Positions 1 through 64,000 of a stretch of DNA of 64,000 nt are shown piece after piece. Positions within the stretch are counted from its first letter, which is position 1. Every line of letters starts with the position of its first letter. Under the pieces are notes generated by a model. That model was not told the DNA's origin and searched no databases. It saw only the letters and a program-made list of their open reading frames with translations. The DNA comes from Rhodospirillales bacterium. GTDB taxonomy: Bacteria; Pseudomonadota; Alphaproteobacteria; Bin95. Both the position numbers and the translations under genes were made by a program. The stretch is from NCBI GenBank assembly GCA_038143065.1, contig JAYQLI010000035.1, forward strand, positions 736,001 through 800,000. Direction: 5' to 3'.

Positions 1-950
<950 letters not shown>

Positions 951-960
951 ACAAGATCTC

Positions 961-1413
961 ATGTCTAACGATCGGAGCTATCCAACAAGGCCTATAATAG
1001 GTGTAGGCGTCGTTGTCCTGCGAGGCGAAGAAGTTCTTCTTATTAAAAGGGGTAAACCGCCACGTATTGGGCAATGGAGTCTGCCTGGTGGCATGCAAGA
1101 ACTTGGAGAAACCGCAGCAGAGGCTGCGCACCGAGAAGTACTGGAAGAAACGGGCATTCAAATTAAGCTTGGCCAAGTACTAGATATAATCGACATCATC
1201 CGCCCTGATCATGATGGCCGGATTGAAACCCATTACACTCTAATCGATTACGCCGCTGAATATGCTTCCGGGATTCCCAGAGCTGGGGACGATGCACTTC
1301 ACGCAGAATTCGTAGCGCTTAGTAAAATTAAAGAACTGGGAATGTGGGAGGAAACAATCCGGGTGATTGAATTGGCATCAGTATTGAGCAACGAGAACCG
1401 TCACTTTGACTGA
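961..1413 (+). CDS. NUDIX hydrolase (ADP-ribose pyrophosphatase-like)
   Basis: Nudix box GGMQELGETAAEAAHREVLEETG; YPTRPIIGVG N-terminus; ATG at 961. Confidence 0.85.
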   Translation: MSNDRSYPTRPIIGVGVVVLRGEEVLLIKRGKPPRIGQWSLPGGMQELGETAAEAAHREVLEETGIQIKLGQVLDIIDIIRPDHDGRIETHYTLIDYAAEYASGIPRAGDDALHAEFVALSKIKELGMWEETIRVIELASVLSNENRHFD

Positions 1414-1530
1414 AACTATATAAAAGCAACTACACTACCAAACACATATCATTGACTTGTCCTTTGTCTTACCACTCGCAAAGCATGCTTGAATATTGGT
1501 GGGACAGTAACTTTGTCTTTCAATTATTTT

Positions 1531-1545
1531 TGTTATGTTATAACA
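1531..1545. promoter_or_regulatory. Zur box upstream of the zrgA-like gene
   Basis: TGTTATGTTATAACA is a near-palindrome matching the proteobacterial Zur motif. It lies about 37 nt before a zinc-uptake gene and resembles the boxes at 6535-6567. Confidence 0.8.
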
Positions 1546-1582
1546 TCCAATTGGAAGAAACGACGGTTTTCTGGGGCAATTG

Positions 1583-2195
1583 ATGCGCACACGAATTTTT
1601 TTATTAACGATAGCTTTACTAAGTATACATGCCGAGCAGGCTAGTGGAACAGATTACCGCTACGCCGATGCCCACCAGCACGGAAAAGGAATTTTGAATA
1701 TTGTCTTGGAAGGGAACACGCTTCTGATGGAGCTAGAGGCACCTGGAGCAGACATCATCGGATTTGAACACACAGCTAAGACAGCCACTGAAAAAAAAAG
1801 CAGTTAATCAGGCACTAGCATACCTGGAAGACCCACTGACTCTTTTCCGCATATCAAAGGAAGCAAACTGCAAATTAAAGGCCAGTAAATTGAACGTTGG
1901 AAAGCTTAGTGAGGAAACTGAAGGAAATCATGCTCATGAGCTGAGAGAACGAGAACATAGAGAAGAGCATGGCAAACACCACAACCACAAAGATGACGAA
2001 AGTCATAATGAGGTCCGAGCCCAATACACATTGAATTGCACAAACTTAAAGGCGCTTCGTTCAATAGACTTTCAGTATTTCAGTTACTTCAAGGCAGCCA
2101 AAATGCTGCAAGTAAATTTGATATCAAGTATTTCTCAAACTAGCTTCGAAGTTTATGATGAAAACCCAATCCTGAAAATTCGGGAAGGTATGTAG
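1583..2195 (+). CDS. zrgA: ZrgA/DUF2796 family periplasmic zinc-binding protein (frameshift in the poly-A run near 1791-1799)
   Basis: Signal peptide followed by DAHQHGKG..LNIVLEG..ELEAPGADIIGFEH. The second frame has a His/Glu-rich linker and HNEVRAQYTLNC. Confidence 0.8.
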
Positions 2196-2217
2196 TAAAT
2201 ACTTTTTGTGTCACAAA

Positions 2218-2943
2218 ATGACTGATCAAAACGCTCAATATACCACTAGATGCGAGCCTGTAGTTGCTATCGAGAACCTTCAATTTAAATGGCAATCGAC
2301 TAGTCTATTTTCTCTAAACATACCTAACTTTAGAATTTATCGCGGAGAAAGCATCTTATTATTGGGCCCTTCCGGCTGCGGAAAATCAACACTATTGAAC
2401 ATGATTTGCGGCCTAGTAACACCGCAGCTTGGCTCGATTCACATCCTTGGTGAAAATATAAAGAGTATGTTTCCTCACCAACGAGATAGATTTCGCGCAG
2501 ACCATATCGGCGTAATATTCCAGATGTTCAATTTAATCTCTTTCAGCACAGCTATAGATAATGTCATATTACCACTATCCTTTAGCCCAAGACGGCGCGA
2601 GCGAGTTTTAGGCACCGACATTGAGGAGGCCAAACGCTTACTCACCAGCCTTGGAGTCGACGACAACCTTCTTAGAACACAGACTTCAAAGCTAAGCGTT
2701 GGCCAGCAGCAGAGAGTTGCTGCTGCTCGTGCTTTAATTGGGGAGCCTGAAATCATTGTTGCAGATGAGCCCACTTCTGCTCTTGATAGTTCACGGCGGG
2801 ACGAATTTTTAAGCCTTTTATTTAATCAAGCTTCCAGGGCAAACACGACAATAATCATGGTTAGTCATGACGAAACCAATCAGCATTGCTTTGACCGTGT
2901 TTTGAAAATGGAAGAATTGTTAGAAAAAGAGAACCAGTCTTGA
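2218..2943 (+). CDS. zrgB: ABC transporter ATP-binding protein (ZrgB/LolD-like)
   Basis: Walker A GPSGCGKST, LSVGQQQRVA signature, ADEPT and SHD; RDRFRADHIG; follows zrgA. Confidence 0.8.
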   Translation: MTDQNAQYTTRCEPVVAIENLQFKWQSTSLFSLNIPNFRIYRGESILLLGPSGCGKSTLLNMICGLVTPQLGSIHILGENIKSMFPHQRDRFRADHIGVIFQMFNLISFSTAIDNVILPLSFSPRRRERVLGTDIEEAKRLLTSLGVDDNLLRTQTSKLSVGQQQRVAAARALIGEPEIIVADEPTSALDSSRRDEFLSLLFNQASRANTTIIMVSHDETNQHCFDRVLKMEELLEKENQS

Positions 2944-4202
2944 TTAAATTAAGACTATTAGCATCCTCAATTTACTCGCGGAAAATAACAGTACTGCTCA
3001 GCATTGCATCAATTTGCATTAGTGTTTCCCTAGTAATCGGCATTGAAAAACTTAGGACAAGTGCAAAGAAAAGCTTTACCAATACTATTTCCGCAACCGA
3101 CGTCATAGTTGGCGCTAGAAGCGGTAACATCCAACTCCTCCTTTACACTGTGTTTGGTATAGGAAATGCCACAAATAATATTACGTGGACTACCTACAAA
3201 GATATTTCTAAACGCCCCGAAGTTGAATGGGCCATTCCATTATCGCTAGGCGATAGCCACAAAGGCTTTCGCGTGCTTGGGACCACAAAGGAGTTTTTTG
3301 AACATTATCGGTATAGGCAAAAAAAGCCCTTGGCGTTCAAGTATGGTAAACCATTTGCCAAAACTCTAGACACGGTTATCGGGTCTGATGTTGCATCAAC
3401 GCTAGGTTACAACTTAGGTGATGCCATAGTCGTTTCACACGGTATTGGGAAAATTGAAACAAATCTTCACGATGATCAACCATTTACCGTGGTAGGCATA
3501 CTGCAGAAAACAGGAACGCCAGTAGATAAGACAGTACACGTTAGCCTCCAGTCAATTGAGGCAATACACAAAAATTGGAAAGGTGGTAGAAGGCTAAAAG
3601 CCCAAGACGCGCTTGGAGAAGTCCAAACTGAAACGAAATTTGTGCCCCGTGAAATAACAGGTGCTCTGGTCGGGTTGAAATCTAGAATTCAAATATTTCA
3701 GTTTCAAAGATATATAAACAATTATAGGCATGAAGCACTTTCCGCTATTTTGCCTGGTGTAGCACTTCAAGAACTCTGGTCACTCATTTCAACAGCCGAA
3801 ACTGCCTTAATAGCTATATCAACAATTGTCGTGATGACCTCATTTCTGGGGATGATTACAATGATATTAGCAACTTTGAATGAACGCCGCTGGGAAATGG
3901 CTATCTTAAGGGCTATTGGTGCAAGTCCTGCTGCAATTGCAGGGTTAATGATCGCAGAGGCATCTTTAATAATACTTGCAGGGATTATATCAGGATTTAC
4001 CCTTATTTATTCTGGATTGGTTGTATTCCGCTCGACAATTGACCAGATATCCGGGATCTATATTGATATTGGTTTCCCAACTGATACAGAACTTGTTGCT
4101 GTGATTGGGATTTTTATAATTGGTTGTCTGTGCTCGCTGATACCAGCTTGGCGCGCATACTTAATTTCAGTTACGAATGGATTTCACAGCCAAACGGGCT
4201 AA
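2940..4202 (+). CDS. zrgC: FtsX/MacB-type ABC permease (ZrgC-like)
   Basis: DVIVGARSG..QLLLYTVF.IG, PLSLGDSHKGFRVLGT and ERR.EMAILRAIGA motifs; overlaps zrgB. Confidence 0.8.
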   Translation: MIKLRLLASSIYSRKITVLLSIASICISVSLVIGIEKLRTSAKKSFTNTISATDVIVGARSGNIQLLLYTVFGIGNATNNITWTTYKDISKRPEVEWAIPLSLGDSHKGFRVLGTTKEFFEHYRYRQKKPLAFKYGKPFAKTLDTVIGSDVASTLGYNLGDAIVVSHGIGKIETNLHDDQPFTVVGILQKTGTPVDKTVHVSLQSIEAIHKNWKGGRRLKAQDALGEVQTETKFVPREITGALVGLKSRIQIFQFQRYINNYRHEALSAILPGVALQELWSLISTAETALIAISTIVVMTSFLGMITMILATLNERRWEMAILRAIGASPAAIAGLMIAEASLIILAGIISGFTLIYSGLVVFRSTIDQISGIYIDIGFPTDTELVAVIGIFIIGCLCSLIPAWRAYLISVTNGFHSQTG

Positions 4203-4215
4203 CCGATAATAATTA

Positions 4216-4962
4216 TTACTCGTAGGGGACTACAGTGGCATTGGGTATTTTGTATCCCGTCGGAACTTGCGCCTCACCGTCGACCAGCGCCAGCAAGGTT
4301 TGGTCATGCTGCGCATGTAATATTCCTGAAACCCAAACAGGAAAATATAGCTCAGTAGAAATCATCGGCTCACTTAGACTAACTTGAACAAGCTGATTTG
4401 GCGGCGGCGGTGGCACATGGATACAAGCTCCTACGTAAGGCACTAAAAGAAACTCCGTAACCCCAAGGTCCGCAAACTCAAGCGGCAAAAGATAGCCAGC
4501 AATCCTGATATTTGTTTTATTCAGAGAAATATTTAATTCGTTACCAAGCTGTTTTAAATCAGCATGGAATTGGCGGTAACGAGATATAAATCCACTTACA
4601 TCGACTCCTTTACTCAACAAACCCCGCTCATATTCAAGAGCCTCTTCGTACAAAGGATTCCCTGGGCCTATTTCACCATTCTTCTGAAGAATTCGTGAAC
4701 TGGCCACCAACTCTAGCTCATAAGCAACTACCGGATCTAATTCAGATAATGGATCGGTAGGTGGAGGCCTTGATGGCTGTAAATCCTGCCAGCCGATTGT
4801 TCTAGAGTCTCTGCTCTTAACAGCAAGGGATATGAATTGGCCACTAATAGTAATAAGCAAAGAAATCCAGTAAGTAGTGTGCGATTGGTCACGAAAAACA
4901 TTGCTCCCAACTATTATACAGAGCCTGCCAACCCATAACTCTGAAAGGTTTAAGCAAAACAC
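4216..4962 (-). CDS. DUF3299 family protein (ZrgD-like); start uncertain
   Basis: IGWQDLQP and IRIAGYLLPLE..VTEFLLVPYVGACIHVPPPPPNQLV, the DUF3299 hallmark. Confidence 0.8.
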   Translation of the reverse strand: MFCLNLSELWVGRLCIIVGSNVFRDQSHTTYWISLLITISGQFISLAVKSRDSRTIGWQDLQPSRPPPTDPLSELDPVVAYELELVASSRILQKNGEIGPGNPLYEEALEYERGLLSKGVDVSGFISRYRQFHADLKQLGNELNISLNKTNIRIAGYLLPLEFADLGVTEFLLVPYVGACIHVPPPPPNQLVQVSLSEPMISTELYFPVWVSGILHAQHDQTLLALVDGEAQVPTGYKIPNATVVPYE

Positions 4963-5064
4963 TTCGTATTAATATACTCAAATAAACTACAACTTATTTT
5001 TGGAACTAACAGCCCGTTTCTTTGCGACTTTTTCAAAGCCCCAACCTTTTGGAAGATCAATTTA

Positions 5065-5319
5065 ATGCGCCCAAAAACCCAGCACCTCATAGAAAAAGGG
5101 GCATTAATTCTTTTTACGTTAGTGCACTTAATCGTCGGATGCCCTTGGATAATACTAATAATCTTCGATATCCTCGGTAGGAATGTTTATAGCTTTCCCA
5201 TTACTCTTGCGGCAACTCTGTTGTCCTTCGCACCTTACTACTGGATTTTAACCCGCTGGTGGCGCCCTAGGGAAATGCAACTCAAAGATCGGATTAAATT
5301 AGAAAAGAATGAAGGTTAA
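5065..5319 (+). CDS. Small hypothetical membrane protein (2 TM)
   Basis: 84-aa ORF with two hydrophobic segments filling an intergenic gap; no recognisable family. Confidence 0.45.
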   Translation: MRPKTQHLIEKGALILFTLVHLIVGCPWIILIIFDILGRNVYSFPITLAATLLSFAPYYWILTRWWRPREMQLKDRIKLEKNEG

Positions 5320-5399
5320 ATAAGTTTTTACGTATTACACCCTACCAAGAGCAAAGTTAAAAGACTAATCGATCCCGGCTCTAACAAAACTTCTTGAAA

Positions 5400-6479
5400 T
5401 CAGTTATCAGCTGCAAGGCATGTTTTGATAGATGAAGCCATATTTCTCAGCAGCTGAAAATACATATTCGGCCCGCTCGCTATTGATGCTCCCAGAGGGT
5501 CAAGCACGCCGGTTTTCGCGCCACTGCCCTCACTCAAAGTTTTAACTAACTTTGGTTCAAATTGAGGCTCTGAAAAAATACAGGCGGCGCCCAGAGACAT
5601 AATTTTCTCACGTAACTCACTAACACGTTGAGCACCTGGGAGTACTTCTGGTGATACTGTTATGGAGCCAACTGCGGAGACACCAAATCGTTGCTCAAAA
5701 TAATGATATGCATCGTGAAATACTATGAAACTCTTGTCTTGGACCGGTTCAAGTTGATCTCGTAACTCTCTAACAAGAGAGTCAAGTTGACTCCTCAATT
5801 TGCGAGCGTTTTCTTTATAAACTGATGCATGCGCTGGGTCGGCTTTTACCAAAGCTTCTTCAATTTCGTGAACTAACGCTTTTGCGTTGACCGGATCTAA
5901 CCAGACATGGGGATCAATTTCCCCGTGGCCATGCTCTTTGTCTGCATGTTTTTCATGGTCGTTGTGCCCGTGATCATGCTCTTTGTCTGCATGTTTTTCA
6001 TGGTCGTTGTGCCCGTGATCATGCTCTTTGTCTGCATGTTTTTCATGGTCGTTGTGCCCGTGATCATGCTCTTTGTCTGCATGTTTTTCATGGTCGTCGT
6101 GTCCATGATCATCAAACATACCGCCCTCACGGAATTTAATCCTCTTAAGACCGTGGGCGTTGAGAAGTTTTATAATTTCGGCGCTGTCTGAAATATTTTT
6201 GATAGGCTTTTTCAAAAATGTCTCTATATCATCGCCCATCCAAAATACTAATTTAGCATCTTGCAGTTTTCTCGCTTCAGAAGGTTTGAGGGAGTAAGTA
6301 TGCGGACTGCTAGCCCCATCAACAATAAGATAAGGAGTGCCAACACCGTTCATTACGGAAGACACAAGTGAGTGCACAGGCTTGATGGATGTAACAACAC
6401 CAATATCAGCTTTAGCCCCTGAGAAACTGATTGGGCAAAATACCAAAAGTATTACGAGTAATCGTTTTAAGGGCATCAT
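5400..6479 (-). CDS. znuA: Zinc ABC transporter substrate-binding protein ZnuA
   Basis: VVTSIKPVHSLV, GASSPHTYSLKPS, His-rich loop, DPHVWLDP, FIVFHDAYHYFE and CIFSEPQF. Confidence 0.95.
   Translation of the reverse strand: MMPLKRLLVILLVFCPISFSGAKADIGVVTSIKPVHSLVSSVMNGVGTPYLIVDGASSPHTYSLKPSEARKLQDAKLVFWMGDDIETFLKKPIKNISDSAEIIKLLNAHGLKRIKFREGGMFDDHGHDDHEKHADKEHDHGHNDHEKHADKEHDHGHNDHEKHADKEHDHGHNDHEKHADKEHGHGEIDPHVWLDPVNAKALVHEIEEALVKADPAHASVYKENARKLRSQLDSLVRELRDQLEPVQDKSFIVFHDAYHYFEQRFGVSAVGSITVSPEVLPGAQRVSELREKIMSLGAACIFSEPQFEPKLVKTLSEGSGAKTGVLDPLGASIASGPNMYFQLLRNMASSIKTCLAADN
5931..6110. repeat. 45-bp tandem repeat, four copies, encoding the ZnuA His-rich loop (DHGHNDHEKHADKEH)
   Basis: The unit atgctctttgtctgcatgtttttcatggtcgttgtgcccgtgatc starts at 5931, 5976, 6021 and 6066. 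Three copies are identical and the fourth has 3 substitutions. Confidence 0.95.
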
Positions 6480-6534
6480 ACGCTCCGGACAACTTTACTA
6501 TAGAAAATTATAGGCTTACTTAAGAGAAAAAACC

Positions 6535-6567
6535 CGTTATATTGTAACAATATGTTATATTATAACA
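6535..6567. promoter_or_regulatory. Tandem Zur boxes in the divergent znuA/znuC promoter
   Basis: CGTTATATTGTAACA (6535-6549) and TGTTATATTATAACA (6553-6567). Confidence 0.85.
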
Positions 6568-6620
6568 AACCTTATCAAGTCAATATTAGCAAACTTTCTT
6601 TCGAAGAAGTTCACCCCATC

Positions 6621-7415
6621 ATGACCAAGACCCATAACCATCTGTTAAAGCTAGACAATGCTGGTGCTTATCTATCTGAGAAGTGGCTTGTACGTGGCGT
6701 AAACTTAACCCTTAATCGGGGCGAATTAGTCACTTTGATTGGCCCCAATGGATCTGGCAAATCAACAACGGCTAAAATGGCACTCGGCATAGTTAATGCC
6801 TCCGAAGGTACGGTCCAGCGCCAGCCCAAAATTCGGATCAGCTATGTTCCACAAAAACTAATTGTTGATTGGACCATGCCTCTTACTGTCCGCCGTTTTA
6901 TGTCGTTAACGTATCCAGCCACTCGCCATAAAATCCAAAAAGCTCTTTCATCAACCGAGACTGAACATTTGATAAATTCTGAGATAAGAAATTTATCTGG
7001 TGGTGAATTCCAACGCGTTTTAATAGCTCGTGCTATCGTAAATGAGCCTGAACTCCTAGTGCTTGATGAACCAGTTCAAGGTGTAGATTTTAACGGTGAG
7101 ATTGCTCTTTACAGTCTTATCGAAAAGATTCGTGGCGATTTAGATTGTGGCATCATTTTGATATCTCATGACCTGCACATGGTTATGTCCAGTACTGATA
7201 GTGTCCTTTGCCTAAACGGCCATGTCTGCTGCTCTGGGACCCCTGAAATTGTAGCGTCTGCTCCTGAGTTTAGAAAACTATTTGGAGACAAAGCGGCCAA
7301 CGAGTTGGCATTTTATAGGCATAGCCACGACCACGAACATTTACCCAATAGAACAGTGCAGACAATTCATGAGGACGACCCCAAGCCCCACGAGAGCATC
7401 GCAAAAAGGAACTAA
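6621..7415 (+). CDS. znuC: Zinc ABC transporter ATPase ZnuC
   Basis: GPNGSGKST, LSGGEFQRVL, LDEPVQGVD, HVCCSGTP and a YRHSHDHEH tail. The true start is probably ATG 6621, since the longer ORF begins inside the Zur box. Confidence 0.93.
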   Translation: MTKTHNHLLKLDNAGAYLSEKWLVRGVNLTLNRGELVTLIGPNGSGKSTTAKMALGIVNASEGTVQRQPKIRISYVPQKLIVDWTMPLTVRRFMSLTYPATRHKIQKALSSTETEHLINSEIRNLSGGEFQRVLIARAIVNEPELLVLDEPVQGVDFNGEIALYSLIEKIRGDLDCGIILISHDLHMVMSSTDSVLCLNGHVCCSGTPEIVASAPEFRKLFGDKAANELAFYRHSHDHEHLPNRTVQTIHEDDPKPHESIAKRN

Positions 7416-7436
7416 ATAAAGTGGAGTCACAGCGTC

Positions 7437-8254
7437 ATGCTTGATGACTTTTTATCCGTGCGTTGATAGGTGGTATCGGCGTTGCGTTAATAGCTGGACC
7501 TCTTGGGTGTTTCATAATTTGGCGAAGATTGGCGTATTTTGGCGATACACTTTCGCATTCAGCACTGTTAGGAGTGGCTTTAGCTTTATTGCTGGAATTG
7601 AACATCACGCTGTCCGTTTTTGTTATTTCATTAGGTGTGGCGATGCTGCTGTTACTTTTGCAAAGACAAGCCCGATTAACCTCCGATGCGCTTCTAGGTC
7701 TACTGGCTCATGCCACGCTCGCAGTTGGGTTGGTAGTTTTAGCCTTTATGACTTGGATACGCGTTGACCTTATGGGTTTTCTCTTTGGTGATATTCTAGC
7801 TATCTCTAAATTAGATATCTTAATTATTTGGTTTGGCGGACTAGTGGTTTTGCTTGCACTCTGCCTTATTTGGAAGCAGCTATTTGCTGCAACGGTCAAT
7901 TATGAGATTGCTGTTGCGGAGAATCAAAAACCTGATAAGGCCAATTTTTTCTTTATGATTTTGATGGCCGCCGTGATAGCGATTTCAATGAAAATTGTAG
8001 GCGCCCTTCTCATAACAGCCTTGTTAATTATCCCAGCTGCAACATCAAGACGCTTCGCCTCTACTCCAGAAATGATGGCGGTTATTGCTTCAATTGTTGG
8101 TGCTTTATGCGTCTGGCTCGGCTTGGAAGGCTCATTACATTGGGATACACCAGCTGGACCAAGTATTGTTGTGGCTGCGCTTATCGGATTTATTATATCT
8201 CTCCTACCATTCGAACGGCTTTTAAAAGTCGCAAATATCAAAAAAGCACGTTAA
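7437..8254 (+). CDS. znuB: Zinc ABC transporter permease ZnuB (1-nt deletion in the T-run near 7450)
   Basis: MLDDF(F)IRALIGGIGVALIAGPLGCFIIWRRLAYFGDTLSH, LFGDIL and DTPAGPSIV. Confidence 0.93.
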
Positions 8255-8269
8255 GGACAGTAATCTAGG

Positions 8270-8674
8270 ATGCGAGACTTAGACAAAATTAAGTTTTCAA
8301 AAAATGAAGCACTTGTTTTCGAAGCACTTAAAAATGCGAGCCATCCAGTTGGTGCCTACGATTTATTGGATCAGCTTAAAGTGCACGGATTGAAGTCCCC
8401 ACCTCAAGTTTATCGAGCTTTAGAACGCTTAACAGAACTAAAAGTGGCGCATCGAGTAGAGAGTTTAAATGCTTGGACTTCATGTTGTGAGGCCAACCAT
8501 GAAAATGCTCCAGTTTTTGTGATTTGTGATAATTGTGGGGATGTCACAGAACATATCGACCGGCCATTAAACGCAAGTCTTGAAAAAATTTATAAAAAAA
8601 ATGGCTTTGTACCAGGTAATCCAATCCTTGAAATACATGGCCGGTGCCATGATTGCATCTCAACAACATTGTAG
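8270..8674 (+). CDS. zur: Zinc uptake regulator Zur (Fur family)
   Basis: AYDLL..PPQVYRAL..HRVESLNAW with CDNC and CHDC zinc motifs; downstream of znuB. Confidence 0.9.
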   Translation: MRDLDKIKFSKNEALVFEALKNASHPVGAYDLLDQLKVHGLKSPPQVYRALERLTELKVAHRVESLNAWTSCCEANHENAPVFVICDNCGDVTEHIDRPLNASLEKIYKKNGFVPGNPILEIHGRCHDCISTTL

Positions 8675-8800
8675 CCGTCAAAAAAACTTCAAAAGCTTTC
8701 AAGTCATTGTTTTTAACTTTGTCGCCGCAGTAACAAAAGCACGGCTGGCGCTACAGCATTAGTTACGTAAAAGTCTCTGGCCAGAATTATAAAAGCGTTG

Positions 8801-9205
8801 TTAATCTAAAAACTTATAAGCGCCCTGGCCACTGGCTAACAAAGGTCCACCAACCCCATCAATCAGCCGGGCTTCTGAAAAGAAAGTCGAGCGCCCCCTT
8901 TTGAGCACACGTCCTTCGCAGACAAGCTCATCACCTTTTGCTGCACCTATAAAATTACAGGACATTGAAACAGTAACAGCTTTCCTTCTTCTCTCACCGT
9001 CAGGATCTTTATTGCCGGCAAACATGCCAGCGGAGTCAATTAAAGAAGAAATAACGCCTCCATGAGGCCGCCCCTGACGATTCATATGCTGCACGCCAAG
9101 CTTGACACGAAATTGGCAGAAATTTGGTTCCCATATTGCGAAGTGAAAACCCATAACAGCCTCGTAACGTCCAGGGTCACCTTCAGGCAACTGATTGTCA
9201 CTCAT
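8801..9205 (-). CDS. PaaI family hot-dog thioesterase
   Basis: HMNRQGRPHGGVISSLID motif. Confidence 0.85.
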   Translation of the reverse strand: MSDNQLPEGDPGRYEAVMGFHFAIWEPNFCQFRVKLGVQHMNRQGRPHGGVISSLIDSAGMFAGNKDPDGERRRKAVTVSMSCNFIGAAKGDELVCEGRVLKRGRSTFFSEARLIDGVGGPLLASGQGAYKFLD

Positions 9206-9690
9206 TTATTCTTTCCTGGTGGGTCAAGTACAAGGCACACTGACGTGCCATGCGCATAAATTTTTCCAGCAGTATCAACCAAACGCCCCTCCATAGAGAG
9301 CATGGTTCGTCCAGCGTGAACCACTCGGCCTTCAGCACGAAGCGGTCCCACATCAGGCATTACACCACGAGTAAAATTAACTTTTAAATCAAGGCTAGTG
9401 TAAGGATAACCAGCATCTATCATTGTATGACCAGCGCATCCCATACAGCTATCCAAAAGTGTAGAAATCCAACCACCGTGAACCCGGCCAAGAGGATTAA
9501 AATACTCAGCTTTAGGAATCCCCTCCCAAGCAACAAACCCCCTTTCAACGACTACAAGCCGAAAATCCAACGTGCTCGCTATTTTGGGATGCGGTAACTT
9601 TCCATCTCGAATAGCGCTCAGGAAATCAAATCCTGAATACTTTAATGCCTCCTCTATTGGGATAGCACCATAGGTTGGCGTTTCTGTCAC
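9202..9690 (-). CDS. PaaI family hot-dog thioesterase
   Basis: FNPLGRVHGGWISTLLDSCMGCA and YTSLDLKVNF. Confidence 0.88.
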   Translation of the reverse strand: MTETPTYGAIPIEEALKYSGFDFLSAIRDGKLPHPKIASTLDFRLVVVERGFVAWEGIPKAEYFNPLGRVHGGWISTLLDSCMGCAGHTMIDAGYPYTSLDLKVNFTRGVMPDVGPLRAEGRVVHAGRTMLSMEGRLVDTAGKIYAHGTSVCLVLDPPGKNK

Positions 9691-10586
9691 TCAGCAGCCT
9701 CGATCGTGTCTTCGAAGGTCTTAAAGAAGCGACTTGCTGTACCTTTCTGATTCTCATAGATCGATCCTTGCGATTTCGCATCGGGGAATGGCATCCGAAT
9801 AGGAACGTTCGCCATTCGAGGCATGGTGGTAGACTTTCCACGCACCATTCGAGCTTCCCAGGCGTTAAACTCACCCTTCATTTTCGCAAGAGGCCAAGCA
9901 TCGGCAGCAGCATACTCAGTAAGGAGCAATCTGCGCTGTCGATTTCCAGTATTTAAAGCTGAACCATGCACGGCACGTACGTGATGAATAGTCATAGACC
10001 CTGCAGGTGCAGTCAATTTATGGGCACCCGAAACATCCAAACCTATGGAAGTAGGATCGAAGGCCCCGCAGAAGCATCCATCGGAATGATGATCATAAAC
10101 GGGCCCCTTGTGGCTACCGGGCAGCATCAAGAGAGGTCCGTTGGATTCATCACAATCGTCCAACAAAATTCCCGTGGCCAACACATCATCATTTGTGTGG
10201 GGATAGAAGGCCCAATCTTGATGCCACTCAACAGGCGCTCCATAAGATGCCGCCTTGATATTCATCTTACCGCCATAAACCCTAATGTCTGGGCCAATAA
10301 GCTGGGCAACAATATCCGTAATATCTGTATCTCTGCAGAGGTCCCAAAAATATGGAACGTGATTGTAAGGCTCTTTGATGCGTCTCACCCGAGGATTATC
10401 AGGTCTGTGACTATCTTCTAAATCATACAGTTCATTATTCTGAGATACCTCACTTGCTCCAGAAATAATTACATCTGTTTGAGCACGCAGCTCATTCAGC
10501 TTTTCGGGACTTAGCACACCCTCAACTACAACGTATCCATCATCATGGTACTTTGTGATCTGCTCATCTGTCAGCTTTATGCCCAT
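9687..10586 (-). CDS. Phytanoyl-CoA dioxygenase (PhyH) family Fe(II)/2-oxoglutarate dioxygenase
   Basis: YHDDGYVVV, WHQD (HxD), NGPL..LPGSHK and HGSALN..R. Confidence 0.88.
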   Translation of the reverse strand: MGIKLTDEQITKYHDDGYVVVEGVLSPEKLNELRAQTDVIISGASEVSQNNELYDLEDSHRPDNPRVRRIKEPYNHVPYFWDLCRDTDITDIVAQLIGPDIRVYGGKMNIKAASYGAPVEWHQDWAFYPHTNDDVLATGILLDDCDESNGPLLMLPGSHKGPVYDHHSDGCFCGAFDPTSIGLDVSGAHKLTAPAGSMTIHHVRAVHGSALNTGNRQRRLLLTEYAAADAWPLAKMKGEFNAWEARMVRGKSTTMPRMANVPIRMPFPDAKSQGSIYENQKGTASRFFKTFEDTIEAAE

Positions 10587-10607
10587 AGTGTCCTCCCAAT
10601 ACAGATT

Positions 10608-12191
10608 TTATTCTTGTACGGATAGTCCTTCGTTGGCTAGGGCGCTTTTAATAAGTTCTATTGTTTCATCCACACCATATAGGGCAATAAAGCTACCCAT
10701 TCGCGGACCGGATGATTGTCCTAAAAGCACTTCATAGAGAGCTTGGAACCATTCTCGCAGATTTTCATACCCATGCGTTTTACCAACATGATAGACAGCA
10801 TTTTGCAACATCTCTGCAGACCGATCTTCCGCAGAAGCAAGTCTATCACTGAGATCAGCCATAGCGGCGCGTTCTGCAGCACTTGGAGCCCGATAGGCTT
10901 TTTCAGGTTTCACAAAGTCTCGATAATAAGCCAATGCATACCCTACCAAGCGATCCAACATTGGTGCTGTCTCAGGAGTAAGCTCCGGCGAATACCGCCC
11001 AATAAAACCCCATAGTGTTGCTTTGTCCTCTGCGTTGCAGACAGCCGCTAGATTCAAAAGAAGAGAGAAAGAAAAGTCTCCCTCTGTCGCCGGAGGGTTA
11101 CCACCATGAATATGCCATGATGGATTATCTAATTGTTTCTCTGGCTCCTGATTCCCAAAGCCCGCTAAATGTTGGCGATATTCGTCAACCGCCCGCGGTA
11201 TAACATCGAAATAAAGTCGTTTTGCGGCGGTAGGCTTTTGAAACATAAACATCGACAAGCTTTCAGGTGGCGCATACGCAAGCCATTCCTCCACAGAAAG
11301 GCCATTACCTTTTGATTTTGAAATTTTTCCACCTTCGTGATCGAGGAATAATTCGTAGGTGAATCCTTCAGGAGGTTTTCCGCCTAGGATCCTACAAATT
11401 GAGGAAGATAACTTGACACTCTCGATCAAGTCTTTTCCCGACATTTCATAATCAACGTCAAGGGCGAACCATCGCATGGCCCAGTCAGCTTTCCATTGCA
11501 GCTTGCAGTGCCCACCTGTGACAGGAGTTTCAATCAGTTTTCCGTTACTGGGATCAACATAAACGATCGTACCCGCATCTGGCCGTACTTCTTTTGCTGG
11601 TACTTGAAGAACCTCGCCCGTTTCTTCTGAAATTGGGAGAAATGGGCAATAGGTCTCCCTGCGCTCTTGGCCAAGCGTCGGAAGTATTACTTTCATGACT
11701 TTGTCAAACTGACGAAGCATCGCCATCAGAGCCTGGTCAAACTCTCCAGATTTGTAACATTCAGTGGACGATTTGAATTCATACTCAAATCCAAATTCGT
11801 CAAGAAATGCCCTCAGACGCGCATTATTATGAGCCCCAAAACTATCATGAGTTCCAAATGGGTCAGGTACTTGAGTTAGAGGTTTGTTTAGGTGTTTGGA
11901 TAACATCTCTTTATTGGGAACATTATCCGGAACCTTTCGCAGGCCATCCATATCGTCTGAAAAAGCAAAGAGCCGAGTAGGAATGTCTGATAATTCTGCA
12001 AAAGCACGCCTAACCATTGAGGTTCGTGCCACTTCACCAAAGGTACCAATATGAGGCAATCCCGATGGACCATAACCGGTTTCAAATAGAGCATAGCCTT
12101 TTTCAGACTTACTGTGCTCCATTCGCTTGAGCACTTTTCGTGCTTCTTGAAAGGGCCAAGCTCGAGCGTTTTCAGCATTTGCGTTCGGCAT
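10608..12191 (-). CDS. lysS: Lysine--tRNA ligase, class I
   Basis: [19 protein letters not shown] (HIGH-like), KISKSKGN (KMSKS-like) and [12 protein letters not shown]. Confidence 0.96.
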
Positions 12192-12444
12192 GGATTAGGA
12201 GATCCCGAGTTAGTGTCAAAGATCGGTTCCGAATAGCGACACACTGTTTCGGGAAAAACCGATACCATCGAAGGATTTATTAGTCGGAAGATGATATGTT
12301 GCCAAGCTGTACCGAAAAATAGTCTTCATCCTCATCTCAAACCCTCGAACCTTAAGATTAAATATTTCTCAAAAACTTGCCCTTCTGGTTCGTCCCAGCC
12401 AAATTGCATGTTAGATTCCGTATACCAGCGGAGTGGAGGCCCTG

Positions 12445-15400
12445 ATGCAGTTACGCAACGTTTCGCTCGAAGATAAATATATACTGGAAAACGGCAGTGC
12501 CTTTATGACAGGCACGCAGGCTCTGGTACGTTTACCAATGATACAGAGGCAGCGTGACCTCTCTGCCGGCTTAAATACTGCAGGCTACATTTCTGGATAT
12601 AGAGGTTCTCCACTCGGTGCGTATGACCAGCAACTCTGGTCAGCTCGTAAACACCTAGCTGCTCATCACATAACATTCCGACCCGGCATAAATGAAGATT
12701 TAGCAGCTACTGCCGTATGGGGTGCCCAGCAAATAGAACACTCTGGTGAAGCAAAATACGATGGAGTGTTTGGAATCTGGTACGGAAAAGGTCCAGGTGT
12801 GGATCGGTCGGGTGATGTATTCAAGCATGCAAATCAAGCCGGTTCAGCGCGACACGGTGGTGTTATCGCACTTGCTGGCGATGACCATATGGCCAAGTCA
12901 TCAACTGTTGCACATCAAAGCGAGTTTGCATTTGTCGATGCATTGATTCCAATTTTTTCACCTGCAGGGGTCCAAGAATTTTAGACTATGGTCTTCATGG
13001 CTTTGCGATGTCTCGCTTCAGCGGGCTATGGGCCGGATTTAAAGCAATTGGTGAAACAGTAGACTCATCTGCAGTTGTTGATCTGGACCCAGAGCGTGTT
13101 CGTCCATCCCTCCCCCATTTTGAAATGCCAGAAGGTGGGCTCAATAATCGTCAAATAGTCACCGAATTTTTGATGCTCGAGGAAATTCTGCATCGATATA
13201 AGCTCCCTGCAGCTAAGGCATATGCACGTGAAAACCGACTGGATCGTGTTGTTATAGGGGGCCCTGAAAGGCGAATTGGCGTAGTGACTGTTGGAAAGTC
13301 ATATCTTGATGTCCGGCAAGCTTTTGATGAACTTGGACTAACCGAAGCAGAGGCCGCACGTCTCGGCATCTCCTTGTATAAGGTCGCAATGCCATGGCCG
13401 CTGGAGACTGAGGGAGCGCAGGCGTTTTGTGAAGGCTTAGACCTCGTCATGGTTGTTGAAGAAAAACGGGGATTAATTGAGCCTCAACTTAAGGAAGCTC
13501 TCTATGGAATTAGCGCTGACCGACGTCCAGTAATAATTGGCAAGCAGGATGAAACTGGAGATGAGTTATTTCCTGCTTATGGCGAACTTACGCCTGGGAT
13601 TATAGCCCGCGCACTTGCCGACAGACTAAAAATTTCTGGCATAGACGAGCAAGGCCAACGTCGTATTGATGACGCTCTTGCACGATACGACAGACTGGAT
13701 GCCTCAGCATCTGGCAACCAACCACCTTCTATGAGTAGAACTCCATACTTCTGTTCTGGTTGTCCCCACAACACATCTACAAAAGTGCCAGAAGGTAGTC
13801 GTGCTGGTGCGGGAATAGGCTGCCATTATATGGCGTTATGGATGGACAGAGCCACTTCTGGCTTCACCCATATGGGTGCAGAGGGCGCCAACTGGGTTGG
13901 GCAAGCTCCATTTGTTGAAACACAGCATATTTTCCAAAACATAGGTGACGGGACCTACAATCATTCTGGCTTGCTAGCTATCCGGCAGGCAGCTGCTGCT
14001 GGCGTGAATATCACATACAAGATCCTATATAACGACGCTGTCGCAATGACAGGTGGTCAGCCTCATGACGGCACTTTAACTGTTGCAGAAATCAGTCGAC
14101 AGGTTCATGCCGAGGGGGCAAAGCGTATAGTCGTAGTAACAGACGAACCCGACAAATACCCCAGTGATTTTGGCTTCGCTCCCGGCGTAACAATTCATCA
14201 CCGCCAAGAGTTGATGAAGGTGCAGCGGGAATTACGCGAAACCTTGGGGTTAAGTGTATTAATTTATGATCAAACCTGCGCTGCTGAAAAACGTCGTCGC
14301 CGCAAACGTGGGACATTCCCCAATCCTCCAAAGCGCGCATTCATTAATGAGCGCGTTTGCGAAGGCTGCGGTGATTGCGGAGTGAAATCAAATTGTGTCT
14401 CAGTGGCTCCAATAGAGACTGAATATGGTCGCAAGCGGCGCATTGATCAGTCAGCTTGCAATAAAGACTATTCTTGTATGCAGGGATTCTGTCCTTCCTT
14501 CGTTACTGTGCTGAATGGAGAGCCAAGGAAGTCACCACCCGTTGCTGAAGATCCACAACGCATCTTGCCCGTTCCTGATCTCCCCAGCCTAGAAAAGCCC
14601 TACGGGGTCCTATTAACCGGTATAGGTGGTACAGGCGTTGTGACAGTGAACGCTGTATTAGCAATGGCTGCTCATCTAGAAGGTAAAGCTGCAACAGTTC
14701 TCGACATGGCAGGGTTGGCTCAAAAAGGTGGAGCTGTCTGGTCTCATCTTCGAATTGCTCAAAAAGCTGATGATCTGCATGCAACACGCATAGCATTGGG
14801 CGGAGCAGATTTGCTTCTTGGGTGTGATATTGTGACTGCCGCTCAACCCGACAGTATTTCAAAGCTAGAACGAGGGCAGTCCAAAGCTGTAATTAACACA
14901 TATCGGCAATTCACTGGAGACTTTACCAGAGATCCAGATTTTCAATTTCCAACTGATGAATTGAAAAACCGAATTGAAGGTGGCGTAGGACCAAACTCCG
15001 CCTTCTTCCTTGATGGGACTGAGCTAGCCACAAAGCTTATGGGCGATTCAATTGCAACCAATCTATTTATGACTGGATATGCATGGCAAAAAGGCCTTAT
15101 TCCTCTTGCACTCGATGCGATCTTAAAAGCAATTGAACTCAATGGTGTAGGCATCGAAATGAATACGCGTTCCTTCCATTGGGGGCGTATGGCAGCCTAC
15201 GACCTATCCAAAGTTGAGGCCGCGGCTGGGCCAAAACGAGAAATTAAAAAACCCTTAAACCTCGAAGAAACCATTGCAGATCGTATGGCGGAACTTACCG
15301 CGTATCAAAACACACGATATGCCAAAAAATATAAGGCACTCGTTAATAAGGTATCCGAAGCTGAGCAGGCAGTAGCGCCTGGTAAAACATCTTTAGCAAT

Positions 15401-15923
15401 GGCTGCAGCCCGATACGGGTATAAGCTTATGGCTTATAAAGATGAGTACGAGGTTGCGCGCCTCTATTCTGATCCAAAATTCCGGGAGCGCTTAGAGGCT
15501 CAATTCGAAGGTAATTTTGAGCTGCGCTTTAATCTTGCACCACCTCTCATGTCTAAGATTGATCCTGTATCTGGAGAGCCAATCAAAAAAGAATTCGGCC
15601 CATCCATGGAAAAGTGGTTCCGGCAGCTCGCGAAGCTGAAAGCCTTGCGTGGTACTAAGCTGGATATCTTTGGTCGCACGGAAGAGCGCAAGCGCGAAAG
15701 GGCATTAATTAGCGAGTATTCACAGCTGGTTGATAAGATTACAGACGAACTTACGAAAGAAAACTATCAGTTTGCTGTCGGTCTTTTGAGCATCCCCGAA
15801 CACATCCGAGGGTATGGACACGTCAAACTGCGCAACCTCGACATTGCTAAAGCAGAAGAAACCCGCCTTCTGGAAGCCTTTGACAACCCAGATGCTGTGA
15901 AGCTTACCCAGGCTGCCGAGTGA
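12445..15923 (+). CDS. Indolepyruvate ferredoxin oxidoreductase family protein, fused single chain (frameshift near 12980)
   Basis: GTQALVRL..SGYRGSPLG, NEDLAAT, RTPYFCSGCPHN, GDGT..HSG (TPP), CEGCGDC..C/CPSF Fe-S motifs and LMAYKDEYEVARL; GGAGG RBS before ATG 12445. Confidence 0.92.
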
Positions 15924-16639
15924 TGAAAACACTAGATGTTCAAGTATGGCGAGGTAATAAAAACGGAAGTTTTGAAAAATTCGAAGCTCCTGCTCAAGAA
16001 AATCAGACTGTCCTCGATGTAGTGACTTGGATACAGCGGAATGCTGATCCTAGCTTATCTTATAGGTTCGCGTGCAGAGTAGGCATGTGTGGATCATGTG
16101 CAATGACTGTTAACGGCCGGCCGCGCTGGACCTGCCGCACCCACGTCTCACGTGTTGCAAAAGATGGAAAATTAAAAATAGAGCCACTATTAAATCTTCC
16201 AATAATCAAAGATCTAGCTAGCGACCTTAAACCATTCTTTGATAAATGGAATGCAGCAAGAGGTACCTTTGAAGCTGCAATAAAGAGAGAAGATCCTCTT
16301 ATACCAATCTCTCCAGATCAACCGGAACGAGCAGCTGCAAACGCGGCAATTGAATGTATTAACTGTGCCGTCTGCTACTCAGCCTGTGACATGGTTAGTT
16401 GGAAGCCATCCTATTTGGGCCCTGCAGCACTAAATAGAGCATGGGCAGCATGGAACGATGTACGAAATGAAAATCGTTTGGATGTTTTAAAAGCTGTGTC
16501 AGATGATGCTGGATGCCATAACTGCCATAGTCATCAATCTTGTTCAGAACATTGCCCAGTTGGCCTGAATCCAACGATGTCTATTGCCGGTCTCAAACGG
16601 GCAACTTCAAAAGCCTTATTGAAAGGCGATCTGAAGTGA
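15923..16639 (+). CDS. Succinate dehydrogenase/fumarate reductase-like iron-sulfur subunit
   Basis: CRVGMCGSC ([2Fe-2S]), CINCAVCYSAC and CHSHQSCSEHCP clusters; TGATG overlap with the upstream gene. Confidence 0.9.
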   Translation: MKTLDVQVWRGNKNGSFEKFEAPAQENQTVLDVVTWIQRNADPSLSYRFACRVGMCGSCAMTVNGRPRWTCRTHVSRVAKDGKLKIEPLLNLPIIKDLASDLKPFFDKWNAARGTFEAAIKREDPLIPISPDQPERAAANAAIECINCAVCYSACDMVSWKPSYLGPAALNRAWAAWNDVRNENRLDVLKAVSDDAGCHNCHSHQSCSEHCPVGLNPTMSIAGLKRATSKALLKGDLK

Positions 16640-16968
16640 TAACTGCGAAATTATATTTAATTCAGCGAATATCAGCTCTGTTAATGGCTCCGCTTGTAAT
16701 TGCTCATCTCATTGGAATTATCATGGCGGTGCAAGGGGGTTTAACAGCAGACGAAATCTTAGGCCGAACACAAGGTTCCCTTGGGTGGATGTTCTTTTAT
16801 GGTGCCTTTGTGATTCTAGTCGCTGTTCATGGTACTGTTGGTCTTCGTTCAATTTTAATTGAATGGACACCGATTGCTAATCGTATTGTTGACGTCTTAA
16901 CTGCGTTTTGGCTCATTTCAGCGCTAATTCTTGGGCTTCGAGCCGTAGTAGCGGTAACATGGTTGTGA
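16636..16968 (+). CDS. Sdh-like membrane anchor subunit (SdhD-like)
   Basis: QRISALLMAPLV.AH and AVHG..GLR with three TM helices; GTGA overlap. Confidence 0.8.
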   Translation: MITAKLYLIQRISALLMAPLVIAHLIGIIMAVQGGLTADEILGRTQGSLGWMFFYGAFVILVAVHGTVGLRSILIEWTPIANRIVDVLTAFWLISALILGLRAVVAVTWL

Positions 16969-17306
16969 TGAAGCCCACCAGAAAACATTCAGGATATTGG
17001 GCCTTTTTAGTCCACCGCTTGTCTGGTCTCGGGCTTGCCCTCTTTCTTCCATTACATTTCCTTGCTCTCGGTACCGCCATTCAAGGCGCAGCCAAATTGG
17101 ACAGTTTTCTAGAATGGACCGAAAATCCAATAGCTAAATTTGCAGAGATAATTCTCGTGATACTTTTATCTGCTCATTTAACTGGTGGCCTGCGTCTGCT
17201 TGCTCTCGAGTTTTTACCATGGAGCGAGAGGCAAAAAACTTGGATATCCATTGGAGCTGGTATCTCCCTCGCAGCAGGCCTCGCAATGCTTTTTAATCTG
17301 ATTTGA
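16968..17306 (+). CDS. Sdh-like cytochrome b556 subunit (SdhC-like)
   Basis: HRLSGLGL..FL..H and AHLTGGLR.L; TGATG overlap. Confidence 0.82.
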   Translation: MKPTRKHSGYWAFLVHRLSGLGLALFLPLHFLALGTAIQGAAKLDSFLEWTENPIAKFAEIILVILLSAHLTGGLRLLALEFLPWSERQKTWISIGAGISLAAGLAMLFNLI

Positions 17307-17314
17307 GGGTAACA

Positions 17315-19075
17315 ATGGCTCAGATAACTCGATCTCGCGTTGATATCTTAATCTTAGGTTCCGGAGGGGCAGGTTTATTTGCGGCTCTTCATGCGGCAAA
17401 GGCAAATCCGGACCTCGAGATAGCTGTTGCTGTGAAAGGGCTGATGGGTAAGAGCGGCTGCACGCGGATGGTGCAAGGCGGCTACAACGTTGCATTAGAC
17501 CCTAGAGACAGTCTCGAACGACATTTCATGGATACAATTGTTGGAGGCAAATGGCTTCCGCATCAGGACCTAGCTTGGACGCTCGTGGAACAAGCAGTCA
17601 TTCGTATCCAAGAGTTAGAAAATGAACTTGGGTGCTTCTTTGACCGAAACTCTGATGGCTCTCTTCATCAGAAAGCATTCGCCGGCCAAAGCTTTGACCG
17701 CACCGTTCATAAAGGAGACCTAACCGGTATCGAAATTGTAAATAGGCTCATGGAAAATGTGCTGGCGTTGCGTGTGCAACAACTCGAAGAGCATCGAGCA
17801 TTAGCTTTAATCAAAGCAAAAGACGGCTCAGGCATTTCGGGCGTTATGATGACGGATATGCGCACCGGCGATTTCCACTTTGTACAAGCAAAAGCGGTTC
17901 TATTAGCTACAGGTGGAGGTCCAACGATGTACCTCTACCATACTCCATCTGGAGATAAGGCAAGCGATGGATACGCCATGGCACTTCGCGCCGGCCTTAG
18001 CCTTCGGGATATGGAAATGGTCCAATTTCACCCAACCGGGCTCCTAGCCGGACCAAATACCCGCATGACCGGGACAGTTCTGGAAGAAGGCCTACGAGGA
18101 GCCGGCGGATATCTGCTCAATGGAGAAGGCAATCGCTTTATGTTTGACTACCATGACCATGGTGAAAGAGCGACGCGGGACATTGTTTCACGTGCCATAG
18201 ATTCCGAAATGCGGGCGGGTCGCACAACACCGATGGGGGGTGTTTACATTGAAATGAAACACCTAGGTCCAGAAGCAGTTCGAACACAATTTAAAGGTAT
18301 GGTTGATCGCTGTAATGATTGTGGCTTTGATCTTGCATCTGGTCGTGTTGAGGTTGTTCCAACCGCTCATTACATGATGGGTGGAGTAGAATTTGAACCC
18401 GGGTGCACCACGGAAATTCCTGGACTTTATGTGGCTGGTGAAGACGCTGGAGGAGTTCACGGCGCAAACCGTTTAGGGGGAAATGGTGTTGCAAACTCCA
18501 CCGTTTTTGGTGGCTTGGCGGGGGATGAAATGTCAAAGGCTCTCGCGGCAAGACAGCACGACTGGTCGGATCCTGATGAGGCCGAGATTGATAATTGTGT
18601 TGCGACCGTCCTAGCTCCCTTTGGTAAACCAACTGGCGACGTCAACAGCATCAGAGAACGGTTATATACCTTGATGTGGGATGATGTCGGGATAATTCGG
18701 GATGCAAATAGCCTGGCAAGAGGAGCATCCAGCCTCTCAAGCCTTAAAGAAGAGTTAAAAAATACAGGCATTGCTGACACAGGTCGCGCTTTTAATCTTT
18801 CATGGCATGACTGGCTAAATCTAGAAAGTCAGATCCTCGCTTCAGAAGCTATTTGCGAGGCTGCGAGAGGGCGAGAGGACTCACGTGGCGCTCATTTTCG
18901 AAGTGATTTTCCAGAGACAGGTAACCTAATGAGCACTCATTTTACGAGTGTAAAAATGACATCCAATGGAGAACTCTCCGTTACCAGCAAGCCTGTTGAT
19001 TTTAATATAGTTAAGCCAGGAGATAGCTTGATTGATGACGATGCCGGCGCCCCACCGATACTCGCAGCTGTCTGA
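17315..19075 (+). CDS. SdhA/FrdA/TfrA-family flavoprotein, non-canonical
   Basis: GSGGAG FAD motif, QFHPTG, TRDIVSR, PTAHYMMGG, HGANRLGGN and EDSRGAHFR. It has KSGCT in place of RSHT. Confidence 0.9.
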   Translation: MAQITRSRVDILILGSGGAGLFAALHAAKANPDLEIAVAVKGLMGKSGCTRMVQGGYNVALDPRDSLERHFMDTIVGGKWLPHQDLAWTLVEQAVIRIQELENELGCFFDRNSDGSLHQKAFAGQSFDRTVHKGDLTGIEIVNRLMENVLALRVQQLEEHRALALIKAKDGSGISGVMMTDMRTGDFHFVQAKAVLLATGGGPTMYLYHTPSGDKASDGYAMALRAGLSLRDMEMVQFHPTGLLAGPNTRMTGTVLEEGLRGAGGYLLNGEGNRFMFDYHDHGERATRDIVSRAIDSEMRAGRTTPMGGVYIEMKHLGPEAVRTQFKGMVDRCNDCGFDLASGRVEVVPTAHYMMGGVEFEPGCTTEIPGLYVAGEDAGGVHGANRLGGNGVANSTVFGGLAGDEMSKALAARQHDWSDPDEAEIDNCVATVLAPFGKPTGDVNSIRERLYTLMWDDVGIIRDANSLARGASSLSSLKEELKNTGIADTGRAFNLSWHDWLNLESQILASEAICEAARGREDSRGAHFRSDFPETGNLMSTHFTSVKMTSNGELSVTSKPVDFNIVKPGDSLIDDDAGAPPILAAV

Positions 19076-19120
19076 AAAACCTGATACGTTCATCCTGACG
19101 CATTAGGCTGGAAGATAATT

Positions 19121-20083
19121 ATGATCTCAATATCTACTGTCGAGGCGGCGGCATATGATGCGATGTGTAAAGCTGCCATTGAAATTCCCGACGATTACCT
19201 AACTGGTCTCAAAGCGCTTGTCGCAACAGAACAAGGTGACCTATCCCACTTTGTTCTAGAGGCGATGCTAGAAAATTATGAGGCAGCGAAGGCCGACCGC
19301 CGCGCAATGTGTGCGGATACTGGGGTTCCAAGGTACTACGTAAAAACAGGCAATGAGGCTGTTATCGAAGGTGGGTTTGTTGCTATTGAAGCGGCACTTC
19401 GGGGGGCTTGTGCTCGGGCAACTCATGACGTGCCGCTTCGGCCAAATCGCGTCCACCCTCTTTCCCGACACGACAACAATAATAATGTTGGCCTGAACGC
19501 ACCAGAAATCGAATACTCCTTTGAACCCGATGCCGACTGGATTGAAATAACAACAGTCCATAAAGGAGGTCTCTTCGGTACCGATTACCGGATGCTTTTT
19601 CCTGCAGATGGCACTGATGGGATAAAACGCTTCTTTCTAGATGCAATCATCGCATTCGGAAAACGAGGTTTAGCCTGCCAACCCGCAATAATCGGCATTG
19701 GTATCGGTGGATCTAAAGACACGTGCATGGTGCTAGGTAAACAGGCTGCCTGCTTACGTGCTGTTGGAGAGGCAAATCCTGATCCTGAAGTTGCTGCATT
19801 AGAAGCAGAGTTGAAAGAACTTGGTAATTCGGTAGGAATGGGTGCAATGGGCTTTGTTGGCTCCTCCATGGTCGTCGATTGTCATATAGAATGTGGTTTC
19901 ACCCATACGGGTGGTATGCCCATTTCAATTCATGCTTTTTGTCTTTCTTCGAGACGAGCAACAGCTCGAATTTACGCCGATGGAAGCGTTCAACTTCGCT
20001 CCGAGCCAAATTGGTTCACCCCGTATATGCGCAGGAATGAAATATCATGGCAGCAAGTGGAAAAATCCAAAAAGTCCGCCTGA
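19121..20083 (+). CDS. Fe-S hydro-lyase alpha subunit (class I fumarase/L-tartrate dehydratase family)
   Basis: MCADTG, LRPN.VHP, ACQPAIIGIGIGG, G.GAMGFVG and AFC; three cluster Cys retained. Confidence 0.87.
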   Translation: MISISTVEAAAYDAMCKAAIEIPDDYLTGLKALVATEQGDLSHFVLEAMLENYEAAKADRRAMCADTGVPRYYVKTGNEAVIEGGFVAIEAALRGACARATHDVPLRPNRVHPLSRHDNNNNVGLNAPEIEYSFEPDADWIEITTVHKGGLFGTDYRMLFPADGTDGIKRFFLDAIIAFGKRGLACQPAIIGIGIGGSKDTCMVLGKQAACLRAVGEANPDPEVAALEAELKELGNSVGMGAMGFVGSSMVVDCHIECGFTHTGGMPISIHAFCLSSRRATARIYADGSVQLRSEPNWFTPYMRRNEISWQQVEKSKKSA

Positions 20084-20724
20084 ATGCTCCCATTGCAGAC
20101 TCAGACATAGCTGCGTTGGAAATTGGGCAAGTCGTTTATCTCGATGGCTTGATTTATACAGGGCGAGAGGGTGTTTACAATCGTGTTCTAGCGGAAGGCA
20201 AAGCACCGCCAGTTGATCTAAAAACACTTACAAACGTAAATTTTCATTGTTCTCCTGCAGCGGCTAAGGATACTGACGGAACGTTTCGCGTGGGCGCCGT
20301 GACAGCTACAGCTAGCTTTCGCTTCTCTAAATGGCTCCCTCGCTGGTTTGCTGAAACAGGCTGCAAAGTCATAATTGGCAAGGGCGGAATGAGCTCATCA
20401 GATTATCAATCAGCTTTCGTACCAGCAGGGGCTGTTTATTTGACTACAGTTGGATATGGCACCGGTGCTTTACTCGGCAGAGGGATAAAAAAAGTTGAAG
20501 CTGCACATTGGTTAGATGAACTGGGAGTTGCGCAAGCAATGTGGGTCCTCCGGGTGGAGAATTTTGGGCCCCTGCTCGTCGAAAGTGATCTGCAAGGCCG
20601 CAGCCTTTTTGAAGAAAATAACGCCGAGGTTAATGGAAAAATAGCCAAGCTCTATGATGGGCTAAAGGCACCTAGCCTTTCACGTTACGGCGAAACCGAC
20701 GATAAAACGAAGGAATTAATCTAG
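20047..20724 (+). CDS. Fe-S hydro-lyase beta subunit (fumarase/tartrate dehydratase beta family)
   Basis: LEIGQVVYLDG.IYTGRE, FHCSP, IIGKGGM and LG..QAMW...VENFGPLLV..D..G. Confidence 0.87.
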   Translation: MAASGKIQKVRLNAPIADSDIAALEIGQVVYLDGLIYTGREGVYNRVLAEGKAPPVDLKTLTNVNFHCSPAAAKDTDGTFRVGAVTATASFRFSKWLPRWFAETGCKVIIGKGGMSSSDYQSAFVPAGAVYLTTVGYGTGALLGRGIKKVEAAHWLDELGVAQAMWVLRVENFGPLLVESDLQGRSLFEENNAEVNGKIAKLYDGLKAPSLSRYGETDDKTKELI

Positions 20725-21566
20725 GCAAACTCCTGAGAATGCCGGCTTTCTTCCTCCCTATAATTTCTAGCATATCTCTCAATCGCACGCTTGTGCACTG
20801 TTAGAGAGTCAGGATCGAGTTCTACTTTAGGACGCGGCAGATGTTCAAAGTTGCCAAATCGATCTTCACCTCGTACGAGCATTGCACATGGCTTCTCTGG
20901 TAATTTTCCTCTCAGGCTTGGAGAAACAAAATTCATACCAAGTCCAACCCTTCTCTCGGTTGATCGATTGGGCGCCGATCGATGTAAACAAAGACCGTGG
21001 TGCATGGAAAATTGACCTGCTTGCAAGGGCATGAGTGTGCCATCAACTTTTAGATCATCTGTTATTGATTGAGCAGCGCGATTAACACTGTGTTCTACGA
21101 CATGCACAGCATGACGCATTTGTGAAGGCCGACCGTTAAATGTTAAAGCTTCAAGACACCCTGCCTCCTCACTTGCATTTGTGAGCGCTATCCAAACAGT
21201 AACTTCTTCTGGAGGTGTCAATCCGTAATAAGTCGAGTCTTGATGCCAAGCTGTTATTGCCGGGTACACAGGATCTTTAATAAAAAAAGTACTGGTATAA
21301 ATCATTATATCTGGCCCGATTAAAGCCTCAATCGGATCTAAGATACGAGGATCATGAGCTAGGTCGGCTACCCACGGAAGGCAGCAATGGTTCATAGACC
21401 TGAAGTTGAAATCTTTAGCATGATTGACTGGTGCGCCAAGCCAATCCTCAAACCGCATCAACCCTTCCTGACACCGCTTTAACTCCTCAGTAAGCAAAAG
21501 GTTGATAGGTGATAAGAAGCCATTATGATTGAAAAAATTTATTTGTTCATTTGTTAAACTAGTCAT
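20721..21566 (-). CDS. PhyH family Fe(II)/2-oxoglutarate dioxygenase
   Basis: FNHNGFLSP, FFIK, WHQDSTYYG, WIAL and HRSAPN..RR. Confidence 0.87.
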   Translation of the reverse strand: MTSLTNEQINFFNHNGFLSPINLLLTEELKRCQEGLMRFEDWLGAPVNHAKDFNFRSMNHCCLPWVADLAHDPRILDPIEALIGPDIMIYTSTFFIKDPVYPAITAWHQDSTYYGLTPPEEVTVWIALTNASEEAGCLEALTFNGRPSQMRHAVHVVEHSVNRAAQSITDDLKVDGTLMPLQAGQFSMHHGLCLHRSAPNRSTERRVGLGMNFVSPSLRGKLPEKPCAMLVRGEDRFGNFEHLPRPKVELDPDSLTVHKRAIERYARNYREEESRHSQEFA

Positions 21567-21784
21567 GACACCATCAATCCCACGGCTCACCAGACGAAAA
21601 TAGAGCACTTAAATCAAGCGGATTTTTATCCTTCGAAGAGGAATAGATATTACTTGCTGGATATGACATCGGCAGCAAAGAATTACATAAATTAGAACTC
21701 CCAAAAGATCATTGTGACCGATGCTTGCACGACGGCGCCGGTCCGTCCATCCTTACTTGATATTCCTTTAAATATTTGGTGCAC

Positions 21785-22984
21785 ATGTCCCTCACCCACA
21801 TCTTGGTTCCTGTTTTTGCGGCTGTTGCAATGCAGGCGCTTCCAACTTTTGCTAATCTGGGCCCAACCACCCTGGCATCTGAAATTATCCCTGCTCTGAA
21901 TTTACCTGGGATTGCAACGAATGCTTATGTGACAGGGCTCTATTCTATTGCAACATTGACTTCTTTCGTTGCGGCCGCGTTTGTTTTAAAGCACGGACCA
22001 ATCCGAGCAGGTCAATGGGCACTAAGTTGTTACTTCTTAGGTGGACTTATTATTTTCGCTTTTCCCCATCCCATCAGCTTCTGCTTCGCGGCCTGTTTAT
22101 ATGGCGCTGCATATACTATGCCGATCCCTCTGGGGGCTCACATTCTTATAAATCACACACCACCTCACATGAGAAATACTCTATTTGGCATTAGACAAAT
22201 GGGAGTTCCGATAGGGGGACTTGCTGCAGGTATGTGTTTCCCATTAATGGCGGAAGCATATGGCTGGCAATTAGCAATACTTTTCGCCGCATTGGCTTGT
22301 CTTAGCCTTGCATTGGTTATTCAATTAATTCGGTCTCAGTACGACACCGAACGACAGCCAAAAAGGCAGCTTTTTATATCTAATGGCCAAGGCCCAATTT
22401 CAGTAATGCAACATGCCCCAAGAATGCGGCGACTGTGTTTTGCAGGAATGTTATTTGCTGGGGCAGAGGTCACCGCTGTCGCTAATATTGTTTTCTTCCT
22501 ATCGCATGACGTCGGGTGGTCATTAACTTCAGCAGGCCTAGCATTGAGTATCCTTAGTTTAGGTGGAGCTATTGGCCGTCTTTTTTGGGGACTTGTAGCC
22601 GATCGTCTCAGAAATAACACCAATATGCTGGGGTATCTCGGGATAGCAATATTTGGGTCAATGATCGCTCTTGCGGTTTGGAGCGACGATGCCCCTTCGT
22701 TGGTTTATGTAGCCGCATTCTGTGTTGGAGTAACAGCAGGAGGATGGACAGGAGTTGGCATTGCCGAAGGTGCACGTTTGGCAGGAAAATCTGGTGCAGT
22801 GGCAGGAACGGCAGCATTAACTCAATTCATGTTTTTAGGTGTTGTTCTTCTTCCAATGATGGCTGGAATAGCGCTAGCCTTAGGAACAACTTATCCTTAT
22901 GTTTTTGCTATGGTCGGGGCACTCAGTGGGCTTGGCGGCCTATCCTTACTTACGATGCCGCCTGAACATACTAGATCCACTCCA
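21785..22984 (+). CDS. MFS transporter, first unit; reads in frame into the second unit
   Basis: About 12 hydrophobic segments; RNTLFGIRQMGVPIGG and GRLFWGLVADR. Confidence 0.8.
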
Positions 22985-24177
22985 ATGCAGAAAATTCCTT
23001 GGACCCCGCTTTTACTCACAATGCTCACCCAAGCTGCGGCTACAATGGCGGCATATACCTTATCCACTGCCTCTCCTTATATTGCTCCCGACTTAGGCGT
23101 TGAAAATGAGGATGTCGCACAACTAGTAGCTGTCGTCTATTTATTGGGGGCTATGTCAGCGATGACAGTGCCCCCTTTATTCATCGCTTTGGGGGCATGA
23201 CAATTTCCATAGCCATCTGTGTTGCAACCGCCGCAATGCTATCTATTGCATCGTTTGCCTCTTCCATTGGCATACTGACGTTAGGCGCCCTCAGCTTGGG
23301 CGTTTTATACGGGTCTACTGCTCCATCAAGCAGCCATGTGCTAGCACCTCTTACATCTGAAAAAAGAAGGAATTTTGTATTTTCGGTTCGACAAATTGGC
23401 GTACCTCTGGGAGGAATTCTTGGAGGATTATTAGTACCACCATTGATCTTGATTGGCGGTTGGCGGATTGCATTTCAGGCCCAACTCATATTTGCACTGG
23501 TGATGATATTTGCAATTTTTCTTGTCCGTTCTCGATATGACCACGGACGCGACCGTAACCGAAATGTTTGGAGCTTAAGTGGACCTATTCGGCTTGTGGG
23601 ACTTCTGCGCGAACTACCCGAGATAAGACCTCTCGCAATTGCCGCTTTTGTGTATTCGGGTGCTCAACTGTGTTTTGGAGCATTCATTGTTACACAACTT
23701 GTCCGGGTCTATGGTCAGGACGGATATCACTTTGCCAGTGCCGTCGCACTGGTGGCATTTCAATTATCTGGGATAACTACGCGAATAGTGCTTGGTGTAA
23801 TTGCTGACTCATGGATATCGGCTCGCTGGCTTCTTGTGGCCCAAGGTTTTTTAATGACACTCTCCGCTATAGTTGCTGCAGGTTATGATTCAAGCTGGCC
23901 CTATTGGCTAATAGTAATTAATTGTGCTCTCGCTGGAGCAACAGCAAGCGGTTATACAGGACTTGCTTTTGCAGAATTTGTGCGTATGGGAGGCCCCAAG
24001 CGGACCGCTGAAGCAACTGGCTTAGGAACAGCCCTAATGTTCTTTGGTGTAGCTGCAATGGCCCCTCTTTTTCGTCTTGGGATTGATATCTTTAACGGTT
24101 ACGCCATCCCATATTTTTTGGTCGCTGCGCTAACAGCAGCCAGTGCATTACTTCTAGCAATCGGAACACGCCGATGA
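22985..24177 (+). CDS. MFS transporter, second unit (1-nt deletion near 23180)
   Basis: MQKIPW..QAAATMA; RNFVFSVRQIGVPLGG and RIVLGVIADS. Restoring one T joins this start to ORF 23197-24177. Confidence 0.8.
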
Positions 24178-25021
24178 CTTTTGCTAAACTCACCCCTCAA
24201 TTGTTAATAGATAATGATCACATGGTTGGCTCTTTGTTTGTTAAAGAGTGTCGACCACTGAACCCAACCCAATTGACCACTCCAATTCTTATGGTGCATG
24301 GATCAAATCATGGATGGTGGGCTTGGCGGGTTTGGCAGCCTTTCTTTGCTGCTGCCGGATGGCCAACATACGCATTATCTCTTAGAGGTCATTATGGCTC
24401 TGCCCCGGTCAACGAAAATGATTTCTTAAACCTTAGCATGTCTGACTATGTCGAAGACGTTGCTTCAGTGGCGCGCTGGCTTGGCAAGCCTCCAGTTCTT
24501 ATAGGCCACAGTCTGGGTGGTATAGTAGTTCAAAAGGCGGCAGAGACGATATCTTCAGCAGCTATCGCTCTTATTGCTTCTATTGGTCCGTCAGCCATTG
24601 GTCGCCAAAGACCTGGACCGCCTCCCCCATGGACAAGCCTGTTTTTCCTAGCAAGGCAGAAGCACTCGAACGTTGGATGTACGACCCATGGCCTGAAGAA
24701 CGCTTTGATCAATTTTACGAATGTCTAACCCCTGAATCTCCAGGGGTATTGGCCACATCTGGGACAGGATTAACCGACGTCAATGCAGAATTAATAAAAT
24801 GTCCTGTCCTTTGTGTAGGAGGCTCAGAAGACAAAAGCTATGTCCCAAAAGCGGAAAAACTTGCAAAAATCTACAAAGCTGATTGGTTTGAGCAACCCGA
24901 CGCAGGACATGACATGATGTTAGAGTCTGCATCTTTGGATGTCGCACAGCAAATTAATCAATGGCTGATTGGAAAATTAGGCTTAGAACGGTCATCAAAA
25001 ATCCAAGCGATTAAGCCATAA
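24174..25021 (+). CDS. Alpha/beta hydrolase (frameshift in the C-run near 24625)
   Basis: MVHGS.HG.W, LRGH, GHSLGG nucleophile elbow, GGSED and AGHDMM. Confidence 0.85.
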
Positions 25022-25098
25022 TATTTCATATGTCATTGGCTGCAGCTAAAACTGGATAGATTGAAACCTCATTACCTCAAAAAGAAGGTCACCCTTAC

Positions 25099-25890
25099 TT
25101 GAATATATCAAACCCAAACTGGAGATATGTTCGTCTCAGACAGTCTGATGATATTGCCGTTGTTACGTTCGATCGAGGCGACGACATCAACGCACTGTCC
25201 CTTCAAGCAATGACCGAGCTAACTGAAGCTGCCAACCAGATACAATCCGATCTCAACATATCGGCAGTTGCTTTAGTTGGAAGCCCAAAAGCCTTCTCAG
25301 CAGGACGCGATCTAAAAGATCCTGCTCTCGATCCACGCCAAAAATCAACCTTGTTGGAAAAACGACATATAGCGGGAGCTGGTTCTCGGCTTTGTAAAGC
25401 CTGGAACGAAATTGAACAATTCACCGCTTGCGGCATCGAAGGTTTTGCAATTGGTGGCGGGGTGGCTTTAGCTGTATCTTTGGATTATCGGGCAGTTGGA
25501 AGATCTAGCCATTTCAGAGCACCCGAAACCGCTTTAGGACTCTCTATGAGTTGGGGGTCAATACCAAGGCTAGTAAATCTCATTGGGCCAGCGCGCACTA
25601 AGCAATTTCTAATTCATGCAAATCAGCGATTTTCAGCTGAAGAAGTTTATAAATGGGGACTAGTCCAAGAAGTTGTTGATGATGGGGACGCTGCCAAAGC
25701 TGCTATATCAGCCGCTAAAAAGGCTGCTAAAATCCCTCCAGTAGCAGCTCGGATGGTCAAGCGGGCTATCGATTCATATGCAAACGCCTTGTCGGATGCC
25801 ATCATTCATATGGACACCGATCAAGTGCTTTTAACAGAAAATGACCTAGAACACCTAGAAGCGGTGCATACTTTTCTGGCAAAAGACTAG
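25099..25890 (+). CDS. Enoyl-CoA hydratase/isomerase family protein
   Basis: NAL, AFSAGRDL, GFAIGGG..LA..D.R and PE..LG. Confidence 0.88.
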   Translation: MNISNPNWRYVRLRQSDDIAVVTFDRGDDINALSLQAMTELTEAANQIQSDLNISAVALVGSPKAFSAGRDLKDPALDPRQKSTLLEKRHIAGAGSRLCKAWNEIEQFTACGIEGFAIGGGVALAVSLDYRAVGRSSHFRAPETALGLSMSWGSIPRLVNLIGPARTKQFLIHANQRFSAEEVYKWGLVQEVVDDGDAAKAAISAAKKAAKIPPVAARMVKRAIDSYANALSDAIIHMDTDQVLLTENDLEHLEAVHTFLAKD

Positions 25891-25951
25891 CCGAATAACA
25901 AAGGTTCCTGATTCTAGGGGCTAATAAACACAAACTTGGAGTAATTCTTAT

Positions 25952-26500
25952 ATGCCCTTCCGTTTTAGCTACATTGCAGCCGTCTTTGCCGCTGCTGGCG
26001 TTTCCGGTGGTTCTGCAGCAGCCCAGGATCTCGAAAATACACTTTACCTTGATGTTGATGGAGGTCGCGTAACGATTGAAATGCGCCCAGACGTAGCTCC
26101 AATGCATGTGGCGCGAATTAAAGAGCTAACACGTCAAGGTTTTTATGACGGCCTTACTTTTCATCGCGTAATTGATGGCTTTATGGCTCAAACAGGTGAT
26201 CCTAGAGGTGATGGCACCGGGGGATCTGGACAAAACATTACTGCGGAATTTAACCAAATGCCTTTTGAACGTGGTGTTGTCGGAATGGCACGCTCACAGA
26301 ACCCAAACAGCGGTGACAGTCAATTTTTTATTATGTTTGAAGCCGCTCCACACCTTAACGGTCAGTATACAGCCTGGGGACAAGTTGTTGATGGCATGGA
26401 GCACGTTGACGGCATCAAGAAAGGCCATGCCGCAATGAATGGATCTGTGCAGGATCCAGATAAAATATTGAAAATGCAGGTAGCTGCTGACGCTAAATAA
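25952..26500 (+). CDS. Periplasmic cyclophilin-type peptidyl-prolyl isomerase
   Basis: Signal peptide; FYDGLTFHRVIDGFMAQTGDP, GMARS, SQFFI and YT.WGQV. Confidence 0.93.
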   Translation: MPFRFSYIAAVFAAAGVSGGSAAAQDLENTLYLDVDGGRVTIEMRPDVAPMHVARIKELTRQGFYDGLTFHRVIDGFMAQTGDPRGDGTGGSGQNITAEFNQMPFERGVVGMARSQNPNSGDSQFFIMFEAAPHLNGQYTAWGQVVDGMEHVDGIKKGHAAMNGSVQDPDKILKMQVAADAK

Positions 26501-27296
26501 TCCTACTCTTCAACTGTAAGGTTACCGCGCCCAGTTCACCAATTGAATATTGGGCACGGTCACCAATAGCTGCAAAACGTGTCTTTAATGTGGAGCCGGT
26601 AATCACTACCTGTCCCTGCTTAGCCGTTAGTCCTCTTGAATTTAAATTATTAAGAACAGAGGCTAAAGCATTGAATGGATTACCCATTGCTTCACCTGTT
26701 GTCGCATATTCTTCCACATCGTTGTAAGAAAGACACACAGGGCAATTAACCCAATCAATCTCTTTCCAGCCAATCAATTCTGCCCCTAAGACAACACCCC
26801 CATTCCAAGTATTATCTGCAACTAAAGATAGAGCTTCAAAATCTGAGTAATCGGCTGCTCGATCCTCAATAAGCTCAAAAGCAGGCGCCACAACTGATGT
26901 TACTTCCATGGCAGACGATGCATCAAAGATTTTGTCAGAAGGCTCAATATCTACCCCCAAGACAACCGCGAGCTCAAATTCCAGTCCAAGACGCACATAA
27001 TTACTCGCCCTCACCCTCGTAGGCCCTGCTATAATTGCCTTCTCTAAAACTCCCCCAACACAGGGCTGGTCTATACCACACAATTGCTGCATCGCTGGTG
27101 AGGTAATTGCTATTTTCCAGCCTCCAATAGAGCCAACACCCTCGCTCTCCCAGATTGAATGAAGACGTGTCTGAACAGCATAAGCCTCCTCTAAAGAAGT
27201 TGGCGCTAGATCGTCCTTTAGCCACTCAAATTTTGCTCGCTTTCGATTTTCGGCAAATAGGTGCTGGGCTATTTTCTCAATTCGTTCTGAATTCAA
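26493..27296 (-). CDS. 2-keto-4-pentenoate hydratase / fumarylacetoacetate hydrolase superfamily protein
   Basis: AYAVQ, GWKIAITS, EFELAV, PAFELIEDR, VADN and VITGS. Confidence 0.85.
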   Translation of the reverse strand: MNSERIEKIAQHLFAENRKRAKFEWLKDDLAPTSLEEAYAVQTRLHSIWESEGVGSIGGWKIAITSPAMQQLCGIDQPCVGGVLEKAIIAGPTRVRASNYVRLGLEFELAVVLGVDIEPSDKIFDASSAMEVTSVVAPAFELIEDRAADYSDFEALSLVADNTWNGGVVLGAELIGWKEIDWVNCPVCLSYNDVEEYATTGEAMGNPFNALASVLNNLNSRGLTAKQGQVVITGSTLKTRFAAIGDRAQYSIGELGAVTLQLKSRII

Positions 27297-28961
27297 TTTT
27301 TAACTCCATAATCCCGTGCCGCCGCGTTAACGGATATATACCCGTCAGCAATATCTCTTTTAATAGCCTTGAGATCCCGCTCAGCGGGAAGGACCATAAC
27401 CGCCAGCACCAGCCAAGCGAAAACTCACAATGTCACCACGCTTAAGTGATGTTACATCTTTAGATCCAAGGGTTTGGGGGTGAGTATCTGGATTTAATAT
27501 CGTTTCAGCTCGAGCCCCTGCTTTTCCGCCAAAGATACCATAAGGCTGGGTATCATGACGGTCGCCAAGTCCTGTCATGATGGCTTCCTCGGCGAGGAGT
27601 TCAATGTCTTTTCGCAACCCTAAACCACCACGATACTTGCCTGCTCCACCAGTATCTTGAATCAACTCCAGGCAATGAATACGAACCGGATTATGGGTCT
27701 CATGAACTTCCACAGGAATATTGCGACAGTTCATAACAGGGGCTAAAGCCTCTGCACCGTCCTTATCAGAGCGCCAACCGTAGCCACCAAACATTAAGTC
27801 ATACATCACGAAAGGCTTACCTGTTTCAGGGTCTAAACCTCCAATATTTGGATTGCTCCAATGGCTGAAAGCCCCCATGGCTCGATTGGGCATAGCCTTT
27901 GCTAACGCCCCATTTATTGCGTCAAAAATTCTGATTTGAAGCGCTGCACGGCCACCACTTGGAGCTGGAAAAGTGGGATTAAAAAAGCTGCCCGGACGAG
28001 CTTTTGCAATGATGGGGCGCATCCCTCCATCATTTTGTGGTAAGAGCGCGTCGCAATACACCTTTACAGCAAAAAATGTGTATGCCCGAGTATAATTTAT
28101 GTAGCTATTAAGAGCTGCGGGAACTTGATCGCTTGACCTCGAAAAGTCGACTTCTATGACATTTCCATTGATTGTAACGTCCACTGCAACTTTGATTGGC
28201 GGGGTGCCTGGCCCGTAATCATCCATCTGGTCGTCAAAGCTATAAACGCCGTCAGGCATGTCACCAATTAGCTCGCGCATTCTTTTTTCTGAACGTTCTA
28301 AAATCTCGTCAAATGCGCTTTCAGTTACATCACGCCCATATTGAGAATGTAGCTCCTCAAGTCTAACCACTCCCGCACGATTTGCATTAGCTTGGGCTCT
28401 GAGATCGCCCCTCACCTTTTCGGGCGCACGCACATTGCCGAGAATTATTCTCAAAATGTCAGCATCAAATTCTCCCGCTCTGATCAATCTAATTGGAAGA
28501 ATTCGCAAACCCTCTTGGTAGGCTTCAGTAACCCCATGGACTTTTTGAGACCCTGGAGCTGCACCACCAACATCAATATGGTGGGCTGTGGTGCATACAA
28601 AGCCTATGACTTCGTTATTCAAAAAGGCTGGACTGACGAGAAAACAATCAGGAAAATGACCAGACCCTAAAAAACTATCGTTAAGCAGAATTGCGTCGCC
28701 CGGATGTAAATCAGCGATAGGAAAATATTCTAATACCGTCCGAACAACATACGGCATCGAGCCAAGGTGCCCTGGAGTAAAGTTTCCCTGAGCAACCAAG
28801 CGCGCTTGTATATCAAATACACCAGTGGAGAAATCTTCGCCCTCACGAACAGCCTCCGAAAAGGCCGTGCGCCGAAGGGTAGAACCCATTTCCTCCGCAA
28901 TGGCCAAAAGACCATTCCAGATAACTGTCAGCGTTATTGGATCAATATTGGCTTCTTTCAT
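27293..28961 (-). CDS. hyuB: Hydantoinase B / 5-oxoprolinase beta-type subunit (indel near 27390)
   Basis: DPITLTVIWN..IAEEM..LRRTAFS..RE..DFS, NDSF.GSGHFPD, HHIDVGG and QEGL; the C-terminus continues as DIADGYIS in another frame. Confidence 0.87.
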
Positions 28962-31029
28962 ACACGACTACCTATGTTAATCCGAATATGGCCATTTTCT
29001 GTAACTATCGCTGTATCACCACTAGGTATAACGATAGTTGCTTCGGGATCCTCAATGATTGCCGGTCCAACTATTTCTGTCCCAACAAAAATCCCTCTGC
29101 GATCATAGATTTTTGTTTCAACAAAGCCGTTTGCTTCTGGTTGCCAGGTCTTTCGTTGCCGGGGGGAATAGATGATTTTGGAACATGCCAACCGAGATCC
29201 AATTTGTCAGAATGCAATGGCAGGGTGGCAACCAAATGCCAATCTACAGCCTCAATAGCAGCCTCATGATCTGCATACCCATAAGTCTTCTCATAAGAGG
29301 CATGAAATGCCTCTGCAACTAGAGCAGGAAAATCACTATTTATAGGACCTTCCGGCAAATCTGTTCTAATTTCGTAACCCTGACCTTTATATCGAAAATA
29401 GCCATATCGATTAAACTTGGGCGTCCCAGGAGCTCCCAGACGCTTCAAATCCTCTGACACACGACTTTCAAGACCTTCATATATTGAACGGCACACCTCT
29501 TCAGCAATGCTTGTTTCAAGATCTAGTATTGAAGTAATCGACACCTCAATTTTAGGTGCCGCCTGCAAAAAGACCAATTGCGCTACCCACACCAGCACCG
29601 AATGGCGTTAAAACCTCTGGCATGCCAATAGCCCGCGCTATTCTCGCAGCATGAGCAGGCCCTGCTCCTCCAAACGCAACTATGGAATAGCGGCGGGGAT
29701 CTCTACCTCTTTCAACAGAGACAATGCGCATCGCCCTTTCCATGTTAGCGTTGGCAACTACATGAATTCCCCAAGCCGCTTCTTCAATACTTAGACCTAA
29801 AGGTTCAGCAACATCTCGAGCGATGCCAGTACGAGCACTTTCGAGGTCAAGTGACATGGCTCCTGCATTAAAGAAGTCAGGGTTCAAATAACCAAGAACT
29901 AGATTGGCATCGGTTACGGTCGCCCTATCACCCCCACGACCGTAACAAATTGGTCCAGGGTCCGCTCCCGCACTATCCGGGCCCACGTGAATAACACCAA
30001 GATCCACTCTGGCAATGGAACCACCACCTGCACCTATCTCCAAAAGCTCAACGGAAGGAACATTAATTGGAAGTCCAGAGCCTGCCTTATAGCGGATGGG
30101 ATCAACTTCAAAAGTTGGCAATACAGCGGGAACACCTCCATCTACAGCCCCAAGCTTGGCTGTAGTACCACCCATATCGAAAGAGATGACATGATTAATA
30201 CCAGCCTCCGCTCCAATTATTCCTGCCATTAGCACCCCTGCAGCAGGACCAGATTCAACAATCCGAATTGGTTCTTCTTTCACAATGTCCGGCGATATAA
30301 GTCCGCCAGCAGACTCCATTACAAACATGGATTGATGAAACCCTTTGCCTGAAAGAGTTCCTTCTAATCGGTCAATATAAGAAGAAACGATTGGCCTAAT
30401 GTAAGCATTGGCAACTGCGGTTGAGGTTCGCTCGTACTCACGAAATTTAGGAGACAGCGAGGAAGCCAAAGTTATTGGAATTCCTGGCAGGATTCTTTTA
30501 GAATGCGTTCAACCTGCTTTTCATGATCGGTGTTTGCGTACGCATGCAGTAAAGCAACAGCTATTGAACTGTAGCCACCATTTTTTATGGAACTGACTAA
30601 CTCTTTGAGAGCTGTTTGGTCTAATGCCTTCAATACCGTACCACGGTGATCTATCCGCTCTGAAACCTCAAATATTGACCGACGAGCGACAAGAGCCGGT
30701 GGTTTTTCCATATATAAATCATAGGTTTCATAGCGCTTCTGACGACCTATGATTAATACATCTTTAAACCCTTCGGTTGTTACTAGGGCGGTCGGTGCCC
30801 CTTTCCTCTCTATTATGGCATTTGTTGCGATCGTAGTTGCGTGTAATACCGCCTCAAGGTCTTTTCCGCTTTGTCCAGCTTCCTGCAAAAGCATATCGAA
30901 GCCTTCTTCTACCGCTTTTGCAGGATCTTCTGGGGTAGTAGGCAGTTTGAGGAAACGAGGGGATACTCCACCAGCCACAAGCACAAAATCAGTGAACGTT
31001 CCGCCAATATCAAAAGCCATTCTCAACAT
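28958..31029 (-). CDS. hyuA: Hydantoinase A / 5-oxoprolinase ATPase subunit (several frameshifts)
   Basis: DIGGTFTD, HATTIATNAIIERKG, REYERTST, ESGPAAG, DMGGTT, SAGADPGP.CYG and RYKGQGYE across four ORF fragments. Confidence 0.87.
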
Positions 31030-31226
31030 AAAAAGAATGTTGAACCCTCACGTTCAAGACTGCAAGGGATGAACTTAGTTAAAAAAGGTTGACTAAAATT
31101 TCTGGCTTTGCAGTCCACATTCAATTTAACTTTTTGAGATGAGAGCAATGCAAAAAAGCCGCTGTCCCAGCCTAGTTAATCAACCGGAAAGAGGTTATTC
31201 ATACTCTTTCATCAAGAGGCTTAATA

Positions 31227-32390
31227 ATGAAAATCGTAGTAGCAGGCTTGGGGTATGTAGGTTTATCGAATGCCGTTTTACTATCTCAAAAACACGAGGT
31301 CATTGGACTTGATCTTGATCAAGAGCGCGTAAAGATGGTTAACGACCGTCAAGCGCCAATCGTTGACGCAGAGCTTGAGAACTTTTTTGCAAATATAAAA
31401 CTCAATCTATTTGCTACCACTAATCAGAAAGAAGCCTACTCCTCCGCAGATTTTGTTATTGTGGCAACCCCAACTGACTATGATCCTGCAACGAATGAGT
31501 TCAACACATTTACTGTCGAAAACGTTATTGATGATGTTTTGAGTGTAAATAGAAATTCCACCATCGTAATAAAATCGACCATTCCTGTAGGTTTCACGAG
31601 AAACGTGCGCCAAAGGCTGGGGACCCAACAGATAATTTTTTCCCCAGAGTTTCTTCGTGAAGGACGCGCTCTTTTTGATAATCTGCATCCCAGTAGGATC
31701 ATCTTTGGTGATCAGGGTGAAAAAGCAAGCCAATTTGCCAATCTTTTGATTGAAGGATCAGCTGAGGAAGATGTTCCAGTTCTTTTCACTGGAGCTGATG
31801 AAGCCGAGGCAATAAAACTATTCTCAAATACCTATCTAGCTATGCGTGTAGCTTATTTTAATGAATTAGATAGTTATGCATTAGCTGCGGGTATGAATAC
31901 CCAGGAAATAATAGAAGGAGTTGGGTTAGATCCCAGGATTGGCTCGCATTACAACAATCCCTCCTTTGGATACGGCGGTTATTGCCTCCCTAAAGATACC
32001 AAGCAGCTCGCTAATTACTCGGAAATACCTCAGAATCTTATCCGGGCAATTGTCGATGCAAACAGTACTAGAAAAGACTTTATAGCCGACCAAATAATCT
32101 CAAAAAAGCCAAGTATCGTAGGCGTTCATCGTCTTGTCATGAAAGCAGGCTCAGATAATTTCCGGCAATCATCAATTCAAGGCATAATGAAAAGAATTAA
32201 GGCTAAAGGAATTTAAGTCATAGTTTATTAGACGAGTTTAAAGGAACATTACTTCTTTAATTCTCGTGTAATTGAAGACCTTGAAGCATTTAAAGCACAA
32301 TCTGACATCATCATCGCTAATAGGCACACAAGCGAAATCGCCGATGTTGCTGACAAGGTATTCACGCGTGACTTATTCGGATCTGATTAA
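31227..32390 (+). pseudogene. ugd: UDP-glucose 6-dehydrogenase with two in-frame stops (real or sequencing error)
   Basis: GLGYVG, PEFLREG and [10 protein letters not shown]. The frame continues past TAA 32214 and TAG 32229 to [21 protein letters not shown] at 32390, the canonical Ugd C-terminus. Confidence 0.85.
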
Positions 32391-32556
32391 AATACAGTTT
32401 TAGTTACTAAAACTTTCAAGAAATAAAAATATTCGAAACCAAAACAGCCCCTCTAATCCTAATAATTTAGGAACGCTCTCATCACTAAATATTGCTAGTC
32501 ACTAAACTCAGAAAACATTAGCCTACTTGTTTGGGCTGATAGCTAGGAGAAGTTGC

Positions 32557-32952
32557 ATGTCCGAAGATCGTATGGCTAAGGGACGCAAAATTCGTCAGGA
32601 ATTAATCGGCGATAAGTTAATCGGTGACATGGCAAAATCCGTTTATACTGACCCTATCATGCAAAAATTTGGGGATTATGCCACTGATGCCGTATTTGGT
32701 GGCCTCTGGGGAAGGCCTGGATTAGATCTGAAAACTCGGGCTTTAATATGTGTGATTTCTGATACATCTACTGGTCGCTGGCCAGAGTTAAAGATCCATC
32801 TTCGAATGGCAAGACGACAAGGCTGGACTGAAGATGAATTGTCTGAAGCGCTCCTTCACCTTTCTGGCTATGTAGGGCTTCCTCTAGTAAGAGAGGCAAT
32901 GTTGATTGCTAGAGAAACATTTACTGAACTAAGCGATGAAGAAAAGGCTTAA
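32557..32952 (+). CDS. Carboxymuconolactone decarboxylase (CMD/AhpD-like) family protein
   Basis: FGGLWGRPGLDLKTRALI, ELKIH, ELSEALLH..YVGLP; AGGA RBS. Confidence 0.85.
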   Translation: MSEDRMAKGRKIRQELIGDKLIGDMAKSVYTDPIMQKFGDYATDAVFGGLWGRPGLDLKTRALICVISDTSTGRWPELKIHLRMARRQGWTEDELSEALLHLSGYVGLPLVREAMLIARETFTELSDEEKA

Positions 32953-33409
32953 AAAATACCCGCTTCAAGGCCAGAAGCAAAAGCAAGGCCAAGCTGCTCA
33001 CAATCTGTTTCAAATGCCTTGTCATATGGTCCTCTAAATATCAACGGCTCTTGCACTGCGCGCCATCGGAGACCAGTCACGATGCGCTCAACGCCCTTCT
33101 TAGCACCGGTGCCATCACTGCCGGCGCGGACATACAATGCGTAGGGCATACCTTCTTTTTAGAAATTGTCGGATAATAAATCCGGTCAAAGAAATCTTTG
33201 ACCGCTCCAGCCATGTAAGCAAGATTTTCCGTAACGCCTAGGATCAATCCATCTGCATCCAACACGTCATACGGTGTGGCTTCCATGGGCACTCGGGCTT
33301 TTATACTAATATCTAATACTTGGGGATGTTCAGCTCCTCTTCTAACAGCCTTAAACAAAGCTCGTGTGTTAAGAGATGGCGCATGAGCAATGATTAATAG
33401 TTTCTTCAA
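32949..33409 (-). CDS. Flavodoxin-like protein (frameshift near 33160)
   Basis: LLIIAHAPS.NT, ADGLILG.TENL.YMAGAVKDFFDR.YYP and YALYVRAGSDGTGA. Confidence 0.82.
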
Positions 33410-33516
33410 CTTTCGCTCACCAAACAGCCGGAGAAATTGAGAAGTTCACTTTGCATGCCTGAAATAAGACAACAAATATTGAATGTTGAATTCCATGACG
33501 TGAATTATTTTTTAAC

Positions 33517-33957
33517 TCACTTTTTTTCCCTGAATTTTTTGTGACAGGCCCCACAGGTTTTTACCAAGTTCGTAAATGGCTGTTTAAGGGGTTTCTGATC
33601 TGACGCAGCATCTTTTATAGCAATGGCTCTTGTTTGAAGGTCATCTGAAATTTTTGCGAAACCATCCCAGTCTTGCCAAATAGAAGAACTTGCTTCGCTT
33701 GGTCCACCTTCACTCCCTTTTGGAAACAAATTGATAAAACTTTTCCCAGCATGCTTCTCAATTATTGAAGCATTCTCAATCACCACATTACTTGAATAGC
33801 TGTCACTGCTTAGTTGCCCTTTGATAGCCTTAACCGCAGAAGCAATTTCTTTCATTGCTTCCATTCTTTCCAATACTACCCCAGTGGCGCCCATATGTGC
33901 TTGAGCTCCGTTGACTACCAGAACTGCTAATCCTGCGAACAATAGGAATCTGCGCAT
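33517..33957 (-). CDS. Class II cytochrome c (c'/c556)
   Basis: Signal peptide, ERMEAMK, IWQDWDGF and C-terminal CGACH heme motif. Confidence 0.9.
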   Translation of the reverse strand: MRRFLLFAGLAVLVVNGAQAHMGATGVVLERMEAMKEIASAVKAIKGQLSSDSYSSNVVIENASIIEKHAGKSFINLFPKGSEGGPSEASSSIWQDWDGFAKISDDLQTRAIAIKDAASDQKPLKQPFTNLVKTCGACHKKFREKK

Positions 33958-33971
33958 AAATTCTAATCCTC

Positions 33972-34843
33972 TCAATGGCCAGTCAGTGATCGTAATGGCT
34001 TATCACCCTTAATAGTGGTCCTATGCATTAATCTACGGGTGTTTTCCTCATCAAACGGGCATGCACGATGCATAGTGGATCTGTTATCCCACATCACTAT
34101 ATCACCAGGTTGCCAAACGTGCTGATACTCAGCTTCTGGTTTTTTAGCGATTTCCATTACTTCAGCGAGCAAGTCCTGACTATCTGCTTCATTCATGCCC
34201 ACAAAGTACCTAACCCAGATGTCCGATAAAAAAAGAGCCTTCCGACCGGTCTCTGGGTGCGCCCGAACTGCAGGATGAACAATTGGTGGTGTCTTAGCTC
34301 TTTGAATTTCTGACAAAGGACCACGAATGCTGGCCATTCTCCGGTCATAACTCCACACGTAGTCATAAACCGCATCAAGCTCATCAAACATTAACTGGAG
34401 CCTTCTTGGTAAGGCATCATAAGCTGCAGCCATACTCACAAAAGCCGTTTCACCACCCTCCTCCGGACACTCAAGACATCGGAAAACAGACCCGAGACTT
34501 GGTTCTTTCAAGTATGCGAGGTCTGAGTGATATTCTTTTGCACCGCCATGTGCGCCTATGTATCTGCCGTTTTCAGTGATGTTAGAGACAACAAAAATCT
34601 CTGGGTGACCCGGCAATAAAAACTGGGTTAAGACATGTTCTTCTAGTGGACCGAAGCGTTTAGAAAATTCCACTTGATCAAGCGGTGAAATATGGCCTTG
34701 ATTTCTAATTAGCAGAACGCCTGACTCCGCAAAATCTTGCCTCAATTTTGAAAAACATCATCTGTAATTGCCTCTGAGAGATCTATACCTGAGATCTCTA
34801 AGCCAAAACACGGTGTCAGGGACCTTTTTACATAGTCGAACAT
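33972..34843 (-). CDS. TauD/TfdA family Fe(II)/2-oxoglutarate dioxygenase (indel near 34750)
   Basis: HSD, GGETAF, HPAVRAHPETGRKAL and WDNRSTMH; GGAGGG RBS before ATG 34843. Confidence 0.9.
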
Positions 34844-35098
34844 CTGTCCCTCCAAGCAAAGGTGCTGCGCGCGCAGCTACTAGTCAAAGTATATGAACTC
34901 TACAAAACATTGTTGCTTAACTTGGAGATAAATTCAAAGCCTGGCTACAAACAGATATCAGTTTCAAGCAATCAAGGCCGTCAGATTAAAGAACTAGAAA
35001 GGCACCAACTGTTAACCAGTTTAACTGTTGCTAGTGCTGCCAAGCTCTCAACTTGGCAGGGTACCTGCGCAACAACAATAGGCCTCCCAACCGCACAC

Positions 35099-35124
35099 GA
35101 CTGATCTTTAAAGAAAGATCAGTC
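35099..35124. terminator. Perfect 11-bp hairpin downstream of folE (possible terminator)
   Basis: GACTGATCTTT-aaag-AAAGATCAGTC, 19 nt beyond the folE stop; no clear U-tract. Confidence 0.45.
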
Positions 35125-35142
35125 TTAGGCTCAAGAACAGAG

Positions 35143-35762
35143 TTATTTGCCAATTAAGGTGTAGAACTCTCGCCGTAACTCTGAGTCAGATTTAAAAGCG
35201 CCCCGCATTGACGTCGTTACGGTATCTACACCAGGCATATGCACTCCTCGTGTAGTCATGCATTGGTGCTGAGCCTCTACGTAGACTGCTACACCTCTTG
35301 GCTCAAGAACAGACTCAATTGCATTAGCTATCTGAGCTGTCATAGTTTCTTGAACCTGCATGCGCTTTGAGTAAATCTCAACTACCCGCGCAAGCTTGGA
35401 AATCCCCACTACGCGATTATTGGGAAGATAAGCAACATGTGCCTTGCCAATGATAGGTACAATATGATGTTCACAGTGGCTTTCCACACGGATATCCCGC
35501 ATCAGAACAATCTCATCATACCCATCCACTTCCTCGAATGTACGAGCAAGTGCATCGATGGGGTCTTGATTGTACCCAGCAAAAAAATCATCCCATGCAC
35601 GAACAACACGACTTGGCGTATCGATTAAGCCCTCACGGGTGGGGTTATCCCCGCCCAGCGGATTAAAGTACGTACGGCGGCCTCTGCTTCCGAGCGGCTC
35701 GGACGCTCCTGGGCCAACGGGGCGGGTTCGTTCGCCGCGACGGCAAGGTTGCGATCAGTCAC
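35143..35762 (-). CDS. folE: GTP cyclohydrolase I (missing G near 35650)
   Basis: [28 protein letters not shown] and HQCMTTRG; AAGGAG RBS before GTG 35762. Confidence 0.93.
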
Positions 35763-35873
35763 GAGGTCGACTAGCTCCTTCTCAAATGAGCACTAATGCT
35801 ACTTATTGGTTAAACTCATCCCTAATGTAGAACGCTACCACCTGAATTGCGAGGCCTTTTAGACAATTAGAAC

Positions 35874-37394
35874 TTAATTCGAACTCCGATTGCCAATCCG
35901 AAACAACGGTATCATGAAAAACATTACAATACTGGCGGCAGTATAAAGCGCAAAAGCATCAAGGAACCCAAGCATTTGTGCTTGTTTAGCGACACCTGAG
36001 CTGATCCGAGCCACTCCATCTGCAGCACTAATATTTGCAGCTCCACTAGCAATTGCAGCGCTTAAATTTTCATTAAAAGGATTAATGAATTCTGCAAGAC
36101 GACCGTAATTTATAGAAGATGATCGAACTAATGCAGTTACTGATAGGCTTATAAAAATGGATGAGCCTAAATTCCTTAATAAATGGAAAATTGCTGAAGT
36201 TTCCGCCAAATAAGCGGAATCAATAGTTCTAAATGTGGCAACCGTCAGTGGGGGCCACAATATACCTACCGAGTACCCCTGTAGCCCACTAGCAATGGCT
36301 ACTTCAACAAATGAAACATCGACAGAAAAAGTCATCATCCAAATGCCGGAGGCGCATTGAATTGCACAGCCAAGAGTGAGGCCAATTCTTGGATCTAACC
36401 GTCCAACCCACATAGCTGAGAAAAATCCGAGTACCGCTCCTGCCCCACGTGCGCCCAAGAGCTCTCCAATCACTTGATTAGGGTATCCCATTAAACCCTG
36501 TAACATCGGCGGAAATAAAACCATGGGGGTAAAGTTTAGCATTCCATAAACTGTCACGAAAATTAGCCCAAGGGCGTAATTACGGTCTTTCAGATGTTTA
36601 AGATTAAGGAATGGCTTCGATGTCGTAAGGCTGTGCGCGATAAAAAGATACAAAGCTAGAATAGCCAACCCAGCCTCGATTAGAATTTCTAAGCTATCGA
36701 ACCAATCTTGCCGATTACCACGATCAAGCATGAGTTGGAGAGAGCCTACCGCCACACAAAGAGTAAGAAATCCAGTCCAATCAAGTTTCGAAGGATTTCT
36801 GCTGCGACTATCCGGTATGAATAACAACAAGCCTGCAAGGCCTACTGCTGCCGCTGGTACAATCATGTAAAATGCCCAACGCCAATCATAGAGATCTGCC
36901 AAGTAACCACCGAACACTGGGCCAATCACTGGCCCAATGACTACACCCATACCAAATACAGAAGTTGCAAAAGCTTGTTTTGCCTTAGGGAATGAATCAA
37001 GAATTGTCGCCTGAGCTAAAGGAACTAACGGCGCCCCAAAAGCCCCTTGAAAAATTCGCGCTATAACCAGAAGTTCAAGATTAGGAGCTAGCGCACACGC
37101 CAACGTGGAAAACATGAAGCCAGCTTGGGCATAAATCATCGTTCTCCGGCGGCCAAAAGTACTGGCAAGCCAACCTGTCATAGGAGTGGCAACAGCTGTT
37201 GCCAGAATATTAAATGTTACAACCCACGCAATTTGATCTTGCGTAGCGGATAAAGAGCCCTGCATTTGCGGCAGGATCACACTCACCACCAGAATGGTCG
37301 TCGCATAAAGCGTTGTTGCCATTGTAGCGGATAATAAGATGAGCGCTCGTTGTAGTGGTGTATAATCTTCCGGAGCGGCCGCCTCTATCGCCAT
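35874..37394 (-). CDS. DHA2 (EmrB/QacA) family MFS transporter
   Basis: LPQMQGSLSATQDQIAWV, ARIFQG..GA.L.PL.Q, GPVIGP..GG and LDRG...DWF; about 14 TM. Confidence 0.9.
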   Translation of the reverse strand: MAIEAAAPEDYTPLQRALILLSATMATTLYATTILVVSVILPQMQGSLSATQDQIAWVVTFNILATAVATPMTGWLASTFGRRRTMIYAQAGFMFSTLACALAPNLELLVIARIFQGAFGAPLVPLAQATILDSFPKAKQAFATSVFGMGVVIGPVIGPVFGGYLADLYDWRWAFYMIVPAAAVGLAGLLLFIPDSRSRNPSKLDWTGFLTLCVAVGSLQLMLDRGNRQDWFDSLEILIEAGLAILALYLFIAHSLTTSKPFLNLKHLKDRNYALGLIFVTVYGMLNFTPMVLFPPMLQGLMGYPNQVIGELLGARGAGAVLGFFSAMWVGRLDPRIGLTLGCAIQCASGIWMMTFSVDVSFVEVAIASGLQGYSVGILWPPLTVATFRTIDSAYLAETSAIFHLLRNLGSSIFISLSVTALVRSSSINYGRLAEFINPFNENLSAAIASGAANISAADGVARISSGVAKQAQMLGFLDAFALYTAASIVMFFMIPLFRIGNRSSN

Positions 37395-37415
37395 CTTCAG
37401 ACTTCCCTAATGCCC

Positions 37416-38597
37416 TTAGATAACTTCAAAAAGACCCGCGGCTCCCATGCCTCCACCCACGCACATCGTGCAGACGATATACCTGGCACCCCTGCGTTTT
37501 CCTTCGATAAGCGCATGCCCAACCATTCGTGCACCAGACATGCCATAAGGGTGACCAATTGAGATAGCCCCTCCATTAACATTAAGAAGTTCGTTTGGGA
37601 TGCCTAACTTGTCGCGACAGTAGAGGACCTGAACTGCAAACGCTTCATTTAATTCCCACAGCCCGATGTCATCCATCGTCAGTCCAAATTTCTTTAGGAG
37701 CTTCGGTACGGCAAAAATCGGACCTATACCCATCTCGTCAGGTTCACACCCTGCCACAGCAATCCCTTTATATAGTCCGAGTGGGATGATACCTCTTTTA
37801 GCAGCTTCGGCCGCTTCCATTACAACAGCAGCGCTAGCACCATCAGATAACTGGCTTGCGTTTCCAGCAGTTATTGATCCACCTTCAATAACTGGTTTGA
37901 GATTAGATAGGCCCTCTGCATTTGTATCTGGGCGGTTACCCTCGTCTTTTGTAAGCGTAACTCTTTCACGTGTAGCTGTTTTAGTCACTTTGTCAAAGAC
38001 GACTTTTTCTACGTCGATAGGAATTATTTCATCATTAAATTTACCTGCAGTCTGAGCAGCGGCTGTTCTCTGCTGTGATTGCAGTCCATATGCATCTTGA
38101 GCCTCTCGAGAAATCTGATACCGATTTGCAACTGTTTCGGCAGTTTCAAGCATCGCCATGTAAATATTGGGATGTTTGCTAACAAGGTTGGGATCTTCTG
38201 CCCGGTATGAATTACGGTGCTCGTTCTGAACTAAGCTAATCGACTCAAGGCCACCACCGACAACGATATTCATATTATCGGCAATTACCTGTTTTGCGGC
38301 TGTTGCGATCGCCATCATGCCAGAAGCGCATTGGCGGTCGATACTCATCCCGGCTACAGTAGTTGGAAGCCCACCAGCGAGAGCAGCTAAACGCCCGATG
38401 TTATATCCAGTGGAGCCCTGCTGCATTGCAGCCCCCAGTAAACAATCTTCAACCTCAGATGGATCTACTCCGGCTCTAGCAACAGCCTCATTAATCACAT
38501 GTCCTGCCAAGGAGGGCGCATCTAGGTCGTTAAAAGCACCTCGGTAGGCCTTCCCAATTGGCGTCCGAGCAGTGGATACGATAACAGCTTCTCGCAT
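37416..38597 (-). CDS. Acetyl-CoA C-acyltransferase (thiolase)
   Basis: [27 protein letters not shown] and MCVGGGMG. Confidence 0.93.
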
Positions 38598-38638
38598 TTT
38601 TCTCTCTTTATGCCAGCAATTTAATTGCCAGATCTTTC

Positions 38639-38980
38639 TTACAGAATTTCTAAAACAGCTTCTGGGGGCCGGCCAAGCCTTGCCTGCCCTCCGCGAATAA
38701 CGACTGGCCTTTCAATTAAAATAGGATGGTCAGCCATAGCTTGAATGCGATCTGCATCGTTATCTAGCTCAAGCTCTTTAAATACAGGTTCCTTCACCCG
38801 CATTAAATCTAACGGCTTTATATCAAGAAGTTTAATTATCTTCTTAATTTCATCGGCAGTCGGCGGAGTTTTCAAGTACTCCACAATTACAGGCTCAATA
38901 CCCTTCTCTCTGAGGAGCTCTAGCGTCAACCTTGACTTACTGCACCGAGGATTATGCCAGATACTAATCTGATCCTTCAT
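38639..38980 (-). CDS. arsC: ArsC family (glutaredoxin-type) arsenate reductase
   Basis: [20 protein letters not shown] and LGRPPE. Confidence 0.88.
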
Positions 38981-38998
38981 TATGCAACTCCTTGTAGA

Positions 38999-41655
38999 CT
39001 AATTTGCAAGAGCCGCCTCAATTGCTGAGAGAGCCTCATTGATTTTTTCTCCATCTGGGCCACCGGCTTGTGCCATATCAGGGCGACCTCCACCACCTTT
39101 ACCGCCAACCGCAGCCGATCCAACCCTAACCAACGAGACAGCATCTAATTTGTCCTTCATATCTTCAGTAACCGCCACGACAAGAGATGCCTTACCTTCA
39201 TTTTCCGCAATAACCGCGACAACTCCGGAGCCAACTTGTGCCTTCAACGCATCTGCCATTGACTTCAGCTCCTTGGCAGGAACACCGTTTAGTGCACGGC
39301 CAATAAAACTCACCCCGCCGATGGACTTTGCTTCGGGTGCCGAGGTCCCTTCAGCTCCTCCTGCTGCCAATTTCCGCCTTAAATCTGCAGCTTCACGTTC
39401 CAGCTTTCGTCGATCTTCTATTAATTGTGCAATCCTGCCGGGAGCGTCTTCCGGCGTTGTTTTTAGCGCACCAGAAATTTCGTCCAATAAACGACGGCGT
39501 TCCACCACATAGGCTTCTGCTGCTGCACCAGTCACAGCTTCTATTCTTCTTACCCCAGAACCAACAGCGCTCTCAGACATGATAATAAAATTACCAATAT
39601 CGCCAGTGCGTGAGACATGGACACCGCCGCAAAGTTCGACAGACCATTCCTTACTACTTTCGCCTAAACTAGGGCCTCCCATAGAGACTACTCGGACTTC
39701 GTCGCCATATTTTTCGCCAAAGAGGGCCATAGCACCTGCCTCAATAGCTTGGTCAGTTGGCATTACCCGCGTTTCTACCAGGGTATTCATTCGGATCCTG
39801 TCATTAACTGCCTTTTCAACTTCCAAGATCTCATCAATAGTTATGCCCTTAGGATGAGAGATATCGAAACGCAGCCGCTCTGGTGCAACAAGGGATCCTT
39901 TTTGGGCAACATGTGCCCCGAGTGAGTCGCGAAGGGCAGCATGTAAGAGATGGGTGGCGGAATGATTGCGCTTTATATGGCTGCGACGTTCTCCATCAAC
40001 CGCAAGTTCAACCGCATCACCAATTTTTAAAATGCCTGTTTCAACTTCAACTTGATGAACCCAAAGGTCTCCAACTTTTTCTGGACATCCATTACTCTGG
40101 CTGAAACACCATCGATACCTGTAAGACGCCCACAATCCCCAATCTGGCCACCAGATTCTGCATAGAAAGGGGTTTGATTCAAAATAACCAAGCCATTTTC
40201 ATTGGGGTTCAAGCATTCAACTTCTTCGCCCCCTACAATTAAGGCACTCACAACGCCTTCTGCATTTTCCTGCGCATAACCTAAAAATTCTGTTGCTCCA
40301 AAGCGCTCGCGCATATCAAACCAGACTGCGTCATTAGCTGTATCACCAGAGCCAGCCCAAGCCTGCCGAGCAGCCGCGCGCTGCCTATCCATTGCAGCGT
40401 CGAACCCTGTAACATCTACAGTGCGGCCTTGGCCCCGCAGAATATCTTGGGTTAGGTCAAGAGGAAATCCGTATGTATCATAAAGGCGGAAGGCTGTGTC
40501 ACCATCAAGAGGCTCAGCTGCCTCCAGCTCCTCAGTCGCCTCATCAAGCAACTTTAACCCACGATCAAGCGTAACTTTAAACCGCTCCTCTTCTAGTTTA
40601 AGTGTCTCAGTAATTAGAGGAAGTGCTCGCCTTAATTCAGGATAATCATCACCCATCTCACGCGCTAAAGTCGGAGCAACCTCAAAGAGTAACGGGTCTT
40701 TTGCGCCCAACATATGGGCGTGCCGCATACCCCTCCTATTTATGCTCCGAAGCACATATCCACGCCCTTCATTCGTCGGTAGCTCGGAGTCTGCTATTAA
40801 ATAGCTAGATTCACGTAAATGATCTGCTATGACGCGATGGCTTGCTTTTTGAGAACCGTCAGGATCAATGCTGGTACGAGCAGCCACATCTTCAATAAGT
40901 GCCCGCATTAAATCTATATCGTAATTGTCGTGTTTGCCTTGCAGAACAGCCGCAACTCTCTCCAATCCCATTCCCGTATCGATTGACGGGCGAGGAAGAT
41001 CAACTCGTTCCTCTTTGGATATCTGCTCGTATTGCATAAACACGAGATTCCAGATTTCGATAAAGCGGTCACCATCCTCGTCTGGAGAACCCGGTGGGCC
41101 ACCAGGGATGTGATCACCATGATCATAAAAAATTTCTGAACAAGGACCACACGGCCCCGTATCTCCCATCGACCAGAAATTATCCGAAGTAGAAATTCGA
41201 ATAATCTTATCATCACTTAGACCAGCTATTTTTTTCCAAAGATCTGCCGCCTGCTCATCTTCCGAATAGACCGTTACTAAGAGCTTTTCTTTTGATAGAC
41301 CAAATTCCTTAGTGACAAGGTTCCAAGCGAGCTCAATGGCTAAGTCTTTAAAGTAATCCCCAAAGGAAAAATTTCCGAGCATTTCAAAAAATGTATGGTG
41401 TCGTGCTGTATACCCAACATTTTCTAAATCATTATGCTTCCCACCAGCACGCACACATTTCTGGCTGGTGACGGCGCGACTATACGGACGGTTTTCCATC
41501 CCAGTAAAGACATTCTTGAATTGCACCATTCCCGCGTTTGTGAACAACAAAGTTGGGTCATTAAGGGGCACCAGAGGGCTAGATGACACGATCTCATGAC
41601 CGTTCCGCCCAAAATAGTCGAGAAACGCCCGGCGAATTCCGTTTGCCGTTTCCAT
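38999..41655 (-). CDS. alaS: Alanine--tRNA ligase (frameshift near 40070)
   Basis: [60 protein letters not shown] and [14 protein letters not shown]. Confidence 0.97.
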
Positions 41656-41765
41656 CTCACACCTCTGTACTATGAGTCATCCAAGCTGCGATCTAGCCCG
41701 TTGAGCACTGCAGTGTCCAGAGGGTATCACCTCAAAACTATGCCTTAATTAGATCAAAAAACCAA

Positions 41766-42875
41766 TCATAGAGCACCATCAGCCTCTCCATCATCGTCTT
41801 CTTCAGTTGGGTCTCCAATCATCATTTTTTCGGCGACCAATCCTGCGTTCTGACGAATACGGGTATCAATTATTTTAGCGATATCTTCGTTTTGGCTAAG
41901 GAAGGTTTTGGCATTTTCACGTCCTTGTCCCAACCGCTCACCATCAAAAGAGAACCACGAACCTGATTTTTCGACGATATTTGCCTTCACACCAAGGTCT
42001 ATCAGCTCGCCTGTCTTAGAGACGCCTTGACCATACATGATGTCAAACTCAACTGTCTTAAATGGAGGCGCCACCTTATTTTTCACCACACGCACTCTTG
42101 TTTGGTTCCCAACCACTTCGTCGCGATCCTTGATTTGGCCAATACGACGGATATCTAGGCGAACTGAAGAATAAAACTTCAGCGCATTACCACCAGTAGT
42201 TGTTTCCGGGCTTCCAAACATTACACCAATCTTCATACGAATTTGGTTAATGAAAATTACCAAGGTACGACTTTTGGAAATTGAGGCTGTTAGTTTGCGC
42301 AAGGCCTGGCTCATTAGCCGAGCTTGCAATCCAGGAAGGGAGTCACCCATTTCACCTTCGATTTCGGCGCGTGGTGTTAGGGCCGCAACACTGTCTACGA
42401 CCAATACATCGACTGCCTGCGAGCGTACTAATGTATCTGCAATCTCAAGGGCCTGCTCCCCCGTATCGGGCTGAGCAATCAAAAGCTCCTCCACATCTGC
42501 ACCAAGTTTCCGAGCATAAACCGGGTCTAAAGCGTGTTCAGCATCAACAAACGCGGCAACACCACCAAGCTTTTGCGCCTCTGCAAGTATATGCAGGGCA
42601 AGTGTCGTTTTGCCAGAACTTTCGGGCCCATAAATTTCGATGATACGACCACGAGGTACGCCACCTACACCAAGAGCAATATCTAAGCCAAGAGACCCAG
42701 TTGAAATGGCCTCAATCTCCATGGATTTCTGTTCACCTAACTTCATAATTGAGCCTTTCCCAAAGGCGCGCTCAATCTGGCCAAGTGCTGCTTCTAAAGC
42801 TTTTTGTTTTTCCATATCAGGGCTCTTCTCTACTAATCGAAGTGGGGAATCGATCATTTGTACCTCCATATTCAC
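41766..42875 (-). CDS. recA: Recombinase RecA (true start may be a few codons downstream)
   Basis: [37 protein letters not shown] and KNKVAPPF. Confidence 0.98.
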
Positions 42876-42915
42876 ACAGTCAACGGCCTGAAACCAGCAA
42901 ACATTTTAAACATTT

Positions 42916-42951
42916 GTACTATTAATGTTCTCTTTTGGTCAATATTTGTTC
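42916..42951 (-). promoter_or_regulatory. Alphaproteobacterial LexA (SOS) boxes upstream of recA
   Basis: On the minus strand: GAAC-attaata-GTAC (42930-42916) and GAAC-aaatatt-GACC (42951-42937), matching GAAC-N7-GAAC/GTAC. Confidence 0.78.
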
Positions 42952-43106
42952 TCATTTTAAAAACAAATAGGCCGGTTGCATATGTGAACAAATTTAAAAA
43001 ATTGCTCTGTTGGCAGAGCAGGAAAAATAATTGCTCAAATAATTCTCTATTACCGCGAAGCCGAATAACTAATGAAAGTCACATTCATAAGTACTGCGAC
43101 ACGACC

Positions 43107-43832
43107 TTAATGATACTCGATAGCCTCTACACCATAACGACTAATTAAAGCTGGTACTGGGGCATTGACTTGCTGTGGAAAATTAACCTCCTGATCGATA
43201 AGGCTTAGAGCTGTTTCAAGTGCTCCCCGAGTTGGTGAGGGAGTCCTAGGCATGTTCATGGCATCGCGAATTGGTATCCATTGTAAGTCCACCAACTCTC
43301 CTGACCCGCCTATTTCGCCATGAGCTAAACTTGCATCAACTATGAAAAATCGCGCATCAAATCGACGAAAATTATCAGGAGGAGTAACTGCTCTAAACAG
43401 ATAATCGAGACCGTCTAGTGCCGGAGCGAAGCCAGTATCGAAAAACTGACGCCAATCTTTAGCTAAACTGCTTGGATCAACCTGCTCTTTTAAACGCCGA
43501 CCGAGCACCAGACCTGTTTCCTCAAATGTTTCTCTGATCGCCGCCAAAGCCAAAGCTCTTGCTCTTCGAGCACTAACACGCCCCTTTCGGCGCAAACGGT
43601 GCATGGTTTCTGAGGCTAACTCGCCCGAGGCTGGCGGAGTGTGATCATCTGGATCAAGTCTCCCGCCAGGAAAAACAAGTGTGTTAGGCATAAATTTATG
43701 CGCTGCGCTACGATACCCCATCAGAACAGTCGGCTCTTTTTCACGCCTTATAATTACGGCTGTTGCAGCATCAATCGGCTTCGGGAGCGGAGCGCCTTCT
43801 GGACGTCTTTGAGAGGGATCAAGTTTTCGCAT
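43107..43832 (-). CDS. NUDIX hydrolase (NUDT19-like)
   Basis: DAAT, VLMG.R..HKFMP..VFPGGRLD, AAIRETFEETG and AVTPP..RRFDARFF. Confidence 0.85.
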   Translation of the reverse strand: MRKLDPSQRRPEGAPLPKPIDAATAVIIRREKEPTVLMGYRSAAHKFMPNTLVFPGGRLDPDDHTPPASGELASETMHRLRRKGRVSARRARALALAAIRETFEETGLVLGRRLKEQVDPSSLAKDWRQFFDTGFAPALDGLDYLFRAVTPPDNFRRFDARFFIVDASLAHGEIGGSGELVDLQWIPIRDAMNMPRTPSPTRGALETALSLIDQEVNFPQQVNAPVPALISRYGVEAIEYH

Positions 43833-43865
43833 TAATCCAAGCTAAATCCATAAACTTGTTCAGTG

Positions 43866-44938
43866 TTATTGTTTTGAGTCCAACTTAATTGAAAGAACTT
43901 TTCCGAAATCACTTGTGGAAAGTGAGCCACCAAGGTCAGAAGTTCGTGTTTTCTCATCGGCAAGCATTACATCCAACGCCTCATCTAGATTAGCAGCAGC
44001 TGCAAAAAGGGTGTTTTCAGAACGCCTCTCAGCCAAATCCCGTAACATCATAGCTGTAGATCGAAGAATGGATGTTGGGTTTGCTATTCCCTGACCAGCT
44101 ATATCTGGAGCAGAGCCATGTGCAGCCTGAGCAAGGGAAACACTGTCACCGCGATTTAAAGACCCAGCTAAACCTAAACCGCCCGTTACTTCAGCTGCTA
44201 AATTAGAAAGTATGTCGCCGTACATATTTGAACAAAGGACAACGTCAAAACTTTCAGGTTTGCGCACCAAGTCAGACGCCATTGCATCAACATGCACTTC
44301 ATCAATTTCGATATCCGGGTATTGTTTTCCAATATTTTCGGCAGCCTCCAAGAACATTCCACAAGTCATCTTCAAAACATTAGCCTTATGCACCACAGTT
44401 ACTTTTTTGCGCCTGAGGGCCGCCCTCTGAAAAGCCACATGCGCAATTCGTTCGCTAGCTGATTTTGTAATCTTCCGAACGGACATAGCCAATTCAGAGG
44501 TAGGCATGAATTCACCGCCTCCGAAAAATAGGCTTCTGTCAGCATAAAAGCCTTCTGTATTCTCACGGACTATAACTAAGTCAACCCCAGGCTTTAAAGC
44601 CGGCGCACCGATAGCAGACCGGCTAGGCCGAATGTTTGCAAACAGATCCAGATTCTTTCTTGCAGCCGCTGAGGGCCCAATTCCCCCTCCTCCGGAGAGG
44701 GATAAGCCGCAGTGTCGGTGGGCCCCATAATGACGCCATCAGCTTTTCTGCAGGCATCTTCAATATCGGTGCTCCACGTTGCACCAGTCTCTTTAAGGGC
44801 ATCAAAACCAATAGGTTTGGTATTTATTTCTAGCCCCAGCCCTAGCTTCGCATCCAAAACCTCAAGTGCTTGTTTAGCCGTAGCTATAATTTCAGGACCA
44901 ATTCCATCTCCTGGAAGAATAAGAATTTTCAGAGACAC
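43866..44938 (-). CDS. Isocitrate/isopropylmalate/tartrate dehydrogenase family protein (frameshift near 44690)
   Basis: LPGDGIGPEI, VRENTEG.Y, VHKANVL, NMYGDILS and HGSAPDIAGQGIANP. Confidence 0.87.
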
Positions 44939-45101
44939 TAGTAACTCCGTAGGCTATTTTTCTTAAAATTAAGATAGATAAGAACAAACTTCCTTATTTA
45001 TGTATAAGTGTTGACATACCGGCTTTGAACGTGTGGTTGTTAGCACTAAACACAAAAATAACAAGAAATTCTTGGAAAACTGCTAATCAAGGAAAGTTAC
45101 T

Positions 45102-46396
45102 GTGAGCGAGACTAACAAAAATATTGAAACTACTGTGTTACATGCTGGCCATAGAGCAGATCCAACAACGGGCTCTGTAGCGGTACCGATCCATCAAACT
45201 ACTTCATTCCAGTTCCGCGATGCAGAACATGCAGCCAATCTTTTCGCTCTCTCCGAACTTGGCAACATTTATACACGTATAATGAACCCAACCTGTGATG
45301 TGCTCGAGCAACTTTAATGACTGCAATGGAAGGTGGGGCTGCAGGTCTAGCTTTAGGGTCGGGCCAAGCAGCTAGTGCTTTTTGTATACAGAACATAGCA
45401 AAAGCAGGCGATAATTTCATTGCTTCAACAGATCTTTACGGTGGAACCTGGAATTTATTTGCTAACTCCATGAAAGATATGGGCATTGAGTGTCGGTTCG
45501 TTGACCCAAGTGATCCTGAAAACTTCCGCCGAGCAGTTGATGATAAAACACGCGCTTTTTATGCAGAAACTTTACCTAATCCAAAACTTAATGTTTTTCC
45601 AATTTCAGAGGTAGCAGCCATCGGTCGCGAGTTGGGCATACCTTTAATCATGGATAACACTGCTGCATCTGGCATTTGTAGGCCACTTGAACATGGCGCT
45701 GCGATCGTGATGTATTCAACAACAAAGTATATTGGCGGCCACGGCACATCAATCGGTGGTCTTGTTGTGGACGGTGGTAATTTTGACTGGGAAGCTCATG
45801 CCGAGCGTCAACCTTATCTTAATCAACCTGACCCGAGCTATCATGGAGCTGTTTGGACTCAGGCGGTTAAGGGCATTGGTCCAGTTGCTTACATCATTAA
45901 GATGCGCACAACATTGCTGCGTGACTTAGGGTCAGCAATGTCGCCCTTCAATGCCTTCATGTTTCTGCAAGGCTTAGAAACTCTTCCACTTCGGATGGAA
46001 CGACACTGCAGTAATACTGTAGCGGTTGCTGAGTGGTTAGCTAAACATCCCGCAGTTGAAACGGTTATTCATCCCAGCCAGCAGACAGGCGAACTAAAAG
46101 CCCGGGCGGATAAGTACCTAAATGGTCAATATGGTGGCCTTTGTGGCATGGTCCTAAAAGGTGGAAAGGATGCCGGAGCAAAGTTCATTGATAGCCTAAA
46201 AATGTTCTATCACGTTGCAAACATAGGTGATGCGAGAAGTCTTGCAATTCATCCTGCAACAACAACACACAGTCAGCTTTCCGCTGAAGAGCAAGAGGCT
46301 ACAGGCGTTTCAGCTGGGTACGTACGTCTTTCAATCGGCATTGAACATATCGATGATATCATTGCTGATCTCGATCAAGCGTTAGCTCAGGTATAA
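45102..46396 (+). CDS. metY: O-acetylhomoserine aminocarboxypropyltransferase/sulfhydrylase (frameshift near 45310)
   Basis: [29 protein letters not shown] (PLP Lys) and [18 protein letters not shown]. Confidence 0.92.
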
Positions 46397-46438
46397 TTAG
46401 TTAGCGTCTGCTAACAGCGCTTAACTCACACAAATCAG

Positions 46439-46467
46439 GGCCATGGAATTTTTCCATGGCCTTTTTT
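46439..46467 (+). terminator. Rho-independent terminator of metY
   Basis: GGCCATGGAA-ttt-TTCCATGGCC followed by TTTTTT. Confidence 0.85.
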
Positions 46468-46644
46468 ATTACATACTAAATTGTTAGATAATAATCATTA
46501 GATCTGATAATGCTGCAGTGAATGTTGGTCCTTAAAATTTCCAGCAATTGGGTGGAAAAATCCTAAACCTAAAATACTGCTAAGCCTGTGCGATCCTCAG
46601 CCCCAGAATAGCTCTGGGTTATGACGAAGCGATGCCTTAGATAT

Positions 46645-47808
46645 TTATTTCTTCGCGTACTGAATTGCTACGCGCCCAACAGTTTCTCTTGCCACAATCA
46701 TTTTAGACACCTGAGCGGTACCATCACCAATCTCAAGTCCCATGACGTCACGGAGGCGTTGCTGATGGGGTAAATCGCGGCTGTAGCCAAGGTGACCATG
46801 TGTGAGAAGACACTGGTGAATTGCATCAACTGATATCTTTGGCCCCATCCACTTAACCATAGCGGCTTCTTTTGTGTGAGGCTTGCCCTGCTCGCGAAGC
46901 CAAAGACACTCATACGCTAAAAGACGAGCAGCGCGGACCTGCGCATCCGCTTCGGCGAGCGGAAACGTAACCCCCTGGAACTGCGCTAAAGGACCACCAA
47001 AAGCTTCTCGATCTGTAATGTAACTCCACGTCTCATCAATGGAAGCACGAGCTGACCCCAAGCATTGTAAAGCTATGAGTGCCCGGGAGTAATCAAAACC
47101 CTGCATGACGCGTATGAATCCCATACCAACGTCACCTACTCGACGCGCATCAGGTACACGTACGTGATCGAACCAAATTGACCCTCTCCCAACAGAAATG
47201 CTGCCAAGATCATTATAATTTGATCTGGATACACCTGGCGCATCCAAATCAATTAAGAAAGCAGTAATACCCCTTGCACCTTCATCGACATCCCCAGTCC
47301 TAGCTGCCACCAAGACGAAATCAGCTTGATTAGCGCAAGAAATTGACGCCTTTTCCCCATCAATAATCCAGTCACTGCCATCTCTCCTAGCGCGCAACTG
47401 AAGATTTGCAGCATCTGTCCCACCGCGAGGTTCTGTTAGTCCTAAGCTTGGAATTATCTCGCCAGCTGCAAGTTTTGGCAGATATTCAGTTGCCAAATCC
47501 TTCGACGCAAACTGAGCTATAACTCCACCAATAAGTGATCCTAATAATTGGATGTAGGCGATATTTAGATCACCTCGACCAATCTCTTCAATGACTGCAC
47601 CTTGCGTTAGACCAGAGGCGCCAATACCTCCATATTCTTCGGGTAAGTCCGGCGCAACTAGTCCAAGGCCACCCATTTCTTTAAGCAAATCTCGATCAAA
47701 ATGATCAACGGCTTCCCTGGATTGATAGAAGGGCAGAAGTTTCTCGTCTGCGAAACGCCGTGCTGCCTCCCGAATAGCCTCACCAACCTCATCGAACTCA
47801 AAATGCAT
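46645..47808 (-). CDS. aliB: Acyl-CoA dehydrogenase, cyclohexanecarboxyl-CoA dehydrogenase (AliB/BadJ)-like
   Basis: RRFA..KL.P.YQ.R, LTEPRGG.DAA, GEK.SIS.A.QAD, GRGS.WFD.VRVP, QGFDYSRALI and QQRLRDV.GL.IGDGTAQ; subfamily recognised from memory. Confidence 0.7.
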   Translation of the reverse strand: MHFEFDEVGEAIREAARRFADEKLLPFYQSREAVDHFDRDLLKEMGGLGLVAPDLPEEYGGIGASGLTQGAVIEEIGRGDLNIAYIQLLGSLIGGVIAQFASKDLATEYLPKLAAGEIIPSLGLTEPRGGTDAANLQLRARRDGSDWIIDGEKASISCANQADFVLVAARTGDVDEGARGITAFLIDLDAPGVSRSNYNDLGSISVGRGSIWFDHVRVPDARRVGDVGMGFIRVMQGFDYSRALIALQCLGSARASIDETWSYITDREAFGGPLAQFQGVTFPLAEADAQVRAARLLAYECLWLREQGKPHTKEAAMVKWMGPKISVDAIHQCLLTHGHLGYSRDLPHQQRLRDVMGLEIGDGTAQVSKMIVARETVGRVAIQYAKK

Positions 47809-47812
47809 AATT

Positions 47813-48939
47813 CTACCCTTTAAATTCATCCCGGATGGATGAGCCGTGCTGATTAATTTTTGGAGCTAATCCGTACAATGGGGTATCATTAGCCCTTCGC
47901 ACCGGAGGAGCCGGCATATCAATCACACCTTTCTCTGTCTGAACCTCGATACGTCGTAATGCGGGATGGCTAACCATATCCTCAACGCTGTTAACGCTGG
48001 AATGGGCAATATCAGCCTTCCTTAGACGCTCCTGTAGGGTAGATTGGTCAATTGCTTTCAAAACGCGATCTATTTCACCTTCAACAAATTCTCTATTCGC
48101 CATTCTCGACTTGTTTGGCTGACATCTCTCATCAGTCGCCATGCTTGGTTGCTCAAGTACTATTTCAGCAAAACGCCCCCACTCCCGCTCGTTTTGAATA
48201 GCGATCATAGTTAATCGTCCGTCGCCAGTTGCGTAGGCCCCATATGGAACAAGGGCATTGTGGCGAAGTCCCGTTCGAGGCCAATCCCTTCCTCCATGCT
48301 GCTGGAACATTACCGGAGCTGCCATCAAATCAGCCATCGCATCGAACATAGAAACAGCTATGCCAGCCCCACGACCCGTCTTTTCTCGTGCGTACAGAGC
48401 TTCAAGAACGCCAGTTAGTCCGTTTATTCCAGTCGTTAAGTCACAGATTGATACTCCGACGCGGGATGGCTCAGAGGGAGAACCAGTAACAGCCATCAGT
48501 CCACTTTCAGCTTGGACCAAAAGGTCATATGCCTTTGCCGTATCAAAAGGTGCAGGCGCTTGTCCGTAACCCGATATATCTACCGTAATGAGGCGTGGAT
48601 ATAATTCTCTCAGTTCCTCTGAACCAAAACCGGCGCGCTCAGTGGCGCCTGGTGCAAGATTTTGGACCCAAACGTCTGCTTTGGCCAACAATCGGTGCAA
48701 CAATGCTTGGTCAGCTTCATTCTTGATATCTATCGCGAGAGATCTTTCCCACGATTTAACCAGACAAAGAATGATGAAAGCCCCTTTGATGTATCATCAT
48801 ACCCACGAGCAAAATCACCTTCAGCACGCTCTAGCTTAATAACACGAGCCCCAGCATCCGCCATTCGACACGTAAGAAATGGGGCCGCAACTGCTTGCTC
48901 CAAACTTACGACCAGGACGCCTTCGAGAGGACCACTCAT
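47813..48939 (-). CDS. Family III (CaiB/BaiF) CoA-transferase (frameshift near 48735)
   Basis: PLEG..VVSLEQAVAAP...MADAGARVIK.ER..GDFAR.YD, WLNRGK, QNLAPGA and KAYDLLVQAESG. Confidence 0.88.
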
Positions 48940-50136
48940 TAATAGGAACGCGGCATACCGAGCACATGCTCGCCGATAAAGCTAAGGACTAAATTTTGGG
49001 ATATAGGTGCCGTACGATGAATACGTGCTTCTCTGAACTTCCGCTCGATACCGTACTCCTCGGCGAAGGCAAACCCGCCAAATGTCTGGAAACATGTATC
49101 TGCAGCTTTCCAGACAGCTTCAGCAGCTAAATATTTGCCTGCATTAGCCTCAGCCCCACACGGCAACCCAGCTTCAAAAAGCGCTGCCGCTTTTTGAATG
49201 ACAAGCTTAGCTCCCATGAACTGTGCGTAGGCGTCAGCAATTGGAAATTGAATACCTTGATTGGAACCAATAGGCCTGCCAAAAACCTCTCGCTCACGGG
49301 AGTATTCACTGGCCTTTTGAGCAAACCATTGGCAATCCCCAAGAGCTTCAGAAGCAACAAGCACACGTTCTGCATTCATACCATCAAGAATGTACCTAAA
49401 ACCTTTACCCTCTTCGCCAATCAGAGATGATGCTGGAATACGGAGATTATCAAAAAATATCTCCGTCGTGTTATGGTTGATCATTGTCTTGATCGGTTTG
49501 ATCTCTAAACCGTTACCTTTAGCCTCACGCATGTCGACTAAAAATACAGATAGCCCGTCTGTTCTCTTCGCAACTTTTTCTTTTGCTGTAGTGCGAGCCA
49601 ACAAAAGCATTAAGTCAGAATGCTCAGCCCGACTGGTCCATACCTTCTGACCATTAACAACATATTCATCACCGTCACGAACTGCCGTGGTTCTGAGACT
49701 TAGAGTATCAGTACCACTCGTTGGCTCTGTTACTCCAAAAGCCTGGAGTCTAAGTTCACCTGAGGCGATCTTCGGCAGATACATTCTTTTTGGTCATCTG
49801 ATCCATGCCTAAGGACCGTGCCCATTGTATACATTTGCGCATGACAGGCGGCCCCAGAACAACCATTCTTATGAATTTCTTCAAGGATTGCAGCACCCGC
49901 CGACAACGGTAAACCTGAACCACCATACTCTTTCTGGTATCAAAACACCCAGAAAACCGGCATCCAGTCAAAGCTTTTACAAACTCTGTAGGATAACCAC
50001 GCCGTTGATCCAGCTCATGCCAGTATTCTGAGGAAAATCCTTCGCAGAGCTTAGCTAGAGCTTCTCGGATTTCTGGGTAGGTCTCGCCAATCGGCATTAC
50101 AGGCATGTCAGTTGAAATTGAGACGCTATCAGGCAC
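48939..50136 (-). CDS. Acyl-CoA dehydrogenase (frameshifted N-terminal half)
   Basis: YPTEFV.AL, CHAQMY.MG, RLQAFGVTEPTSGTD, NGQKVWTSRAEHSD and IERKFRE. Confidence 0.88.
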
Positions 50137-50280
50137 GGCCTTCGGGCTCCTGAACAGTTAAAAGAATTTTTCCAAACATTAGCTTTTTTTTTTATACTAT
50201 CCTAAAGCCCCTTAGTTAGGGCTTGCAGAGATGCGCGGATAAGATCTACGTAAAACAAATCAATCTTAGAGGCCTCGGCC

Positions 50281-51509
50281 ATGATAAGCGGTAAAAGCAT
50301 CCTTTTAACTATCTCAGGCGGAATAGCTGCCTATAGAAGTTTGGAATTAATTCGTCGCCTTCGCGAACGTGGAGCTTCTGTGCGTTGCGTACTAACAAAA
50401 GGTGGGGCTGAATTTGTAACTCCACTTTCAGTCGCAGCGCTTAGCGAAGGGAAAGTTTACCAAGACATCTTTTCTCTAACAGACGAGAGTGAAATGGGTC
50501 ACATCCGTCTCTCTCGCGAAGCAGATTTAATTGTAGTTGCGCCAGCCAGTGCTGACCTCTTAGCTAAAATGGCTAACGGTCATAGTGATGACCTGGCTTC
50601 AACCGTACTTCTGGCAACAGACAAGAAGGTCTTAATCGCCCCCACTATGAATGTCCGCATGTGGGAGCACCCAGCGGTCAAACGAAATGTTGCGCAGCTT
50701 GAGGCTGATGGTGTGTTTCGCGTGGGACCAGGATCAGGTGAACTCGCGTGCGGTGAAACTGGGTCAGGCCGGATGGCTGAGCCATTGGACATCGTATCAG
50801 CTATCGAAAAGATACTAGATCCAACCAAGACAATTAAACCACTTGCAGGAAAAAGTGCATTAGTGACGTCTGGCCCAACCTGGGAAGCCATTGATCCTGT
50901 TCGTTTTATTGCCAATCGTTCTTCTGGCAAGCAAGGACATGCTGTTGCTAAAGCGCTGCAGGCACTGGGTGCCGAGGTGACTTTGGTTTCTGGACCAACG
51001 AAATTACCCGACCCAACCGGGATGAAGGTTATACACATTGAGAGCGCGCGTGAACTTTTGGCTGCGTGCATGAATGCCCTTCCACTGACATCGCAGTATG
51101 CGCGGCAGCTGTCGCTGATTGGCGCGTTGCAAATGAAGCAGACAACAAAATTAAAAAAGACGATAAGGGGGCTCTGCCAACTCTCTCTTTCTCTGAAAAT
51201 CCTGACATTCTTAAATCAATCTCGATGTCTGAAACCTCTCGCCCTTCCCTCGTGGTTGGTTTTGCAGCGGAAACTGAAAGCCTAATCGAGCATGCGAAAG
51301 CCAAGCTGCAGAAAAAAGCCTGTGATTGGATTTTAGCGAATGATGTATCGCGCGAAGCAGGCGTTTTCGATGGTGACGCTAACACACTGCATCTTGTGAC
51401 CAAATCAGGTGTAGAAGATTGGGAGAAGCTCGATAAACAGGCGGCTGCAAATCGCTTAGCTCAACGTATCGCAGAATTTTTCCAATCGAATGAGTTCAAG
51501 ACAAAATGA
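50281..51509 (+). CDS. coaBC: Phosphopantothenoylcysteine decarboxylase/synthase (frameshift near 51075)
   Basis: [52 protein letters not shown] and VGFAAET. Confidence 0.95.
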
Positions 51510-51946
51510 TTGATGTAAAGATTAATCTTCTTTCGCACGGTGTAAGCGTCCCTAAATACGCAACTCCTGGTTCGGCCGGTGCTGATCTCTATGCTGCGAA
51601 TACTGAAGCGGTAGAACTGGCTCCAGGTGCTCGAGCCCTTATTCCGTGCGGCTTTTCAATGGCGCTGCCCGAAGGTTATGAGGCGCAGGTCAGACCCCGC
51701 TCAGGTCTCGCCCTGAAAAATGGAATTACTCTCCCGAATACACCAGGTACGATCGATGCTGACTATCGCGGTGAAGTAGGTGTAATCCTCTTGAACTTGG
51801 GCACAGAGGTATTTGTGGTCGAACGAGGAATGCGTATTGCACAAATGGTAATAGCACCTGCGCCGCAAGCGACATTCAAATTGGTTAACGGGTTAGACGA
51901 AACATCCAGGGGTACCGGAGGCTTTGGCTCCACTGGACGCGAGTAA
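51506..51946 (+). CDS. dut: dUTP diphosphatase
   Basis: [25 protein letters not shown] and [10 protein letters not shown]. Confidence 0.97.
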
Positions 51947-52701
51947 TGAAACTCGACCTCAATGATTCTCAGCTTGAACGCTACTCACGGCACATCCTAC
52001 TGCCGGAGGTTGGAGCAGTAGGCCAAGCTAAGCTTATGTCCTCAAAAGTGCTAATCGTTGGTGCAGGAGGTCTTGGCGCACCGATGATCCTCTATCTCGC
52101 CTCTGCCGGTATAGGCCGCATTGGAATCATCGATAATGATGATGTTGAGCTTTCAAACCTGCAGCGCCAGGTGGCTCATACCACAGGCCGCATAGGCGTC
52201 AATAAAGCTGCAAGTGCTGCCATGACAGCTCAAGAAATTAATCCTGAAATTCAAGTGGACGCGATCACAGAAAGGCTAACCGAAAAGAACATCGACACAA
52301 TATTCGCTGACTATGATGTCATTGCAGATGGAACGGATAATTTTGATACGCGCTATCTCATCAATGACGCTGCAGTGCGATTGGGAAAAATTCTTGTAAC
52401 AGCTGCATTACTTCGTTTCGATGGACAGCTAACAACGATCAAACCTGGTGGTCCTTGCTACCGCTGCCTTTTTCCAGAACCACCTCCACCAGGAGCGGTT
52501 CCATCTTGTTCAGAAGCCGGCGTACTTGGTTCAGTGGCAGGTGTTTTAGGCACCATGCAGGCAACCGAAGTGGTTAAGGAAATACTGGGTATAGGAGATA
52601 GCCTTTCTGGCCGACTGCTACTTTTTGATGGTCTTACAATGACGATGCGTGACATGAAAGCGAAACGAAGAATAGGCTGCAAGGCTTGTGATACTGATTA
52701 A
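51946..52701 (+). CDS. moeB: MoeB/ThiF family adenylyltransferase
   Basis: RYSRHILL, GAGGLG, SNLQRQ, DGTDNF.TRY, PCYRCLFP and C..AGVLG. Confidence 0.88.
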   Translation: MKLDLNDSQLERYSRHILLPEVGAVGQAKLMSSKVLIVGAGGLGAPMILYLASAGIGRIGIIDNDDVELSNLQRQVAHTTGRIGVNKAASAAMTAQEINPEIQVDAITERLTEKNIDTIFADYDVIADGTDNFDTRYLINDAAVRLGKILVTAALLRFDGQLTTIKPGGPCYRCLFPEPPPPGAVPSCSEAGVLGSVAGVLGTMQATEVVKEILGIGDSLSGRLLLFDGLTMTMRDMKAKRRIGCKACDTD

Positions 52702-53151
52702 GCCTTCTTCACCTTTCTAACCACTTGCTCAAGAGAATTAAGAAACCGCGACCTGTCCGCCTTAGAAAAAGGGCGCCCCCTCCAGAAGCGCCCAAGGGAT
52801 TAGCGGACCTGATATCCGCCATTAAATCGCGCATGCCTAACTGTTGGCCAATATTTTGAGTGGTGAATAGATCACCATTGTGCCGTATTGCTGCAGCACC
52901 AGCCTCCAGCACTTTTGCGGCTAGTGGGATATCCCCAGTTACACAAATATCCCCTGGGCCCACCCGATCAGCAATCCACATGTCAGCTGCGTCTGCACCC
53001 TGTGCAACTATCACCGTTTCAATGAGAGGATTGGGATTGGGCCGAATGCCCCGTTCGAAACAACGTAGACTTTTAGGCCGTGCCGCTCAGCGACCCTGTA
53101 GGTCTCGTCTTTAACGGGACAGGCGTCGGCATCTATATAAATTACGTTCAT
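52698..53151 (-). CDS. YaiI/YqxD (DUF188) family protein (two indels)
   Basis: [16 protein letters not shown] read from ATG 53151; [16 protein letters not shown]; corrected C-terminus [14 protein letters not shown]. Confidence 0.88.
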
Positions 53152-53211
53152 CCATGTGAGCTACGCTATAACGCCTAGGATTAAAAGAGGACGAGGTCTA
53201 ATCTTCTGATT

Positions 53212-53990
53212 ATGTGGGATTCAATTTACCAGGTAATTCAAACAGCGGGATACCATGGGTTAGCGATAGCGTGCTTAGCATCGCTAATTGCTGGGTTCCT
53301 GCGCGGTTTTATCGGCTTCGGCGCAGCATTGGTAATGACCCCTGTGCTGAGCTTAGTCTATTCTCCAACGATTGCGGTGCCGATTGCATTCCTTTCAGCG
53401 GTTCCCGCTGTTATTCAGTTATTGCCTCCCACAATTAAATATGGAGAGCGGGCCTTTGTCTTACCTCTAGGGCTTACCGCACTTTTTGCATCCCCTGTTG
53501 GGGCGTGGCTTCTATCTAATGGAGATCCAAGAATTTTAAAAATTGGCATCTCATCTTTAATCTTAATAATGGCGTTTGCCTTGTTCAGAGGCTGGCGTTT
53601 CAAAAATCTCCAGGAACAGTAGTTCTAGGAGCGGTCGGTTTACTTTCAGGATTTCTTCAGGGCCTAGCTAGCGTTGGTGGCCCCCCAGCCGTAGCAGCAG
53701 CATTGTCACGACCAGGGGATGTATATGCTCAGCGCGGCAATATTTTAGCAGCAGCCGCAGTCCTCACGGCTTCTAACATAATACCGCTCTGGGCCCTTGG
53801 TCTCTTTAAAGAGCAAACTCTTATTCTTGCGGCAATACTTGTACCACCTCATCTCATTGCTGCGTGGGTTGGCAATCGATATTCTGATGGCCGAGGTAAA
53901 ACACACTTCCATCGCGCAGCCGTCATAATGTTAATAGCAATTGCTTCGACGACTTTGATTCTATCGATTTCTGACTACCTGACCGGTTAG
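53212..53990 (+). CDS. TauE/SafE (TSUP) sulfite-exporter family membrane protein (frameshift near 53610)
   Basis: AGFLRGFIGFGAALV..P.L and the repeat GLLSGFLQGLASVGGPP. Confidence 0.82.
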
Positions 53991-54767
53991 CTGTTTATCA
54001 GCCCACCATCCACATTAAAGCCCTGGCCAGTTATATTGCGAGCACCTGGACCGGCCAAAAATACGGCCATAGCGGCGATATCTTCTGGGTCGTTTCCTCG
54101 GCGGATAGGAATACTTTTCCCAACCTCTTCCTTCAACTCTTCAACCGTTACCCCCTTCTCAGCTGAGCGCGCTGAAAGCAGGCCTTCAACAATTGCTGTA
54201 TAGGTAACACCTGGACATATCGCGTTTACATTAATGTTATTTGGGCCAAGTTGATGCGCTGCTACGTAAGTCATCGCAAGTACCGCACCCTTGGTACCTG
54301 CATATGCACAGTTTGAAGTTCCATAATATCCTCGACCAGCGACTGAAGCGATATTGATAATCCGACCGCCACCTTGAGAAATCATAGTTTTTGCAGCACG
54401 TTGCATGCAAAAAAAACACCTTTGGCATTAACTCTAAACATCCGGTCCCAGTCACTTTCATCAAGGTCCATGATGTGGCGTGCCTGGTAACGCCAGCGTT
54501 ATTTACGATAACGTCTAAACGCCCCATGTCTGTTACCGCTTTAGTTATCATTGAATCGATTGCTTTAAGGTCGCCACAATCGGCTTCAATTGCGCTAGCA
54601 AACCCACCAAATTTTGCGCATTCCGCCGCAACGTTATTGGCAGCTACTCCGTTAATATCAGCAACAGCTACATCAGCACCAGCTTCTGCCAGGGCCCTTG
54701 CACACGCAGCTCCAATTCCTCCACCAGCTCCCGTGACAAGTGTTTTTAGACCCTTGAGCACTGCCAT
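53987..54767 (-). CDS. SDR family oxidoreductase (frameshifts near 54410-54480)
   Basis: TGAGGGIG, NNAG, NIAS, YAGTK and VNAICPG. Confidence 0.9.
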
Positions 54768-54908
54768 ATTATTTCTCCTATTGATTTTAAATCCAGTCAA
54801 ATGGCCTTTTTATAGATACATCCATAACCGTATCGACTGGTGGAGCAATTTCAACTCAATGAGCTGTATACCAGAAGCTTTAGCATTGGTTGCTATACCG
54901 GCCCTATA

Positions 54909-55856
54909 TCAAACCTTAACTGGAGTCTTCAGCGGCTTCCCAGCAAAATGAAGATCAAGGTTCTCAACCGCTAGATCAGCCATTGCATTCCGTGTTGCAA
55001 CAGTAGCACTAGCCTGATGTGGCTGAAGCACAACATTATCTAGATCAAAAAGAGCAGAAGGGACCTTGGGCTCTGCCTCAAAAACATCCAGTCCAGCGCC
55101 CCAAATCCGTTTTGCCATTAAGGCTTCCACTAAAGCTTGCTCGTCTATGACAGAACCACGAGCAACATTTACAATCCATCCTTCTGGTCCCAATGCGTCC
55201 AGAACATTCTTGTTGACAAGGTGGCGCGTCGCAGGACCTCCTGGACAACAAAGCACCAGACCATCTGATTGCTCAGCCAAACGAGCAATATCAGGCTCGT
55301 AAGGATACTGGGCATCGGGCTTTGGACGAGGACCAGTCCATGTCACATTAGCACCAAGAGCTGTCAAACGATCCGCTACAGCGAGCCCAATGCCACCCAA
55401 TGCGACGACACCTATAGGACGACCAACGACCGTTTTATTGAGCGGGAGATCCGCCTTCAACCAACGACCATCACGGACGTAAGCGTCTGCTTTGGGAATT
55501 TCACGCGTAACTGACAAAACAAGTCCAATGGCGAGATTTGCCACTTCAGCACTGAGAACGCCTGGTGTATTTGTTGTTGCCGCACCTTTAGCTAAAGCAT
55601 GACGAACATCAACGCCATCATAGCCAACACCCATAACAGAAATCATCTCCAGGTTAGTTAACGCATCAATCATCGCTGCGTCGACTTTACCGTGGCCCAT
55701 TGTCAGGATGGCGCGGACCTCACTTCCGCGGGCCTCTAAGAGCTCGTCGGTATTTTGGGATTCCCAAAGGCGTAACACTTCGTATCGGTTCCCAAGGCGT
55801 TCGGTAATCCTTGGCGGCATCGCCATCGTTTGGAGAATAACGGGAACGTCAGACAT
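54909..55856 (-). CDS. D-2-hydroxyacid dehydrogenase
   Basis: GVGYDGVD, TNTPGVL, NVARGSV, LDVFEAEP and QPHQASAT. Confidence 0.92.
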   Translation of the reverse strand: MSDVPVILQTMAMPPRITERLGNRYEVLRLWESQNTDELLEARGSEVRAILTMGHGKVDAAMIDALTNLEMISVMGVGYDGVDVRHALAKGAATTNTPGVLSAEVANLAIGLVLSVTREIPKADAYVRDGRWLKADLPLNKTVVGRPIGVVALGGIGLAVADRLTALGANVTWTGPRPKPDAQYPYEPDIARLAEQSDGLVLCCPGGPATRHLVNKNVLDALGPEGWIVNVARGSVIDEQALVEALMAKRIWGAGLDVFEAEPKVPSALFDLDNVVLQPHQASATVATRNAMADLAVENLDLHFAGKPLKTPVKV

Positions 55857-55865
55857 AGACTTAAC

Positions 55866-56504
55866 TCAAACTACCGAAGCAATTTCATCGAAAGCAAACT
55901 TGGGCCCACGTTCCTTAACACTTGCTGGATCACCGTACCCAATATTGCATAGGAAGTTAGCTTTATAAGTGGTGCCTGACAAAAACGTCTCGTTGACCTT
56001 AGCTGCATCAAAACCCGACATAGGACCGCAATCCAGGCCGAGCGAGCGCGCAGCTAAAATCATATAACCACCCATTAATGAGCCATTACGGAAGCTTGCC
56101 TGCTCAGCCATTTCAGGGCTCTTCTCAAACATAGTTTTCATATCACCGTGAGGAAAAGCCTATCCATATGTCGCCAGAATTCTGGATCATAGGCAACAAT
56201 AAGCTGTCACCGGTGCTGTCATTGTTTTTTCGATGTTACCGGAAGATAAACAGGGTTTCAGCTTGTCCTTTCCTTCTCGTGATTTGACAAAAACAAATCT
56301 TGCTGGTGAGGAATTAGCACTAGTTGGTGGTAATAAAGTAAGTTCAATAAGACGATGAAGAAGTGCTTCAGGAACCTTTCTATTTAGCCAGCCATAGCAA
56401 GTCCTACCTTCATGGAAGAGAAGGTCAGCACCATTATCATCAAGCTTTGATACACGCTCTTTCATAGAGGCAAATTTTGACGCTTCTTCATTGGCATTGG
56501 ACAT
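55866..56504 (-). CDS. rutE: RutE-like malonic semialdehyde reductase (nitroreductase fold; frameshifts near 56160-56200)
   Basis: PTSANSSPARFVFV, LSSGNIEKT..AP, RNGSL.GGY.ILAAR.LGLDCGPMSGFD and NFLCNIGYGD. Confidence 0.82.
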
Positions 56505-57546
56505 GTGATTATACATTAGTTGAGAAGTAACTGATCAAACAGTAGTTGAGGATTTTTAAACCTAATTTTAGTAAAACACTTTAGTTATGCATTTGGACCC
56601 ATCCCAAAAATAAAAAAGGCAACGGACACTCCGCACACGTTGGAACTTTTTTTGTCATAATGTGTCGGGGCGAGATCCAATGAAGAAAAAGTCGTATCAG
56701 AGGGTTAATTTTTTATCTTTTTCAAGTTTTTTCATACACCGCATGAGTCTTACTTCACTTATATCAGATGGATTGACACAGAGAATCCTATTATACTCAG
56801 AACGGTATAGTTATGTCCGCACCGCAAAGGCCCAAAGCCAGGTAATTTGTGGCGCACGCTTAAGCATTCAAAGCAACTTGAACAGCGTTAACCGCTTCAG
56901 AACCAAATTTCGCCACTAGACCTTTAACGCTTGGAAAACACCAGCAAACGCGCTACAACATTTCTGACCTACAGCTGTCGTACAAATCCCTCAGAGCTTG
57001 TCCCAATTGGTAATGATTACCTAAAAACTCCCAACAGGCGAACTTGATAAAGATTGATTAAGAAAAGTGAAACCAAACAATACACAAAGGGCCGAGTTGT
57101 GTTTCAGCTATAGAAGGCTTGTCAGCGAACAGCAAAAATAAGCCTATCGAAATTCGGTTGGCATGCAACCAGGATTGGAATGAATATGTTCAAACGCAGT
57201 GTCGTGAAGGTCAAATAATACTTGAGGCTGCGTAAGACGGGGTTTTGGATAACCCCTACCTCAGACTTCGGTAGCCCTAACTGAAAGGAGGCTAATCTTT
57301 CGCTGCCATTATGCCCTCAGATCGGCACTTAACTCCTTGTATTATCTCTTTGCAGAAGCGCGACGTCCCAACTCTAATATTTTTTGGAGCAGCAGATTAC
57401 ACTATTGTAATCCCTAATATACACCAAAAATTATAGACTTTTTCTATTCACACTATGGAAAACACTAAATATAAACCCAATTACGATGGTAAAGTAATAA
57501 TTCATATACATGTTATTTTTTTGACTATATACCATTAACTTACTAC

Positions 57547-60093
57547 TTATTTACTGCTTTTCCCAAATTCGACACCATATAGTTTTCTCTTACATCCTTA
57601 ACTGCAGATAGTTTGCGGCACCATTTTGTGAATTGTGGATAGCAAGATCTCTTAAATATCTAGGCTTTATCCCCCTAGTCTTCATAACCAGTTAACTTAA
57701 CAAATCCACCACCATACTCTTCCTTCTTCTTAAAAGCAGCAATTCCCAAGCGTACATCTGAAAGCGAAACAGGACCCCAGATCCAATACTGATAAATCTT
57801 TGCTTGTAAGCCCAATTTCAGCATTCAAAACTTTAACATTACTGCCTTTGATATGACTATTTTTTCTTCTTTGCGCCATACCCCTCTGTCACCAACCTGT
57901 TTTATCGAAACATTTTCTAGGAAATGCTTCACTTCCAGAAAATCTAAACGTCATTGACATTTTCAAAGACACTTCTTCTAATAGAACCGTTAGAAAAGTC
58001 GCTATCATTATGCGTCGCTATAAACATTTTTAAATGTTGAATTGCTTACAGTAAATGTTGACCTGAATGTGTTCAAAGTCTTCCGCTTTATTGGTAACAA
58101 ATGAGCAGTTCTCCAGCTCCACTTTTGTTTCGTAAAAAGTGACACTTGCAGTCAAGCTTGAATATTCAGGGTTTGGTGCACTTAACTGATGGAAGTTCAC
58201 GTTTCTAAAATATTACCAAAATTTTTACCCGAAATGTAACACCTCCACCAGAGAAATTTGATGATTGTAGTGATATGGGTTGATTTTGTACCAATAAATG
58301 AAATGGTGATCTGCTTATAATTGATGCGTGCCATTGATCAGGTTCACAACTAAACCTGCATTTCCAACACCACAAAACCCCTCAGGGATGAATAAATCTT
58401 TATCTAACTCGATATATGATGAAGAAAAAGTAATTCGTTTAAACTCCTCATCAACCAAAAAGCGTTGATCTCGCTTCAGCCTGTTCAGTGATGAACCCCA
58501 AAATTGAGGCAAATAATTTCCGTCGCTGTCAGAGATAGAAAAAATGGGCAATGTTCGTATTTTGCGGTTTCCCTTCACTCCCAGCGACACGGTAATCAAT
58601 GCTAAGATCAAGCTCGTGATCTCCTGTTCTAAACCTAGTCTCAAACATAGAAGTCGACCCTGGGGGAAGCATCTGCCACCAAAAATAGGCTCTTGGCGAG
58701 AATCATAGTTTGTTCCAACAAGCTCGATTGGCATGATCGACCAATTTTTGATTGTCATTTAACCTGCCCTCCATCAATTTGTTTACTTAATCCCAATAAA
58801 TGCATCTTACTATTAATAAAATTTTAATCTGCGCCTGACGCTGATATAAAACTCTTTAGGAAAATAGAATGGGTACTGCTTTAAATAATATACGCTCTTG
58901 ATGCTCAAACTGGTCGGATATTTCCTGAAAAACTCATCAAGATATTCTAAGTTACTTACACGGACAAGGCTTTCAACAAACCTCTTGTTAAATTATCATT
59001 CGTTAGAAGTTTCTTAAATAGAGGCAAATCTCTGCTCCCTCTAATATTTCCTTACTCAAGAAAATTCTGATTGAGGGGGACCATCTGAAACTCTTAAAGA
59101 GTTGTATTCTTGTAATCGGCTCAACAAGGTTAGAAACTGGGTTAAGGTATAGAAACGTGTTTCATTATTCAACCGCATGCCGGCTATCCATTAACTCTAA
59201 AAATTGCCAGATGCGATGCAAATTTCTTCACATCTAAAATATTCTCAATATCCAGGATACCGTCATTTTTCATTAAATCATGAAACGCAACCTCGATTAA
59301 TCTTGCCGTCGCCTCAGCAGGAGTTTTGTTGTATTTATTTATTTTCATTAAAAATTCCTAACATCACCGTCATTATTGACATTAAATATTATGCCTTCCT
59401 CTGTGCCCATTTCTTGCTCGATAAGCTCTTTCCAAAATGCTCCTCCAGCGCATAAATACCCCAACTCTCCCCGTTTACCTTGAGACTTACAAAAAAATAT
59501 TTAAGAGCTATCAGTCCTTCCCGTCTTTCCAGTTCATGGCCTACCCATTCCACCAAATTATGGCGTGCCTTTGGCGGGAAGTAGTTTGAATTCCGACATT
59601 CCAAGTATTTTTGATCTCTTCCTTACATTAACCTTAAACGCCCTTTTCTTGGCGTTACCAATCATGTCAAGATTCAGGCCAGTTGGAGAAATCTTACTTT
59701 GTAATTCTTACCATTAACCAACAGCTTGGCAGGAACTGAAATTTCTGTTCTTCCTACTAATTTGACCTTTATTCAGCGCAGCTTCTAGCTGCATTGAGTA
59801 ACCATATCTTCAAAATCTATATTATTTCAAATTATGCGTATCAACGCCAAAACTGGATACATAGTTTCTAAAAACCTTCAGTTTTTTGTTTTCGTGGCGT
59901 CGTAAATCACTTTGCGCCGACGCGGCAGTTTGGTTGCGCTGAAGATTGGCACCCAGTAAAATGCAGAAAAAGCCAAAACCCGCCAAGAAAAGACATAGAA
60001 AAAACCCAATCACGGTCTGTTTTGGAACAGATATCTCTACAAATTTTTAAAAAATTTCTCCAGTATATTCTTACTCGGCAAAACTACCTTCAT
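57547..60093 (-). CDS. Membrane-anchored CotH kinase-family protein with C-terminal beta-helix repeats (about 850 aa; many frameshifts)
   Basis: Fragments read by hand: N-terminal TM (IGFFLCLFLAGFGFFCILLG); LKVNGESWGIYALEEHFGK; DVKKFASHLAI..HAV..RFY.NPVSNLVEPI; LTASVTFYETKV; DSDFSNGSI; NAEIGLTSKDLS; AAFKKKEEYGGG; LYGVEFGKSSK* at 57547. Confidence 0.72.
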
Positions 60094-60096
60094 TTG

Positions 60097-60782
60097 CTAC
60101 ATTACCTTTCTCGTATCCAGGAAACGCACCTCAAGCGTAGGATCAAAATCAAGCAAACTATTTTGAAGATCGGTCAAGTGTGAGCTGCTAATAATGCTAG
60201 CAGTGAAAGAAATTTCGAAGACTCTGGCGTACTATCCAACCTCTTTAAGTCAGCAGATTCAGAATAACGAGAGAGAATTTCTGATTATCTGCTTCGGCTG
60301 CACCCGATCTGACCAGGCTTATTTATGGTTACAAACATTACATTTGAATCATGCGGATCACTAAACATTTGTTTGCGAAAAAATTAATGCCGACAACATA
60401 AACACAAAGCCAATTGACGTGATAATTATTTGGTTAGCGCCGTAGCCAACACCAACCATTATGCAAACAAACAAAATACCACCTCTGGTTCTTTTATCGC
60501 GGATCGAAAACGAACAATTGATAAAGCACCGACTAGGCCAAGTGATAACGCCAAAGATGACTTGACAATTGTTATAATCACCATTGTAGCCAAAGACTAA
60601 TGGAACGAAAATTTTGCCAAAAAGGCCCGATCAGAGAGCGATAAACCATATTTTTTGTAAATTTGTTGCAACAAAATAGCTGCAATAGATGTTAAAATTA
60701 AACCGATTAGAAATTCCAGAACTGAAACAGGTGTATTAGTAACAGCTAAGAACTTATTCATTAATTCATTGGTGACTTCCAT
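60097..60782 (-). CDS. DUF4956 family membrane protein (frameshifted)
   Basis: After the ORF 60597-60782 the minus strand reads ATMVIITIVKSSLALSLGLVGALSIVRFRSAIKEP, the DUF4956 signature; ends ..EVRFLDTRKVM*. Confidence 0.82.
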
Positions 60783-60858
60783 TTAATTACCCTTTTCAGT
60801 TCTTAACTAATAATAACGCCTAGGTATCAGTAAAAAATATGAACAATATAAGCTATTC

Positions 60859-61536
60859 TTAGTTGCTACTCCAATTTCGAAGATTATCAATGCCAAAGAC
60901 ATACTTTGAACTTTTTGTAACTCGACTTCTTTAAAGCTCTGAGAAATGCTTCAGCTTTCGAAAAAGCCTCTGGCGAATTTAATTTCAACAATAACCGAAC
61001 GCGAACGGAACGGTGACGGGTGACAGCCGCAGAGGATTGATGTCATAAAATTTAAGTTGGTATCGACCGTTAATCTGAATTCTGCATCCCTATTCAAGAA
61101 GTACTGCCTATCATAGGAATTAACTAACGTCGGCTCGAGAAGACCAACATCAACAAAATTCTTACCAAATTTTTCAACTACTTCTCTATTTTTGAAATTT
61201 ATTATATTTTTAGTTGTAATTTTTTTAGAAAAATCAAATAACACGGGCTCTATCTCATTTATCTTTCCAGCCCTAGCATTCCAGATTTATCTTAATCTCC
61301 AGGATGGGAGAATTAGAAATGTCTTTTAATCCGCCGTACCATCTTAATCTGACTTTTTCTGACTTTTTCACCCTCAACATTATCAGCAAACGAAGATAGA
61401 TCAAAAGTATCAAAATATATATTGTTAATTTGCCGCTTATGATGAATTGATCGAAGTGCATCAGGTGTGTTTTCACCCTGTATAAAACCTCATGAATATC
61501 AGTGTCATCTATAAAAATTTTAAGTTCATATCTCAT
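60859..61536 (-). CDS. VTC-domain (CYTH-like) polyphosphate polymerase-like protein (frameshifted)
   Basis: MRYELK, NIYFD, KVRLRWYG, LEIK, YDRQYF, RLTVD, VEIKF and a terminal SKY motif across fragments. Confidence 0.82.
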
Positions 61537-61769
61537 ATTAGTGCCCCTACCTCATCGATGAATTCAACAAAAATCCATCGAACACTCCGGGATTCATAGA
61601 GTTAATCAGGATCTATGGACTTACAAAAATATCAATCCAGTTAGCAAACACCATTACAATTTCATTTAGGCAAAATACTTTTTATGAACTAGTGAGGCAC
61701 CAAAACCTGTTTCTAATCATATGCTGTCAGCGGACAGACTTTTTCATACTTAAGGTATTTTTGTTTTAA

Positions 61770-62770
61770 CTATAGTTTAAACGCCCCTTTTGATGCCAGC
61801 GCCATGCGTCTGTTATGATTTTTTTTAAATCTGGATCGATGTGCAGACCAACCCAGTTCATTAAATGCGCGCATTGAGCCAGACACGAGCCTACTACAGT
61901 CCCCAGGCTGCCTTCTCAGCCACATTCACTGCTAGCTTGCGACCAGTAACACTCGATATGTTTTCTGTTACCTCTTTTTAACAGAGAACCCAGCTCCTGT
62001 CCCAAGATTAAATACGCCACATGTATTACCATTTTCCAACCATTTAAGACCCAAAATATGAGCATCAACTAAGTCACATACATGCACATAATCACGAATA
62101 CATGTTCCATCAGGGGTAATCATAGTCATCACCAAAAATTGTAAACTCGCCGCCTTTACCATCAACTGCAGCAAGTAAGTAGGGATTGGTGGAGTTTCTA
62201 TTGATGATATTCACAATTTCGAGCTTTCAGGGTCTGCCCCGCTACGATTGAAATACCTAAATATAACATAATTAAGATTAAATGATGCTCTAGTTCGCGA
62301 TAATGTTTTCGACAGCGAGCTTTGACGCTTCCCATAAGCATTTGTTGGATTTTGCAAACTGTTTTCGTCCAACAACACGTTGTCCTGCTCACCATACGTT
62401 GCACAAGTCGAAGAAAAGATAAAATTCCTTACACTCGTGTTCAACAGCTGACTGAATCAAATTCAATGAGCCCAAAACATTGTTTTTCCAATATTTGTCG
62501 GGAACGTGCATACTCTCATGAACTTGGCTAAGCGCAAAGTGCATGACCGCTACAGGCAAATATTTTTTAAATACATCATCTATTCGCTTTTTTTGTTTCG
62601 AAGATTCTACTAATTCGAAAGGGTCAGGAATTTCGCGGCCTCTTCCTTGCCGGTATATAAATTATCAACGGTGTCGCTTGGAACATAGCCTGCTATCTTC
62701 AAGCTCTTGCACGCATGTGAACCAATGCCATGCTGTACCTACCAGGTAACCAAGACTACTTTGCTGACTA
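61770..62770 (-). CDS. galE: UDP-glucose 4-epimerase (heavily error-ridden)
   Basis: [61 protein letters not shown] and IITDAWRW. Confidence 0.85.
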
Positions 62771-62774
62771 TACT

Positions 62775-63300
62775 ATCCCGCTCCAATTTTCGAGCTTGTG
62801 AATTTAATTTTTAACGCAAACGTTGCGGCCGCAAAAAGTCCAACAAGCACAAATAAAGCTGCTGGGAAGCCAAGCGCTGGGGTGCGCTCATACATAAACC
62901 GAACTAAAGCGCGAGAAGATAAAAGTTTCAGTGATATGCTTCACACCACTAACAAGGGCCACAACAGACCACACAAGGCCGCCCAAGAAACTTACACTGT
63001 AACAAGTGCATCGCCATCAGCCAATCTAATGATTTCGTAATTTGCGGACGCAATACTACTGAAAATCCCGTCATACAACAATTGACGTTCAATAAACAAA
63101 GGATAAACCAAAAATATCCAAATCAAAAATGAATTCAGAAAGTATAAATTCCGTTTATCCCAAGACTGTTGCATCGGTGGCATTTCATACTCACGAAGGG
63201 ATAAATATACGACGGAAATCAGTCCATAGTACAAGAATAGCAATAAGAAATACCGTCGCCCCGCTCCGATCTTTAGAAATGATAAATTATAACAAAGGTT
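62775..63300 (-). CDS. Fragments of an uncharacterised multi-pass membrane protein
   Basis: Hydrophobic ORF pieces (62992-63243; ..PALGFPAALFVLVGLFAAATFALKIKF..); may be the C-terminus of the gene at 63300-63891. Confidence 0.35.
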
Positions 63301-63891
63301 TAAGCGTGATATAAGTCATTGAAAAGAATAAAATGCCAGCAACTAAAAATATTAAGAACCAAAATCTCTTTAGTTCCGTGGGCATGCAGATAGACGTACA
63401 AAGGTAAAAACAAAAATGCTATGTGCGAAGGCTCATTGTAAACGCCGATACTCTTATCCCTGAGCAAGGGCGTACTGAATTTACATATGAAAAGTTTGCA
63501 AAGGCCTGGTATACTTAGCTCAAAACAACCGCAACTACAATTGAGAAAACGGATGCAAAAAAGAGCCCATTTTAATGATTTTAAATCGATTTTCCGAGAA
63601 ATAATAATCGCTACAACAACTAATAATAATTGCTTAAAATAATAAAAATTATTGTTGAAAGTCACAGAATTATCAAAATTTGAAAAAAATTGTCAGTAAT
63701 AAAAAAGAAATTACTAATATAAATGCAATATCTTGCACCTTCCATTTTGTGTTTGAATAATTATAAAAAAGTAGACCAATTAAAGGTAATTGCGACTTTC
63801 CTGCAGATAAAAATGCCGGGAATAAAAAAAATGAATAAATTGTTCTTTTAAAGAAATGTTTCACGATAATACTTTTCAATCTCGATAGCAT
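63300..63891 (-). CDS. Putative polysaccharide polymerase (Wzy/EpsG-like) fragments
   Basis: Very AT-rich, Phe/Ile/Leu-rich TM segments with GVYNEPSHIA, resembling the G.F.EPS loop of Wzy-like proteins; upstream of galE. Confidence 0.45.
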
Positions 63892-64000
63892 CCTATTGGT
63901 GAATATTTATTATTTTTTGTTATCCATTTTAATATTATCAATATAAAAATCCTCCCCAGTTTGAAACTAGGAATTGTTTTCCAAAAACTGATCTTACGAC

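Follow-up and report, generated by a model that had tools for sequence, protein, structure and literature searches.

The closest described counterparts of the locus analyzed here are the four-subunit enzymes of the complex II family (FrdABCD and SdhCDAB of Escherichia coli, Sdh1 of Mycobacterium smegmatis, 7d6v) and the soluble TfrAB, which uses CoM and CoB thiols. In complex II, the flavin is held as 8-alpha-N3-histidyl-FAD; absence of the linking histidine is typical of fumarate-reducing, not succinate-oxidizing, enzymes, and, from work on E. coli FrdA His44 mutants, efficient succinate oxidation reportedly needs covalent FAD. A precedent for an SdhA-family flavoprotein with a substrate other than succinate is the tricarballylate dehydrogenase TcuA/TcuB, in which a FrdA/SdhA-family flavoprotein acts on a different carboxylate and passes electrons to a membrane Fe-S partner; that partner is a different protein, and the system comes without the SdhB/C/D set, a hydratase or a link to sulfonates.

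For the hydration step, the points of comparison are the L(+)-tartrate dehydratase TtdAB and the two-subunit class-I fumarate hydratase of Methanocaldococcus jannaschii (MjFH, 7xky), whose activity is described as abolished by mutation of Gln61, Thr81 and other carboxylate-binding residues (bioRxiv 10.1101/2022.09.03.506457). Among sulfonate pathways, the SuyAB-type route has sulfolactate as its substrate (PMC12421959), and HpfX/HpfYZ of Enterococcus gilvus, which resemble succinate-semialdehyde dehydrogenase and succinyl-CoA synthetase, form 3-sulfopropanoate (PMC11489063). Citing a thesis, the Discussion of the latter paper states that Roseovarius nubinhibens degrades 3-sulfopropanoate “via sulfoacrylate and sulfolactate” (PMC11489063); no published genes for the dehydrogenation/hydration step were found in the literature searched.

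Operon layout and surroundings

Positions 15920-20724 (+ strand) of the window, that is, of the whole 64-kb stretch of DNA analyzed, hold an intact, translationally coupled operon of six genes, listed here with its neighbors.

12433..15923, + strand, fused indolepyruvate-ferredoxin-oxidoreductase (IOR)-family gene, stop overlapping the SdhB-like start (context only)
15920..16639, + strand, SdhB-like iron-sulfur subunit, 239 aa from GTG 15920 (alternative start ATG 15923)
16636..16968, + strand, SdhD-like membrane anchor, ~110 aa, probable GTG start 16636 (mechanical ORF from 16540)
16959/16968..17306, + strand, SdhC-like cytochrome-b556-type anchor, ~113-115 aa (mechanical ORF from 16908)
17303..19075, + strand, SdhA/FrdA-like flavoprotein; TTG 17303 opens the ORF, probable start ATG 17315 behind GAGGG, 586 aa
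19121..20083, + strand, class-I Fe-S hydratase alpha subunit, 320 aa (Pfam Fumerase, 230.8 bits)
20047..20724, + strand, class-I Fe-S hydratase beta subunit, 225 aa (Pfam Fumerase_C, 83.4 bits)
20721..21608, - strand, PhyH-family Fe(II)/2-oxoglutarate dioxygenase (Pfam PhyH, 71.7 bits; context only)
21776..23200, + strand, MFS transporter (Pfam MFS_1, 133.8 bits; context only)
23197-24177, second MFS ORF, N-terminally truncated, next after the first

The ORF and domain calls bear out the B-D-C-A order given in the preliminary description, followed by a fumarase/tartrate-dehydratase-like pair, as well as its statement that stops and starts overlap or nearly adjoin throughout: neighboring genes overlap or lie at most 46 nt apart, the GTG at 16636 overlaps the SdhB-like stop, and the two hydratase genes overlap by 37 nt. 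None of the six products reaches an NCBIfam equivalog cut-off, and there is no canonical sdhCDAB within the 64-kb window.

The SdhB-like protein consists of Pfam domains Fer2_3 and Fer4 (Fer4_17/8) and scores 181 bits against TIGR00384 (cut-off 88), with all equivalog models below their cut-offs; its three cysteine cluster motifs are all conserved among 66 family members. The SdhD-like protein, whose orthologue in Paracoccus versutus has 110 residues, matches Pfam Sdh_cyt weakly (27.6 bits) and has two histidines conserved among 70 sequences. The SdhC-like protein matches Sdh_cyt with 43.5 bits and TIGR02970 with 49.7 bits (cut-off 52.3), and its motifs HR.SG and L..H..GG.RLL are conserved among 72 sequences. 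The module shares with complex II the four subunits, the domains, the three Fe-S cluster motifs and the conserved histidines of the two small anchors; it differs in gene order, in the residues of the flavoprotein described below, and in the pairing of this flavoprotein with a hydratase, often near sulfonate genes.

The surrounding genes were compared with those of 80 related loci. The IOR-family gene is broken by a 1-base frameshift near 12975, and the NF009588/NF009589 matches to positions 10-189 and to 199-1161 fall in separate reading frames; an IOR match is found in none of the 80 loci, and the gene lies outside the conserved module. The PhyH gene is convergent with the hydratase beta gene (4-nt overlap of ends) and was not found beside the module in the 80 loci. 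The first MFS transporter weakly resembles aromatic-acid/H+ symporters, its TIGR00895 score of 44.5 bits falling well short of the cut-off; among the 80 loci, a single one, L006, gave a match, at ~30% identity. An alpha/beta hydrolase completes the module's neighbors in the window; no sulfonate gene adjoins the module there, the nearest candidate being a TauD-family ORF 13 kb away. The 64-kb window also contains a class-I LysRS gene, which, like the nearest relatives of the module, hints at an alphaproteobacterial origin.

Active sites of the flavoprotein and the hydratase

The flavoprotein contains the FAD_binding_2 and Succ_DH_flav_C domains of Pfam. Its best NCBIfam model is TfrA (NF004900, residues 12-548), yet the score of 494.6 bits is below the cut-off of 718, and the complex II models are missed as well (TIGR01812, 434 bits against 567; SdhA, 340 against 727). 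Unlike TfrAB, the module provides SdhB-, SdhC- and SdhD-like proteins through which the flavoprotein could reach quinone. When the flavoprotein is aligned with 7d6v_A and 2b76_A, G52-C53 falls at the site of the FAD-linking histidine and Glu261 at the position of FrdA Thr244; C53, E261 and E262 are invariant in all 15 homologues compared, and a 98% identical homologue (P0001) is likewise 586 aa long. Retained residues are Q58, H243, T245, E262, R265, R292, H356 and R390, of which the last seven align with FrdA H232, T234, E245, R248, R287, H355 and R390; of the seven residues that make up the dicarboxylate site in FrdA, six are retained. Gln58 aligns with the E49Q mutant position of the FrdA chain and is the residue typical of SdhA, FrdA having Glu there. 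The missed equivalog cut-offs, together with the G52-C53 and E261 changes, suggest that this complex is not a standard succinate:quinone reductase (SQR) or fumarate reductase (QFR).

The hydratase subunits align end to end with 7xky_A and 7xky_B (E-values of 1.7e-52 and 1.3e-28) but score below the fumarase models (alpha, NF004885, 206.7 bits against 276; beta, NF004708, 126.6 against 269) and likewise below the TtdAB models (156 against 365 and 121 against 264). As in MjFH, the three cysteines that align with the cluster ligands, D62, T80 (the catalytic Thr), Arg102-alpha, Arg32-beta, Arg84-beta and the Lys of GKGG are all present. The differences are in the carboxylate clamp, where the window hydratase has Ala at two positions: C64-A65-D66 in alpha against C-Q-D in fumarases (Gln61-alpha of MjFH), and T-A-S-F-R in beta against T-T-S-x-R (Thr81-beta). 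In the type-1 relatives, the first position is Ala or Gly (C-[A/G]-D in 33 of 33 loci) and the second is Ala (TATAS.R in 34 of 34), whereas type-2 hydratases retain the canonical Gln (28/28) and Thr (33/33). Given the published effect of mutating these residues in MjFH, the hydratase is probably not a standard fumarase. The earlier claim of altered substrate-binding motifs in both catalytic components therefore stands, and in each case the changes are family-conserved. Nevertheless, type-2 loci, which show the strongest link to SuyAB, keep the canonical hydratase residues, so the association with sulfonate genes does not depend on the substitutions present in the window.

Distribution and sulfonate-associated neighborhoods

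The module has at least 596 matches in species-representative genomes, from which 80 related loci were fetched for neighborhood comparison. The hydratase genes lie beside the flavoprotein gene in 68 of these, so their pairing is not due to chance; the dehydrogenase and the hydratase are inherited as one module. A LysR gene adjoins it in 35 of the 80 loci, the minimal conserved unit being LysR plus the six genes, and 14 records with at least 60% identity are plasmid-borne.

Among four sulfonate markers scored (SuyAB-like, Ldh_2/ComC-like, TauE and SsuA-like), one or more occur in 36 of the 80 loci; where flanks of 5 kb or more are available on either side (38 loci), 24 are positive. In this long-flank set, all 16 type-2 loci are positive but only 8 of 18 type-1 loci, a point against the reading favored below. 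Genes for SuyAB, ComC-like proteins and 2-hydroxyacid dehydrogenases are each present in 15-17 of 33 type-2 loci, compared with 3-7 of 35 type-1 loci; in type 1, the commonest marker is TauE (7/35, SuyAB 4/35). The flavoprotein from the window falls inside a type-1 clade that contains the SuyAB-linked loci L006, L011, L012 and L015. Other neighbors in related loci are CuyA (551 bits, cut-off 450), a SoxC-like sulfite dehydrogenase slightly below the cut-off (399 against 420) and, in L080, a 4-hydroxybutyrate-dehydrogenase-type Fe-ADH (645 against 500). In L024, SauS (768 bits, cut-off 600), a SucCD-like pair and TauE are encoded beside the module. HpfX/HpfYZ, as the module would under the reading favored below, turn succinate-branch-derived enzymes to sulfonate analogues; they, however, make 3-sulfopropanoate in fermenters, whereas the module would consume it in respiring proteobacteria.

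On the Paracoccus versutus plasmid pTAV3, a type-1 module with the same motifs (62% identity to the window in the flavoprotein, 71% in hydratase alpha) is part of a C3-sulfonate island, flanked on one side by an ABC transporter and on the other by TauE, LysR, Ldh-family, hydroxyacid dehydrogenase, TTT (tricarboxylate-type), hisD-like, SuyAB-like and sulfite oxidase genes. In P. versutus, the UxaA-family gene that neighbors a sulfate-exporter gene shares 66% identity with the representative of the SuyB-like family.

A Paracoccus wurundjeri cluster, equated with the module by annotation, subunit masses and gene order, is covered by supplement 2 of PMC12421959. The differences of log2 LFQ between sulfofucose and glucose growth are -5.5 for the Frd Fe-S subunit (26.6 kDa), -4.3 for a hypothetical protein (12.6 kDa), -9.9 for the Frd flavoprotein (64.35 kDa), -6.1 and -7.3 for the TtdA-like (34.7 kDa) and TtdB-like (24.6 kDa) proteins, -8.4 for the LysR-type regulator and -5.8 to -9.8 for parts of an Ssu-like ABC transporter; in this supplement, the module is thus ~20- to 1000-fold induced on sulfofucose together with the transporter. 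Canonical SdhA (+0.46), SdhB (+0.45) and FumC (-0.02), which coexist with it, are unchanged. The published sulfofucose route yields sulfolactate and bypasses 3-sulfopropanoate (PMC12421959), so the induction would be either gratuitous (e.g., by sulfolactate or sulfite) or a sign of another role.

Proposed reaction and its alternatives

The domains, the layout of the operon, the altered active sites, the conserved synteny, the sulfonate-gene association and the induction of the matching Paracoccus module are observed; from them we infer the substrate, the reaction direction and the product. These observations are best compatible with one catabolic module that repeats the succinate to fumarate to malate sequence on the sulfonate analogue of succinate, and we propose, with moderate confidence, that it encodes a 3-sulfopropanoate:quinone oxidoreductase and a sulfoacrylate hydratase. 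The membrane complex would oxidize 3-sulfopropanoate (-O3S-CH2-CH2-COO-) to (E)-3-sulfoacrylate, with electrons passing through three Fe-S clusters to quinone at the two-subunit, probably haem-b-containing anchor. The two-subunit [4Fe-4S] hydratase would then hydrate sulfoacrylate, most likely to 3-sulfolactate, which by analogy with L-malate would be the (R)-isomer. Judging by the context in relatives, SuyAB, which the window does not encode, would cleave sulfolactate to pyruvate and sulfite, if needed after SlcC/ComC-type racemization, with sulfite leaving via TauE. The module would accordingly act upstream of the sulfolactate mineralization route (SuyAB, SlcC/ComC, TauE), producing its substrate; homologues of that route are recurrent neighbors of the module in relatives, with none in the window. 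Two features of the window speak against this proposal: no sulfonate gene adjoins the module there, and the substitution of Glu for Thr at a substrate contact is no obvious adaptation to an anionic sulfonate.

An alternative that we consider unlikely keeps the first step but has the hydratase add water at the sulfonate-bearing carbon, giving 3-hydroxy-3-sulfopropanoate, which would decay spontaneously to malonate semialdehyde and sulfite, a well-established behavior of alpha-hydroxysulfonates. On this view, the six genes would suffice for desulfonation without oxygen and without SuyAB, in keeping with the minimal unit of LysR plus six genes, the many type-1 loci (and the window) without nearby SuyAB, the lead of TauE over SuyAB in type 1, and the alteration of both type-1 substrate clamps, one of them beside a cluster-ligand Cys. 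L012, L020, L023 and L066 encode, at a distance of 4-7 kb, a methylmalonate/malonate-semialdehyde dehydrogenase of the CoA-acylating type (TIGR01722, 701 bits against 448.5), but such MmsA-like genes are confined to these 4 of the 80 loci and L012 also has SuyAB; moreover, the sole pathway in print names sulfolactate as an intermediate (PMC11489063), and genes for handling sulfolactate accompany the module at the frequencies given above. The regiochemistry cannot be deduced from sequence. The preliminary description said as much of the substrate, which comparative context, however, narrows to a sulfonate.

Still less likely, the module would serve another sulfonate- or sulfite-linked compound, such as sulfosuccinate or 3-sulfinopropanoate, or run in reverse, with dehydration of sulfolactate followed by enoate reduction. 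The missing flavinylation histidine, as in fumarate-reducing enzymes, would fit reduction, but Gln58, typical of SdhA, does not, and the hosts are aerobic or facultative heterotrophs. TTT-type binding-protein genes adjoining the module in 28 of the 80 loci would suit a tri-anionic substrate, e.g., sulfosuccinate, for which, however, no pathway was found described in the literature searched; on a Sulfitobacter plasmid, 10 kb separate the module from a gene for 3-sulfinopropanoyl-CoA desulfinase. The strong induction on sulfofucose, whose published route yields sulfolactate and not 3-sulfopropanoate, would also fit such a reading, although the published account has P. wurundjeri releasing sulfite from sulfofucose and not excreting a reduced sulfonate (PMC12421959).

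We give little weight to a sulfur-free substrate (methylsuccinate/mesaconate, tartrate, D-malate or 4-hydroxybutyrate-derived succinate), with sulfonate genes co-located in catabolic islands and not through a shared pathway. In PMC12421959, the induced cluster is assigned to fumarate/tartrate metabolism, and a gammaproteobacterial type-1 subclade (L017, L043, L047, L019, L062), which has none of the four sulfonate markers, carries some of the following: a Liv-type ABC transporter, a tartrate-dehydrogenase equivalog (546 bits, cut-off 470), a glutamine-synthetase-like gene and Fe-ADH. Type-2 hydratases keep the fumarase clamp; one of them, with 305.6 bits, exceeds the cut-off of 276 set for NF004885 (“fumarate hydratase”). 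Against this, SuyAB-like, TauE, SsuA-like, CuyA and SauS genes reappear beside the module in widely separated lineages as well as on plasmids, the matching module is sulfosugar-induced with an Ssu-like transporter, and genes of methylsuccinate/itaconate metabolism (CoA transferases, citramalyl-CoA lyase) are not prominent among the recurrent neighbor families.

Finally, a true second SQR or QFR with its own fumarase, as condition-specific isoenzymes (low oxygen, sulfite stress), is very improbable: the complex II architecture, six of seven dicarboxylate-site residues, and the cluster ligands and catalytic Asp and Thr of the hydratase are in place, but every equivalog cut-off is missed, the histidine for covalent FAD, reportedly needed for efficient succinate oxidation, is absent, the clamp residues essential in MjFH are Ala, canonical SdhA, SdhB and FumC stay constant in P. 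wurundjeri while the matching module is induced, and the module is plasmid-borne in the 14 records noted above.

Thus, the quinone-linked dehydrogenation and hydration of a succinate analogue proposed earlier gains support from complex-II-like and fumarase-like proteins that stay below equivalog cut-offs, carry altered sites and form one module. Conserved neighbors show the two enzymes traveling together with sulfonate-type genes recurring nearby, and among the candidates named at that stage, a sulfur-substituted propionate, 3-sulfopropanoate, fits the SuyAB/ComC/TauE/Ssu-like neighbors, the pTAV3 island and the sulfosugar induction. If the 3-sulfopropanoate reading is correct, the module would supply the step that feeds this compound into sulfonate breakdown.

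Layout and predicted proteins of the module

The module consists of six ORFs on the + strand of the window (15920-20724), in the order B-D-C-A-hydratase alpha-hydratase beta.

Genes of the module (likely start, strand, predicted product, source of the assignment)
ATG 15923 or GTG 15920, + strand, SdhB-type Fe-S protein (Pfam/NCBIfam)
GTG 16636, + strand, first Sdh_cyt membrane anchor (Pfam)
ATG 16959 or 16968, + strand, second Sdh_cyt anchor, SdhC/cytochrome-b556 type (Pfam/NCBIfam)
ATG 17315, with GAGGG ahead of it, + strand, SdhA/FrdA-type flavoprotein (Pfam/NCBIfam)
ATG 19121, + strand, class-I Fe-S hydratase alpha, Fumerase (Pfam/NCBIfam)
ATG 20047, + strand, class-I Fe-S hydratase beta, Fumerase_C (Pfam/NCBIfam)

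With these likely starts, successive genes overlap or are separated by no more than 46 nt. The preliminary description had claimed this gene order, with overlapping or near-adjacent stops and starts throughout; the former matches the ORFs and their Pfam/NCBIfam domains, and the latter is borne out by the gaps. A promoter and terminator scan of window 12000-22000 found sites at levels not above those in shuffled sequence (11 vs 13.4 and 7 vs 9.4).

A Pfam search identifies the four subunits of a complex II, namely FAD_binding_2 with Succ_DH_flav_C, 2Fe-2S with a ferredoxin-type domain, and two Sdh_cyt anchors. The cysteine motifs CRVGMCGSC...C, CI.C..CY..C and C.....C...CP of subunit B, which we take to be the [2Fe-2S], [4Fe-4S] and [3Fe-4S] cluster sites, are kept in 66 family sequences, and the anchors contain His residues conserved across the family. 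All ORFs of the module score under every NCBIfam equivalog cut-off. The top NCBIfam model for the flavoprotein is thiol:fumarate reductase TfrA (494.6 bits vs a cut-off of 718), and subunit B passes just the broad subfamily model TIGR00384 and no SdhB/FrdB equivalog. The hydratase subunits reach 206.7 bits (alpha; cut-off 276) and 126.6 bits (beta; 269) with the fumarase models, and 156.2 bits with TtdA (365) and 120.9 bits with TtdB (264).

When the flavoprotein is aligned to the solved complex II structures 7d6v_A and 2b76_A, G52-C53 occupy the position of the FAD-linking His, presumably FrdA His44/SdhA His45, and H243, T245, E262, R265, R292, H356 and R390 are kept. If the FrdA dicarboxylate site consists of H232, T234, T244, E245, R287, H355 and R390, as we assume for both numbering and residue roles, six of its seven residues are present; the exception is T244, the Thr preceding the conserved Glu (T244-E245), at which the flavoprotein has Glu261. 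All 15 flavoprotein homologues compared, which are 70-82% identical, have C53, E261 and E262.

The alignment of the hydratase to the M. jannaschii fumarate hydratase (MjFH; 7xky_A, 7xky_B) shows that the three cluster Cys, D66 and the first Thr of the T-A-S motif are kept, and that the Arg residues and the Lys of GKGG are also conserved, with C-Q-D replaced by C-A-D and T-T-S-x-R by T-A-S-F-R. According to the MjFH study (bioRxiv 10.1101/2022.09.03.506457), from which the roles of the catalytic Asp and Thr are also taken, the clamp is formed by Gln61, Arg102 and Gly147 of the alpha subunit and Arg32, Thr81, Arg84 and Lys104 of the beta subunit; the two carboxylate clamps of the enzyme include Gln61 and Thr81, and carboxylate-binding mutants are inactive. 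In the window hydratase this clamp is incomplete, with Ala65 as the equivalent of Gln61 and another Ala as that of Thr81, the Arg and Lys being kept. The altered substrate-binding motifs that had been pointed out in both catalytic components can be placed: G52-C53 for the FAD His and Glu261 for T244 in the flavoprotein, and the two Ala residues in the hydratase.

Two arrangements of the module and their gene neighborhoods

A homologue search started with the flavoprotein retrieves thousands of relatives, the top 120 of which, at 69-98% identity, bear only the names "FAD-binding protein", "L-aspartate oxidase" and "fumarate reductase flavoprotein subunit". A scan of species-representative genomes for the motifs DMEMVQF and GCTRMVQG yielded at least 600 stretches, at least 596 of them confirmed, and the best 80 loci (L001-L080), from Alpha-, Beta- and Gammaproteobacteria, were studied; the Cys motif is present in all 80 because it was itself the search pattern. 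Two arrangements differ in the position of the hydratase genes. Type 1 (35 of the best 80 loci) has the order B-D-C-A-alpha-beta, like the window, and a hydratase 67-77% identical to that of the window; type 2 (33 loci, mostly Burkholderiales) has the hydratase genes between C and A, and the hydratase is just 27-37% identical. Similarity to the window flavoprotein (64-76%) does not differ between the types. Among these loci, the type-1 hydratases carry C-[A/G]-D (33 of 33) and T-A-S (34 of 34), and the type-2 hydratases canonical C-Q-D (28 of 28) and T-T-T-S (33 of 33), one type-2 alpha subunit exceeding the NF004885 fumarase cut-off; the two versions look unrelated (e.g., L076 8506-9998 and L060 8484-9998).

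Among the remaining 12 loci, 7 are on contigs that run no farther than about 1.3 kb from the flavoprotein gene. No hydratase gene was found in at least 5 kb downstream of the B-D-C-A genes in L001, L041, L058 and L073, and in L059 the module genes are scattered. In a flavoprotein tree of 79 of these proteins and that of the window, the latter falls in the type-1 clade together with the SuyAB-linked loci L006, L011, L012 and L015; L041 and L058 form a separate branch with L031, L028 and L077, and L001 and L073 lie inside the type-1 clade. The compared sequences indicate that the six genes are widespread and inherited as one unit. Cultured carriers include Paracoccus versutus, Cupriavidus pauculus, Achromobacter xylosoxidans, Bordetella petrii and Afifella pfennigii, and a tblastn search of plasmids gave 18 records, of which 14 show 60-67% identity; they include Cupriavidus, Methylobacterium, Paracoccus and Sulfitobacter.

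Plasmid pTAV3 of P. versutus (L081) encodes a type-1 module with the same motifs, its flavoprotein and hydratase alpha being 62% and 71% identical to those of the window. The gene order is ABC transporter, module, YeiH, NIPSNAP, TauE, LysR, Ldh-family oxidoreductase and hydroxyacid dehydrogenase, followed by TTT transporter, GntR, ADH, SDR and a hisD-like dehydrogenase, with small and large UxaA-family genes, a sulfate-exporter-family gene and a sulfite oxidase farther along; the large UxaA protein shares 66% identity with the UxaA family representative from the loci. An extra annotated sdhD/sdhC pair (L081 934-1691) lies about 10 kb from the module, with no sdhA or sdhB adjoining it in the plasmid gene table, itself incomplete. 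On the plasmid of Sulfitobacter sp. THAF37 (L082), TPP enzyme, TauE, LysR and TTT genes flank the module, and an annotated 3-sulfinopropanoyl-CoA desulfinase (24403-25575) lies about 10 kb from it.

Neighbors were counted by clustering all ORFs of the loci, annotating family representatives and scoring the presence of each family per locus; families without a Pfam match (22, 27, 35, 37, 41 and many others) were excluded as probable spurious antisense ORFs in high-GC DNA.

Neighboring gene families (number of the best 80 loci)
LysR, 35
TctC-type binding protein, 28
TPP enzyme, 24
Split UxaA-type pair of 93 aa and 391 aa, either member, 23
Ldh_2 family, nearest model L-sulfolactate dehydrogenase, 21
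D-2-hydroxyacid dehydrogenase, 21
TauE, 18, with a second TauE family in 4
GntR, 14
SsuA-like binding protein, 9

At least one of four sulfonate markers (SuyAB-like, Ldh_2, TauE and SsuA-like) occurs in 36 of the best 80 loci, and in 24 of the 38 whose flanks reach 5 kb or more in either direction (type 2, 16 of 16; type 1, 8 of 18; others, 0 of 4). Rarer neighbors include a CuyA equivalog (551 bits vs 450), a SoxC-like sulfite dehydrogenase slightly under its cut-off (399 vs 420) and, in L024, a SauS equivalog (768 vs 600) with a SucCD-like pair and TauE. In our judgement, these markers are too rare per genome for chance to yield such counts.

Surroundings of the module in the window

Splits or truncations affect about a dozen genes of the 64 kb, e.g., those for IOR, AlaRS, hydantoinase A, an alpha/beta hydrolase, Iso_dh, an acyl-CoA dehydrogenase, a CoA transferase and CoaBC.

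Other features of the window
12433-15923 (IOR), 38999-41655, 29071-31029, 24174-25021, 43866-44507, 45317-46396, 47813-49784, 50281-51285 and 54237-54800, split or truncated genes
9687-10586, 20721-21608 and 33972-34745, - strand, PhyH/TauD-family ORFs

The essential AlaRS gene is among the broken ones. The junctions read were those near 12975 (IOR) and near 40080 (AlaRS), and both lie at A/T homopolymer runs, which suggests assembly indel errors rather than gene decay. At this density of defects, an intact module of 4.8 kb is not in itself evidence of selection.

At 15920-15925, the stop of the gene for the IOR-family 2-oxoacid:ferredoxin oxidoreductase and the start of that for the SdhB-like protein overlap, so the two are predicted to be translationally coupled; it is purely speculative that IOR has a role in forming 3-sulfopropionyl-CoA from a sulfonated 2-oxoacid. 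As a conserved part of the pathway this gene was rejected, since the best 80 loci contain no IOR match and the window copy is frameshifted. PhyH, MFS and hydrolase genes were likewise rejected as conserved partners, the matches being weak and limited to L006 (MFS, about 30%) and L070 (hydrolase, 28%). Three Fe(II)/2-oxoglutarate dioxygenase ORFs, two of the PhyH and one of the TauD family, lie around the module within 25 kb of one another; the TauD-like ORF scores 162 bits against 313 for the taurine dioxygenase model. The window and the Rhodospirillales chromosome L008 share a cyclophilin-type PPIase, an enoyl-CoA hydratase and an alpha/beta hydrolase in the vicinity of the module (window 25952-26500 vs L008 16239-16790), which hints at shared ancestry of the two chromosomal neighborhoods. 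The GC content of window 56001-64000 is 0.37-0.40, vs about 0.46 elsewhere, and no ORF of at least 150 aa is listed beyond 55856; this region may be foreign or non-coding DNA.

Predicted substrate of the module

A proteome study of Paracoccus wurundjeri grown on sulfofucose vs glucose (PMC12421959, mBio 2025) reports consecutive proteins that are strongly up on sulfofucose.

Induced proteins of P. wurundjeri (mass, log2 LFQ difference, negative for proteins up on sulfofucose; PMC12421959)
Fumarate reductase iron-sulfur subunit, 26.6 kDa, -5.5
Hypothetical protein, 12.6 kDa, -4.3
Fumarate reductase flavoprotein subunit, 64.35 kDa, -9.9
L(+)-tartrate dehydratase alpha, 34.7 kDa, -6.1
L(+)-tartrate dehydratase beta, 24.6 kDa, -7.3
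LysR-type regulator, 33.1 kDa, -8.4
Hypothetical protein, 36.2 kDa, -6.1
SsuC-like permease, 33.0 kDa, -5.8
ABC ATPase, 29.0 kDa, -9.8

The canonical SdhA (65.3 kDa, +0.46), SdhB (+0.45) and class-II fumarase (-0.02) are unchanged in the same data. Names, masses and order agree with the module, to which the induced cluster is probably orthologous.

The preliminary description had read the module as an Sdh-like complex and an Fe-S hydratase acting on a succinate analogue, and this interpretation is supported by the altered motifs, the conserved module and the sub-cut-off scores. With comparative genomics and a single published proteome, the candidate substrates can be narrowed to C3-sulfonates, among which 3-sulfopropanoate is the most likely, a compound to which homotaurine and the abundant sulfoquinovose/DHPS pool give rise. 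All observations are most simply explained by the route 3-sulfopropanoate to sulfoacrylate to sulfolactate, to which we give an even chance. The complex would carry out a quinone-linked dehydrogenation of 3-sulfopropanoate to sulfoacrylate, mirroring succinate to fumarate, the hydratase would convert sulfoacrylate to sulfolactate, mirroring fumarate to malate, and SuyAB and its partners would mineralize the sulfolactate. The rare neighbors of the module include an Fe-ADH of the 4-hydroxybutyrate-dehydrogenase type and class-III aminotransferases; we infer that such enzymes would be expected to funnel 3-hydroxypropanesulfonate and homotaurine, the sulfonate counterparts of 4-hydroxybutyrate and GABA, into 3-sulfopropanoate. 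A point against this reading is that sulfofucose catabolism does not need 3-sulfopropanoate, so that the induction in P. wurundjeri would have to be gratuitous.

PMC11489063 (iScience 2024) cites a thesis for the route from 3-sulfopropanoate via sulfoacrylate to sulfolactate, and states in the Discussion that bacterial breakdown of 3-hydroxypropanesulfonate and 3-sulfopropanoate "has not previously been reported"; according to a January 2026 review (PMC12890257), the Bilophila mechanism "remains unclear". In the open full text searched, no genes assigned to 3-sulfopropanoate degradation were found.

An alternative that we regard as unlikely is a desulfonating hydration with malonate semialdehyde and sulfite as products. 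A CoA-acylating (methyl)malonate-semialdehyde dehydrogenase (TIGR01722, 701 bits), encoded 4-7 kb from the module in L012, L020, L023 and L066, would fit such a route. It is similarly unlikely that the module is a self-contained, oxygen-independent C-S cleavage machine, in which quinone-linked oxidation of 3-sulfopropanoate, possibly with an 8-alpha-S-cysteinyl-FAD at Cys53, would be followed by hydration of sulfoacrylate at the sulfonate-bearing carbon by the Fe-S hydratase, and the hydration product would fall apart to malonate semialdehyde and sulfite. We know of no complex-II enzyme with 8-alpha-S-cysteinyl-FAD. If true, this would be a new desulfonation mechanism yielding respiratory energy in hundreds of proteobacterial species, marine ones included.

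A different sulfur compound, or the reverse direction of the reactions, is a quite improbable reading.

Several further observations run counter to the sulfolactate route: no sulfonate gene adjoins the module in the window, fewer than half of the well-flanked type-1 loci have a marker, type-2 hydratases, with their canonical residues, have the strongest SuyAB link, and a change from Thr to Glu does not obviously suit a sulfonate. In a gammaproteobacterial subclade (L017, L019, L043, L047 and L062), none of the four sulfonate markers was found; LysR, Liv-type ABC transporter and tartrate-dehydrogenase equivalog genes are variously present, some of these loci have upstream genes for an Fe-ADH, a glutamine-synthetase-like protein and a TRAP transporter, and the substrate may be different there. 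A sulfur-free succinate analogue is very unlikely as the substrate. Least probable of all are true Sdh and fumarase isoenzymes; by score and motif, the predicted proteins of the module differ from ordinary Sdh and fumarase.

The enzymes of the module are a variant of known enzyme kinds, and the module is a concrete, directly testable candidate gene set for a step described as unknown in recent papers. If true, the route via sulfoacrylate to sulfolactate would explain a strongly induced proteome cluster filed under "fumarate and tartrate metabolism". It would also provide a four-subunit, quinone-linked complex II whose physiological substrate is neither succinate nor fumarate, of which, to our knowledge, there is no earlier example.

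Follow-up and report, generated by a model that had tools for sequence, protein, structure and literature searches.

A VTC, DUF4956 and CotH-like gene cassette in a frame-broken, low-GC surface-glycan island of a marine alphaproteobacterium

Whitfield et al. 2020 (PMC7112168), in the portion available to us, describe accessory genes in Gram-positive pel operons that encode a CotH protein, a polyphosphate-polymerase-domain protein and a DUF4956 protein. According to the available portions of that paper and of a Streptococcus intermedius preprint (10.1101/2024.04.20.589940), the polymerase-like protein of these loci is cytoplasmic, the membrane protein has about four transmembrane helices and an ACT domain, and the CotH protein is secreted or surface-exposed; the accessible text of the preprint also states that the S. 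intermedius CotH protein retains its catalytic residues. In Bacillus subtilis CotH, residues D228 and D251 are needed for activity, as given in the available excerpt of PMC7821199.

We analyzed a gene trio of the same three families in the window, by which we mean the whole 64,000-nucleotide stretch of alphaproteobacterial DNA under study. An earlier note on this DNA had placed the trio in a surface-polysaccharide island; a tie of the trio to exopolysaccharide loci had already been published (PMC7112168, in the part available). The same note knew of no established function for the trio, and our searches of the published literature likewise found no tested function for it.

Locus layout and distribution of the cassette

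The three genes had been described as co-oriented, and this was confirmed on the minus strand (57547-61536), in the order VTC, DUF4956, CotH-like. The features of the locus are as follows.

57547..60093, minus strand: CotH-like gene; a single membrane helix at the N terminus and, judged from relatives, a repeat region of beta-helix type at the C terminus; frame breaks ~35, ambiguous in-frame stops at most 4
60097..60782, minus strand: gene for a DUF4956 membrane protein, with apparently MgtC-like helices and an ACT-like C-terminal domain; 5 frame breaks, TAA at 60285-60287
60860..61536, minus strand: VTC-domain gene (triphosphate-tunnel, Vtc4-like); about 9 frame breaks, 0 in-frame stops, 0 hydrophobic segments
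61770..62749, minus strand: galE-like gene for an NAD-dependent epimerase, lying upstream of the trio in several frame-broken pieces (PF01370 fragments)
62776..63998, minus strand: hydrophobic ORF fragments, earlier called Wzy-like (ORF pieces)
56520..64000, no strand assigned: window part of a ~25-kb low-GC island; nearly all genes frame-broken, low GC and low ORF coverage
52709..56516, no strand assigned: split normal-GC genes left of the island, seen as adjacent same-strand ORF pairs (52709-53151, 53212-53990 and 53987-54800; nitroreductase 55866-56516)

The DUF4956 stop codon (TAG, 60099-60097) is followed by CAA and then by the CotH-like ATG at 60093, which is the 3-nt spacing reported earlier. 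Upstream of the trio, the galE assignment is borne out by three colinear Pfam fragments of PF01370 within 62661-61971 (HMM positions 52-111, 105-176 and 197-240). The relatives with which the galE-like gene was compared are only 31% identical to it, too distant for a count of its breaks. The "Wzy-like" label of the neighboring fragments lacks family support: the pieces at 62776-63998 gave no Pfam family at E<=0.01, and no match to the Wzy_C and EpsG profiles in a genome profile search, these families being very diverse and the fragments broken.

The island extends for about 25 kb (contig positions ~792.5-817.3 kb), with a GC content of 0.35-0.40 relative to ~0.47 in the flanks. Its ORF coverage is 0-0.45, across six 4-kb bins spanning 792-816 kb, compared with 0.8-1.0 in the flanks and neighboring bins. 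Beyond the window it continues with a radical SAM gene, two GT1 genes, ManC-like and ManB-like genes, a nucleotidyltransferase gene and weak Wzz/Wza-like pieces, and the description of the locus as a surface-polysaccharide island is thereby upheld. To its left, the two halves of the split nitroreductase gene (55866-56516) match PF00881 at positions 5-66 and 103-167. The trio DNA had matches in 0 of 40 relatives, and none of 36 further genomes from the same family has DUF4956. No tRNA genes were found at the island edge within 52-64 kb, and synteny past glnK was uninformative for the insertion site. Most likely, the cassette was carried into a marine alphaproteobacterium on this low-GC surface-glycan island.

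Elsewhere, the three gene types often travel together, as the earlier note had said. In species-representative genomes, 66 of the 80 best DUF4956 loci include a VTC gene and 57 include both a VTC and a CotH-type gene, and the closest relative (L038) has the identical gene order. Ten of 300 sampled genomes from the same phylum are DUF4956-positive, and their loci hold six intact trios. A second survey, of metagenomes and seeded with a CotH fragment, recovered all three genes in 10 of 80 loci and CotH alone in 61 of 80; most of what it returned were solitary CotH genes on short contigs, and it says little about linkage. The proposed linkage to polysaccharide loci holds in part: a Pfam scan of 15 loci placed glycan genes near the cassette in 8, whereas four have no sugar genes nearby and three more have marginal ones only. 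At least 7999 DUF4956 relatives were found at E<=1e-10 and, for the CotH-like protein, 1988 cluster representatives at E<=1e-30; NCBIfam has no family for the five relatives submitted. The cassette is thus among the commonest untested gene sets of bacteria and archaea, and the trio described here is a further member of a widespread, functionally uncharacterized bacterial module that often lies among surface-sugar genes.

Nature of the frame breaks

The trio carries about 49 breaks, each of one or two bases, together with one clear stop (TAA 60285) and a few ambiguous ones. We consider it probable that the breaks are consensus errors in a strain-variable island. They would be errors of a long-read consensus, in a stretch that was poorly covered or polished owing to the strain-specific nature of the island, and the organism itself most likely carries intact genes. 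The earlier advice to polish the region fits, since the frame breaks look like assembly errors. All three cassette genes are full length and colinear with intact relatives, and in total they keep 38 of 39 family-invariant and 116 of 139 near-invariant residues. The damage is shared by genes beside the island: amtB carries five frameshifts and no stops and is identical to its same-genus ortholog at 313 of 418 positions, and an amidase gene carries three frameshifts and one TGA, with 293 of 418 positions identical. ORF coverage is normal over the rest of the 2.86-Mb contig. In the assembly as a whole, 100 of 1131 bins have low ORF coverage, and such bins are common on its small contigs.

True decay is the stronger of two alternatives, and we regard it as unlikely. 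Here, a glycan locus would have been switched off in the lineage, leaving the island genes as real pseudogenes that gather small indels. Surface-glycan loci are frequently lost or replaced, all of the island genes examined are broken, and the TAA in DUF4956 and the TGA in the amidase gene, which persist under every frame path tried, resemble true nonsense codons. Furthermore, 15 of the 49 break sites lie near homopolymers, which is no enrichment over the 15.5 expected (the sites being only roughly placed at 45-55% identity), and the classic nanopore homopolymer signature is absent from them. However, the breaks extend into the conserved core genes amtB and amidase (75% and 70% identical to their orthologs), no segment has been lost from the three cassette genes, which align end to end, and nearly all invariant residues are retained. 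The rest of the contig being normal, there is no genome-wide decay. Stops are also far below the neutral expectation for 49 indels: in a simulation on the intact L038 genes, the probability of three or fewer stops was 0.05 at 3 substitutions per indel and 0.002 at 5, the substitution-to-indel ratio being a general background figure.

An assembly chimera, in which noisy reads of another low-GC marine organism were joined in and the cassette is foreign to the genome, is highly improbable: the island GC (0.35-0.40, host 0.47), the nearest relatives on low-GC marine contigs (L038, GC 0.29; L041, GC 0.23), the lack of DUF4956 in all 36 other same-family genomes and a bin contamination estimate of 5.5% speak for it, but the error-rich stretch runs unbroken from host-type genes (52.7-56.5 kb) through the island to host-type glnK, amtB and amidase genes, which are 70-75% identical to same-genus orthologs, and such continuity is the pattern expected of reads spanning a real insertion. 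In addition, the closest VTC relative is labeled as coming from a Paracoccaceae metagenome-assembled genome (MAG), which makes horizontal acquisition by such bacteria plausible.

An alternative genetic code and programmed frameshifting were considered separately and rejected; the breaks are of mixed sign and irregular spacing, and amtB is also hit.

If the breaks are consensus errors, what look like pseudogenes are probably noise of the assembly, limited to the strain-variable island and its edges, and gene calls and "pseudogene" counts are therefore untrustworthy in those parts of the genome. This caution is the main value of the window. Its copy of the cassette adds little new, because the breaks are most likely assembly errors, and a cultured organism whose copy is intact offers a better starting point than this sequence for work on the function of the cassette.

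The three proteins and their possible working

Three colinear fragments of the VTC gene match PF09359 (HMM positions 35-66, 60-87 and 124-202). The last of these (61286-60954) reaches 32.5 bits, the cut-off being 23; a read-through of the genome sequence scores 34.8 bits, and the closest relatives score 100-106 bits. A 111-aa fragment gave no match at E<=0.001 in a word-index search. In a frameshift-aware alignment over 61539-60868, 120 of 218 residues are identical to the closest relative (P0184), with nine frameshifts and no stops; the source of this relative labels it a Paracoccaceae MAG. The frame-corrected reading keeps 20 of 20 residues invariant among 60 relatives and 22 of 25 near-invariant ones. 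These relatives are soluble proteins of ~230 aa that consist of the VTC domain alone, with no hydrophobic segment. The family profile matches the yeast Vtc4 structure 3g3q (E 4.4e-14), and an R-Y-E-x-K motif aligns with R196...K200 of Vtc4, placing an invariant lysine at the position of K200, which is reportedly the catalytic lysine. The glutamate of this motif, which is a tunnel-hydrolase motif, is kept in the bacterial proteins, whereas Vtc4 has threonine there; the bacterial enzymes may therefore be hydrolases and not polymerases. In the literature searched, so far as its text was available, we found no biochemical data on polyphosphate polymerase activity of any bacterial member.

The DUF4956 fragment at 60596-60462 scores 29.3 bits, just under the PF16316 cut-off of 30.6, and the read-through passes it with 32.5 bits. 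In a full-length alignment (60782-60100), 109 of 222 residues are identical to L038, and alignments to L038, P0102, P0035 and P0042 are concordant. The conserved motif of the membrane core is present, as the gene retains 12 of 12 invariant and 40 of 48 near-invariant residues. The protein has several hydrophobic segments. A model of the L038 protein (mean pLDDT 85.6) contains five helices and a beta-alpha-beta-beta-alpha-beta domain, and a wide fold search with this model finds the C-terminal domain to be ACT/ferredoxin-like (Z up to 10.4). Foldseek returned no PDB match at E<=0.001, only ferredoxin-like domains over residues 145-229; the wide search barely probed the membrane part. The sole outside Pfam match of the family is a weak one to MgtC (P0001 against PF02308: E 9e-4, 20 bits, HMM positions 1-118 of 121), which is under the Pfam cut-off of 31.4 bits and reaches only E 0.28 for the L038 relative; there is no Pfam link to a Vtc1-type membrane domain. 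These searches lend nothing to the earlier proposal that DUF4956 could be an exporter, and they show no likeness to a known channel. Judged from profile matches and the model, the protein looks MgtC-like with an ACT-like tail, not channel-like.

The CotH-like gene is colinear from start to stop (60093-57550) with relatives of 851 aa, with 349 of 803 residues identical to L038a and 373 of 797 to P0242. An isolated window fragment scores 18.9 bits, below the PF08757 cut-off of 23.8, and a CotH profile search of the genome gave no match; the colinear relatives (43-47% identity) pass Pfam CotH with 38.9 bits, and their family profile matches the CotH structure 5jd9 over ~330 residues (E 1.2e-17). 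As a single sequence, the L025 relative had no PDB match at E<=1 with phmmer. The gene retains six of seven invariant and 54 of 66 near-invariant residues, and the relatives have a single N-terminal hydrophobic segment. Among the relatives, L022 and L023 match the Beta_helix profile PF13229 with 34.8 and 26.7 bits; the profile has no match in 32 window fragments and none in L038a. Of the family assignments made earlier, VTC and DUF4956 are therefore supported by profile, CotH by way of colinear relatives and the beta-helix through relatives only.

The earlier call of a CotH kinase holds for the family, through the relatives' profile, but kinase activity is doubtful. The position aligned with the CotH catalytic aspartate is histidine (H309) in at least 90% of 93 relatives; it aligns with D224 of 5jd9, which we equated with B. 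subtilis D228 by a constant offset of +4, and the window reads R-H there. At the position of B. subtilis D251, most of the CotH-like clade has an aspartate after E-P-I, whereas L038a, P0242 and the window have E-Y-N-S-L-R, and the second active-site aspartate is replaced in this subclade; the window reading here spans a frame break and is less certain than that of the relatives. Because histidine stands in place of the catalytic aspartate, the reaction in the tentative scheme that follows is probably not ordinary ATP-dependent protein phosphorylation.

For the cassette as a whole we put forward a tentative scheme. The soluble tunnel enzyme would act on ATP or triphosphate at the inner membrane face, making polyphosphate as Vtc4 does or, at the minimum, processing a phosphoanhydride. 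Its membrane partner would be the MgtC-like DUF4956 protein, with the ACT-like tail sensing a small ligand. The CotH-like protein, held by its one N-terminal helix, would place the kinase-fold domain and the beta-helix outside the cytoplasm, where it may modify a glycan or envelope component bound by the beta-helix.

It is also possible, if doubtful, that no polyphosphate is made or exported. The tunnel enzyme would then be a triphosphatase or similar hydrolase, as its retained motif glutamate suggests; DUF4956 would be an MgtC-like regulator and not a conduit, consistent with the weak MgtC match and the ACT/ferredoxin-like tail; and the CotH-like protein, in which histidine replaces the catalytic aspartate, would be a non-kinase transferase or glycan-binding protein. 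Pyrophosphate would be a by-product, and a family-I pyrophosphatase gene with an N-terminal extension does adjoin the trio in 6 of 80 loci, relative to 0 of 150 control windows; the genome that hosts the present cassette has no family-I pyrophosphatase. Against this account, the 20 invariant tunnel residues, including the K200-aligned lysine, are conserved across 60 relatives, and DUF4956 and VTC pairs without CotH adjoin PHO4 phosphate transporters at two loci (L017 and L018), which fits a phosphate-polymer role.

A bolder version of the tentative scheme, which we think improbable, would make the cassette a bacterial equivalent of the eukaryotic VTC machine, split into separate proteins and supplying an enzyme outside the cytoplasm. 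Polyphosphate made by the tunnel protein on the MgtC-like DUF4956 protein would be passed by the latter across the inner membrane, and the conserved histidine of the CotH-like protein could carry a phospho-histidine and phosphorylate a glycan held by the beta-helix without ATP, yielding a phosphate-decorated polysaccharide. If a Vtc4-type enzyme were indeed coupled to extracytoplasmic chemistry, this would be a new route of phosphate or energy supply to the envelope.

Comparison with known systems

With the MgtC/SapB/YhiD family (PF02308), DUF4956 shares its architecture, a few membrane helices and then a small ACT-like soluble domain. The profile match is weak, and one data source labels DUF4956 relatives YhiD-like; we know of no MgtC-type function or partner for DUF4956.

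The Bacillus CotH spore-coat kinase (5jd9/5jda) belongs to a homologous family of atypical kinase fold, by the family profile against 5jd9, and the relatives pass Pfam CotH. Unlike it, the present protein is ~850 aa long, has a membrane anchor and a C-terminal half of putative beta-helix type, stands in no sporulation context, and has a near-invariant histidine at the catalytic-aspartate position (5jd9 D224), with the second aspartate also replaced in the window's subclade.

The yeast VTC complex (Vtc4 with Vtc1/2/3; PDB 3g3q, 7ytj and 8i6v) has a homologous tunnel domain, with invariant basic residues and the K200-aligned lysine in common, and both systems link a soluble catalytic domain genetically with a small polytopic membrane protein. 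The bacterial protein, however, is a stand-alone domain of ~230 aa with neither SPX nor membrane helices of its own, it retains the hydrolase-motif glutamate, and its partner is DUF4956, which no Pfam link joins to the Vtc1-type domain.

The Gram-positive pel loci, as given in the available parts of PMC7112168 and of the Streptococcus intermedius preprint (10.1101/2024.04.20.589940), have the same three families directly adjoining an exopolysaccharide locus. In the present case the host is Gram-negative, the neighbors are galE, mannose-nucleotide, GT1 and Wza-like genes and not pel, and a DUF4832 gene was not seen. The CotH-like clade also differs in its beta-helix-type tail and in the histidine that replaces the catalytic aspartate.

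Trio genes beneath interrupted reading frames

The genome comprises 4.63 Mb in 52 contigs, the largest of 2.86 Mb, and the window covers 736001–800000 of contig C35. On the minus strand of the window, the ordinary ORF list gives only short pieces across 61536–57547, where three genes are read as follows.

61536–60860, minus strand, VTC-domain gene
60782–60097, minus strand, DUF4956 gene
60093–57547, minus strand, CotH-like gene

Among the fragments, the Pfam VTC domain matched three colinear pieces (HMM positions 35–66, 60–87, and 124–202, the last scoring 32.5 bits against a cut-off of 23), DUF4956 matched one (29.3 bits; cut-off 30.6), CotH matched one weakly (18.9 bits; cut-off 23.8), and Beta_helix matched 0 of 32 window fragments. 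A genome-wide read-through profile search placed VTC (34.8 bits) and DUF4956 (32.5 bits) each above its cut-off and returned no CotH match at E ≤ 0.001.

The genes were then read through against intact relatives with a purpose-written protein-to-DNA aligner that allows frame changes. VTC aligned from 61539 to 60868 with its best relative, P0184 (whose source label gives a polyphosphate polymerase domain and a Paracoccaceae metagenome-assembled genome as origin), with 120 of 218 residues identical, nine frame changes, and no in-frame stops. DUF4956 aligned over its whole length (60782–60100) with its counterpart at L038, a relative's locus (109/222 identical), with five frame changes and one TAA at 60285 on which four different relatives agree. 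The CotH-like alignment spans the ATG at 60093 to the final residues before the stop at 57547, with 349/803 residues identical to L038a (the CotH-like protein of L038), 373/797 identical to the relative P0242, and about 35 frame changes. Its paths cross up to four in-frame stops, for example, the adjacent TAA–TGA at 59167–59162; these appear ambiguous, another frame reading a better match at each. Frame breaks in the trio occur roughly once per 70 to 130 bases. Because the alignments run end to end with relatives, all three genes are of full length and in order.

Fragment matches and colinear alignments to intact relatives together establish that the trio first noticed in the earlier note is real. 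The close spacing it described between DUF4956 and CotH is borne out, the TAG stop at 60099–60097 being followed by CAA and then by the ATG at 60093. So is a galE-like gene upstream of the trio, since pieces of the NAD-dependent epimerase family lie there as three colinear fragments. For the "Wzy-like" fragments at 62776–63998, no family match was found with Pfam or with the Wzy_C and EpsG profiles.

Source of the frame breaks

On the sequence evidence, the frame breaks of the trio are probably assembly errors. ORF coverage, taken as the share of bases in open frames of at least 100 aa in 4-kb bins, is low only locally: six bins at 792 to 816 kb of the host contig have 0 to 0.45 of their bases in open frames, against 0.8 to 1.0 in the flanks. 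This zone coincides with a GC content of 0.35 to 0.40, compared with about 0.47 outside. The frame breaks extend past this low-GC island into normal-GC core genes on both sides.

Window 52709–56516, left of the island: four split normal-GC genes, including a nitroreductase
Locus L029 17417–20000 and contig 819264–820525 region, right of the island: amtB, five frame changes, no stops, 313/418 identical to a same-genus ortholog
Same region, right of the island: amidase, three frame changes and one TGA, 293/418 identical
Same region, right of the island: glnK, divergence confined to the gene end

Beneath the breaks, the coding information of the trio is intact. The window keeps 20/20 invariant columns in VTC, 12/12 in DUF4956, and 6/7 in the CotH-like protein, along with 22/25, 40/48, and 54/66 near-invariant columns, respectively. 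Across the whole assembly, ORF coverage falls under 0.6 in 100 of 1131 4-kb bins, mostly on small contigs; on the host contig such bins lie in four places only (1–8 kb, 792–816 kb, 1400–1416 kb, and 1776 kb). This distribution is consistent with a long-read metagenome bin that was polished unevenly. Two observations count against the error reading: the break sites show no enrichment at homopolymers (15 of 49, versus 15.5 by chance), and the TAA in DUF4956 and the TGA in the amidase resist explanation.

Real decay of the cassette or island genes is unlikely. Real pseudogenes gather several substitutions per indel, and nonsense codons are nearly absent from the trio. In simulated decay of the intact L038 genes with 49 indels, the mean number of stops was 7.5 at three substitutions per indel and 12.3 at five, and three or fewer stops arose with probabilities of 0.05 and 0.002, respectively. 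A chimeric join, in which the island would be foreign to the contig, is highly improbable, as the noisy stretch is continuous, with host-type genes at both ends and the island between them. Owing to the probable assembly errors, the copy of the trio found here is a poor specimen.

Elsewhere in the window, series of same-strand ORFs that overlap or touch end to end lie at 15920–17306, 24174–25021, and 48939–50136; these may be more frame breaks in otherwise clean parts.

Origin, spread, and neighborhood of the cassette

Past the window, island fragments match a radical SAM protein, two GT1 glycosyltransferases, a mannose-6-phosphate isomerase with nucleotidyltransferase (ManC-like), phosphomannomutase domains I and II, and a further nucleotidyltransferase. 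Weaker fragments include a GNVR (Wzz-like) and an SLBB (Wza-like) piece, and glnK and amtB follow. By these matches, surface-glycan genes make up the island, which spans about 25 kb.

The trio DNA had a match in 0 of 40 relatives. None of the 36 remaining genomes in its GTDB family has DUF4956, and a sample of 300 genomes from the phylum held it in 10, indicating horizontal gain. Low-GC marine contigs are its nearest relatives. Two complete trios lie in opposite orientation on L038 (GC 0.29; 470–8917), one in the gene order of the window; at L041 (GC 0.23), neighboring ORFs resemble epimerase, GT2, and GDP-sugar enzymes, as judged by eye only.

All three families are widespread, with at least 7999 relatives of DUF4956 at E ≤ 1e-10, 2177 of VTC at E ≤ 1e-8, and 1988 cluster representatives of the CotH-like protein of about 850 aa at E ≤ 1e-30. 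Neighborhoods were surveyed at the best 80 DUF4956 loci in species-representative genomes of many phyla and some archaea. VTC is present in 66 of the 80, of which 47 carry a CotH-like gene of the window type, 15 a canonical CotH, 5 both, and 9 neither; DUF4956 stands alone in two, and a contig edge truncates most other loci. In an uncontrolled count of 15 Pfam-scanned loci, 8 have clear sugar-nucleotide or glycosyltransferase genes no more than 9 kb away, 3 are marginal, and 4 have none. In a cruder phmmer survey of 24 further loci, from which query sources and Pfam-scanned loci had been excluded, 7 had at least one sugar or glycosyltransferase neighbor, versus 6 of 150 random windows of the host's own contig, a contrast that is only indicative given a single-genome control and queries favoring other phyla. 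These surveys show a trio retained together across phyla, often among glycan genes. In one of the four loci lacking sugar genes inside the 9-kb range, from a Pelagibacteraceae single-cell genome, the trio (L187 8977–12948) is flanked by ilvC and leuA, so the glycan context is not obligatory.

Some genomes, L038 among them, hold multiple whole trios side by side; a Kordiimonadaceae metagenome-assembled genome has three (L143 8192–18639). In two same-phylum loci, genes for HlyD-type periplasmic adaptors adjoin the trio (L022 9667–13155 and L024 6415–7563), with an ABC transporter also present in L022. In two genomes of the same class, a DUF4956 and VTC pair without CotH has a PHO4-type phosphate transporter beside it (L017 9721–12869 and L018 7326–10312), and a PHO4 gene lies 6 kb from a full trio at L176 15463–16500; this adjacency hints at a phosphate-economy role for the DUF4956–VTC core. 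Directly next to the trio, 6 of the 80 loci carry a gene for a family-I inorganic pyrophosphatase with an N-terminal extension of 40 to 60 residues, against none of 150 control windows. In Bacteroidota and one Rickettsiales metagenome-assembled genome, the set may include this gene as a fourth member.

L164 13380–14042, pyrophosphatase beside trio
L169 13433–14110, pyrophosphatase beside trio
L179 13141–13782, pyrophosphatase beside trio
L185 13332–13985, pyrophosphatase beside trio
L190 8280–8882, pyrophosphatase beside trio
L150, pyrophosphatase beside trio

Predicted activities and comparison with known systems

The VTC protein is predicted to be a soluble Vtc4-type tunnel enzyme. Its family profile matches the catalytic domain of yeast Vtc4 (3g3q, E 4.4e-14) and also Vtc2 and Vtc3, and no hydrophobic segments were found in VTC relatives. 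The invariant R-Y-E-x-K aligns with R196…K200 of Vtc4, whereas bacterial VTC proteins keep glutamate where Vtc4 has threonine.

DUF4956 is small and polytopic in the membrane and ends in a ligand-binding-type tail. For the relative at L038, the model (mean pLDDT 85.6) shows five helices followed by a beta-alpha-beta-beta-alpha-beta domain. The fold of this domain is similar to those of ACT, PII-like, and other ferredoxin-like domains (Foldseek E roughly 1e-3 to 2e-2; highest VIA Z 10.4). Fold searches, which barely tested the membrane part, found no structural match for it. MgtC is the only outside family match, and a weak one (E 9e-4 with the relative P0001 and 0.28 with L038).

The CotH-like protein is predicted to be membrane anchored and outward facing, with a kinase fold and a glycan-binding-type tail. 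Relatives have a single N-terminal hydrophobic helix, and the family profile matches the solved Bacillus cereus CotH (5jd9) at E 1.2e-17. In the alignment, D224 of 5jd9 faces a near-invariant histidine of this clade (H309, 93 sequences), and D247 faces the aspartate usual in the clade; a constant offset of 4 leads us to equate the two positions with B. subtilis D228 and D251, mutation of which inactivates CotH (PMC7821199). The second aspartate is also replaced in L038a, P0242, and the window protein. Both aspartates are present in the canonical CotH genes found with VTC and DUF4956 elsewhere.

In the proposed working, the VTC enzyme would make or process a phosphoanhydride at the membrane with DUF4956 as its partner, and the CotH-like protein would modify an envelope glycan. 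Phosphate-polymer chemistry tied in this way to envelope modification is a tentative reading. Equally tentative is the rival in which the trio acts as a hydrolase or regulator, which gains from the retained VTC glutamate, the MgtC likeness of DUF4956, the aspartates lost in the CotH-like protein, and the adjoining pyrophosphatase gene (6/80 loci). The full chain of the earlier note, in which polyphosphate is made in the cytoplasm, exported through DUF4956, and used as phosphate donor outside, is quite unlikely; it is a reasonable, already circulating idea.

Within the accessible literature on DUF4956, CotH with polyphosphate or VTC, polysaccharide phosphorylation by CotH, and bacterial Vtc4-like enzymes, we found no functional test. 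The trio is a further copy of a known module without characterized function. A 2024 preprint on Streptococcus intermedius (10.1101/2024.04.20.589940) describes the same three proteins and states their role as yet to be determined, and a Clostridium perfringens paper lists the same families in NELoc-2. Whitfield et al. 2020 (PMC7112168) report that pel operons of streptococci, clostridia, and bifidobacteria are directly adjoined by accessory genes, namely cotH, a gene for a polyphosphate polymerase, DUF4956, and DUF4832.
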